From positions 1 through 41,318 of IMG/VR virus record IMGVR_UViG_3300038797_000001: a DNA stretch of 41,318 bases, one strand, 5' to 3'. Each line of letters begins with the position of its first letter. Positions within the stretch are counted from its first letter, which is position 1. The stretch comes from a virus. Both the position numbers and the translations under genes were made by a program. Shown in pieces: positions 1 to 41,318 of the stretch. Below the pieces are notes generated by a model, which saw only the letters and a program-made list of their open reading frames with translations, made no database searches and was not told the DNA's origin.

Positions 1-127
1 AACCTTCCAAATCATGGGGTAAAAGCCTCATTGAGCACTTGACGGTTGCTGCGTTAGGTGCCTGCGGCGGTGTCCTCTACTCGGTCGCTCGGGACTTCCT
101 ACCGGGAGTGCTGGTATGACCGCTAAA
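1..127. repeat. Exact duplicate of window end (41192..41318); circular-assembly overlap. Bases 1..119 repeat the 3' end of CDS 40813..41310
   Basis: Base-by-base comparison shows 1..127 is identical to 41192..41318. The reading frame of 40813..41310 ends at TGA 117..119 in this copy. Confidence 0.9.
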
Positions 128-277
128 CAGCACATGGCGTTCATCGCCGAAGGCTGCACCTACCACTTGTGGCTGCGCTGGCGCAACTCTCCGGTCGCTG
201 AGACCCGTCAGATGGCCCTCAAGGCCAAGGCTCATGGGGTCGTCACTTGGGATCGCATTATGAGGGCTGGCGCATGA
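116..277 (+). CDS. Small early hypothetical protein (53 aa, MTAKQHMAFIAEGCTYHLWLRW...); not in the ORF track
   Basis: ATG 116 overlaps the upstream stop (ATGA, 116-119). Its own stop TGA 275-277 overlaps the ATG 274 of the next gene. The frame was hand-translated and is open. It is also seen starting at 41307. Confidence 0.5.
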   Translation: MTAKQHMAFIAEGCTYHLWLRWRNSPVAETRQMALKAKAHGVVTWDRIMRAGA

Positions 278-1002
278 GCACTGTACTGACCAAGGCCACC
301 ACCGGGATCGCCTCACAGGACAAGTACCATCCAGTCCTCAAGCGCGTCCATGAGAAGTTCGCCGCGTCCAACCTTGAGATCCTCAAAGAGATGGCCGCTT
401 ACGCTGAGGAAAACGGCGGGATCAGCGCGGACAAGTTCAAAGAGAACTCCGCATGGTCGGCCTTCCTGAATGACTGCGTGATTTGCCACGCGCCGGGTGT
501 CTACTCGGTCGCCTACCTGCATCCAGCCTACTGCAAGGACATCTTGCACGAGGTCGCCAAGTTCAAGCACACGCCGAACGAGGATGAGCCACCAGAGGCG
601 CAGATCCCTGAGGTGGTCTTCGGGAACGAGCACAAAGTCCTCTATGAGGTCTTCCGTTCCTTCTGGCACGACGCTGGGCTGGCCTATGCGAAGGTTCTCC
701 TGAATATGGAGCCTGACGTACTGGTCACCGTCCAAGCGGCCCTATACGCGCCCTCAGAGACTCCACGAGGCCACTGGCACACCGACCGGGATAGCGACGT
801 GACGCTGGTTGTGGCTCTCAATGATGACCACGAAGGCGGTGGCACGATGGTCGCTCAAGGTCCTTTCTTCCCCGACCTGATCGTTCCTCAGAACGAGACC
901 GGCTGGGCCATGTTGTTCAAAGGCAAGACGACCCTGCACTACGGGCTACCTGTAACTGAAGGCGAGCGTCATCTGCTCGTCCACTGGAGTGAAATTAAGT
1001 GA
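274..1002 (+). CDS. 2OG-Fe(II) oxygenase, prolyl-4-hydroxylase-like superfamily (early gene)
   Basis: Motifs GHWHTDRDSD (HxD), DHEGGGT and TLHYGLPVTEGERHLLVHW (distal His plus Arg) fit the P4H-type pattern. GAGGG at 262-266 lies 7 nt before ATG 274. The track start at 247 is a TTG and is less likely. Confidence 0.75.
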   Translation: MSTVLTKATTGIASQDKYHPVLKRVHEKFAASNLEILKEMAAYAEENGGISADKFKENSAWSAFLNDCVICHAPGVYSVAYLHPAYCKDILHEVAKFKHTPNEDEPPEAQIPEVVFGNEHKVLYEVFRSFWHDAGLAYAKVLLNMEPDVLVTVQAALYAPSETPRGHWHTDRDSDVTLVVALNDDHEGGGTMVAQGPFFPDLIVPQNETGWAMLFKGKTTLHYGLPVTEGERHLLVHWSEIK

Positions 1003-1274
1003 TGCACCACAACTTCAAGCCGGCCAAGTCCGGTCTCTTCGACGCCAAGATTGCTCGGGAGAAGCACCTCCGCTTAGCGGCGACCTACGAGCACAACGAG
1101 GCGGTCAAGCGCGACGTGATGACGGCCATGTACGGCGGTCGCAACATCAAGCACATGGTCTCCATTCAGTTGCTCGATGAGGGCAAGTATGTGTTCCGTG
1201 CGGCAGCTCAACACGCACAGCTTCGCTACAGCGACCGTGGGGACTTCACCCGCTGCTATCGCGGAGGCTTCTGA
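999..1274 (+). CDS. Early hypothetical protein (about 90 aa)
   Basis: GTG 999 or ATG 1002 overlaps the upstream stop TGA 1000-1002. GGAG at 986-989 is 9 nt from the GTG. No recognisable motif. Confidence 0.65.
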   Translation: MMHHNFKPAKSGLFDAKIAREKHLRLAATYEHNEAVKRDVMTAMYGGRNIKHMVSIQLLDEGKYVFRAAAQHAQLRYSDRGDFTRCYRGGF

Positions 1275-1831
1275 TGGGCTTTAGCACCAGCACCAAGTCA
1301 GTCAAGTTCCACGCCTCGATTCCTCAGCCGGAGTCCTACGGGCTTCTCAAGGTTTCCAAGGTTGAATTCGCACTGGGTCTCGGGCCATGCGGTCGCCATG
1401 TCACTGAGCTGCACCACAAGATCGAGGGAGACCTGCTGACGATCACTCAGTACAGCCGGTTACCTGATGAGCTTGAGCCTCCTGATAGCTCTGCCGCTGT
1501 CTCAGCACGGTACAAGCTCCATGCAGACGACGCGCTACTCAGAGATGCAAAGCGCTGGGAACTCAACCGGTCAATCTACTACGACGTGGCCCCTGAGCGG
1601 CGCATCAAGTATTTCCGCTGGGGCTTCTGGCCGGTCTTCGAGGAAGTCATTGAGTCACCCAAGACGGTCGTCATTGACGGTGCCTTGAGCTTCGATGAGC
1701 GGGCCGAGCTGGAGAAGGCAATCAGCGACCACGAGGCTGCTATGCGGGTCTTCTGGCGTGGCCTCGAAACCAAGAAGTTTGTCTACAAGATCGCCGATAT
1801 TCACGGTCGGATCGAGGTGGTTACCAGCTAA
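1274..1831 (+). CDS. Early hypothetical protein (185 aa)
   Basis: ATG 1274 shares one nt with the upstream TGA. GGAGG at 1263-1267 is followed by a 6-nt spacer. Confidence 0.75.
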   Translation: MGFSTSTKSVKFHASIPQPESYGLLKVSKVEFALGLGPCGRHVTELHHKIEGDLLTITQYSRLPDELEPPDSSAAVSARYKLHADDALLRDAKRWELNRSIYYDVAPERRIKYFRWGFWPVFEEVIESPKTVVIDGALSFDERAELEKAISDHEAAMRVFWRGLETKKFVYKIADIHGRIEVVTS

Positions 1832-1847
1832 GTTCTAATCACGGATT

Positions 1848-1870
1848 TAAAAGCCCTCACTGTGGCTAAC
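1848..1870 (+). promoter_or_regulatory. Phage-RNAP promoter, variant (TAAAAGCCCTCACTGTGGCTAAC), directly upstream of the RNAP gene
   Basis: Matches the 23-bp element repeated 10 times in the genome, with G instead of A at about -12. Predicted +1 is G1865, by alignment to the T7 CTCACTATAG core. Confidence 0.75.
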
Positions 1871-1876
1871 ACAGCA

Positions 1877-1931
1877 CTCAGAGGGCCGTCCCTTAAAGAT
1901 CCTTTAAAGACTCCTTAAAGATCCCTCTGAG
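1877..1931 (+). promoter_or_regulatory. Long hairpin (9-bp arms CTCAGAGGG / CCCTCTGAG) enclosing three CCTTAAAGA(T) repeats; candidate RNase III / regulatory site in the RNAP leader
   Basis: Arms at 1877-1885 and 1923-1931 are perfect complements. Repeats lie at 1891-1900, 1901-1910 (one extra T) and 1913-1922. Confidence 0.6.
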
Positions 1932-1982
1932 ATTGCTAATAGAAATTAACTATTAGATCACTATCTCTAAGAGATCTTTAAG

Positions 1983-4637
1983 ATGCTCGAAGCTGAACAG
2001 CGTCACGATTTTAGCGACATCAAGCACTCCGATGCCTTCGACACTCTCGCAGGTATCTACGGGCCGGAACTGGCAGCACAACAACTGCACCTCGAACATG
2101 AGGCGTACACGCTGGGCGAACAGAAGTTCAACGAGGCCCTTGAGCGCCAACAAGACCGAGGCGAGTTCTCCATGAACATGGTCGCCAAGCCACTGCTCGG
2201 GACTCTGGTTCCGAAGCTGGCCAAGGCCATCGAAGACTGGCGCACTCATCAAGTCGAGAAGGTTCGCCGAAAGCATGTGTCCCTCGGGATGTTCTTGCAG
2301 ATGGACGCTGAGGTCATGGCCTCCGTGACCATTCGGTGGACACTCAACCGCATTGCTCAACGATCCGGCGCACCGACCATCACGCAGATGGCTGTGAGCA
2401 TCGGAAAGGCCCTTGAGGAAGAAGCCCGCTATGGCCGCATCCGTGTAGCCGAGCAGGCATACTTCCAGAAGCACCTCAAGAAGGCCATCGCTCAGCGCAA
2501 CGGGAACACCTACAAGCTGGAGTACATGAACAAGATCGAGCAGCACATGCTTGAGACTGGTCAACTGACTTCCGCTTGGGAGGAATGGGAAGGTCAGGCG
2601 AATGATGCCCACTTCCACACAGGCGTTCGGATGCTCGAACTGCTCATCGAATCGACTCAACTGATCGAGGTGGTTCGAGAGCACAAGGGCAACAAGAAGC
2701 TGGACGGGGAGTACATCTACCTGAAGTCCGAGTGGGCCGAGAAGCTCCGCTCACGGGCCTACATCCTGTCCGGTGTGATGCCACGTCACCAGCCAATGGT
2801 CGTTCAACCGAAGCCATGGGTTGGGACACACGGTGGAGGCTACTGGGCCAAGGGTCGCAAGCCTGTCACGTTCATTCGGGTGCCCTCTAAGAAGGCCCTC
2901 AAGCGCTACCGCGACGTCGATATGCCGAACGTGTATCGCGCCGTGAACCTCGCACAGAACACCGCATGGGCGATCAACAAGAAAGTCCTCGCAGTGGCCA
3001 ACGCAGTGATGCAGTGGAAGAACGTTCCGATCAAGGAGTTCCCAACGGTCGAACAGGTTCCGCTGCCAATCAAACCGCACGACATCGACACCAACGAAGT
3101 GGCCCTCAAGGCTTGGAAGAAAGACGCTGCTGCTGTGTACCGAAAGGACTCTGCAAGGGTGTCCCGGAGACTCTCCTACGAGTTCTCGCTTGAGCAAGCC
3201 AACAAGTTCGCCGACTTCGATGCGATCTACTTTCCGTACAACCTCGACTGGCGTGGCCGGGTCTACGCGATTCCATCCTTCAACCCTCAGTCGAACGACA
3301 TGACCAAGGGTGTCTTGCAGGCAGCCAAAGGGGAACCTATCGGCGCTGAAGGGATTGAATGGCTGATGATCCACGGGGCCAACACAGCAGGGGTCGATAA
3401 GGTAACCTTTGATGAACGAAAACAATGGGTCATCGACAACGAGGAACTCATCCTTGCAGTCGCCCGTGATCCCCTCAATGTCACCGATTGGATGCAAATG
3501 GACTCACCGTTCTGCTTTCTCGCCTTCTGCTTTGAATGGGCTGGAGTCAAGGTGGCTGGTGTGGACTGGGTTAGCGCCCTACCCATTGCGTTCGACGGTA
3601 GCTGCTCAGGCATCCAGCATTTTTCCGCGATGCTGCGCGATGAACGAGGTGGGCGCGCTGTCAACCTCCTTCCAAGCGATGATGTCCAAGACATCTACAA
3701 GCTGGTATCCGACGAAGTTGAGACTGCCCTACTGCATCTTCGAGAAAACGGTACGGATGACTCAACGGAGATCTTTACCGACGAAGAGTCTGGAGAGATT
3801 CGTGAGAAACGGATACTCGGAACAAAAACCCTCGCTATGGCGTGGCTGACCTACGGGATGTCCCGAAAGGTCACAAAGCGCTCCGTGATGACCCTCGCCT
3901 ACGGATCGAAAGCCTTCGGGTTCGCCGATCAGGTTAGAGAGGACATCGTTAAGAAGGCCATCGAGAACGGTGAAGGCGATATGTTCACCGATCCCGGTCA
4001 GGCAAGCCGGTTCATGGCGGGCCTAATATGGGACTCCGTTAGCGTGGTCGTAGTGGCAGCGGTTGAGGCCATGAATTGGCTCCAGAAGGCGGCAAAGCTG
4101 CTGGCCTCTGAGGTCAAGGAAAAGAAAACCAAGGAGATCCTGAAGAAGGCCATGCCAGTCTACTGGTGTACGCCTGATGGGTTCCCTGTGTGGCAAGAGT
4201 ACACAATCAACGACACACGCCGGGTTGACCTCATGTTCCTCGGCGACATTCGGATCCAGTCCACGGTGACGGTTCGAATCAGCGACAAGATCGACGCCCG
4301 GAAACAAGAGTCGGGCATCTCGCCAAACTTCGTCCACTCGCAGGACGGCAGCCACATGCGCAAAACGATCGTCCACGGACACGATGCGTATCAGATCGAT
4401 TTCTTCGCGATCATCCACGACTCGTTCGGCACCATCCCGGCCAAGGCTGGAGCGATGTTCCGAGCGGTACGGGAGACGATGGTCGAGACCTATCAGAACA
4501 ACGATGTTCTCGCTGACTTCCGTGAGCAATTCATGGAGCAGCTCCACGAGTCACAGCTTGACAAGATGCCTGAGATCCCGAGCAAGGGAACCCTCGACAT
4601 CGCACAGATCCTCAACTCAAAATTCGCTTTCGCCTAA
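1983..4637 (+). CDS. gp1: T7-like single-subunit DNA-directed RNA polymerase
   Basis: 884 aa. Contains DGSCSGIQHFSAML and IHDSFGT motifs and the C-terminal ...KFAFA typical of T7 RNAP. Confidence 0.97.
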   Translation: MLEAEQRHDFSDIKHSDAFDTLAGIYGPELAAQQLHLEHEAYTLGEQKFNEALERQQDRGEFSMNMVAKPLLGTLVPKLAKAIEDWRTHQVEKVRRKHVSLGMFLQMDAEVMASVTIRWTLNRIAQRSGAPTITQMAVSIGKALEEEARYGRIRVAEQAYFQKHLKKAIAQRNGNTYKLEYMNKIEQHMLETGQLTSAWEEWEGQANDAHFHTGVRMLELLIESTQLIEVVREHKGNKKLDGEYIYLKSEWAEKLRSRAYILSGVMPRHQPMVVQPKPWVGTHGGGYWAKGRKPVTFIRVPSKKALKRYRDVDMPNVYRAVNLAQNTAWAINKKVLAVANAVMQWKNVPIKEFPTVEQVPLPIKPHDIDTNEVALKAWKKDAAAVYRKDSARVSRRLSYEFSLEQANKFADFDAIYFPYNLDWRGRVYAIPSFNPQSNDMTKGVLQAAKGEPIGAEGIEWLMIHGANTAGVDKVTFDERKQWVIDNEELILAVARDPLNVTDWMQMDSPFCFLAFCFEWAGVKVAGVDWVSALPIAFDGSCSGIQHFSAMLRDERGGRAVNLLPSDDVQDIYKLVSDEVETALLHLRENGTDDSTEIFTDEESGEIREKRILGTKTLAMAWLTYGMSRKVTKRSVMTLAYGSKAFGFADQVREDIVKKAIENGEGDMFTDPGQASRFMAGLIWDSVSVVVVAAVEAMNWLQKAAKLLASEVKEKKTKEILKKAMPVYWCTPDGFPVWQEYTINDTRRVDLMFLGDIRIQSTVTVRISDKIDARKQESGISPNFVHSQDGSHMRKTIVHGHDAYQIDFFAIIHDSFGTIPAKAGAMFRAVRETMVETYQNNDVLADFREQFMEQLHESQLDKMPEIPSKGTLDIAQILNSKFAFA

Positions 4638-4645
4638 GGATTCAC

Positions 4646-4834
4646 ATGCACTCACACCAGCTTAAACGCGAGATGATCCAGAACTCTGTAAAGGTAATCC
4701 GCATCGTGTCCTTTCAGGTCATCGATCAACCCGGCAAGGCCTGCATCGAGGTTCTCAAGGATCGATACACGGGCAAGACCGGTATCCAGATCGTGAACAT
4801 TACCGACCTCAAAGACTGCGTTATCTACGCCTAA
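4646..4834 (+). CDS. Hypothetical protein (62 aa) flanked by 19-bp direct repeats
   Basis: AAGGA RBS 5 nt before the ATG. Bracketed by identical CGCCTAAGGATTCACATGC at 4631-4649 and 4828-4846. Confidence 0.65.
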   Translation: MHSHQLKREMIQNSVKVIRIVSFQVIDQPGKACIEVLKDRYTGKTGIQIVNITDLKDCVIYA

Positions 4835-4842
4835 GGATTCAC

Positions 4843-5013
4843 ATGCGCAACTTCGAAAAGACCATTAGCCACACCCGCCACGACCCTGAGCAGCTCGAAG
4901 AGATCCGCTCCAAGAAGGGCAAGCGTAACCGTACCGTCCGTGGGATCCGCCCTGAGTGGCAGGCGCTGGACACCGATCAACTGGCTGGCCGTCGTGGCTG
5001 GGCAACCGTTTAA
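4843..5013 (+). CDS. gp1.1: gp1.1-like small basic protein (56 aa, MRNFEKTISHTRHD...); not in the ORF track
   Basis: The N-terminus MRNFEK matches my recollection of T7 gp1.1. Basic composition, the same AAGGATTCACATG initiation region as the previous ORF, and an open hand-translated frame. Confidence 0.7.
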   Translation: MRNFEKTISHTRHDPEQLEEIRSKKGKRNRTVRGIRPEWQALDTDQLAGRRGWATV

Positions 5014-5031
5014 ATCCTCAAGGAGACCCTA

Positions 5032-5427
5032 ATGCAAGTCACTATCAAGTCCACCAGTTCCATCGTCGATGATCTGGTTCTGATCGAAACCGCAACGACC
5101 ATCGGCGAGATGACCACCATCAGCCGGGCGGGTTATCCGGTCGATGAGGTGATGGACAATCGCTTTCTGGCGGGCTCCCTTGAGGATCGCGTAGAGGCTC
5201 TCCGTGGCAGCGCCGAGCGCATGACCGAGACGAGCGTCCGGTTGCACTTTCAGGCCCTCGTGAAGATCGCCGAGAAGGCCCCGCAGGTTGAGGACGTCTC
5301 AGCGGTTCCGTCGAGTCAACTCCAAGGCGTCCAAGCGGATGCCCTGATCGTCGATGAGGTCGCGGACAAGCCAGCGGCCAAGAAGCCTCGCGCCAAACGC
5401 ACCACCAAACCTACCGAATCCAAGTAA
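5032..5427 (+). CDS. Hypothetical protein (131 aa) with Lys/Pro-rich basic C-terminal tail
   Basis: AAGGAG lies 6 nt before the ATG. C-terminus is KPAAKKPRAKRTTKPTESK. Occupies the T7 gene 1.2 position, but no similarity was recognised. Confidence 0.75.
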   Translation: MQVTIKSTSSIVDDLVLIETATTIGEMTTISRAGYPVDEVMDNRFLAGSLEDRVEALRGSAERMTETSVRLHFQALVKIAEKAPQVEDVSAVPSSQLQGVQADALIVDEVADKPAAKKPRAKRTTKPTESK

Positions 5428-5442
5428 GGGAACACCGCCACC

Positions 5443-6567
5443 ATGTCCAAAGTCGAATCCGTCATCCTGAAAACCAATCCACACCGCCCGGTCAACTTCA
5501 ACGAGAAGGCCGTAGCCGAGGTGATCGAATCCTGCTACGCCATCGCTGACGTCAAGAAGGACGGAGTGCGGTTGAACCTGTGCGTCGAACTCATCGAGAC
5601 CAAGCACGACCACGGCTGGGGCGTCGAATGGCTGAGCCGTGAAGGCAAGCGCTTCCCGAACTTCACGACCTTCGGGCAACCTCTGGATGCCGATGAGCGC
5701 TGGGAGAAGTTCTTCAAGGAGAACCATGGCGAGGGTCTCTTCCCTACCGGGTTCATGTTGGACGCTGAGCTGATCCTGCTGGATCCACTGGGCACTGAGG
5801 TTCCCTGCAAGGCGACCTCCGGTTCCCTCCGCCGTCAGGCCCATGCGCTGCCAATGAGCCGCCTCCGGGTCTACGTGTTCGACATCGTGCCTCTGGAAGT
5901 CATCAAGACGGATGCTGAGTACGACGTCTTTACGAGCGTCCGAAAGGGCCACGTTGAGTACCAAGTTGCCAAGCTGAAGGAATACTTCCCGGAGATCGAC
6001 TGGCGCGTGGCGGAAACCTACGAGGTCTACTCGATGGAGACCCTGCCAGTCGTTGAGCGTGAAGGCTTCGATGAGGAAGGCAACGAGATCACCGTGAAGC
6101 TCCCGCCTCCGCTGTCGCTGGTGCAACTCTACGAAGCTGTGCGTGAGCGTGGCGAAGAGGGTCTGGTCGTTAAGGATCCTTTGGGTTCCTATCGCCGCTC
6201 GAAGGTCAACGGCTGGTGGAAGATGACCCCGGATGACAACGAGGACGGCAAGGTGGTTGGTCTGGTGTGGGGCACTCCCGGCAAGGCCAATGAGGGCAAG
6301 GTGATCGGCTTCGAGGTTCAACTCGAATCGGGACACATCGTCAACGCTTGCAAGATCTCTCAGAAGCTCATGGATGAGTTCACCAAGGCCGTGGAGGAAG
6401 GCGCGCCGAACTGCCAGTGCTGTGACGATGACTATCTCGCGATGGGCGGTTGCTACGCTGGCCACACGGTTCGAGTGACGTTCATGGAGCGCTACCCTGA
6501 CGGGTCTCTGCGCCACCCATCGTTCGACTGCTTCCGTGGCATCTCCAACCCACTGATCAAGGAGTAA
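5443..6567 (+). CDS. gp1.3: ATP-dependent DNA ligase
   Basis: Adenylation motif DVKKDGVR (KxDG). Similar to T7 ligase throughout (EGLVVKDP, WWKMTP, GKVIGFEV, PDGSLRHPSF). Confidence 0.95.
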   Translation: MSKVESVILKTNPHRPVNFNEKAVAEVIESCYAIADVKKDGVRLNLCVELIETKHDHGWGVEWLSREGKRFPNFTTFGQPLDADERWEKFFKENHGEGLFPTGFMLDAELILLDPLGTEVPCKATSGSLRRQAHALPMSRLRVYVFDIVPLEVIKTDAEYDVFTSVRKGHVEYQVAKLKEYFPEIDWRVAETYEVYSMETLPVVEREGFDEEGNEITVKLPPPLSLVQLYEAVRERGEEGLVVKDPLGSYRRSKVNGWWKMTPDDNEDGKVVGLVWGTPGKANEGKVIGFEVQLESGHIVNACKISQKLMDEFTKAVEEGAPNCQCCDDDYLAMGGCYAGHTVRVTFMERYPDGSLRHPSFDCFRGISNPLIKE

Positions 6568-6571
6568 CTCA

Positions 6572-7039
6572 ATGACCACCATTCTGATCGTCGGCACCAT
6601 CCTCATCGCGCTTCTCTCACTGGCCCTGTGGCACTGCTACAAGACCAACAAGCCTCTCCGTGAGGAAGCCCGGAAGAAGGCTGAAGAGAAGGCCAAGCAG
6701 GAAGCTCGGGAGATGGCTCGCGTTAACGACATGCTGCGCCGGGATCTTCAGCGCGAAGAGATCTACTCGGACATCGAGCAGGCTCTCACGGATCCTCATC
6801 GGTTCCTGACGGCATCGTTCACCTCGCCTCGACACAAGTGGAAGTATGGCAGCCTCGCCGAGTTGGCCAATATCCTGTCGGAATACAAGAACCACCGCCA
6901 AGAGTTCGGAAGCACCGCTGAGCGCCTCGACAAGCAGTCTCAACTGATTCGCGAGCAGCGCTCTCAGATCAAGGCCCTTCAGGCCAACATTGAGGACATC
7001 AAGCAGGCCCTGCAAATGGGCACGCCTGTAGAACTCTAA
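6572..7039 (+). CDS. Membrane-anchored coiled-coil protein (155 aa), last early gene
   Basis: N-terminal TM helix (TTILIVGTILIALLSLALW) followed by a charged heptad-like region. AAGGAG RBS. Confidence 0.75.
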   Translation: MTTILIVGTILIALLSLALWHCYKTNKPLREEARKKAEEKAKQEAREMARVNDMLRRDLQREEIYSDIEQALTDPHRFLTASFTSPRHKWKYGSLAELANILSEYKNHRQEFGSTAERLDKQSQLIREQRSQIKALQANIEDIKQALQMGTPVEL

Positions 7040-7052
7040 GCGACACCCAATG

Positions 7053-7085
7053 AGCCTCATCGACTTCGGTCGGTGGGGCTTTTTC
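7053..7085 (+). terminator. Strong intrinsic terminator (early terminator, TE-equivalent)
   Basis: 12-bp stem AGCCTCATCGAC / GTCGGTGGGGCT (2 G-U pairs) with a TTCG tetraloop, followed by TTTTT. Confidence 0.85.
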
Positions 7086-7113
7086 ATGCCTGCAACGATA
7101 GGAGAATTCTATT

Positions 7114-7197
7114 ATGGGAGACGTATTCATAGCTTTAGTAATGACCTTCAACTGCTGCTATATGGCTGGCCTCTGGTACTTCGGGCGTCCCGTTTAA
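7114..7197 (+). CDS. Possible micro-ORF, 27-aa hydrophobic peptide (MGDVFIALVMTFNCCYMAGLWYFGRPV)
   Basis: GGAG at 7101-7104 lies 9 nt upstream of the ATG. The AT-rich patch sits between the terminator and a promoter. The stop TAA 7195-7197 forms the first bases of the promoter 23-mer. Confidence 0.35.
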   Translation: MGDVFIALVMTFNCCYMAGLWYFGRPV

Positions 7198-7217
7198 AAA
7201 CCCTCACTGTGGCTACT
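7195..7217 (+). promoter_or_regulatory. Phage-RNAP promoter (TAAAAACCCTCACTGTGGCTACT)
   Basis: Full match to the repeated 23-mer. This is the first promoter after the early terminator. Confidence 0.85.
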
Positions 7218-7245
7218 ACCAATCAATCGCACAGGAGACACAACG

Positions 7246-7437
7246 ATGCCTAAAGACCGTTCGTTTGCTCATCGCATCCGTCAAAGCAACATCGACCGCC
7301 AGCGCAACCAAGCGTACTTCGCTACCCGCCCGGCAGTCTCTGCACCAACCCCACCAGAGCCGAAAGCTGGCGCGTGGGAGATCCTGAAGACCTTCGTTAA
7401 GGGCCTGTGGGTCTCCTTCAAGGGGTTGTTCCAATGA
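7246..7437 (+). CDS. Hypothetical protein (63 aa)
   Basis: AGGAG lies 8 nt before the ATG. First gene after the promoter at 7195. Confidence 0.7.
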   Translation: MPKDRSFAHRIRQSNIDRQRNQAYFATRPAVSAPTPPEPKAGAWEILKTFVKGLWVSFKGLFQ

Positions 7438-8078
7438 GCATCATCGCCCTGACTTCTGAGCGTGGCCGCTCGGGCAAGGACACCCTCGTTGAGCTTCTCC
7501 GCGAGGAAGGCCATGAGGTCTATCGGGTTGCCTTCGGTGACGTTCTGAAACGCCAGTGCGCTGGTGTCCTGACTCACGACGAAGCCGCTCGGATCGTCAT
7601 GGAGAGCCACTGCCACACCGACCTCAAGGATGCTGTCTTTGAGGAACTGGCGATCTGCAACCTGCCCGAGACGCCTTACCGCGACTGGCTGTGGTTCGAC
7701 TGTGACCACGATGAGGGCATCCCTCGGTCGCCACGCTGGCACCTTCAGCAGTACGGCACCGGCTTCCGCCGCAACCACCTTCAAGACCTCGACGTCTGGC
7801 TGCGAGAAGGCATCAAGGTCGTCGATCAGGCGCCTAAGGGTTCCCTCGTGGTCGTCACTGACATGCGTCAGGCAAACGAATACGCGGCCCTCTCGGTTCG
7901 CCAAGCACACCTCGTTCGGCTGTCCCGCGATTGGCACATTGCTGCCGTTGACGACGTACCGCTGCACGCCACTGACATCGAACTGCGCGACTACCAGATG
8001 GACGCCCTTGTGGTGAACCGCTGGGGCAATGCTCGTGGGATGTTGGATCAACTGAAAGAACAAGGAGTCATCGAATGA
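7434..8078 (+). CDS. Deoxynucleoside monophosphate kinase-like (T4 Dnk-type P-loop)
   Basis: SERGRSGKDT near the N-terminus resembles the T4 gp1 GxxRSGKDT loop. ATG 7434 overlaps the upstream stop (ATGA). The track start at 7407 was rejected. Confidence 0.7.
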   Translation: MSIIALTSERGRSGKDTLVELLREEGHEVYRVAFGDVLKRQCAGVLTHDEAARIVMESHCHTDLKDAVFEELAICNLPETPYRDWLWFDCDHDEGIPRSPRWHLQQYGTGFRRNHLQDLDVWLREGIKVVDQAPKGSLVVVTDMRQANEYAALSVRQAHLVRLSRDWHIAAVDDVPLHATDIELRDYQMDALVVNRWGNARGMLDQLKEQGVIE

Positions 8079-8248
8079 GCAACGCTGAAAAGCAGAAAAT
8101 GAAGAAGTTCCTCGTGATCGTGGAGCTTCGCAACGTGGTACAGGAAGTGCCGATGTTCGCCCGCAACATTGAGGAAGCCCTTGAGGCTGCTGATATGGAA
8201 TACGGTGAGGACAACGTGCGCCGGATCCGCCCGGAGGTGACCCAATGA
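8075..8248 (+). CDS. gp2: gp2-like inhibitor of host RNA polymerase (57 aa); not in the ORF track
   Basis: QEVPMFARNIEEALEAADMEY...VRRIRP parallels T7 Gp2 [21 protein letters not shown]...VTRVRP (from memory). AAGGAG lies 7 nt upstream. ATGA overlaps occur at both ends. Confidence 0.7.
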   Translation: MSNAEKQKMKKFLVIVELRNVVQEVPMFARNIEEALEAADMEYGEDNVRRIRPEVTQ

Positions 8249-8472
8249 GCCTCGCAGATCGCTTTGAGCAAGTCCTTCAGGGCCTCGGAGGCTTCTGCAA
8301 GGATGACCTCGACGGGGCAGGTCTGGCGTTCCTCAAGGAGCTACAAGAGGCCGACGTGGAGATTGACAAGCTGGCATGTCTGGAAGCTGGCGGCGTGGAC
8401 AACTGGGATTTCTACCACGATTCCCTACGCGACAATAACTGGATCGGCCTCGAAGGAGATGACGACGAATGA
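8245..8472 (+). CDS. Acidic hypothetical protein (75 aa)
   Basis: GGAGG lies 7 nt upstream. ATGA coupling at both ends. Confidence 0.7.
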   Translation: MSLADRFEQVLQGLGGFCKDDLDGAGLAFLKELQEADVEIDKLACLEAGGVDNWDFYHDSLRDNNWIGLEGDDDE

Positions 8473-8810
8473 ACCGTGCCCAAGGCAACACTCGCCAAGC
8501 CCCTGATGGCTTCCTGCACATTCAGAACTTCACCGTGACCAAGCACAGCGGAATGGCTGGCGTGGTCTACACGCACATCCTTGACGACCACCAAAGGTCT
8601 CTCATTGAGGGCCTGCTGATCGAGCGTGCGATCTCCCTCAAGGGCGACGAGCTGCACCACTTCAAGCATGGCGTGTGGCGGTTCCGCAAGGAGTTCCTGA
8701 AGGCCAACTTCAAGGAGGTCGTCCACGCCACCACCAAGATCATGCAGACCCCAGTGATCGTTACGTTCCGAGAGAAGCTCATCACTGAGCGCGAGTCTCT
8801 GGCGTTTTAA
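8469..8810 (+). CDS. Hypothetical protein (113 aa)
   Basis: ATGA coupling to the upstream ORF. The stop TAA 8808-8810 overlaps the promoter. Confidence 0.7.
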   Translation: MNRAQGNTRQAPDGFLHIQNFTVTKHSGMAGVVYTHILDDHQRSLIEGLLIERAISLKGDELHHFKHGVWRFRKEFLKANFKEVVHATTKIMQTPVIVTFREKLITERESLAF

Positions 8811-8830
8811 AAACCCTCACTGTGGCTACA
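8808..8830 (+). promoter_or_regulatory. Phage-RNAP promoter (TAAAAACCCTCACTGTGGCTACA)
   Basis: Full match to the repeated 23-mer. Confidence 0.85.
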
Positions 8831-8857
8831 CCCAATCAAATCTCAAGGAGGCCCTCA

Positions 8858-9565
8858 ATGGCTAAATCGCAAAAAGTTTTCATGTTCTCCCCGAAAGGCA
8901 TCGCTGAGCCGTACTGCTCGCTCCAGAAGCCTGACTACGGCAACGAGGCCAAAGGCTTCGGCAACCCTCGTGGTGTCTACAAGGTCAACCTGACCGTGCC
9001 ACGCAAGGACGCCCAACCGCTGATCGACAAGATCGTGAAGGCACAGGAAGCCAACTGGGCGGCGATCATGGAAGACTGGAAGAACGGCGGTGAGGCTGCT
9101 GCCCGTGCCAAGCTGCAACGCGGCAAGAAACTGCTGGAACCCTACGAGGGCGACCTGCCGTTCTTCGAGAACGAGGATGGCACAGTCACCTTCAAGTTCG
9201 CCGGTTATGCGTCGTACACCGACAAGCAGACCCAAGAGAACAAGCAAATCCAGCTCCGTGTCGTTGACTCGAAGGGCAAGCGCATCGACGCCGTGCCTGC
9301 GATCTCCGGTGGTTCCGAGCTGAAGGTTCGCTTCTCCCTGTTCCCGTACACCTTCGGCGCCGTCGTTGGTGCAAGCGTCAAGCTGCAACTCGATTCCGTG
9401 ATGCTGCTGAAGCTGGTCGAATACGCCTCGGGCACCAGCGACTGGGATGGTCAGGAAGAAGACGGCTATGTGGCTCCTGAGCGTGACGCTTCGTGGGAAT
9501 CTCACGAGGATAACGACATGGGCCACGCTGGCGAAGCTGTCCCTGATGATGCGAGCGACTTCTGA
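8858..9565 (+). CDS. gp2.5: Single-stranded DNA-binding protein
   Basis: AEPY..KPDYGNEAKGFGNPRGVYKVNLT and VGASVKLQLDSVML match T7 gp2.5. Acidic C-terminus ending in DF. AAGGAGG RBS. The track start at 8822 was rejected. Confidence 0.95.
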   Translation: MAKSQKVFMFSPKGIAEPYCSLQKPDYGNEAKGFGNPRGVYKVNLTVPRKDAQPLIDKIVKAQEANWAAIMEDWKNGGEAAARAKLQRGKKLLEPYEGDLPFFENEDGTVTFKFAGYASYTDKQTQENKQIQLRVVDSKGKRIDAVPAISGGSELKVRFSLFPYTFGAVVGASVKLQLDSVMLLKLVEYASGTSDWDGQEEDGYVAPERDASWESHEDNDMGHAGEAVPDDASDF

Positions 9566-10008
9566 TGCGTTACGCTGGCCCTAAGGGTGCCCGAGTGGGC
9601 GCCTACAGGTCTGGCCTTGAAGATCGCAACGCGAGTCATATGGAAAAGCTCGGGGTCTCCTTTGACTTCGAGCTGTACCACATCAAGTACGTCGTCCCGG
9701 CACGTGATGCCAAGTACACGCCGGACTTCGTTCTTCGCAATGGAATCATCGTGGAGACCAAAGGGATATGGGAAGTGGAAGACCGCAAGAAGCACTTGCT
9801 GATCCGCGAGCAATACCCTGACCTCGACATTCGTCTGGTCTTCAGTTCTTCCAAGAGCAAGATCTACAAGGGTTCACCGACCTCATACGCCGACTTCTGC
9901 ACGAAGCACGGCATCCTCTTCGCAGACAAGCTCATTCCTCTGGCATGGCTTAAGGAGAAAACCAAAGAGATCCCGGCTGGGGTTCTCATTCCAAAAGGAG
10001 CCAAATGA
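9565..10008 (+). CDS. gp3: Endonuclease I (Holliday junction resolvase)
   Basis: FRSGLEDR, YTPDFVL, VETKGIWE and KKHLLIREQYPDLDIRLVFSS closely parallel T7 gp3. Confidence 0.95.
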   Translation: MRYAGPKGARVGAYRSGLEDRNASHMEKLGVSFDFELYHIKYVVPARDAKYTPDFVLRNGIIVETKGIWEVEDRKKHLLIREQYPDLDIRLVFSSSKSKIYKGSPTSYADFCTKHGILFADKLIPLAWLKEKTKEIPAGVLIPKGAK

Positions 10009-10445
10009 TGCCGAAGGTAAACTTTAAGAAGCGCCCAAGGACTGACTTCATTGTCGTCCACTGCGCAGCCACCAAACCGACCATGGACATCGGTGTCCGT
10101 GAGATCCGTCAGTGGCACGTTGGCCAAGGCTGGCTCGATGTCGGTTACCACTTCGTGATCCGTCGCAACGGCACGGTCGAAGATGGGCGTCCGCATGACG
10201 TCATCGGTTCGCATGTGAAGGACTACAACTCGCGAGCACTGGGCATCTGTCTGGTCGGTGGTATCAACGCCGAGGGCAAGCCCGAGAACAACTTCACCAA
10301 GGAGCAATTCGACTCCTTGCACCTGCTGCTCATCGCCACCAAACGCCAGTATCCAGAGGCCAACATCGTGGGTCACCGCGAGCTTGATCCTGGGAAGGCA
10401 TGCCCGTCTTTCGACGTGGGTAACTGGTTGGCTGACGGTCACTGA
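10005..10445 (+). CDS. gp3.5: N-acetylmuramoyl-L-alanine amidase (T7 lysozyme-like; RNAP regulator)
   Basis: VVHCAATKP, VREIRQWH, QGWLDVGYHF and KACPSFD match T7 gp3.5. Confidence 0.95.
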   Translation: MMPKVNFKKRPRTDFIVVHCAATKPTMDIGVREIRQWHVGQGWLDVGYHFVIRRNGTVEDGRPHDVIGSHVKDYNSRALGICLVGGINAEGKPENNFTKEQFDSLHLLLIATKRQYPEANIVGHRELDPGKACPSFDVGNWLADGH

Positions 10446-10447
10446 TT

Positions 10448-10470
10448 CAAAAACCCTCACTGTGGCTACA
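10448..10470 (+). promoter_or_regulatory. Phage-RNAP promoter (CAAAAACCCTCACTGTGGCTACA)
   Basis: Matches the repeated 23-mer except for C at -17. Confidence 0.8.
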
Positions 10471-10523
10471 GAGAATCCTAAAGGTTCTTTGTGGCCTTTT
10501 TACGTTGACTTGTGGAGGCCAAT

Positions 10524-12765
<2,242 letters not shown>

Positions 12766-12776
12766 GGAGAACCAAC

Positions 12777-12992
12777 ATGAAAGCACCACTGACCACTCTG
12801 AAGACCTTCGACATCGTTTCGTTCCTGATCGCTCTGGCCGCTCGCATCGCCAAACGTCGCCATGAAAAGGCCGTTCAACGCGAGGCCGATCTGCTGGCTG
12901 CCATCGAGATCACTCGTAGCGCCTACGCCAAGGCCGTTGAACACCGCGTCAATACCAACTGGCGCGCTCAAGATCTGAAACGCGTGAGCTGA
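12777..12992 (+). CDS. Hypothetical protein (71 aa), one hydrophobic segment
   Basis: AAGGAG RBS, followed by an intrinsic terminator. Confidence 0.7.
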   Translation: MKAPLTTLKTFDIVSFLIALAARIAKRRHEKAVQREADLLAAIEITRSAYAKAVEHRVNTNWRAQDLKRVS

Positions 12993-12995
12993 TCC

Positions 12996-13023
12996 AAGGG
13001 CCTTCTCTCTGAGAGGGCCTTTT
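12996..13023 (+). terminator. Intrinsic terminator-like hairpin inside the replication module
   Basis: 9-bp stem GGCCTTCTC / GAGAGGGCC (1 G-U pair), 3-nt loop, then TTTT. Confidence 0.6.
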
Positions 13024-13059
13024 AGTGAGTTCACAGCGAAACACAACGGGGGAAACAAC

Positions 13060-13548
13060 ATGCTCGACAATCAAGAAGTTCGCCAGCACCTGCGTATGGG
13101 TGAACAAGCGGTAACCCTGCTGACCTCTATGGGATACCGCTACGAACGCCCGAAGGATGGCCCTCATGTGTGGGTCGCTCCTGAGGAAAAGAAGGTAGAC
13201 CCGAAAGAAGTCTTAGCGAAGTTCCTGAGGGATCAAGCTGAGGTTCTCTCGCCGACTCCGAAGTTCGCCACAACGTTCAATCCGTCCGCGATATTCCGTA
13301 CCTCGGGCGCACCACCAATACCAGCCGGTCGCCGCTTCACCGTGGAACCGCACCGCATCCCTAAATGGCACAGTCTCTTCGTGTTCAACGCGAACCACTT
13401 TCGAGGCGTCAACTTCGAAGTAATCCGTTGTTTCCAGCCTGCGACCGAGCACTTCCCAATTGGTTGGGCCGTTGAGTTCCGTATGCGAACCACGCCCTTC
13501 GAATGGGAAAATGTCTGGTTGCCGCTGAGTGCCTGTGCCTTCCACTAA
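13060..13548 (+). CDS. Hypothetical protein (162 aa)
   Basis: GGGGGA lies upstream of the ATG. Sits between the helicase and polymerase genes. No motif recognised. Confidence 0.7.
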   Translation: MLDNQEVRQHLRMGEQAVTLLTSMGYRYERPKDGPHVWVAPEEKKVDPKEVLAKFLRDQAEVLSPTPKFATTFNPSAIFRTSGAPPIPAGRRFTVEPHRIPKWHSLFVFNANHFRGVNFEVIRCFQPATEHFPIGWAVEFRMRTTPFEWENVWLPLSACAFH

Positions 13549-13559
13549 GGAGGGCCTCT

Positions 13560-15698
13560 ATGCTCATCTCTGACATTGAAACGAATGGTCTCCTTGAGAC
13601 GGTAGACCGGTTCCACTGCGCCACGATCCAAGACTACTTCACTGGGCAATACACCCGGTACGATGAGTCCACCTTCAAGGACTACATCAAGGCCCTTGAG
13701 GCAGAAGCGGCGAAGCCTGACGGTCTGATCGTTGGGCACAACTTCATCAAGTACGACGTGCCTGCACTCGACAAGCTCAAGCGTCTGTACTTCGGCAAGC
13801 GACTCAACATCCCCCGCAAGCGCATCCTCGACACCCTCGTTCTGACCCGGTTGGTTTACTCCAATGTCCGGGATCGTGACGCTGGGTTGCTTCGTTCGGG
13901 GATCCTTCCGGGCAAGATGTTCGGCTCCCACTCCCTTGAGGCGTGGGGATATCGCTTGGGCGAGATGAAGGGCGAGTACAAGACAGACTTCCTGAAGGCC
14001 TGCGAGGTCGAGGGGATTCCCTATACGCCCGGCCTTGAGTGGGCCGAGTGCAACCAAGCGATGGAGGATTACTGTGAGCAGGACGTTAGGGTCACCTCGA
14101 AGTTGCTCCGTAAGATCCTTGACGATCGACACTACTTCACGGACGACGGCTCGGCAATCGAGTCGGTTCGCCTTGAGCACGATGCTGCATGGTCTCTGGC
14201 CCAAATGGAGCGCAATGGGTTTCCGTTCAACATGGACGGCGCCGAACGCCTTTATTCCGAGCTTGCGGGTCGCCGCTCCGATCTACTCGTTCAACTGATC
14301 CAGACCTTCGGGTCGTGGTATTCGCCGAAGGGCGGAACCTCCGCGTTCCTCAATCCGAAGAACGGCGAGCCTATCGACTTCTGGTCTGATGGCCGTCCGA
14401 TGCCCAAGGTGAAGTACCCGAAAGTCGGTGACGTGTACCTGAAGAACGGCAAGACCAAGGACACCCGTGAGACGTTCGCTGGGGCGCCCTTCACGCCAAT
14501 CGAGCTGGTCACCTTCAACCCGGCCAGCCGTCCGCACCTCGCGAAGGTTCTCAAGGATGCCGGATGGGTTCCGTCAGTCTTCACCGACAACGGCGCCCCT
14601 GTGGTGGACGATGAGGCCCTTGAGCACGTCAAGGTAACCGACCCTACCAAGCAGGCTGCCATTGAGCTGGTGCGTGAGTACCTGATGATTCAGAAGCGCA
14701 TTGGCATGCTGGCTGAGGGTGACAACGCATGGATGAAGATGACCCACGCTGATGGGTTCATCCACGGGAACATCAACCCGAACGGTGCAGGTACTGGCCG
14801 GGCAACTCACAGCTATCCGAACATGGGCCAAGTGCCCTCGGGTACAGCCGTCTACGGGCCTCAGTGCCGGTCGCTCTTTGGGGCGATCTATGCGAGACAC
14901 CTGAAGGGCTGGGAGAACGCCATCCAGATCGGCTCCGACGCGAGCGGCCTTGAGCTTCGTTGCTTGGGTCACTTCGGTGCTCCGTTCGATGGTGGTTCCT
15001 ACGCTGAGACCGTCCTCAATGGTGACATCCACTGGGTCAACGGGAAGGCCGCTGGGATCGTCAAGTTCGACATCCGCGACAAGCACAACGAAGAACACGA
15101 GGCCCAACGGGCAATCGCTAAGACCTTCATCTACGCGTTCCTCTACGGCGCTGGTGATGAACTCGTGGGTTCCTTTGTGGGAGGCGGGAAGAAGGAAGGG
15201 AAGCTCCTGAAGAAAGCCTTCATGGAGAACACCCCGGCCATCTCCGGCTTGCAAGGTGCCATCGCTGACCAGCTCATCACAGAGCAGAAGTGGAACCAAG
15301 CGACCAAGCGTTTCGACATCAAGTGGAAGCGCAAATGGCTGAAGGGTCTGGACGGTCGCAAGATCCACGTCCGGTCCCCGCACTCGGCCCTCAACTTCCT
15401 GCTCCAGTCTGCCGGTGCAATCATCTGCAAGAAGTGGGTCGTTGAGGTTGAACGCCTGCTGATGGATGAGCACGGCCTGCACCACGGCTGGTACAAGGAC
15501 GACGGTTCGCCGGGTGACTTCTGCTTCATGGCGTGGGTTCACGACGAACTCCAGATCGCCGCTCGCACTCCTGAGATCGCACAGCTCATTGCTGAGGTCT
15601 CCCAACAAGCCATCCGAAACGTTGGCGATTCTTTCAACTTCCGTTGCGTCCTCGACACTGATTTCAAGATCGGTGAGACGTGGCGCGAGTGTCACTAA
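13560..15698 (+). CDS. gp5: DNA polymerase (family A, T7 gp5-like, with 3'-5' exonuclease)
   Basis: MLISDIETNGL (Exo I), DASGLELRCLGHF (motif A), KTFIYAFLYGAG (motif B), WVHDELQ (motif C), ends ...WRECH. AAGGAGG RBS. The track start at 13503 was rejected. Confidence 0.96.
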   Translation: MLISDIETNGLLETVDRFHCATIQDYFTGQYTRYDESTFKDYIKALEAEAAKPDGLIVGHNFIKYDVPALDKLKRLYFGKRLNIPRKRILDTLVLTRLVYSNVRDRDAGLLRSGILPGKMFGSHSLEAWGYRLGEMKGEYKTDFLKACEVEGIPYTPGLEWAECNQAMEDYCEQDVRVTSKLLRKILDDRHYFTDDGSAIESVRLEHDAAWSLAQMERNGFPFNMDGAERLYSELAGRRSDLLVQLIQTFGSWYSPKGGTSAFLNPKNGEPIDFWSDGRPMPKVKYPKVGDVYLKNGKTKDTRETFAGAPFTPIELVTFNPASRPHLAKVLKDAGWVPSVFTDNGAPVVDDEALEHVKVTDPTKQAAIELVREYLMIQKRIGMLAEGDNAWMKMTHADGFIHGNINPNGAGTGRATHSYPNMGQVPSGTAVYGPQCRSLFGAIYARHLKGWENAIQIGSDASGLELRCLGHFGAPFDGGSYAETVLNGDIHWVNGKAAGIVKFDIRDKHNEEHEAQRAIAKTFIYAFLYGAGDELVGSFVGGGKKEGKLLKKAFMENTPAISGLQGAIADQLITEQKWNQATKRFDIKWKRKWLKGLDGRKIHVRSPHSALNFLLQSAGAIICKKWVVEVERLLMDEHGLHHGWYKDDGSPGDFCFMAWVHDELQIAARTPEIAQLIAEVSQQAIRNVGDSFNFRCVLDTDFKIGETWRECH

Positions 15699-15709
15699 TA
15701 GGAGGCCAC

Positions 15710-16165
15710 ATGGCTATCACAATGAAACTGACCGTCAACTTCCCGCTGTCCATCGTCGTCTCGAAGGAGACCCTTGAGGACTTCAAGGTAGCCCGTGAGC
15801 GTGCCCGTGAGATCCTCGCAGCCGCTGAGGTTCCGAAGATGCACGGCGAGACGAAGTATCGGGTCGAGCTGCTGGCCAGCGACAAGACCGACGAGGAATG
15901 CCTTGAGGTCATCTTCCGTCAAGGCATCCGTGAGTTCGTCCGTGATGATCTCGTGAAGGAGATCGCAAGCACCGAGGCGCGAGTTCGTGTGGGTGACATC
16001 AAGGTCACCTATGAGAAGCCCATGGAGCCTAAGGGTTCCTGTCAGGGCTGCATCTACGACGACTGCAAGCAGGAGTCCAATCGATCGGCAAATGCTGGCT
16101 GCGCCTTCAAGCAGACTGGTATCCGCTCGCCGCACTTCGAGACCCGCTTCGAGAAGACCGTATGA
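15710..16165 (+). CDS. Hypothetical protein (151 aa) with C-terminal Cys cluster
   Basis: AGGAGG RBS precedes ATG 15710. Contains CQGCIYDDCKQESNRSANAGC. The track start at 15680 was rejected. Confidence 0.75.
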   Translation: MAITMKLTVNFPLSIVVSKETLEDFKVARERAREILAAAEVPKMHGETKYRVELLASDKTDEECLEVIFRQGIREFVRDDLVKEIASTEARVRVGDIKVTYEKPMEPKGSCQGCIYDDCKQESNRSANAGCAFKQTGIRSPHFETRFEKTV

Positions 16166-16371
16166 CCGAGTACCTAAAGGCTCTCTACGCCATCAAGAAG
16201 GAGGTCAGAACGTTCCAGTCGGACTTCTACCGCAGCAACGCCGCGCTGGTCTCTGAGGCTGCCTCACGGGGCCACATCACCTGTCTGCGTACCGATGGCC
16301 GGAACATGGGCTACTGGTCGCTGACCACTGCCGGTCAACTCTTTCTCTCGGAATTCGGAGGTGCGCTGTGA
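16162..16371 (+). CDS. gp5.7: gp5.7-like protein (69 aa; T7 gp5.7 inhibits host sigmaS-RNAP)
   Basis: YLKALYAIKKEVRTFQSDFYRSNAALVSEAASRGHITCL...GRN resembles my recollection of T7 gp5.7. Same length and same position before the exonuclease gene. Confidence 0.7.
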   Translation: MTEYLKALYAIKKEVRTFQSDFYRSNAALVSEAASRGHITCLRTDGRNMGYWSLTTAGQLFLSEFGGAL

Positions 16372-17279
16372 GTAAACTGAAAATCGGTTTGGCGCACGAT
16401 ATGGACTACCTGATCTTCTCCGCGATGTCCGCTGCTGAAACTGAGCAGGACTGGGGCGAAGACGTGTGGACTCTGGAGTGTGACCACAAGGAAGCCCGAG
16501 GGATCCTCTTCGGCACCATCAAGAAGATCAAGGATGAGATCGCTGCTCAGCTTAAGCGCAAGTTCAAGCTGACCCCGGACAAGTACGAGTTCGTTGACCT
16601 CTGCATCCTCAGCGGTGACGACAACTGGCGCAAGGAAGTCCTTGAGACCTACAAGGCCAACCGTAAGGGCAAGCGCAAGCCAGTCGGCTATCCAGTCTTC
16701 TGCCAAGGCATCCTCGACCATTTCGGCGAGAAGTCCTACAAGTGGCACGGCGTGGAAGGCGATGACGTCTGTGGGATCCTGATGACCAATCCGGGCCTCG
16801 CTGGTTGCGACCGCGTTATCTCCGTGTCCTGTGATAAGGACTTCAACACGGTTCCGGGTTACTTCTTCTGGTTGACCCAAATGGAACTCGTGAAGAACGA
16901 CGAAGAGACGGCCAACCTGCACCACTTCTACCAGACCCTCAAGGGCGACACTACGGACGGCTACGGCGGTGTGCCGGGTGTCGGTGAGGCGTTCGCTGGT
17001 GGGCTGTGGGAATGGCTGAAGAAACCAGAGTGGTTCTATCAGGCCACGAAGGTGATGAAGTCAGGCGCTCGCAAGGGTGAAGAGGTTCCCTATTGGACGA
17101 GCGATAAGCTCGAAGATTGGGACGGCGAAAGTCCTTCCCGTTGGGAGTGCATGGTGGCCCTCGCTGAGAAGCAAGGGATGAGTGAAGAGGATCTCATCGT
17201 CCAAGCTCAGGTCGCTCGCATCCTGCGCTGGTCTGACTGGGATCACGAGGCCAAGAAGCCGATCCTCTGGAGGCCGTGA
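16368..17279 (+). CDS. gp6: 5'-3' exonuclease
   Basis: DYLIFSAMSAAE, NWRKEVLETYKANRK, SCDKDFNT, LKGDTTDGYGGVPG, ends ILWRP as in T7 gp6. GTG start overlaps the upstream TGA (GTGA). Confidence 0.93.
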   Translation: MSKLKIGLAHDMDYLIFSAMSAAETEQDWGEDVWTLECDHKEARGILFGTIKKIKDEIAAQLKRKFKLTPDKYEFVDLCILSGDDNWRKEVLETYKANRKGKRKPVGYPVFCQGILDHFGEKSYKWHGVEGDDVCGILMTNPGLAGCDRVISVSCDKDFNTVPGYFFWLTQMELVKNDEETANLHHFYQTLKGDTTDGYGGVPGVGEAFAGGLWEWLKKPEWFYQATKVMKSGARKGEEVPYWTSDKLEDWDGESPSRWECMVALAEKQGMSEEDLIVQAQVARILRWSDWDHEAKKPILWRP

Positions 17280-17359
17280 TGGATCGCATCGACATCGCTC
17301 TGATCTGCCTTGGCGCTGCTGAGGTATGGGCCATTGGTGTGTTCGCAGGCTTCTGGTAG
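17279..17359 (+). CDS. Possible 26-aa hydrophobic peptide (MDRIDIALICLGAAEVWAIGVFAGFW), at the gene 6.3 position
   Basis: ATG shares one nt with the exonuclease TGA. Open frame is hand-translated. No independent RBS. Confidence 0.4.
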   Translation: MDRIDIALICLGAAEVWAIGVFAGFW

Positions 17360-17360
17360 T

Positions 17361-17383
17361 TAAAACCCCTCACTATGGCTATG
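17361..17383 (+). promoter_or_regulatory. Phage-RNAP promoter, late type (TAAAACCCCTCACTATGGCTATG)
   Basis: Matches the 23-mer with C at -12 and A at -3. Confidence 0.85.
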
Positions 17384-17430
17384 GGAGGCCGAAAGGTTAT
17401 ATCCCTTTAGGTCTCCTTTAAGGAGGTCAT

Positions 17431-17691
17431 TTGCTCAGCATCATCCAACACCATCTCAATAACCCTGATGACATTCCTGACATCTCCCCGGTTGCCGCCG
17501 AGTACCTCGCAGTCCGCCTCAACGGTTCCTATCTGATCGCCACTGGCGTGATCGATGACCTGCGCAAGGCTGGCTATAGCGAGTCGTATATCGCTGGCTT
17601 CATGGATGGAGCGAACGCAGCCGTAGAGGTTACGGAACTGATGCAGGAGGCTCAGAAGCAACGACAGGAGGAAGCCCTCAGTGTGCTTTAA
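17431..17691 (+). CDS. Hypothetical protein (86 aa), gene 6.5 position
   Basis: AGGAGG lies 4 nt before a TTG start. There is no in-frame ATG near the 5' end. Confidence 0.65.
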   Translation: MLSIIQHHLNNPDDIPDISPVAAEYLAVRLNGSYLIATGVIDDLRKAGYSESYIAGFMDGANAAVEVTELMQEAQKQRQEEALSVL

Positions 17692-17965
17692 ATCCAAAGT
17701 CAAAACGCCGAAGACCAACCCCGATGCCCTTAAGGCTCCCGAGCCGGTTCTCTTAGAGGAACCCAAGGGCGTGGACTTCGGCGCATCTGAAGACGATCAG
17801 TCTACGGAAACCGGCACTGACAGCCTGAAAGTCAAAACCACGGCCACCGATAAGGGTGACGGCAGCTCTGATGCTGTGTCGTCCGATACCGGTACTGGTC
17901 CCGTCAAGAAAATCAAACCGGCTGCGTCCATCAAACGGGCAATGTCGGCCACCAAGAAAAAGTAA
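17681..17965 (+). CDS. gp6.7: Virion protein gp6.7-like
   Basis: N-terminus (M)CFKSKVKTPK parallels T7 gp6.7 MCFSPKIKTPK. GTG start with GGAGG 9 nt upstream. Basic C-terminus. Confidence 0.8.
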   Translation: MCFKSKVKTPKTNPDALKAPEPVLLEEPKGVDFGASEDDQSTETGTDSLKVKTTATDKGDGSSDAVSSDTGTGPVKKIKPAASIKRAMSATKKK

Positions 17966-17974
17966 GGAGGTTCC

Positions 17975-18280
17975 ATGGGATTCGGTAAGAGTCTGAAGAA
18001 GGCCGTCAAGAAAATCACCAAGACCGTCTCGAAGGTCGCTGACCCGGCTGGCGTGCTGGGCAACAAAGGCAGCGATGAGAAGGCAGCTCCAGAAGCAGCA
18101 CCTCAAGCTCCGGTCGTAGCGGCCCCAACGCCTGTCGCAGCGGTTCAAGTCGAGGCTCCTAAAGAGGACTCTTCGACCGAGGACGACGCTGATACTGCTG
18201 CTGCCAAGAAGGCGGCTGCTGCAAAAGGCAAGCGCGGTCTGTCCGTTGCCCGCTCCGCAGGTACTGGCATCAACATCTGA
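17975..18280 (+). CDS. gp7.3: Tail/host-range protein gp7.3-like
   Basis: MGFGKSLKKAVKKITKTV... and C-terminus GLSVARSAGTGINI parallel T7 gp7.3 (..SLSVARSSGGGINI). Confidence 0.85.
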   Translation: MGFGKSLKKAVKKITKTVSKVADPAGVLGNKGSDEKAAPEAAPQAPVVAAPTPVAAVQVEAPKEDSSTEDDADTAAAKKAAAAKGKRGLSVARSAGTGINI

Positions 18281-18294
18281 CAAGGAGGTGACAC

Positions 18295-19914
18295 ATGGCA
18301 ACAACGACCCGAGAAGGTCTCGCGGAGGAAGGCGCTAAGGCCGTTTACGAACGACTGAAGAACGACCGAGTTTCCTACGAGACACGAGCGGAGAGTTGCG
18401 CAGCAGTCACCATCCCGTCCCTGTTTCCGAAAGACTCCGATAACGCATCGACCAGCTATACCACTCCGTGGCAAGCGGTTGGCGCTCGTGGTCTCAACAA
18501 CCTGTCCGCCAAGGTGATGCTCGCTTTGTTCCCGTTGCAAACGTGGATGAAGCTGAAGGTCTCTGAATGGCAAGCCAAGCAACTGGTCACCGACCCGTCG
18601 CAACTGGCAGTGGTGGAACAAGGCTTGGGCATGGTCGAGCGAATCCTGATGTCGTACATGGAAGCCAACTCGTACCGCGTGACGCTCTTTGAGTTGATCC
18701 GACAGTTGGCCCTTTGCGGCAACGGTTTGCTCTATCTGCCACCTCCCGATGCAACCTCTTCGGCCTACAACCCGATGAGGCTCTACACGCTCCACAACTA
18801 CGTTTGCCAACGGGACTCCTACGGCAACGTCCTGCAACTCGTGACCGTCGATAAGGTGGCCTATGCGGCCCTCCCTGAGGACGTCCGAGTATCCCTGCAA
18901 GGTGACTTTACGCCTGAGCAGGAGGTCGAGGTTTACACTCACGTCTACCTTGACGACGAGTCCGGCGAGTTCCTGTCCTATCAGGAGATCGATGGGGTCG
19001 AAGTGGATGGCACCGATGGTCAGTATCCTGTGGATGCCTGCCCGTGGATTGCCGTTCGTTGGACTAAGCGTGACGGTGAGCACTATGGCCGCTCCCATGT
19101 TGAAGAGTACCTCGGCGACTTGACGTCCCTTGAGAAGCTCCATGAGGCCATGATTAAGTTCTCGATGATCGCCTCGAAGGTGGTCGGTCTGGTGAACCCC
19201 AACGGGATCACTCAGGTTCGACGCATCGTCAAAGCTCAAACCGGTGACTTCGTTCCGGGCCGTAAGGATGACATCTCGTTCTTGCAGCTTGAGAAGACCG
19301 CCGACTTCACGGTTGCCAAGCAGGTAGCCGATGCAATCGAAGGGCGTCTGTCCTACGTCTTTATGTTGAACAGTGCAGTGCAACGACAAGGTGAACGCGT
19401 TACAGCCGAAGAGATTCGGTATGTGGCGTCTGAACTGGAGGACACCCTTGGGGGCGTCTATTCGATCCTCTCGCAGGAACTCCAGTTGCCTATCGTCCGC
19501 ATCCTGTTGAATCAACTTCAGGCGACCTCGCAGATCCCCGATATGCCGAAGGAGGCCGTTGAGCCAACCGTGAGTACCGGTGTGGAAGCACTGGGTCGCG
19601 GTCAGGATCTCGACAAGCTCAACCAGTTCCTCAGCGCAATGACAAACGTGAGTCAGCTACAGGCTGATCCAGACCTCAACATGAGCAACATCAAGTTGCG
19701 TCTGGCGAATGCTATAGGCATCGACACCTCTGGTCTGCTGCTCACTGAGGCCGACAAGGCTCAGCTCCAGTCCCAAGAGATGCTCAAGCAGGGCGGTCTT
19801 CAAGCTGCTGCTGGTATCGGCTCTGGTCTGGCTGCTCAGGCAACTGCGAGTCCCGACGCTATGCAGTCCGCAATGGATACCGCTGGGGTCGAGGCTACCT
19901 CGCTCCAAGGTTAA
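18295..19914 (+). CDS. gp8: Portal (head-tail connector) protein
   Basis: GLAEEGAKAVYERLKNDR...IPSLFPKDSDNASTSYTTPWQAVGARGLNNL closely matches T7 gp8. Confidence 0.96.
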   Translation: MATTTREGLAEEGAKAVYERLKNDRVSYETRAESCAAVTIPSLFPKDSDNASTSYTTPWQAVGARGLNNLSAKVMLALFPLQTWMKLKVSEWQAKQLVTDPSQLAVVEQGLGMVERILMSYMEANSYRVTLFELIRQLALCGNGLLYLPPPDATSSAYNPMRLYTLHNYVCQRDSYGNVLQLVTVDKVAYAALPEDVRVSLQGDFTPEQEVEVYTHVYLDDESGEFLSYQEIDGVEVDGTDGQYPVDACPWIAVRWTKRDGEHYGRSHVEEYLGDLTSLEKLHEAMIKFSMIASKVVGLVNPNGITQVRRIVKAQTGDFVPGRKDDISFLQLEKTADFTVAKQVADAIEGRLSYVFMLNSAVQRQGERVTAEEIRYVASELEDTLGGVYSILSQELQLPIVRILLNQLQATSQIPDMPKEAVEPTVSTGVEALGRGQDLDKLNQFLSAMTNVSQLQADPDLNMSNIKLRLANAIGIDTSGLLLTEADKAQLQSQEMLKQGGLQAAAGIGSGLAAQATASPDAMQSAMDTAGVEATSLQG

Positions 19915-19934
19915 AAACCCTCACTATGGCTACA
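19912..19934 (+). promoter_or_regulatory. Phage-RNAP promoter, late type (TAAAAACCCTCACTATGGCTACA)
   Basis: Full 23-mer match. Overlaps the portal stop codon. Confidence 0.85.
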
Positions 19935-19980
19935 GAGAATGTCCTGAATGCACGAGGTTAGGAAACGTGCCTCTGTAGCC
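19928..19980 (+). promoter_or_regulatory. 5' leader stem-loop of the scaffold transcript
   Basis: GGCTACAGAG (19928-19937) is complementary to CTCTGTAGCC (19971-19980). Inner stem is GCACG / CGTGC (19950-54 / 19966-70). Confidence 0.6.
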
Positions 19981-20001
19981 TCATTTTCTTAAGGAGACAC
20001 T

Positions 20002-20979
20002 ATGCGTATTGCAGTAATTGGTGGCGGTATGATGCACGTTCTCGGCGCGGCTATGATGGGCGCCATGTACCGCTCTGCTGATGTCTATGCGGAGTTCGGT
20101 GTTAACGGCGCTGTCATGTCCTCGAACAACATCACCGAACACGAGCAGAACATGCTCTCGCTGCCAACCAGCGTTCGCGATGGCGATGACTCCATCACCC
20201 TGTCTACCCCGGATGACAACGCCCTTGAAGGCGACCTGCTGCCAGCCGAAGACGACAACGGTGAAGACGTACAAGTTGACGATGGAACCGACAACAACCA
20301 GTCCGATGATGTCACCAATGAAGGTGGCGAGGACGATGGTGATGCCGATGATTTCACCCCGCTCGGCGAGCCTGATGACGAACTCGTTAAGGCATCCGCT
20401 GAGATCGATGAGTACGCTGACGGTTTCTCTCAGATGCGCGCTCAGGCAATCAAGGCCGGTCTCCCTCAGGACATCGCTGATCGTGTCGAGCGTGAATACG
20501 AGCAGGACAACCAGCTCTCCGAGGACTCCCTCAAGGAACTCGAAAAGGTCGGTTATTCCCGTGGCTTCGTGAAGTCGTTCATTCAGGGCCAAGAGGCCCT
20601 CGCTCAGACCTACGTTGCGCAGATCCAAGCGTATGCCGGTGGCCCTGAGAAGTGGAACGCCATCACCAGCCACCTTCAGGCGAACTCCCCGGACGCGATG
20701 GTTGCCCTTGAGGAAGCGATCAGTCGTCAAGACCTCGCCTCGATCAAGACCATCATCAACCTCGGGATGGCCAGTCGAACCAAGAAGTTCGGCAAGACCC
20801 CTGATCGTTCGGTCAACAAGCGTGCTCCTGCAAGCGGCCCTAAACAGGCTCCTTCGAAAGGCCCCAAAGGGTTTGCAAACCAGCGCGAGATGATCGCCGC
20901 TATGAGCGACCCGAAGTATCAGAACGATGCGGAATACCGTGCGCTCGTTGAGCAGCGTGTAGGCCGTTCGAGCTGGTAA
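20002..20979 (+). CDS. gp9: Capsid assembly (scaffolding) protein
   Basis: ADVYAEFGVNGAVMS..EHEQNML, a highly acidic middle region and a C-terminal MSDPKYQNDAEYR parallel T7 gp9. AAGGAG RBS at ATG 20002 gives an N-terminal extension of about 20 aa, so the start is uncertain. Confidence 0.9.
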   Translation: MRIAVIGGGMMHVLGAAMMGAMYRSADVYAEFGVNGAVMSSNNITEHEQNMLSLPTSVRDGDDSITLSTPDDNALEGDLLPAEDDNGEDVQVDDGTDNNQSDDVTNEGGEDDGDADDFTPLGEPDDELVKASAEIDEYADGFSQMRAQAIKAGLPQDIADRVEREYEQDNQLSEDSLKELEKVGYSRGFVKSFIQGQEALAQTYVAQIQAYAGGPEKWNAITSHLQANSPDAMVALEEAISRQDLASIKTIINLGMASRTKKFGKTPDRSVNKRAPASGPKQAPSKGPKGFANQREMIAAMSDPKYQNDAEYRALVEQRVGRSSW

Positions 20980-20990
20980 TCCACCGGATT

Positions 20991-21013
20991 TAAAAACCCT
21001 CACTATGGCTTAC
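20991..21013 (+). promoter_or_regulatory. Phage-RNAP promoter, late type (TAAAAACCCTCACTATGGCTTAC), phi10-equivalent
   Basis: 23-mer match, followed by leader hairpin CGAGACTTC...GGAGGTCTCG (21016-21047). Confidence 0.85.
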
Positions 21014-21082
21014 GTCGAGACTTCACCCATTCGCTTGGGAGGTCTCGCCGTGCCTTAAAGAATCTTATAGAAGGAGACACAA

Positions 21083-22111
21083 ATGGCTAACGCAAATGGC
21101 GGTCAACAACAAGGTGCTAACCAAGGCAAGGGTCAGAACCCGGCTGACAAACTGGCTCTGTTCCTCAAGGTCTTCGGTGGCGAAGTTCTGACTGCATTCG
21201 TGCGTCGTTCGGTCACCATGGACAAGCATATGGTTCGTACCATCCAGAACGGCAAATCTGCCTCGTTCCCGGTCATGGGCCGCACCAAGGGTTACTACCT
21301 CGCTCCGGGCGAGAACCTCGATGACAAGCGTAAGGACATCAAGCATTCCGAGAAGATCATCCAGATCGACGGCTTGCTGACCTCCGACGTTCTGATCTAC
21401 GACATCGAGGACGCGATGAACCACTACGACGTCCGCGCTGAATACTCGGCGCAACTGGGCGAAGCTCTGGCCATCGCTGCTGACGGTGCTGTACTGGCCG
21501 AGATGGCGAACCTGTGCAACCTGCCAGCGGCCTCGAACGAGAACATCGCTGGCCTCGGTACTGCAATCGTCCTGAACATCGGCGCTGCTGCTGATCTGGT
21601 CGATGTCGAAGCTCGCGGCAAGGCGATCCTGAAGGGTCTGACCTCGGCTCGCGGCAAGCTGACCAAGAACTACGTCCCTTCGGGTGACCGTCGTTTCTAC
21701 TGCTCGCCTGACGACTACTCGGCGATCCTCTCGGCTCTGATGCCGAACGCTGCGAACTACGCTGCGCTGATCGACCCTGAGACCGGCAACATCCGCAACG
21801 TGATGGGCTTCGAAGTTATCGAAGTTCCGCATCTGGTCGCTGGTGGTGCAGGTACTGACGCCGATGGCACCGCTCAGAAGCACGCCTTCCCGGCCACTGC
21901 TACTGGCGACGTCAAGGTTGCTCAGAACAACGTGATCGGCCTGTTCAACCACCGCTCCGCTGTCGGTACTGTGAAGCTGAAGGACATGGCTCTGGAGCGC
22001 GCTCGTCGCCCTGAGTTCCAAGCTGACCAGATCATCGGCAAGTACGCGATGGGCCACGGCGGTCTGCGTCCTGAAGCTGCTGGTGCGCTGGTCTTCACTC
22101 CAGCCGCGTAA
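21083..22111 (+). CDS. gp10: Major capsid protein
   Basis: [47 protein letters not shown] and [13 protein letters not shown] closely match T7 gp10A. Confidence 0.97.
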
Positions 22112-22115
22112 CACT

Positions 22116-22154
22116 AAAACCCCATGGGGCCTCTATGGCTTCGTGGGGTTTTTT
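22116..22154 (+). terminator. Tphi-like terminator after the capsid gene
   Basis: AAAACCCCA (22116-22124) pairs with TGGGGTTTT (22144-22152) and is followed by a T-run. The inner palindrome is CCCCATGGGG. Confidence 0.8.
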
Positions 22155-22170
22155 CATTAAGGAGATCTCA

Positions 22171-22761
22171 ATGCGCTCTTACGAAGCAACACTCGAAACA
22201 GGAGACGAACTCGCAGCCATCAACGACATGCTCGCCGCTATCGGTGAGAGTCCTGTGAGTTCCCTCGAAGGTGACTCCAACGCTGACGTAGCGAACTGTC
22301 GCCGACTGCTCAACAAGGTCAACCGGGAAGTCCAAGCGAAGGGCTGGGCGTTCAACATTGAGGAAGGCGCAACGCTGACTCAGGACGCTTTCAGTGGACT
22401 CATCGAGTACATGAGCGACTACCTGAAGATGACCAACACCGGGGGTACAGCGTTCATCAACCGAGGCGGTTACGTCTACGACACCACTGCCAAGACTGAC
22501 GTCTTCTCCGGCCCGATCACCGTCAACCTGATCCGCCTGCGAACCTACAACGAGATGCCTGAGTGCTTCCGTTCGTACATCGTCGCTAAGGCCTCTCGCA
22601 GATTCAACATGCGGTTCTTTGGTGCCGGTGAGATCGAAGGATCCCTGCAAGAAGAAGAGTCCGCCGCGTGGCAGGCCTGTCAGGAATACGAGATCGAATT
22701 CGGTGGCTACAACATGCTCGATGGTGACTCGTTCACCGGGGGCCAAATCTCTCGAAGCTAA
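22171..22761 (+). CDS. gp11: Tail tubular protein A
   Basis: MRSY..., [35 protein letters not shown] and [13 protein letters not shown] match T7 gp11. AAGGAG RBS. The track start at 22135 was rejected. Confidence 0.95.
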
Positions 22762-22770
22762 GGAGGGCCT

Positions 22771-25173
22771 ATGGGTCTCGTTTCGCAATCCGTCAAGAAC
22801 CTCAAAGGCGGGATCTCGCAGCAGCCGGACATTCTCCGGTTCTCGAACCAAGGCCAGATGCAAGTCAATGGATGGTCATCGGAGACCCAAGGTCTTCAGA
22901 AGCGGCCACCAACCACGTTCCTCAAGCGCATCCACGTTCCCAATGCGTTTGGCCCAAAGCCGCTTGTCCACCTGATCAATCGGGACGCCGTGGAGCAATA
23001 CTACGTTGTCTTCTACGGCACTGGCGTCAACGTCTACGACCTCAAGGGAAACAACTACGCAGTCCGGGGCTACAACGGGTACGCCAACGTGGCAAACCCA
23101 AGGACAGACCTTCGGATCATCACCATCGCGGACTACACCTTTGTGGTGAACCGAAAGACCGTGACACAGATGAACTCGACCCTGACCGCACCGGGTTACC
23201 CTGCGCTCAACCAGCGGTGCCTCATCAACATCCGAGGCGGTCAATACGGCCGGGCGCTCACGATCTACATCAACGGTATCAACTTCGGCTCCATTCAGAT
23301 GCCCAACGGTTCCGCCGAAAAGGTTCCTGCTGGTCAGCCGTATGCAGGCATGAACCAAGTGGACATGACGGACGCCACATGGATCGCCAACACGATGGCT
23401 GCTGGTATCAATACGGTCTTTGGCCCTAACGGATGGCATGCAGATGCTGGCCCCGGCTGGATCATGGTTACGGCCCCCGGTGGTCAAGTAATCAGCTCCG
23501 TGGCGACTTATGACGGCTACGCTGGTCAGCTCATGTCGTCGTTCATCTATCAGGTGCAGACCTTCAATAAGCTCCCCGCTCAGGCCCCCAATGGGTACAT
23601 CGTTGAGATCACCGGGGAGTCCGCCAAGTCAGGCGATAACTACTGGGTCATCTACGACTCCGTGGCGCAGGTCTGGAAGGAGACAGCGAAGCCCAAGATC
23701 ATCCAAGGGCTGAACCAATACACCATGCCTCACGCGCTCGTTCGGGCCGCTGATGGACAGTTTGATTGGACACCTTTGAACTGGGATGGGCGGACTGCTG
23801 GTGATGACACGACCAACCCGATGCCGTCCTTCGTGGGCGGTACGATTAACGACGTGTTTTTCTTTCGGAACCGCTTAGGGTTCCTCTCGGGTGAGAACGT
23901 CGTGATGTCCCGGACGTCGAAGTATTTCAACTTCTTCCCGGCCTCCGTGGCGACCCTCAGTGATGACGATCCGATTGACGTGGCGATCAGTCACAACCGG
24001 ATCTCGATCTTGAAGTACGCGGTGCCATTCTCCGAGCAGCTCTTGCTCTGGAGCGATCAGGCTCAGTTCGTGTTGTCGTCCAACGGGATCCTTTCCTCGA
24101 AGACGATTGAGCTGGATCTGACCACTGAGTTCGACGTGAGTGATGGTGCTCGACCATACGGCATTGGCCGGGGCGTGTACTTCGCTGCACCTCGGGCTTC
24201 CTTCACGTCCCTTAAGCGCTACTACGCGATTCAGGATGTCTCCGACGTGAAGTCCGCTGAGGACGTCTCTGCACACGTTCCAAGCTACCTGCCTAACACC
24301 GTGTTCAATCTCCACGGGTCGGGCACTGAGAACTTCGTGAGCATCCTCTCAGACGGCGAGCCGGGTTCCGTCTTCATCTACAAGTTCCTGTACTTGGATG
24401 AGAAGCTGGTGCAGCAATCATTCAGCCATTGGACTTTCGGTGAGAACACCCGTGTGCTGGCCTCGGCGAGCATCGGATCGTACTGCTACCTGATGCTGGA
24501 GAGACCTGAAGGGATCACAATGGAGCGCATGGAATTCACGCAGCACACCATCGACTTCAACATCGAGCCTTATCGGGCCTATATGGACATGAAGAAGGTG
24601 GTCACGCTGGGCGCCTACAACATCGACACCAACCTGACGGAACTCGACCTGACGTCCGTTTACGGGGGCGTTCCCGGTGCAGACGCTGAGTTCTATACCC
24701 TCGACCAGCAAGGCGTCACAACTCTGTTCTCAGGGCCTTGGAACGGATCCTCGAAGCTGTACTTCCCCGGCAACCGTCAGGGCGTGCAGATGATCATCGG
24801 GAAGAAGTACACGTTCCAATACGAGTTCTCGAAGTTCCTCATCAAGCAGACCGCTGACGATGGCAGCACCTCGACCGAGGACATTGGCCGTCTCCAGCTT
24901 CGCCGTGCGTGGTTGAACTACGAGCAGTCCGGTGCCTTCGAGATCAACGTTAACAACGGGTCTTCCGATTACGTCTATGTGATGTCCGGTGGACGCCTCG
25001 GGACAGCTATGACACTCGGCGAACTCTCGCTGGGTACTGGTCAGTTCAAGTTCCCGGTCACCGGTAACGCAATGAAGCAACGAGTCACCATTACGTCCGA
25101 CTCGCCGAACCCTTTGAATATCATCGGATGCGGCTGGGAGGGTAACTACATTCGCCGATCTTCCGGCATCTGA
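22771..25173 (+). CDS. gp12: Tail tubular protein B
   Basis: GLVSQSVKNLKGGISQQPDILR...QVNGWSSETQGLQKRPP matches the T7 gp12 N-terminus. 800 aa. Confidence 0.95.
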   Translation: MGLVSQSVKNLKGGISQQPDILRFSNQGQMQVNGWSSETQGLQKRPPTTFLKRIHVPNAFGPKPLVHLINRDAVEQYYVVFYGTGVNVYDLKGNNYAVRGYNGYANVANPRTDLRIITIADYTFVVNRKTVTQMNSTLTAPGYPALNQRCLINIRGGQYGRALTIYINGINFGSIQMPNGSAEKVPAGQPYAGMNQVDMTDATWIANTMAAGINTVFGPNGWHADAGPGWIMVTAPGGQVISSVATYDGYAGQLMSSFIYQVQTFNKLPAQAPNGYIVEITGESAKSGDNYWVIYDSVAQVWKETAKPKIIQGLNQYTMPHALVRAADGQFDWTPLNWDGRTAGDDTTNPMPSFVGGTINDVFFFRNRLGFLSGENVVMSRTSKYFNFFPASVATLSDDDPIDVAISHNRISILKYAVPFSEQLLLWSDQAQFVLSSNGILSSKTIELDLTTEFDVSDGARPYGIGRGVYFAAPRASFTSLKRYYAIQDVSDVKSAEDVSAHVPSYLPNTVFNLHGSGTENFVSILSDGEPGSVFIYKFLYLDEKLVQQSFSHWTFGENTRVLASASIGSYCYLMLERPEGITMERMEFTQHTIDFNIEPYRAYMDMKKVVTLGAYNIDTNLTELDLTSVYGGVPGADAEFYTLDQQGVTTLFSGPWNGSSKLYFPGNRQGVQMIIGKKYTFQYEFSKFLIKQTADDGSTSTEDIGRLQLRRAWLNYEQSGAFEINVNNGSSDYVYVMSGGRLGTAMTLGELSLGTGQFKFPVTGNAMKQRVTITSDSPNPLNIIGCGWEGNYIRRSSGI

Positions 25174-25195
25174 TGAGGTGCGCCATGGTGTGGAA

Positions 25196-25218
25196 TAAAA
25201 CCCCTCACTATGGCCACC
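25196..25218 (+). promoter_or_regulatory. Phage-RNAP promoter, late type (TAAAACCCCTCACTATGGCCACC)
   Basis: 23-mer match with C at -12. Confidence 0.85.
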
Positions 25219-25232
25219 CTAAGGGGTTCTAA

Positions 25233-25670
25233 GTGATTTTACGCAAAGCTACAGAACAGGATCTGATCCAAGCCGCTGGGAACCTCTCGAAGGGCGATCT
25301 GCAAGAGTTCCACATGAACATCCCTAACCGGGATCCCCGTGAGGTTCTCCCAAAGGCGCTCGATGAGACGACCCATGCGATTGTGATCGGCTCCATGGTT
25401 CTTGCCGTAGGTGGCTCGAAGTTCCCGGACATCTGGTTTGTGACCACGACCGTAGTGGACACACTGTCCCACGCTGAGCGCTTCAGGTTCTACAGGATGC
25501 TCAAGGAACACCTGACGGTAGTGCAGCACACCAATCAACGGATGATGACCAACTACGTCTCTCTACAAAACAAACCGCATATCCGGCTGCTCGAATCCCT
25601 CAACGCTCGTTTCTCTGAGTCCACGGTGATGAGTCAGGCCGGATTTGCATTTAGACAATTCTGGCTATAG
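25233..25670 (+). CDS. Protein at the gene 13 position (internal virion/assembly protein A equivalent), 145 aa
   Basis: AAGGGG lies 6 nt before GTG 25233. The position between gp12 and gp14 is conserved in T7-likes. The function is positional only. Confidence 0.7.
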   Translation: MILRKATEQDLIQAAGNLSKGDLQEFHMNIPNRDPREVLPKALDETTHAIVIGSMVLAVGGSKFPDIWFVTTTVVDTLSHAERFRFYRMLKEHLTVVQHTNQRMMTNYVSLQNKPHIRLLESLNARFSESTVMSQAGFAFRQFWL

Positions 25671-25681
25671 GAGGTCTCGCT

Positions 25682-26254
25682 ATGTGCGAACCAGTCTCTA
25701 TCGGCATGGCCGCTGTCGCCCTCGTTGGTGGCGTCATGGCCGCGAAGGACAAATCAAAGGGCGAGGGTGCTGCTGAGGATGCTCAACGCCGTAGCGCCCG
25801 TGAGCAGGTCAAGCAGATGAACATGGCCAACGCCAACCTGCAACTGACTGCCCAAGACCAGCAAGAGGAAGCCCGTCGCCAGCTCTCTGAAATCAACCTT
25901 CAGGCTGTGCGTAACCGTGGCACGATCCGTACTGCTATCGGAGAGTCGGGTCTCTCAGGGAACTCGATGCGGCGCATTCAGAACTCGGTTGAGAACGAGG
26001 CGAGCGCTCAGCGCATGTCCGTCACCGACAACTACAGGCGCGACTATCAGTCCCTCTTCGCGAACCAGATCGCCAACACCGAGAACACCAAGTCGGCCCT
26101 CAAAGGTCAGGCCCAAGTGATCCGCACCTCGGGTCTCTCTCAGGCTCTTGGGGTCGTCTCAAGTGGTGCTCAAGGGTACGCGGCAGGACAGGGCATTGCG
26201 TCCAGTTCGGCAGCATCCAAATCAACCGGTACAGCCAAGGGAGGTGCTAAGTAA
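25682..26254 (+). CDS. gp14: Internal virion protein B
   Basis: MCEP..., IRTAIGESGLSGNSM and TDNYRRDYQSLFANQ parallel T7 gp14. Confidence 0.92.
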   Translation: MCEPVSIGMAAVALVGGVMAAKDKSKGEGAAEDAQRRSAREQVKQMNMANANLQLTAQDQQEEARRQLSEINLQAVRNRGTIRTAIGESGLSGNSMRRIQNSVENEASAQRMSVTDNYRRDYQSLFANQIANTENTKSALKGQAQVIRTSGLSQALGVVSSGAQGYAAGQGIASSSAASKSTGTAKGGAK

Positions 26255-28452
26255 TGGCCAATGAAATTGCCAAGGCGGTCGAGCAGTCCAAGATGGGCGG
26301 CACGCAGAAGCTCAGCGGCTCCACGGCGACCGTACAGTTCCAAGCGTCTGCTCAAAGGGCGCCTGTGGGAAACAACGGATTCGCTGAAGAGATGCAGCGC
26401 TTCGTGAAGGCCGGTACGGCTGTGTATGGCAGCTATCAGGAACAGGCCAAGAAGGAAGCTGATGAGCGCTCTAACGAGATCATCCGCAAGCTGACCCCTG
26501 ACCAGCGCCGAGCAGCCATCGCCAACGGGACTCTCCTGTATCAGGACGACCCGGACGCAATGAACATGCTTCGATTGAAGTCCGGTCGCTCAGCAGCCTA
26601 CGACGTTGAGTCGGAGATCCAGACCAAGATCCAATCCGGTGAGTTCGACGACAAGGACGACAAGTACCTTGCGGAGTATCGGCAGCAGCGCCTTGCTCAA
26701 TCGGCAGCGGACTACGCGAAGTCTGTAGGGATCGATGAGAACGACCCTGAGTATCAGAAGGGCTTCAATGCGGACATCGTACAGCGCAACGCGGGGATCT
26801 TCGATCTACACGCGCAACGTCGGTCGAAGTGGTATCAAGCTCAGGCCGCTGTGAACACCCGTGGGGATCTCGGGGCTGCTCTGGATGACCAGTCCATTAT
26901 GAACTCCCCTGAGGGCGCTCAGGTCTTCTCCGGCTACATCAACGATGGCCTGAAGAACGGTCAATTCCCGTCCGACAAGCAGGCGCTCGATTCGTTGAAC
27001 ATGCTGGTCAAGGAGGCCATGAACAAGCCCGGTGGCTCGAAGATGCTCACGAATCTCGGAGAGCAGGAGCTGAATGTGCTGGGAGGCCCACGGAAGATCA
27101 AGGATCTGCTCGACCCGGACGTCTACCAGCATTCGATCGTTACCGCTCAGGCGAACGAGTACAAGCGCAACGCTGACCTCAATCGTGACTTTGAGCTGCA
27201 CCTGACGACCGCTGTCAGTCAAGAGGATCCAGCCACGGGCATGCAGCAGATCCAAGCGATCCGCGCTCGCAACAACTGGATTCAAGATACCGGCGACATG
27301 ACACCTCAGAAGCAGGCTCTGATTAACGCTGAGCAGCAACTGATCCAACGGGTTCGTCAGAACTCCGCGAAGATCGCTGAGGACACCACCAAGGCCATCC
27401 AGACGGATAACCGAGTGGCTGTCATCAAGAACGCCTTGGCCGCTCGCATCGCTGGCAAGCAGGTCTCTGTCGATCCGAAGATGCAGGAGGTCACCGCCGA
27501 CACCGGAGAGTTCAAGGATTCAGATCTCGCCACGGCAGCCTCTCAGATCATGCAGGACATCGACCGGGCACAACTCCCGGATGACCAGAAGGATCAGATG
27601 CGCGCTGCATACCTGCGAGCTGACAAGGAAGGTGGGCCGTTCCAGTCGCACTACAAGGCTCTCATCGTTGATGCACAGCGTGAGTGGGCCAATGCTGTAC
27701 GAGCTGGCGAACCGGGTGACATGAAGCGCATCACTGAGTTGCAGCGGGCCTATGCGGCTGACCCTGCGACCCTCGGCGCTGTGTTCCCTGAGTCGGCTGA
27801 TTTCCTTGAGCAGATGAAGGATGCTGCTGAGTCAGGCATTGACCCTCAGATCCTGATTGATGCCGAGCGCAGCAAGAAGGTCTCCGTTGACGAACGCAAG
27901 TTCCGAGACGAGAAGTGGACTGAGCTGATGAACGACACCTCGAACAAAGACCTGTCGTCTATCCCCGGCAATCTCCAGCGCACCGCAAGGACTCTTTACG
28001 ACGGCTACAACGAACGCACGGGCAACCCTGAGCAGGCCAAGCAGAAACTCTCTGAGTGGCTCCAGAAGAACACCGTCGCTTTCACTGAGCCAGACGATGA
28101 GTCCGCCTACCGTGGCCGTCTCTCGAAGAAGGATCTCATGGCAGACCCTAACGACGTGAACTCATGGAACTCCGGTAAGGAGATCATCGAGGACACCTTG
28201 AAGGGACTCGCTGGGAATCCTGAGTGGGCCGACACCTCAATGGATGTCACCACGGACGGTAACGGCAACATCGCGATCACCAGCATCAACGGTCGTCGCA
28301 TCCGCATCTCTCGGGAATCCCTACGTCTCATCCACGCAGCTCGCCAACAAGCAGCCGCAGAGGCCAAGTTCCAAGAAGAGAAGAACTCGACCCAACGTGG
28401 TGGAGCGCTCTACAACCAGTACATGAAGGGAGGCGCTAAAGGCCCTCTCTAA
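26254..28452 (+). CDS. gp15: Internal virion protein C
   Basis: ADERSNEIIRKLTPDQRRAAIANGTLLYQDDPDAMN matches T7 gp15. 732 aa. Confidence 0.93.
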   Translation: MANEIAKAVEQSKMGGTQKLSGSTATVQFQASAQRAPVGNNGFAEEMQRFVKAGTAVYGSYQEQAKKEADERSNEIIRKLTPDQRRAAIANGTLLYQDDPDAMNMLRLKSGRSAAYDVESEIQTKIQSGEFDDKDDKYLAEYRQQRLAQSAADYAKSVGIDENDPEYQKGFNADIVQRNAGIFDLHAQRRSKWYQAQAAVNTRGDLGAALDDQSIMNSPEGAQVFSGYINDGLKNGQFPSDKQALDSLNMLVKEAMNKPGGSKMLTNLGEQELNVLGGPRKIKDLLDPDVYQHSIVTAQANEYKRNADLNRDFELHLTTAVSQEDPATGMQQIQAIRARNNWIQDTGDMTPQKQALINAEQQLIQRVRQNSAKIAEDTTKAIQTDNRVAVIKNALAARIAGKQVSVDPKMQEVTADTGEFKDSDLATAASQIMQDIDRAQLPDDQKDQMRAAYLRADKEGGPFQSHYKALIVDAQREWANAVRAGEPGDMKRITELQRAYAADPATLGAVFPESADFLEQMKDAAESGIDPQILIDAERSKKVSVDERKFRDEKWTELMNDTSNKDLSSIPGNLQRTARTLYDGYNERTGNPEQAKQKLSEWLQKNTVAFTEPDDESAYRGRLSKKDLMADPNDVNSWNSGKEIIEDTLKGLAGNPEWADTSMDVTTDGNGNIAITSINGRRIRISRESLRLIHAARQQAAAEAKFQEEKNSTQRGGALYNQYMKGGAKGPL

Positions 28453-28470
28453 CCAACCTTAGGAGGACTC

Positions 28471-31400
28471 ATGGCCAAACTTACTTATGCTGACGTCAAA
28501 GCAGCAGGCACGCCGTATGACGCGATGATTCGCGAAGCGGCGGATGCCAACGGTGTCGATTATGACTACCTGCACAAGAAGATCTTTAACGAGTCGAGCT
28601 TCGACCCGAACGCCAAGAGTCCTACCGGGCCTCGCGGTCTCGGTCAGTTCACCAAGGCAACCGGTCGCGCCTACGGCCTGATGACCGATGAGGATTTCTT
28701 CGATCCCCAAAAGTCCATCAATGCGTCTGCTGCGTACACCAAGGATCTGCTCGGCACCTACAAGGGCGACTACCTCAAGGCTGCCCTCGCGTACAACCAA
28801 GGGAACGGTCGTTTGGGCGCTCCCCAACTGGCCGCTCTGGATCGTGGGGATTTCTCGAAGATCTCCGCTGAGGGCAATCAGTACATGGCGAACCTGCTCG
28901 ATGTTGGTGTGGTCGGCAAGTCGCCACTGCGCAAATACTTCGACCAGCCTAACGCCCCAAAGCGAAGCGCTGACCTCGACGAATTCACGCAAGGCGTCAG
29001 CGTTACTCCCAAACTCCAGCGTGGGAACATCAATGGCCCTCAGAGCTTCGACCTGGCTCTTGGGGAAGCACCTCAGACCCAATCGACTTTCCGTGAGATG
29101 GAGCTGCGCCAGAACGGCCCGGACAAGGACTTGTTCGACGGAACGTGGGACACCGTAAAGGCATCCCTCGCGACGTCCGTTCCAGCTCAGATCCTTCGGA
29201 ACATCACCGTGGAAGAACACGATCCATTGGATTGGGTCAATACGGCAGACACGAGCGATTGGACTGATGAGGACTTCGAGAACATCCGCAAGGAAGGGGT
29301 TGACCCGAAATACTTCAGCTTCATTTTCGACAACACCAGAGGCCACAAGAGCCGTCTCGGCGAGGCGATCAAACTGGCCAAGGAGAACATGGAGTATGAC
29401 CGGACGATCAGCAGCTCGGGCCTTGGCGCTCAGTTGACTGGTGGTCTGGCCGGTGCAGCTCTCGACCCTCTGACCTACGTCCCTGTACCGGGCACCGCTG
29501 GGGCATCCTTTGCGGCCCGAGTAGGGAAGCAGGCAGTGTTCTCATCGGGCATGTCCGTGGCCTCTGAGGGTCTCCGCTCTCAAGCCACTGGCATCGAGGG
29601 TCACTATGCGGCTGCTGCTGTAGGTGGCGCCGTGGTTGGTGGTGTGGCTGCTGCTGCACTGGATCGCTTCATTGCGAAGGCCGCTACGGCTCCCCAAGGG
29701 CGCCCTGAGATGCCTGATGGTGATCTCGAAGCAGTCCTCGCCCGTCACGGTGAAGCCTCGCAGCCGAACGCTGAGGTGCCTCTCCCGGAGGGCATGGAGC
29801 CAACCGTTAAGCAGCCTCGTGAGGACGCTCAGGATGATGACTATCTGGAGAAGATCCTTGGCATGCACGGTGAGCGTCACACCCGCCAAGAGGGCCTCAA
29901 GGATCTCCCTGATGACACCATTGAGGGCATCCTCGCACGTCACCAAGAATCCTCAGAGCCGAACGAGTTCTTCGGGACTCAGGTTCGCCTTCAAGGCCGT
30001 GAGGCTGCCCGTGCGAGTGGTCAGGAAGACCCAACCCGGTTGCCATGGAACTCCGACGACATCCCTGAGACTCACGAGGGTGTCGATTACGTTCCGTACC
30101 CGGCTGAGCGTAACGCTGTGCGTCTCCGTGACGGCAGCATCATCTCAGGCTCGAACCCGTTGAACCCTCAGACCCTCAAGATGGTTGCCTCTCTGGAACC
30201 TCAGCGGTCGGCCCGTGGGTTCACCGTTGGGGACATCACTGAGATCGGCTACACGCTCAACCGGACGGCAGACCCTGAGATCCTCGGCATCGGCAACAAG
30301 CTGTTCCGCTCCACGGTGCAGACCGAGAGTGGTTCGAATGGACGCTTTGGGGCTACCGCATCGGACGTGGTTGAACGCCTGCGTGGTGAGGATCATGTGA
30401 ACTACGGGAGACTCAACGATCTCACTGAGAAGCTGCTCAACGAAGACCCGGCCTATGCTGGTCGTCAAGGCTCTCGTGATTCGCTGACCGAGCGTGCGTA
30501 TCGTCGTGTCACTGAGGCAATCGAGGATCAGACCAAGCTGAAGATGGCGAAGCTGTCCAAGCAAGAGCGTGAGCTGATGGATCTGATTAACGAGCACTTC
30601 AAGCGCAAGCAGGACGTGCTTGAGAACCCGGCTCAGTTCGGTAACTCGGCATCGCAGTCCCTGCTCGATTCGACCCGGCACCAAGGCCACTACGTCCCGA
30701 ACGTTTACGACGATGCAGCCAAGGCTCTGTTCATCAAGAAGTTCGGAGGCGCTGACGGTCTGCAAGAAGGTATCCGTGAAAGCTGGCTGGCATCCTACGC
30801 AGCTCGCCCACACGTCCGCCAACGCGTAGACAAGATGGTCAAGGAGTCGCTTGAGAAGGAAGGCAAGGTGGTGACGCCTGAGATGCTGAAGGAGGCCGTG
30901 CAGCGCTACGCTCACGACAAGGCTTATGGTATCGCTCACACCGCCGACTTCAACCGGTCAGCTCTGATCGATGATGGTCTGGATTCGCTGGTTGGTGCTG
31001 AGAACAACAACTTCCTCGAAGCCCGTAACTTGTTCGACTCGGACATCCCTGTGACCCTAACCGATGGTTCGACCTTCTCGGTCAACGATCTCCGGGTCTA
31101 CGACTTCGCCAAGCTGATGCCTTCCTATGACCGCCGTATCAACGGTGACGTGGGGATCATGGCGGCGACTGGCGAGGGAACCGATGCACTCAAGGCTAAG
31201 ATTCTCTCGATCCAAACCAAGCAGGGCAACACCAAGGAGGTCGCAGCTCTTGAGGATGCCGTTAAGCTCCTGACAGGGCGCGCACGACGTTCTCCTGATA
31301 GCACCTTCGGGACTGCCTTGAGGATCCTCAACGATCTCTCATTCGCCACCAAGAACGCCTACATGGCCGCTCAGAACTTCACTGAGGTCGCCGGGATGGT

Positions 31401-32658
31401 CACCAATGGTCACCTTCGGATGCTGATGCACGGCGTTCCATACCTCCGTGAGATGACCACTTGGGGAAGCAAGATCTCCCCTGAGAACCTCAAGGAGATG
31501 CACGGCCTGATCTTCGGGCGCGAGCTGGATGACACTATCCGTCCTCGCCGTCAGGATATCGTTGACCGTCTGCGTCAGACTGGCTCCAGTGCCTTCGGTG
31601 CTGAGCTGGTGGGTTCCTTGAAGTACGGCTCTCAGGAGCTGGCCGCTCGTTCCCCGTTCACCAAGCTGCTAACCGAGACCTCAAACTACATCATCGACGC
31701 TGGCCGTCAGGGCGCGCTTCTGGATCTGGTCAATGCTGCCCATGGTGCCGAGGCGAAGATCTTCACGCCTGACCGCTTGCGTATGCTGTCCATCACGCCT
31801 CAGCAGTTCGGTGCGATGAAGCAGGCGATCAAGCAACACCTCGTACCTGACGGGAAGGGCTTCAAGATCAAGGATCCGGCTGCACTACGGGCCGACCCTC
31901 GAACCATGGACATCTGGCGACTGGGCGACAAGGTTGCCGATGAGTCGTTGCTGCGTCCGCACAAGTTGTCCTCTCAGGACACCAAGGCGCTCGGCGCTGG
32001 CTGGCACATGGCGCTCCAGTTCAAGAAGTTCGTCCTGCGTTCCCTCAACGCTCGACTGATGCGCGGGATCTACGACTCCACGAAGAATGGCCGGGGCATC
32101 GACTTCGCCATCCAGAGTGTGGTCGCTACGGGCCTCGCTACGTCCTTCTATGTGGCGCAACGCTACGTCCAAGCTCAAGGGATGCCTCAAGAAGCTCGCA
32201 AGGACTTCCTGAAGAACAGCTTCACTCCTGAGATGCTCGGCTGGGCTGCGATGAGCCGTAACAACATCATCGGTTCCCCGATTGGTGTGGCCAACTTCAT
32301 CGCGGCACCACTGGGTTACGACCCGGCTGCTGCTGTGCGTACCTCCGTGCTCCCACGAGGCCCTGAGTTCACTCCTAAGGATCGCCCTGTGCGTTACTCG
32401 CCTCTGCGTTCCGATGGCGTGCAGCAGCCTCTCAGCCGTGTCCTTGAGCAGGTTCCGGGCGCTGGCATCCTCGGCTCTGTGTATCAGGTCGGGGCGAACG
32501 CTGAGGGCCTTTGGGGATCCTCTCGGAACTCTCAGGAACTCGGCTACATGACTGGTCTGTACAACGGACTGCGTGGCCTCGTGCCAAACGATCCAGTCTC
32601 TCAGCGGGCACTTTCGGCTCTCATGCAGGAACAAGGCATGGAATACCGGAAGCGATAA
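28471..32658 (+). CDS. gp16: Internal virion protein D with N-terminal lytic transglycosylase domain
   Basis: GPRGLGQFTKATG, LKAALAYNQGNGRLG, FLEARNLFDSD and LVPNDPVSQ are colinear with T7 gp16. 1395 aa. Confidence 0.95.
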   Translation: MAKLTYADVKAAGTPYDAMIREAADANGVDYDYLHKKIFNESSFDPNAKSPTGPRGLGQFTKATGRAYGLMTDEDFFDPQKSINASAAYTKDLLGTYKGDYLKAALAYNQGNGRLGAPQLAALDRGDFSKISAEGNQYMANLLDVGVVGKSPLRKYFDQPNAPKRSADLDEFTQGVSVTPKLQRGNINGPQSFDLALGEAPQTQSTFREMELRQNGPDKDLFDGTWDTVKASLATSVPAQILRNITVEEHDPLDWVNTADTSDWTDEDFENIRKEGVDPKYFSFIFDNTRGHKSRLGEAIKLAKENMEYDRTISSSGLGAQLTGGLAGAALDPLTYVPVPGTAGASFAARVGKQAVFSSGMSVASEGLRSQATGIEGHYAAAAVGGAVVGGVAAAALDRFIAKAATAPQGRPEMPDGDLEAVLARHGEASQPNAEVPLPEGMEPTVKQPREDAQDDDYLEKILGMHGERHTRQEGLKDLPDDTIEGILARHQESSEPNEFFGTQVRLQGREAARASGQEDPTRLPWNSDDIPETHEGVDYVPYPAERNAVRLRDGSIISGSNPLNPQTLKMVASLEPQRSARGFTVGDITEIGYTLNRTADPEILGIGNKLFRSTVQTESGSNGRFGATASDVVERLRGEDHVNYGRLNDLTEKLLNEDPAYAGRQGSRDSLTERAYRRVTEAIEDQTKLKMAKLSKQERELMDLINEHFKRKQDVLENPAQFGNSASQSLLDSTRHQGHYVPNVYDDAAKALFIKKFGGADGLQEGIRESWLASYAARPHVRQRVDKMVKESLEKEGKVVTPEMLKEAVQRYAHDKAYGIAHTADFNRSALIDDGLDSLVGAENNNFLEARNLFDSDIPVTLTDGSTFSVNDLRVYDFAKLMPSYDRRINGDVGIMAATGEGTDALKAKILSIQTKQGNTKEVAALEDAVKLLTGRARRSPDSTFGTALRILNDLSFATKNAYMAAQNFTEVAGMVTNGHLRMLMHGVPYLREMTTWGSKISPENLKEMHGLIFGRELDDTIRPRRQDIVDRLRQTGSSAFGAELVGSLKYGSQELAARSPFTKLLTETSNYIIDAGRQGALLDLVNAAHGAEAKIFTPDRLRMLSITPQQFGAMKQAIKQHLVPDGKGFKIKDPAALRADPRTMDIWRLGDKVADESLLRPHKLSSQDTKALGAGWHMALQFKKFVLRSLNARLMRGIYDSTKNGRGIDFAIQSVVATGLATSFYVAQRYVQAQGMPQEARKDFLKNSFTPEMLGWAAMSRNNIIGSPIGVANFIAAPLGYDPAAAVRTSVLPRGPEFTPKDRPVRYSPLRSDGVQQPLSRVLEQVPGAGILGSVYQVGANAEGLWGSSRNSQELGYMTGLYNGLRGLVPNDPVSQRALSALMQEQGMEYRKR

Positions 32659-32678
32659 AACCCCTCACTATGGCTACC
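32656..32678 (+). promoter_or_regulatory. Phage-RNAP promoter, late type (TAAAACCCCTCACTATGGCTACC), phi17-equivalent
   Basis: 23-mer match. Overlaps the gp16 stop codon. Confidence 0.85.
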
Positions 32679-32682
32679 TAAC

Positions 32683-32706
32683 AGGCTCCTTCGGGGGCCT
32701 TCTTTT
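32683..32706 (+). promoter_or_regulatory. UUCG-tetraloop hairpin plus TCTTTT immediately downstream of the promoter (leader stem-loop or leaky terminator)
   Basis: AGGCTCC / GGGGCCT form a 7-bp stem (1 G-U pair) with a TTCG loop, followed by TCTTTT and then the AAGGAG RBS of the tail fibre gene. Confidence 0.5.
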
Positions 32707-32718
32707 AAGGAGACCTCA

Positions 32719-34275
32719 ATGGCAACCCCTAAGACGGTCAGAACGTATCCACTCAATGGTTCCCAAAAGGACTTCCCGATTCCCTTCGAGTACCTCGCTC
32801 GGAAGTTCGTGGTTGTGACCCTCATTGGTGTCAACCGGAAAGAGCTGGTGCTCAACACTGACTACCGCTTCACAACTCCAACGCAAATCACCACGACCAT
32901 CGCTTGGGGCACTGGCCAAGGCTATGACCTGATCGAGATCCGCCGACTGACTTCAGCGACTGATCGTCTGGTGGACTTCGCGGACGGTTCGATCCTTCGG
33001 GCCTACGATTTGAACACCTCTCAGATCCAGTCTCTGCACATCGCTGAGGAAGCCCGTGACCTGACTGCCGACACAATCGCCGTGAACAACGATGGCAACC
33101 TCGATGCTCGCGCCAAGCGAATCGTCAACGTGGCCGATGCCGTCGATGATGGTGATGCTGTGAACCTGCGCATGCAAAAGGTGTGGGCTGGATCAGCACT
33201 GAATCAGGCGAACGTTGCAACCCAGCAAGCCGGTCTTGCGGCTCAGGCCCGTACAGGATCTGAGGCAGCTCGTAACACCGCTCAGGAGTATCGAGACTCC
33301 GCACTTGCCTACCGTGACTCTGCTTACGCCTACCGTCAGGACGCTGGCGCCTCTCGTGATGCTGCTGCCAACTCGGCGACCAGCTCTGAGAACTCCAACG
33401 TGCGATCCCAAGAGTGGGCCTCGAAGGCTGAAGACGTTGTGGTCACTGGTGGTCTCTATTCGAGCTACCACTACAGCCGCAAGTCGTTCGCCAGCGCAGG
33501 TGCTGCTGCTGCAAGTGCCGCAACGGCTGCCCAAAAGGTGATCGATGCGACTACTCAGGTACAGCTTGCGACCAACCAAGCGGATCGTGCGAAGACCGAG
33601 GCTGACAAGCTGGGTAACTTCAACGAACTCGCAGCGGCCCTTAAAGGTGTCACCGCTCAGGGCGTGCAGTTCAACCGTGCAGTTCAAGCAGACACCTATG
33701 TTCTCTCGCTGAATGGTCAGTTACTGAGCCGGGCATTGAGCGCTTCGGATGTCTCAACGGTTCAATTTCAGAACTCTGCCGGGTCACGCACAGGGATTAT
33801 TTCATCTTCGGCAGACGGTAGCATGACCTTCTCCCGGAACTCCCTTGCTGACCAGCTCAGAATCACGGCTGGCGGTACGACGATCACCGGCAACGGTTAT
33901 TGCACTGCGCAATTCGAGGCGACCAACTTAAAGTCGAACAGCACTCTTGCAGTTGGTAACGGCGGCCTCGTAGGTACAGATGGAAACCTCTACGGCTCCG
34001 TATGGGGCAACAACTGGCTTAGCAACGTGGTTCTGACGACCAGTAACTTCAGGGCGAACATGGCGAACATCCGGGTGAACGACCTTGGGTCTTACTGTCA
34101 GGCGATCTACTTGCCTAATGGTTCCCTTGGCGCGAATAGCGGAACTGCTGGTGGCAACCTTTACCTTTCCTCTACGCAGGGTTCTCACGGCTCCCAATCT
34201 CCAGCTGGATCGTGGTACGTGTGTGGCTGGATCGGCGGACAGCTTCAAAACACCATTTGGCAACGATACGCCTAA
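32719..34275 (+). CDS. gp17: Tail fibre protein
   Basis: The N-terminal roughly 150 aa (FPIPFEYLARKFVVVTLIG, DRLVDFADGSILRAYDLN, HIAEEARDLTADTI) match T7 gp17. The C-terminal half is divergent. Confidence 0.94.
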   Translation: MATPKTVRTYPLNGSQKDFPIPFEYLARKFVVVTLIGVNRKELVLNTDYRFTTPTQITTTIAWGTGQGYDLIEIRRLTSATDRLVDFADGSILRAYDLNTSQIQSLHIAEEARDLTADTIAVNNDGNLDARAKRIVNVADAVDDGDAVNLRMQKVWAGSALNQANVATQQAGLAAQARTGSEAARNTAQEYRDSALAYRDSAYAYRQDAGASRDAAANSATSSENSNVRSQEWASKAEDVVVTGGLYSSYHYSRKSFASAGAAAASAATAAQKVIDATTQVQLATNQADRAKTEADKLGNFNELAAALKGVTAQGVQFNRAVQADTYVLSLNGQLLSRALSASDVSTVQFQNSAGSRTGIISSSADGSMTFSRNSLADQLRITAGGTTITGNGYCTAQFEATNLKSNSTLAVGNGGLVGTDGNLYGSVWGNNWLSNVVLTTSNFRANMANIRVNDLGSYCQAIYLPNGSLGANSGTAGGNLYLSSTQGSHGSQSPAGSWYVCGWIGGQLQNTIWQRYA

Positions 34276-34284
34276 GGAGGACTT

Positions 34285-34644
34285 ATGGAATTTCCCTACA
34301 TGATGCGGAGTGCTGCTGTGATTATCTCAGCGGCCAACCCTCAATGGGCCAACGAGGAAAAGACCCGGATCAACATGACCCTTACGTTCGCTGATGCGGA
34401 CTTGGGGTTTCACGAGATGGGTTTCACGGCCTGCCCAAACGACAGTGTTGAGCACGGGCCTCTGCTTTACCAATGGGCGCTCGATCAGGGCAACATCAAG
34501 CCTTGGGAGCGTCGAGACGTTTCCGCTGTGGATCTACAGCAGGAACTCGACAAGTTGCTGCCTGACGTGATGTTGGGCTTAGCGACCCCTGAAGAAATGG
34601 AGCTGGCCAAGTTGCTGCGCATCCAGATCAAGGCGATGACCTAA
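34285..34644 (+). CDS. Putative tail fibre assembly/chaperone protein (119 aa)
   Basis: AAGGAGG RBS. Lies immediately 3' of the fibre gene. ANPQWANEEKTRINMTLTF...FTACPNDSVEHGP and the C-terminal LATPEEMELAKLL resemble Tfa-type chaperones (recollection, not searched). Confidence 0.5.
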   Translation: MEFPYMMRSAAVIISAANPQWANEEKTRINMTLTFADADLGFHEMGFTACPNDSVEHGPLLYQWALDQGNIKPWERRDVSAVDLQQELDKLLPDVMLGLATPEEMELAKLLRIQIKAMT

Positions 34645-34865
34645 TGGCAGGCCTTGAGATCGACTTCACGAATGGAGTGGTTCGCGCCGCTCCTATCGCT
34701 GCTGGTGCTGGTGCCGAAGTGGCAAGCCAAGTGGCAGGTATGACCCTCAGTGATTGGTTCTATGCAGCCATCATCTTCTACACCATCGTGCAGACCGTCG
34801 TACTGATCTTCAAGACAGTCATGGACGAGAAGCGCAAGAACAAGGAGCCACCAAATGAGCGCTAA
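34644..34865 (+). CDS. gp17.5: Holin (class II, T7 gp17.5-like)
   Basis: LSDWFYAAIIFYTIVQ parallels T7 LNEWFYVAAIAYTVVQ. Basic C-terminus. Confidence 0.88.
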   Translation: MAGLEIDFTNGVVRAAPIAAGAGAEVASQVAGMTLSDWFYAAIIFYTIVQTVVLIFKTVMDEKRKNKEPPNER

Positions 34866-35115
34866 CGTTCTCGAAAAACTGCTGGAGGCTATCGACACCG
34901 AAACCGGTCGCAACCTTCTGGCCGACCTCCGCGATAAGGAGCGTCGAACCCCTCAGCTCTACAACGCCATCGGCAAGTACCTCGAACGTCACAAGTTCAC
35001 CATCGCGAAGCTGCAACCCGATGAGTCCCTCTTGGGCGATCTGGCATCGGCTCTCGATGAGTTCCCTGAGATGACCGACGATGAACTCTACGGCACCGCC
35101 GACGTGCGCCACTAA
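34855..35115 (+). CDS. gp18: Terminase small subunit
   Basis: LADLRDKERRTPQLYNAIGKYLERHKFTIAKLQPD matches T7 gp18. AAGGAG lies 7 nt upstream. Confidence 0.92.
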   Translation: MSANVLEKLLEAIDTETGRNLLADLRDKERRTPQLYNAIGKYLERHKFTIAKLQPDESLLGDLASALDEFPEMTDDELYGTADVRH

Positions 35116-35127
35116 AGGAGGCCCCAT

Positions 35128-35583
35128 ATGTTGAACCTTAAAGAGTTCGTCATGTGGGGCCTTTTGGTACTGACTGGCCTCGGTCTGGTCTACGCCAAAG
35201 GGCGCTCTGACGAAAACATTCAGTGGGTCGCAAAGACCCAATCCGAACAACTGCAAGCACAAGCCAAACAGGAGGCCGAACGTGAGCAATACACCAAAGC
35301 ACTTGCTGCCCAATCCAAGGAATGGCAGGACTACAACGCCGCGTCTCAAGAGTCTGCTCGTCGGGTTGTTGCTGATCTGCGTAGCCGTGGTATCGGGCTG
35401 TCAGTCGAACTCTCAGATGCCAAAGTCCGTTGCGTCACAGGTGACGGTAGACCCCTCGCTGATGGTCGCGCCGAGCTACGAGAAGAGACTTCTACAGCTC
35501 TTGTCCGAATCGCCCGAGACGCAGACTCTCAAGTGAGAGCACTGCAAGGAACCGTCAAGATTCTTCAAGGAGGAACCCCATGA
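35128..35583 (+). CDS. gp18.5: i-spanin (Rz-like)
   Basis: N-terminal TM helix and a coiled-coil periplasmic domain. Contains the embedded o-spanin gene. Confidence 0.88.
35282..35536 (+). CDS. gp18.7: o-spanin (Rz1-like lipoprotein), embedded in a +1 frame of Rz
   Basis: Lipobox [14 protein letters not shown] start with GGAGG 6 nt upstream. DPSLMV parallels T7 gp18.7 DSSLMV. Confidence 0.82.
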
Positions 35584-37325
35584 GTAAACCCCGTGACGGG
35601 GCTGCTGACATAGCTTTAATGAGAAGGTCATTCGTGGCCTTTCTTTTTGTCTTGTGGAAAGCCCTAAGCCTGCCCAAACCGACCCGCTGTCAGATCGATA
35701 TGGCCTCGAAGCTCAGCGCTGGCGATCAACGCCGGTTCATCCTTCAGGCCTTCCGAGGGATCGGGAAGTCATTCATCACCTGCGCCTTCGTGGTGTGGAA
35801 GCTCTGGAACAATCCAGACCTGAAATTCATGATCGTGTCCGCCTCGAAAGAGCGTGCGGATGCTAACAGCATCTTCATCAAGCGCATCATTGAGCTGCTC
35901 CCATTCCTGCACGAGCTGAAACCTCGGAACGGTCAACGGGATAGTGCGCTGGCCTTCGACGTGGGGCCTGCCAAACCTGACCACTCGCCATCCGTGAAGT
36001 CTGTAGGTATCACCGGTCAGTTGACTGGTAGCCGTGCTGACATCCTCATTGCGGACGACGTTGAGGTTCCGAACAACTCGGCCACTCAGGCAGCTCGGGA
36101 ACACCTCGGAGAACTCGTTAAGGAGTTCGACGCGATCCTGAAGCCGGGCGGTACGATCATCTACCTCGGCACTCCACAAACCGAGATGACCCTCTACAGG
36201 GAACTCGAAGGCCGGGGCTATGTGACAACCATCTGGCCAGCTCGTTATCCGGTCGATCAGAAGGACTGGGAGACCTACGGCCCACGCCTCGCTCCGATGC
36301 TCCAGAAGGAACTCGAAGACGACCCAAGACTCTTTTGGGCGCCTACGGATGAGGTGCGATTCGATGACGCTGACCTGCGTGAGCGGGAACTCTCCTACGG
36401 GAAGGGCGGCTTCGCCTTGCAGTTCATGCTCAACCCGAACCTCAGTGACGCCGCTAAGTACCCTCTCAAGCTGCGAGATTTCATCGTGGGGAGCTTTGCA
36501 CCTGACAAGGCACCTACGACCCTCACTTGGCTGCCAAACGGCAACAACGAGGTCAAGAACGTTCCTATGGTCGGCCTGCAAGGTGACCGGTTCCACCGCT
36601 ACGAAGCTGTCGGTCAGTCCATGGCAGCATACGCTCAGAAGATCCTCGTTGTTGACCCCTCGGGTCGCGGTAAGGATGAGACCGGCTATGCAGTCCTGTA
36701 CCAGTTGAACGGCTACATCTTCCTCATGGATGCCGGTGGCTTCCGTGGTGGGTACGAGGACACGACCCTGCAATCCATTGCCAACCTCGCCAAGCTGTAC
36801 AAGGTGAACGAGGTGGTGGTCGAGGGTAACTTCGGTGACGGCATGTACGTCAAGCTGCTGGCCCCTGTGGTCGCCGCTACCTATCCTTGCGCTGTCACAG
36901 AGGTCAAGTCCAAGGGTCAGAAAGAGATGCGCATCTGCGACGTCTTAGAGCCTGTCCTTGGGTCTCACAAGCTGGTCATCCAAGAGGCCCTCATCGAGAA
37001 AGACTACCGGTCGGCAGTGAACGCGGATGGCACCATGGATCCGCAATACAGCCTCCTGTACCAGCTCACACGCATCACCAGAGATCGAGGCGCCCTACGC
37101 CATGATGACCGTCTGGACGCCCTCGCAATAGGCGTACAGTTCTTCACGGACGCCATGGAGAAGGACTCGAAGGTTGGTGAGTCGGAGATGCTGGAGGAAT
37201 TCCTTGAGAGCCACCTTGAGAACGCCCTGATGGGAGCTGACCACATCCGCCAGATCGCTGTGTCGGAGACCGTGGACATCTACTATGAGGACGATGGGTC
37301 TCTTTCCAACTACATGGGCTTCTAA
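35580..37325 (+). CDS. gp19: Terminase large subunit
   Basis: [62 protein letters not shown] and [20 protein letters not shown] match T7 gp19. Confidence 0.96.
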
Positions 37326-37338
37326 ATGTCAACCCTAT

Positions 37339-37356
37339 GGCCTCCTTCGGGAGGTC
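37339..37356 (+). other. UUCG-tetraloop stem-loop just after the terminase stop (no U-tract)
   Basis: GGCCTCC ttcg GGAGGTC forms 7 bp including 1 G-U pair. Confidence 0.45.
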
Positions 37357-37394
37357 AGATGGGCACCTCTGAAAGGCCCGGAATAGAGCCCTCG

Positions 37395-37417
37395 CAAAAA
37401 CCCTCACTATGGCTACC
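37395..37417 (+). promoter_or_regulatory. Phage-RNAP promoter (CAAAAACCCTCACTATGGCTACC), phiOR-equivalent near the right end
   Basis: 23-mer match with C at -17. The following 22 nt resemble the leader of the promoter at 25196. Confidence 0.8.
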
Positions 37418-37532
37418 GTAGGGGGTTCTAAATGATTTCTCCTTAAGAGATTTATTTAGTCCTTCCCTACGGCTAAGGCTGAAGACCATGATCATTAGTG
37501 GTTAATGCCCATCACCAGAAAGGAGACCCACC

Positions 37533-37706
37533 ATGCCTGTAGAGAAAGCCACTGTGCTGCTCGTACTGAAGCGGTTGGCTCTCTCTCGTTCTACCTACAA
37601 GCTCGTTGGGCTGCTGCTGGTGACCTTCGGGATCTCTCAGGGCGCTCCTGTCATGGAGTGGGTCTCGACCCTCGTCTGTGTGGCATCTGGAGGCTGTGGC
37701 GATTGA
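37533..37706 (+). CDS. Small hydrophobic protein (57 aa, MPVEKATVLLVLKRLA...), gene 19.5 position; not in the ORF track
   Basis: AGGAG lies 7 nt before the ATG. Hand-translated open frame with a hydrophobic core LVGLLLVTFGI. The track ORF 37505..37738 is in another frame and lacks an RBS. Confidence 0.55.
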   Translation: MPVEKATVLLVLKRLALSRSTYKLVGLLLVTFGISQGAPVMEWVSTLVCVASGGCGD

Positions 37707-37769
37707 CTGCGCAACCGGGCCTAATTCGGCAGTGTTAGCACACTACCTCTTAGGCCGATAAGAGCAATC

Positions 37770-37856
37770 CCTAATGAGGGTCTAATGGCCCTCCTTAAGG
37801 GTTCCTAATGAGTCCGACATACGGTACTTGCAGGGAACTCGAAGATATCCTAATGT
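37770..37856. repeat. Cluster of CCTAATG(A/T) octamers (plus TCTAATGG), right-side junction array
   Basis: CCTAATGA at 37770 and 37804, CCTAATGT at 37849, TCTAATGG at 37782. Confidence 0.7.
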
Positions 37857-38006
37857 GACCTTTAAGAATCTGACAGAAAAATCTGAATGGTCACCTCTCA
37901 TAGACAACGGCTGAGGATTCCCCCGTAGGGCCTCTCTCAGTCATCTCAACGGCCATCCATCCCCATAGGGTTCCTTGAGATTTCCTTGAGGTGATCGTGA
38001 AGATCT

Positions 38007-38171
38007 CTCATGGGCACCATCATGGGCTATTGGATCGTTGAGTGCCAATTGGTATTCTCTATGGGATCTCATGGGGTTCATTGAGGTTCTCTATGTGTCC
38101 GTCTGTCCCTATCTGTTATCGCTCATTGAGATCCTCTATGACACCATCAAGATCCATTGAGCTACTATGAG
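38007..38171. repeat. Array of about 10 degenerate CTC(A/T)(A/T)TG(A/G)G motifs in non-coding DNA
   Basis: CTCATGGG 38007, ATCATGGG 38019, CTCTATGGG 38057, CTCATGGGG 38068, TCATTGAGG 38078, CTCTATGTG 38089, CTCATTGAG 38122, CTCTATGAC 38134, CCATTGAG 38154, CTACTATGAG 38162. Confidence 0.6.
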
Positions 38172-38194
38172 CATCCCAGGTGATGAAGTCCTAT

Positions 38195-38273
38195 CCTAAT
38201 GACCATCCTTGAGACCTCCTAATGAGACCACTGAGCAGCGCTCCTAATGACAGGCTAAGGAAGACCCTAATGG
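38195..38273. repeat. Cluster of CCTAATG(A/G) octamers, left-side junction array
   Basis: CCTAATGA at 38195, 38218 and 38243; CCTAATGG at 38266. Confidence 0.7.
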
Positions 38274-38343
38274 CCTCTATAGGCTCTCTCAGGTGCTCTA
38301 TAGGCTGTGTTGGGTTGTGGTGATGATTGTTGATAATTAGTGG

Positions 38344-38372
38344 TTGACAGCATCATTGAGGGTCTATAGGAT
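38344..38372 (+). promoter_or_regulatory. Host sigma70-type early promoter P1 (TTGACA, 17 nt, TAGGAT)
   Basis: -35 TTGACA at 38344-38349, 17-nt spacer, -10 TAGGAT at 38367-38372. AT-rich upstream sequence (TTGTTGATAATTAG). Position is analogous to T7 A1. Confidence 0.7.
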
Positions 38373-38504
38373 GGCTCCCATCAACAACGCAATGACCTAC
38401 GGGTTGTCGCTGAGTTGCTCAGAGGCTTAGTAGTCACTGACCAGCGATCCTACGGGTGCCAAAGGTCTTAAGGTGATGAACACCGAAGAGGTGAAACAAA
38501 GGGC

Positions 38505-38533
38505 TTGACAGCAACACTGGAACACGGCAACAT
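38505..38533 (+). promoter_or_regulatory. Host sigma70-type early promoter P2 (TTGACA, 17 nt, CAACAT), paralogue of P1
   Basis: Same -35 with extension (TTGACAGCA), same spacing, and the same ATCAACAACG box 7 nt after the -10 as in P1. Confidence 0.55.
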
Positions 38534-38849
38534 GCGCTCCATCAACAACGAAACACGCAACACGGTCACTGAACAGATGTCATGGGTAGGTGGCTTGGGA
38601 GAGGTCAAAGTCTCCAGCGTGGATCGAACGGGCACCATTGAGGCGGTCTTATAGACGCAGCACGGCACCCATACGCTCTTTAACAACTCGGAATGTAACA
38701 GCCTCAAGGGCGGGCACTCGGATAGCACATCGAGAACCCTTGAGGTAAGTGATTAGGAAGCACAGCAGAAGGTCTTCGTGACTGCATGCACAGGGTCTGG
38801 TTAGGGCCTTCGACTGTGATTCTCAACACACAACCGTAGAGGTGACGCC

Positions 38850-38957
38850 ATGGAAGCACTCGATGCAATGGATCTGGCTATCACAGGGATCGTCCTGATA
38901 CTGGGCACGATCATTGTGGTCTGTGCGATCCTCAGTATCTCAGAGGATATCGACTGA
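38850..38957 (+). CDS. First early gene: 35-aa single-pass membrane peptide (MEALDAMDLAITGIVLILGTIIVVCAILSISEDID); not in the ORF track
   Basis: GAGG lies 7 nt upstream. The stop TGA shares one nt with the next ATG (38957). Confidence 0.55.
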   Translation: MEALDAMDLAITGIVLILGTIIVVCAILSISEDID

Positions 38958-39208
38958 TGAGCACAGAACTGGATCGACTCAAAGCTGAGCTGGTAGAGGT
39001 CGAGCAGCGCCTTAAAGAAGCCACTGAGGCCCACAACAAGGCGCGGGACACCTTCAGCCGCTTTGAGGGCACCGCTGGTACACCTCTGTGGTGCAAGCTG
39101 CGTGATGAGGTAGACCACACACTGACACACCGCCGAGTCTTTAAGGTCATCTGGCACAGGATCTCAGCGGACATCTTAGAGCAACTCAACAAGGAACATG
39201 GGCAATGA
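38957..39208 (+). CDS. Early hypothetical protein (83 aa), N-terminal coiled coil
   Basis: Translationally coupled at both ends. No recognised motif. Confidence 0.7.
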   Translation: MSTELDRLKAELVEVEQRLKEATEAHNKARDTFSRFEGTAGTPLWCKLRDEVDHTLTHRRVFKVIWHRISADILEQLNKEHGQ

Positions 39209-39582
39209 ACCTGACCAACGAACAAATCCGGGCGAAGTACGACACCATGATCGCTGAGCGCCTCATAGGTGAACGCAAGGTGCTTCGCAAGCTGCTCAAC
39301 GCAATCCGTGGCAGCGGTTATCACTTCCGCATCAACAACGGCGAGGACTTCGAGACTGAGCACACTCAGGACGTCGAACTGGCCATGAGCAACTGCATGG
39401 CGACCGACGAGGACTACGTGGTGGTCTATCGGATCCGCCCTGATGATGGAACGTTCCAGCGCATTGGTAAATTCTGGCTGGTCTACGGGAACTCTCCAGA
39501 GGAAGTCATTGCGGACTACGGGACGAACGAGTCCATGGAGTCCATGTTTTCCCGCTGGTTCGATGAGGCAACCATTGAGTGA
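39205..39582 (+). CDS. Early hypothetical protein (125 aa), acidic
   Basis: ATGA overlap with the upstream ORF. No recognised motif. Confidence 0.72.
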   Translation: MNLTNEQIRAKYDTMIAERLIGERKVLRKLLNAIRGSGYHFRINNGEDFETEHTQDVELAMSNCMATDEDYVVVYRIRPDDGTFQRIGKFWLVYGNSPEEVIADYGTNESMESMFSRWFDEATIE

Positions 39583-39625
39583 TTCGCTGTAGGGTCTTCG
39601 CTGAGGACTCTATGGGAACAACTCA
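39580..39625 (+). repeat. 46-nt conserved intergenic element, copy 1; 13-bp hairpin 39587-39615 (candidate RNase III site)
   Basis: CTGTAGGGTCTTC gct GAGGACTCTATGG. 40 of 46 nt are identical to copy 2, and 4 of the 6 differences are compensatory. Confidence 0.7.
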
Positions 39626-39648
39626 ACCACTGACAAGAGGCAAGCACC

Positions 39649-40062
39649 ATGGCACTCACTCAACGCAAGACCGAAACGTTCGACTACAAGGGCACCGAAC
39701 TGAAGACCCGTCACTGGTACATGGACTGCGCCAAGGACATCGACAGCTCCTTGCGGCACCGCATGTACTACGCTCAGTTCTGCACTCCGCAGGTGATTGC
39801 GGTGGTGCGGGCTTCCTTCAGCGCTGAGCAGTGGGCCAAGATGATCAAGTCGTATCAGGCTGGCGATCATTACCTCAACGACTGCACACGGCTTGAGCAG
39901 TGGGATCGCATCGACGTTCGCCAGATGGTTGGCCGCATGGTCACCGAGAGCGCCTACGAGGACGCTCCGAAGGGCGTCATGTACTGGTCGCCAAGTCAGA
40001 ACACCTGCATCACCAAGGAAGCCGCTCGGATCATCATCGAGCGCTGGGAGGTGCCAGCATGA
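39649..40062 (+). CDS. Early hypothetical protein (137 aa)
   Basis: AAGAGG lies 8 nt upstream of the ATG. No recognised motif. Confidence 0.75.
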   Translation: MALTQRKTETFDYKGTELKTRHWYMDCAKDIDSSLRHRMYYAQFCTPQVIAVVRASFSAEQWAKMIKSYQAGDHYLNDCTRLEQWDRIDVRQMVGRMVTESAYEDAPKGVMYWSPSQNTCITKEAARIIIERWEVPA

Positions 40063-40286
40063 GAGACGCCAAGCGCTTGCAGATCCTGAAGTTCATCACT
40101 CAGACCCTCGAAGCAGAGGGCGTGGACTTCAGCATTGATCCTCACTGCCTGACTTTATCGCAGGCACAGGAACTCACTGAGTGGGCTGACTCAGTGCGAT
40201 ACAAGGGTTCCTCTTCAAGCAGTATGGGCCAAGGCCGACTGTTCTTCATGCACCTCAAGCGCTCCAAGGCGCTGATGGGCGAGTGA
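40059..40286 (+). CDS. Early hypothetical protein (75 aa)
   Basis: ATG 40059 overlaps the upstream TGA (ATGA). GGGAGG lies 7 nt upstream. The longer track version starting at 39900 was rejected. Confidence 0.65.
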   Translation: MRDAKRLQILKFITQTLEAEGVDFSIDPHCLTLSQAQELTEWADSVRYKGSSSSSMGQGRLFFMHLKRSKALMGE

Positions 40287-40329
40287 TTCACTGATGGGTC
40301 TTCTCTGAGGACTCATTGGGAACAACTCA
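40284..40329 (+). repeat. 46-nt conserved intergenic element, copy 2; hairpin 40291-40319
   Basis: CTGATGGGTCTTC tct GAGGACTCATTGG. See copy 1. Confidence 0.7.
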
Positions 40330-40353
40330 GTTCATAACCAAGGAGAAACACCA

Positions 40354-40722
40354 ATGCTTACCAACATCCTGATCGCCGCTGCCATCGTAATCATCTGGAT
40401 CATGTGCTCGGGCATCATCTGGCTCGGCCTCAAGGGTCTCCAAGAGGGCACGATCTACGACCGGATCAAGTACGACATGATGACCCCGGCCTTTCGTGGC
40501 ATGCTGGTCTTCTTCGCGCCGATCATCCTGATCAAAAAGCTGCTCCAATTCCTGCTGTCCATGTGGGCCTACATCCTGATCATTGCGGTCATTGTGTGGG
40601 GCTGCACGCTCCTGTTGGGCTGTCAGGTAAACGTGGTGACCGCACCTCATGCAACCTTCATGGTTGACTCTGTGACCGCTGAGAGCATCGATCAGGGCAT
40701 CTACGAACGCAACGCCGAGTGA
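40354..40722 (+). CDS. Early multi-pass membrane protein (122 aa, about 3 TM segments)
   Basis: AAGGAG RBS. Hydrophobic stretches are ILIAAAIVIIWIMCSGIIWLGL, GMLVFFAPIILI and WAYILIIAVIVWGCTLLLG. Confidence 0.78.
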   Translation: MLTNILIAAAIVIIWIMCSGIIWLGLKGLQEGTIYDRIKYDMMTPAFRGMLVFFAPIILIKKLLQFLLSMWAYILIIAVIVWGCTLLLGCQVNVVTAPHATFMVDSVTAESIDQGIYERNAE

Positions 40723-40729
40723 CGCAAGT

Positions 40730-40758
40730 ATTAGACCTGATGGGCTGTCGGGTCTAAT
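40730..40758 (+). other. Intergenic hairpin ATTAGACC / GGTCTAAT (8 bp, 13-nt loop), no U-tract
   Basis: Perfect inverted repeat. The loop shares CTGATGGG with the 46-nt element. Confidence 0.45.
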
Positions 40759-40812
40759 GCTGGATTCACTCCACATAGAACGTCTGACCAACCATAACCA
40801 TAAAGGTTCAAC

Positions 40813-41310
40813 ATGCAACGCTACAATCGTACCAACTTTGTTTCTGAGCGAGTTGCTCGGGGGATCGTAACGGCTATGACCGCCTGCTTAGCAGATGGTT
40901 TCGCCCACTACATCGAAGACCGTAAAGGCCAACGCTGGCTCCGTGTGGACGTCGTGCCTAACCTGAGTGGTCAAGGCTACACCTTTGAGTTCCTCGCCGG
41001 GAACGGTCAAGAGGTTGGGCCTCAGATCATGCAGGCCATCTTTAGCTGGTCGAAGGGAGCCGAACGGGCTTTCTCCGAGCTACTGAGCGAACTCTACACG
41101 CGTTTTGAGCATCCGTTAATCACTGCCCGACGAGCGGACTCTGAAGAATTGGATCCTGTCAATGGTGCAGATGCTCCAGTAGTGCAAAATAAACCTTCCA
41201 AATCATGGGGTAAAAGCCTCATTGAGCACTTGACGGTTGCTGCGTTAGGTGCCTGCGGCGGTGTCCTCTACTCGGTCGCTCGGGACTTCCTACCGGGAGT
41301 GCTGGTATGA
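40813..41310 (+). CDS. Early hypothetical protein (165 aa) with C-terminal hydrophobic segment; first gene of the coupled oxygenase operon
   Basis: Open frame in the track. Its stop overlaps the ATG of the next ORF (41307, equivalent to 116). Weak RBS (AAAGG). Confidence 0.7.
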   Translation: MQRYNRTNFVSERVARGIVTAMTACLADGFAHYIEDRKGQRWLRVDVVPNLSGQGYTFEFLAGNGQEVGPQIMQAIFSWSKGAERAFSELLSELYTRFEHPLITARRADSEELDPVNGADAPVVQNKPSKSWGKSLIEHLTVAALGACGGVLYSVARDFLPGVLV

Positions 41311-41318
41311 CCGCTAAA
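41192..41318. repeat. Second copy of the 127-bp assembly overlap (identical to 1..127)
   Basis: Identical sequence by direct comparison. Confidence 0.9.

Follow-up and report, generated by a model that had tools for sequence, protein, structure and literature searches.

Organization of the region ahead of gene 1

The window analysed here comprises all 41,318 nucleotides of a viral record in IMG/VR (IMGVR_UViG_3300038797_000001). Positions 1-127 are 100% identical to positions 41192-41318, a 127-nt assembly overlap showing that the contig was circularised; the unique genome is 41,191 bp, and the open reading frame at 40813..41310 runs straight into position 116. The best reading of the window is a complete genome, assembled as a circle, of a T7-like Pseudomonas phage resembling gh-1 and phiPSA2 (Ghunavirus-type). 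Across the assembly junction, five ORFs are arranged head to tail on the + strand: ORF1 (40813..41310, 165 aa), ORF2 (116..277, 53 aa), a putative 2-oxoglutarate (2OG)/Fe(II) oxygenase gene (274..1002, 242 aa), ORF4 (999..1274, 91 aa), and ORF5 (1274..1831, 185 aa). The stop/start overlaps are those reported by a first-pass annotation of the same DNA, namely ATGA between ORF1 and ORF2 (ggtATGAcc at 116-119, the same bases as 41307-41310, contiguous by way of the assembly overlap), ATGA between ORF2 and the oxygenase (gcgcATGAgc at 274-277), GTGATG between the oxygenase and ORF4 (aaGTGATGca at 999-1004), and TGATG between ORF4 and ORF5 (ttcTGATGgg at 1272-1276). Each of the five starts is preceded, at a distance of 7-12 nt, by a GGAG-type Shine-Dalgarno sequence. 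Genome-wide, overlaps of -1 or -4 nt were found at ~14 of ~50 same-strand junctions in a crude ORF call; four overlaps in a row are a cluster, yet not a statistically special one, and reflect a packing habit of the whole genome.

The gene that follows, at 1983..4637 on the + strand, is gene 1, which encodes a T7-type single-subunit RNA polymerase (RNAP; PF14700 and PF00940 on an 89% identical homologue). It marks the five ORFs as a pre-gene-1 block, directly upstream of the phage RNAP gene as had been described. Rfam and tRNA scans over the whole window gave no matches.

Promoters and RNA structures flanking the block

The block shares its strand with gene 1 and lies upstream of it, after the left-end host promoters. 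A sigma70-type early promoter candidate (TTGACA-17-TAGGAT, 10/12 matches) lies on the + strand at 38344..38372, and a tandem TTGACA copy with a presumed promoter function, its -10 (CAACAT) the weaker of the two, lies at 38505..38533 on the same strand. The tandem promoter copies and a conserved downstream box are repeated at 161-nt spacing (family D10 at 38339 and 38500, and family D14 at 38378 and 38539). The distance from the 38344 promoter to the first early ORF resembles that of the annotated host promoters in phiPstE, phiPSA2, and gh-1. Overall, the promoter scan did not exceed chance expectation (3 sites versus 2.0 expected), and no terminator-like site was predicted between 37800 and 41318. 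A pre-gene-1 location is also indicated by synteny with phiPSA2, phiPstE, Kallioja, and Lepni01, and a homologous block in a T7-like prophage also holds ArdA. In some relatives a phage-type promoter is seen ahead of the ORF1 homologue, for instance in phi15. From synteny and promoter consensus matches only, we infer that the oxygenase gene is transcribed early by the host RNAP, consistent with the early-region location proposed in the first-pass annotation; annotated relatives likewise have the gene behind sigma70-like promoters.

Directly upstream of ORF1 is a conserved RNA hairpin (40717..40772, + strand; 15-bp upper stem, -33.6 kcal/mol, z -3.3) with a counterpart at the same place in relatives. 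Its consensus was derived from anchored hairpin segments, as fixed windows upstream of ORF1 were out of register and gave none; across 7 phages, 20 pairs are predicted, of which 9 keep pairing through changes on both sides. This hairpin, which delimits the block on its 5' side, may be processed by RNase III or act as a leaky terminator. A copy of the phage-RNAP promoter (AGCCCTCACTGTGGC, one mismatch to consensus; family D1) overlaps a GC hairpin at 1846..1886 on the + strand, in the interval from ORF5 to gene 1. Sites of this promoter number 15 in the genome versus 2.0 expected, the region 1825-1985 is structured at the RNA level (z -5.0), and the combination corresponds to what is annotated as phi1/Te1 in gh-1 and phiPSA2.

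The 274..1002 product resembles lysyl hydroxylases

The 242-aa protein carries the motif residues of a 2OG oxygenase: H167-W-H169-T-D171, G188-G-G-T191, H222, and R232. In the alignment, the Fe ligands would be H169 (codon 778-780), D171 (784-786), and H222 (937-939), and the 2OG-binding Arg would be R232 (967-969). These four residues are invariant across 51 homologues, down to 33% identity, and the signature that the first-pass annotation had recognised, including its HxD...H triad, is thereby borne out. All Pfam and NCBIfam matches of the protein were sub-threshold, and a direct family call from these databases was therefore dropped in favour of PHROG, a profile search of PDB sequences, and the predicted structure. 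PF25238 scored 20.7 bits (cut-off 31) and PF03171 13.9 bits (cut-off 23), both below the gathering threshold, and PF13640, the family that had been expected, was not reported at E<=1 for this protein, although 36 of the 51 relatives match it weakly (E<=0.01). At the same threshold, 42 of the 51 match PF25238 (OGFOD2-like). The direct family match is phrog_61 (E 3e-43).

The AF2 model of the protein (pLDDT 95.2, pTM 0.91) was compared with the PDB using Foldseek, which places it in the 2OG oxygenase fold, as anticipated. There were 450 matches at E<=0.001, and the best 50 of the 450 are all 2OG-oxygenase-type double-stranded beta-helix (DSBH) proteins. The top matches are the lysyl hydroxylases LH3 (PLOD3; E 2e-11) and mimivirus L230 (E 9e-11, TMt 0.73), followed by PBCV-1 vCPH, human PHD2, Pseudomonas putida PPHD, and PiuC at E ~1e-7. 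Lysyl hydroxylases are thus ahead of other DSBH oxygenases by ~4 orders in E-value, with similar TM-scores (0.55-0.63). Similarly, a profile built from the 51 homologues matched only LH3 (8.8e-14, profile positions 48-229) and L230 (2.4e-12) among PDB sequences at E<0.01, aligning the phage HTD over the LH3 HHD, H222 over the distal His, and R232 over the Arg of GTRY, such that the triad and the Arg ten residues past the distal His correspond residue for residue. Therefore, as judged from profiles and a structural model, the protein is a predicted 2OG/Fe(II) oxygenase of the P4H/PLOD clan with intact active-site residues and predicted catalysis, and appears closest to collagen lysyl hydroxylases (human LH3 and mimivirus L230), not to prolyl 4-hydroxylases. 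The earlier designation "P4H-type" holds for the broad clan, but not for the nearest relatives within it.

The likeness to the PLOD/LH3 group extends to architecture, as both have an OGFOD2-like N-terminal segment and a 2OG-FeII_Oxy_3 core; a genuine PLOD (P0254) has PF25238 and PF13640 after its glycosyltransferase domain (GT_PLOD). In contrast to PLOD, the phage protein covers the LH-like domain only, without glycosyltransferase domains, has ~60 extra N-terminal residues, and is 20-24% identical; a specificity for lysine would be a matter of analogy. The P4H/PHD group (vCPH, PHD2, and PPHD) shares the clan and the DSBH fold, but ranks below lysyl hydroxylases in both fold and profile searches, at 13-21% identity. 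Oxygenases of PHROG 61, from cyanophages and other "auxiliary" sources, are family members in the direct sense, and many cyanophage and giant-virus oxygenases are among the BFVD fold matches. The present subfamily differs in being tight (105 representatives), almost restricted to Pseudomonas phages in cultured isolates, and located in a T7-type pre-gene-1 block. Several GenBank relatives are mislabelled "glycosyltransferase", which, like the label "DNA endonuclease" on others, looks like annotation carry-over.

The oxygenase is an accessory gene of Pseudomonas phages

A tblastn search of 50,697 phage records found the oxygenase in 193, of which 188 are Pseudomonas phages and none is an Escherichia phage, consistent with the earlier statement that T7 and T3 have no such enzyme. 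Many GenBank relatives are already labelled 2OG-Fe(II) oxygenase, hydroxylase, or P4H alpha, so the novelty of the gene had been overstated; its lack of a described function was upheld, as a full-text literature search found no functional study of this phage oxygenase. Among 1.84 billion sequences, the family has 105 representatives at E<=1e-30. Ten of these were sampled, none with an informative name, and six are on contigs of phage-genome size (20-70 kb), while four are on fragments of 1.6-8 kb only. Chromosomal homologues were considered as a cellular origin of the gene, and rejected because they are integrated T7-like prophages.

The oxygenase occurs in several unrelated phage genome types. 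Distant homologues adjoin primase/helicase, HNH/NinB, or radical SAM genes, and a relative of 345 aa is encoded within the structural module of a different type of phage. Relatives of 345-372 aa have an N-terminal extension that matched nothing in Pfam. The gene moves between unrelated genome types and, among cultured isolates, is almost confined to Pseudomonas phages. Near-confinement to one host genus despite such movement points to a host-genus-specific target.

The gene is also accessory. In gh-1 there are no genes ahead of gene 1 and the whole block is absent, phi15 gp08 is an oxygenase remnant comprising residues 64-110 only, the phiPstE copy is without its C-terminus, including R232, and that of phi2/PMBT23 is probably truncated too. 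Such losses could suggest a decaying passenger without a current role in this phage, the least probable of the explanations considered here: the window's ORF is full length with all catalytic residues present, and the gene is intact over >=80% of its length in 158 of the 193 records. Additionally, differences from the locus with an 87%-identical oxygenase are distributed over the codon positions as 23/18/77 (compared to 45/28/64 for ORF1 and 16/13/22 for ORF2), a strong third-position bias, and the oxygenase is, as judged from its codons, under purifying selection.

Neighbouring genes have independent histories

ORF1 (phrog_8679) was found by tblastn in 129 phage records. It consists of a conserved ~110-aa alpha/beta N-domain and a hydrophobic C-terminal helix; its model has a pLDDT of 84, is good for residues 1-115, and gave no fold match to the PDB by Foldseek (best E 0.2). 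ORF2, a basic protein (pI 10.4) encoded between ORF1 and the oxygenase, is lineage-restricted, with zero tblastn matches in the 50,697 phage records. Its sole homologue is at the metagenomic locus L064, where its length of 53 codons and both ATGA overlaps are retained at 64% amino-acid identity; ORF2 is likely to be a genuine gene, though not one conserved as a partner. ORF4 is also basic (phrog_19243/phrog_7066; 71 records), and starts at either GTG 999 or ATG 1002. ORF5 (68 records) belongs to the T3 gene 1.05 family (PF25755; E 9e-19, 67.6 bits against a curated cut-off of 27), contrary to the earlier remark that the partners have no recognisable motif. Relative to T3 gene 1.05, ORF5 is before rather than after gene 1 and has an insertion of ~100 aa between conserved N- and C-terminal segments, which short relatives of 82-98 aa are without in the alignment.

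The first-pass annotation considered the five translationally coupled ORFs to be one unit, in which the oxygenase and stoichiometric partners could modify a host target. The four consecutive overlaps of 1-4 nt and the conserved RNA structures that bracket the block are compatible with such a unit, as is the order ORF1-oxygenase-ORF4-ORF5-RNAP, which is kept in all 13 loci with an oxygenase identity of >=67%. ORF1 abuts the oxygenase at every one of these loci, which leaves room for a functional ORF1-oxygenase link. However, the order is conserved only at >=67%, and co-occurrence is lost beyond close relatives: among 64 oxygenase loci, ORF1 is present at 30, ORF5 at 24, ORF4 at 19, and ORF2 at 1. 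This is largely the outcome that the first-pass annotation had itself named as refuting its model. Even L064, with its 87%-identical oxygenase, has a different downstream gene set. Other relatives have Bro/Ant genes inserted into the block, the ORF5 family is present in T3, which is without the oxygenase, and an ORF1 homologue persists beside the degraded oxygenase of phi15. The proposed coupling to stoichiometric partners is therefore not sustained, and a single five-gene unit is quite improbable; the neighbours are tightly packed early genes with independent histories, not subunits. Given its accessory status and its evolution apart from the adjacent genes, the oxygenase is best approached experimentally as a single gene.

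Proposed function of the oxygenase

Our preferred reading, with a probability of roughly 45%, is that the oxygenase is an accessory early hydroxylase of proteins, kept under purifying selection, which works without partners on a protein probably belonging to Pseudomonas. Because its gene is between the left-end host-type promoters and gene 1, the enzyme would be translated during the first minutes of infection from mRNA that the host RNAP makes, in a segment bracketed by the 40717-40772 hairpin and the promoter/hairpin ahead of gene 1. The most likely reaction would be hydroxylation of a Pseudomonas protein, or possibly a co-expressed phage protein, on a Lys or Pro side chain; the enzyme would thereby serve an optional host-adaptation or takeover function on its own. 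That the substrate is a protein, and that it comes from the host, are both inferred, and Lys/Pro hydroxylation is suggested by analogy to the closest relatives in structure and sequence, which are 20-24% identical to the phage protein. The host genus offers an example in PPHD, which hydroxylates the translation factor EF-Tu (4iw3 entry title). It is conceivable, albeit rather unlikely, that the early target of this phage-borne lysyl/prolyl hydroxylase is a Pseudomonas protein, for instance one with a role in defence, translation, or transcription, and that hydroxylation would be a previously undescribed takeover or anti-defence route, specific to Pseudomonas phages and exchanged among unrelated lineages.

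Two other kinds of substrate were weighed against a host protein. The 2OG oxygenase superfamily is chemically versatile, and the enzyme could act on a nucleic-acid base in an AlkB/TET-like manner or on a small-molecule signal or metabolite, or be a 2-oxoglutarate drain. In keeping with this are the replication genes beside some distant homologues and a weak match to phrog_2297, "DNA endonuclease" (E 2e-7), but this label and the "endonuclease V" of cyanophages sit on 2OG-oxygenase folds and appear to be carried over. The best 50 of the 450 PDB folds consist largely of hydroxylases that act on lysyl or prolyl residues of proteins, with PiuC-type and uncharacterised oxygenases (3dkq and 6n1f) making up the rest, and do not include AlkB, TET/JBP, or small-molecule oxygenases; the PDB profile matches are to lysyl hydroxylases only. 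An AlkB/TET-type nucleic-acid oxygenase was therefore down-weighted, and a non-protein substrate in general is considered unlikely. Slightly less likely still is a phage protein as the substrate, such as the product of neighbouring ORF1 or part of the virion. No gene is found next to the oxygenase more often than ORF1, which usually overlaps the oxygenase start, and in the ORF1 product a nearly invariant His is followed by an invariant Pro (P101); the phi15 homologue of ORF1, gp07, was detected in purified virions by mass spectrometry (PMC3079711), and the relative within a structural module would fit the same idea. Nevertheless, 34 of the 64 oxygenase loci have no detectable ORF1, and phi15 retains ORF1 with only an oxygenase remnant. 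Additionally, the phage genome has no collagen-like Gly-X-Y repeats to suit a PLOD-type enzyme, the single run being of 4 triplets only.

As it stands, the oxygenase is an ordinary accessory gene, and one more member of a catalogued, functionally blank phage 2OG-oxygenase family, which the present analysis refines to lysyl-hydroxylase-like (PLOD/OGFOD2 architecture), not P4H proper. Known phage takeover chemistries include phosphorylation, ADP-ribosylation, and acetylation; if a host protein target is found, hydroxylation would join them. The T7 class I genes (0.3 Ocr and the 0.7 kinase) occupy the same slot as the oxygenase, from left-end host promoters to gene 1, a comparison of position only. 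Like T7 gp0.7, the oxygenase would be a protein-modifying, dispensable enzyme, although the two are unrelated in sequence and the oxygenase would hydroxylate its target rather than phosphorylate it. ArdA or a gp0.7-like kinase is encoded in related blocks.

Class and active site of the oxygenase

The 242-aa protein encoded at 274..1002 was assigned by PHROGs to phrog_61 '2OG-Fe(II) oxygenase' (E 3e-43), and Pfam returned sub-threshold matches only (OGFOD2-like, E 4.5e-4; 2OG-FeII_Oxy, E 0.07). PF13640, which the first-pass annotation had expected, was not matched by the window protein in the Pfam search; among 51 family members, PF13640 is matched by 36 and PF25238 by 42 (E<=0.01). In a genuine PLOD (collagen lysyl hydroxylase), both of these domains stand after the glycosyltransferase domain.

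An AF2 model based on an alignment of 51 homologues was very confident (pLDDT 95.2). Its top fold match in the PDB was human lysyl hydroxylase LH3 (Foldseek E 2e-11), with the lysyl hydroxylase (LH) domain of mimivirus L230 close behind (E 9e-11, TMt 0.73), and PBCV-1 prolyl hydroxylase, PHD2, P. putida PPHD, and PiuC ranked lower (E ~1e-7). When all PDB sequences were searched with the family profile, only LH3 (9e-14) and L230 (2e-12) were found at E<0.01, both matches spanning the full LH domain. In the alignment to LH3, H169-T-D171 falls on the HHD, H222 on the distal His, and R232 on the Arg of GTRY. These four residues are invariant down to 33% identity, as is an N-x-x-E-x(4)-Q-I-P-E motif at residues 102-113; conservation of the HxD...H residues had been set beforehand as a test, and it held in 51/51 homologues. 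Profiles and model together show a protein of the 2OG-Fe(II) oxygenase class with a conserved active site. The original description as 'P4H-type' is correct at the clan level, but by PDB fold and profile the nearest relatives are lysyl hydroxylases.

The same relationship accounts for the erroneous annotation of several GenBank homologues (Lepni01, Ghual01, 17A, and Bosely) as 'glycosyltransferase'. The label 'DNA endonuclease (V)' is attached to phrog_2297 and to BFVD entries, and cyanophage S-RIM50 is among the relatives with doubtful labels. Both labels appear to be carried over, the source being either multidomain PLOD or cyanophage oxygenases with wrong names. Many other GenBank relatives are already named 2OG-Fe(II) oxygenase, hydroxylase, oxidoreductase, or P4H alpha subunit, and the protein belongs to a known, already annotated family.

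Distribution, divergent forms, and remnants

Matches to the oxygenase were found by tblastn in 193 of 50,697 phage records, 188 of them Pseudomonas phages, with at least 80% of the query covered in 158. When 1.84 billion representatives were searched exhaustively with the profile, a tight family emerged: 105 members reach E<=1e-30, and the number is 182 at the looser limit of E<=1e-10. Ten members were sampled, all with uninformative names: the contigs of six are about as large as a phage genome (20-70 kb), and the other four come only from 1.6-8 kb fragments. Chromosomal copies are few and are located in integrated T7-like prophages. Those of P. solani (CP195316, 4.00-4.02 Mb) and of a P. fontis contig both encode a single-subunit RNAP; in one, the corresponding early block includes ArdA, and the other has a tyrosine integrase beside host earP. 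A literature search found no papers on the function of this oxygenase.

Oxygenases less than ~40% identical occupy other genome positions. For instance, in the phiKMV-style genomes of Kompost-1 and SoKa a distant oxygenase comes last in the early region, ahead of primase/helicase, and the 63-kb phage Skulduggery carries one between HNH/NinB and the replication initiator. A 345-aa relative with an extra N-terminal domain of ~125 aa, for which no Pfam match was found, stands beside a radical SAM gene in a structural module (L072; also L073 and L074). In L072 (positions 7001-10623 of a 46-kb SU10-portal-type phage contig), it lies within the structural/tail module and overlaps the start of the 862-aa radical SAM protein by 4 nt. 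This long form (340-372 aa) is common to more than 20 representatives.

Several copies are truncated or frameshifted remnants. In phi15, gp08 (L071 3472-3888), the gene after gp07, retains residues 64-110 only; the phiPstE copy (L076 2963-3649) ends at residue 227 and lacks R232; the phi2 protein (BFVD D2EBR2) is a 121-aa fragment; and the PMBT23 match is confined to residues 189-242. In gh-1, the type member of the genus, the interval from the host promoters to gene 1 contains no genes. The oxygenase is therefore dispensable for the lytic cycle, since gh-1 lacks it and the phi15 and phiPstE copies are truncated. Relative to L064, a locus with an 87%-identical oxygenase, differences by codon position are 23/18/77 in the oxygenase and 45/28/64 in ORF1, a pattern of clear purifying selection on the intact oxygenase.

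Neighbouring genes and the early transcript

The five ORFs and their four junctions were exactly as first described when coordinates and sequence were re-read, and the junction between ORF1 (40813..41310) and ORF2 (116..277) is contiguous because the assembly wraps around. Each ORF has a GGAG-type ribosome-binding site within the preceding ORF. The overlaps had been taken as the mark of a coupled chain, but they are not peculiar to it; in a crude ORF tiling, 1- or 4-nt stop/start overlaps occur at ~14 of ~50 junctions genome-wide (for instance at 38957, 39205, 9565, 10005, 16162, 16368, 26254, and 35580). The four consecutive overlaps are a local cluster, but ordinary T7-type gene packing.

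All five proteins were compared by tblastn with 64 oxygenase-homologue loci (61 IMG/VR contigs, two GenBank phages, and one metagenomic contig). The oxygenase was present in 64/64 (193 GenBank records), ORF1 in 30 (129 records), ORF2 in one (0 records), ORF4 (999..1274) in 19 (71 records), and ORF5 (1274..1831) in 24 (68 records). The order ORF1-oxygenase-ORF4-ORF5-RNAP is retained only at >=67% oxygenase identity. Bro/Ant insertions occur inside the block in relatives, and L064 has ORF2 but other small genes downstream. ORF2 retains 53 codons and both overlaps there at 64% identity, and is probably a real but lineage-restricted gene. ORF5 has an insert of ~100 aa and scores 67.6 bits against PF25755, which makes it a member of the T3 gene 1.05 family; this family occurs without any oxygenase. 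The N-domain of ORF1 (~110 aa) is conserved and matched no PDB fold; the ORF1 homologue of phi15, gp07, has been found in virions (PMC3079711). The other genome positions of distant oxygenases and the mere remnant gp08 next to gp07 in phi15 also speak against fixed partners. Co-occurrence of the five genes, whose absence the first-pass annotation had named as refuting, thus largely fails in both loci and records, and these comparisons do not support the coupled operon of the first-pass annotation. A looser association of ORF1 with the oxygenase is possible.

A strong hairpin lies directly upstream of ORF1 (40717-40772). Six relatives have a hairpin of the same shape in the same place, and across the seven phages 9 of 20 pairs survive double changes; no Rfam match was found. 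Comparison with T7 and gh-1 makes it a possible RNase III site. The spacer downstream of ORF5 is highly structured (z -5.0) and contains a GC hairpin overlapped by a copy of the phage promoter, which agrees with the phi1/Te1 arrangement and the annotated RNase III sites of gh-1 and phiPSA2. T7 early mRNA is a processed transcript, and by analogy the five ORFs probably share one processed early segment, which would explain co-expression without requiring co-function.

Proposed role

The oxygenase is most likely an early Lys or Pro protein hydroxylase, probably with a Pseudomonas target. The protein would be made early, from host-RNAP transcripts, and would hydroxylate Lys or Pro of a protein using Fe(II), 2OG, and O2; the benefit, for takeover or for host range, would be optional. 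We infer the protein substrate and host target from the nearest relatives only. The target is probably a Pseudomonas protein since the gene is restricted to this host genus and spread across unrelated Pseudomonas phages.

Three other readings were scored lower. Action on a non-protein substrate would depart from the lysyl hydroxylase relationship. Modification of a phage protein, such as ORF1, would fit the possible ORF1 association, but this extends to only 30 of the 64 loci. Membership of a five-subunit complex would fit the chained ORFs, but the patchy occurrence of the other four genes speaks against it. Overall, the initial observation is confirmed, and its interpretation is supported in part.

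Genome organisation

Positions 1-127 are an exact copy of 41192-41318 at the contig ends, so the contig is a circularised assembly whose ends overlap by 127 nt, and the unique genome is 41,191 bp long. Such a duplication is typical where a circular or terminally redundant genome has been assembled with k=127. Gene order is canonically T7-like and entirely on the + strand, with RNAP (gene 1) at 1983..4637, ligase at 5443..6567, DNA metabolism and then structural genes, and terminase at 35580..37325. In DNA and protein searches the phage groups with Ghunavirus-like phages of Pseudomonas such as Kallioja, Kompost-2, and Lepni01, to which nucleotide identity in the region studied is 71-77%.

The phage promoter (AAAAACCCTCACTRTGGCTAC) is present in at least 12 copies, 11 sites having <=1 mismatch to the 15-nt core, for which the chance expectation, counted at <=3 mismatches, is 2.0 sites. 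Within the RNAP gene, at 3827-3841, there is a phage-promoter-like site (AACCCTCGCTATGGC) with a single mismatch. In a non-coding stretch of ~1.1 kb (37710-38850), two TTGACA promoter-like units stand in tandem at a spacing of 161 nt, along with arrays of short repeats (CCTAATG, CTCTATG, and TCATTGAG). This stretch corresponds to the terminal-repeat/host-promoter region annotated in gh-1, phiPSA2, and phiPstE, with true repeat boundaries that are not readable from a circularised assembly. A 45-nt direct repeat with 76% identity between its copies occurs in the 131-aa ORF after gene 1 (5104-5148) and in the terminase gene (36216-36260), and may be due to chance.
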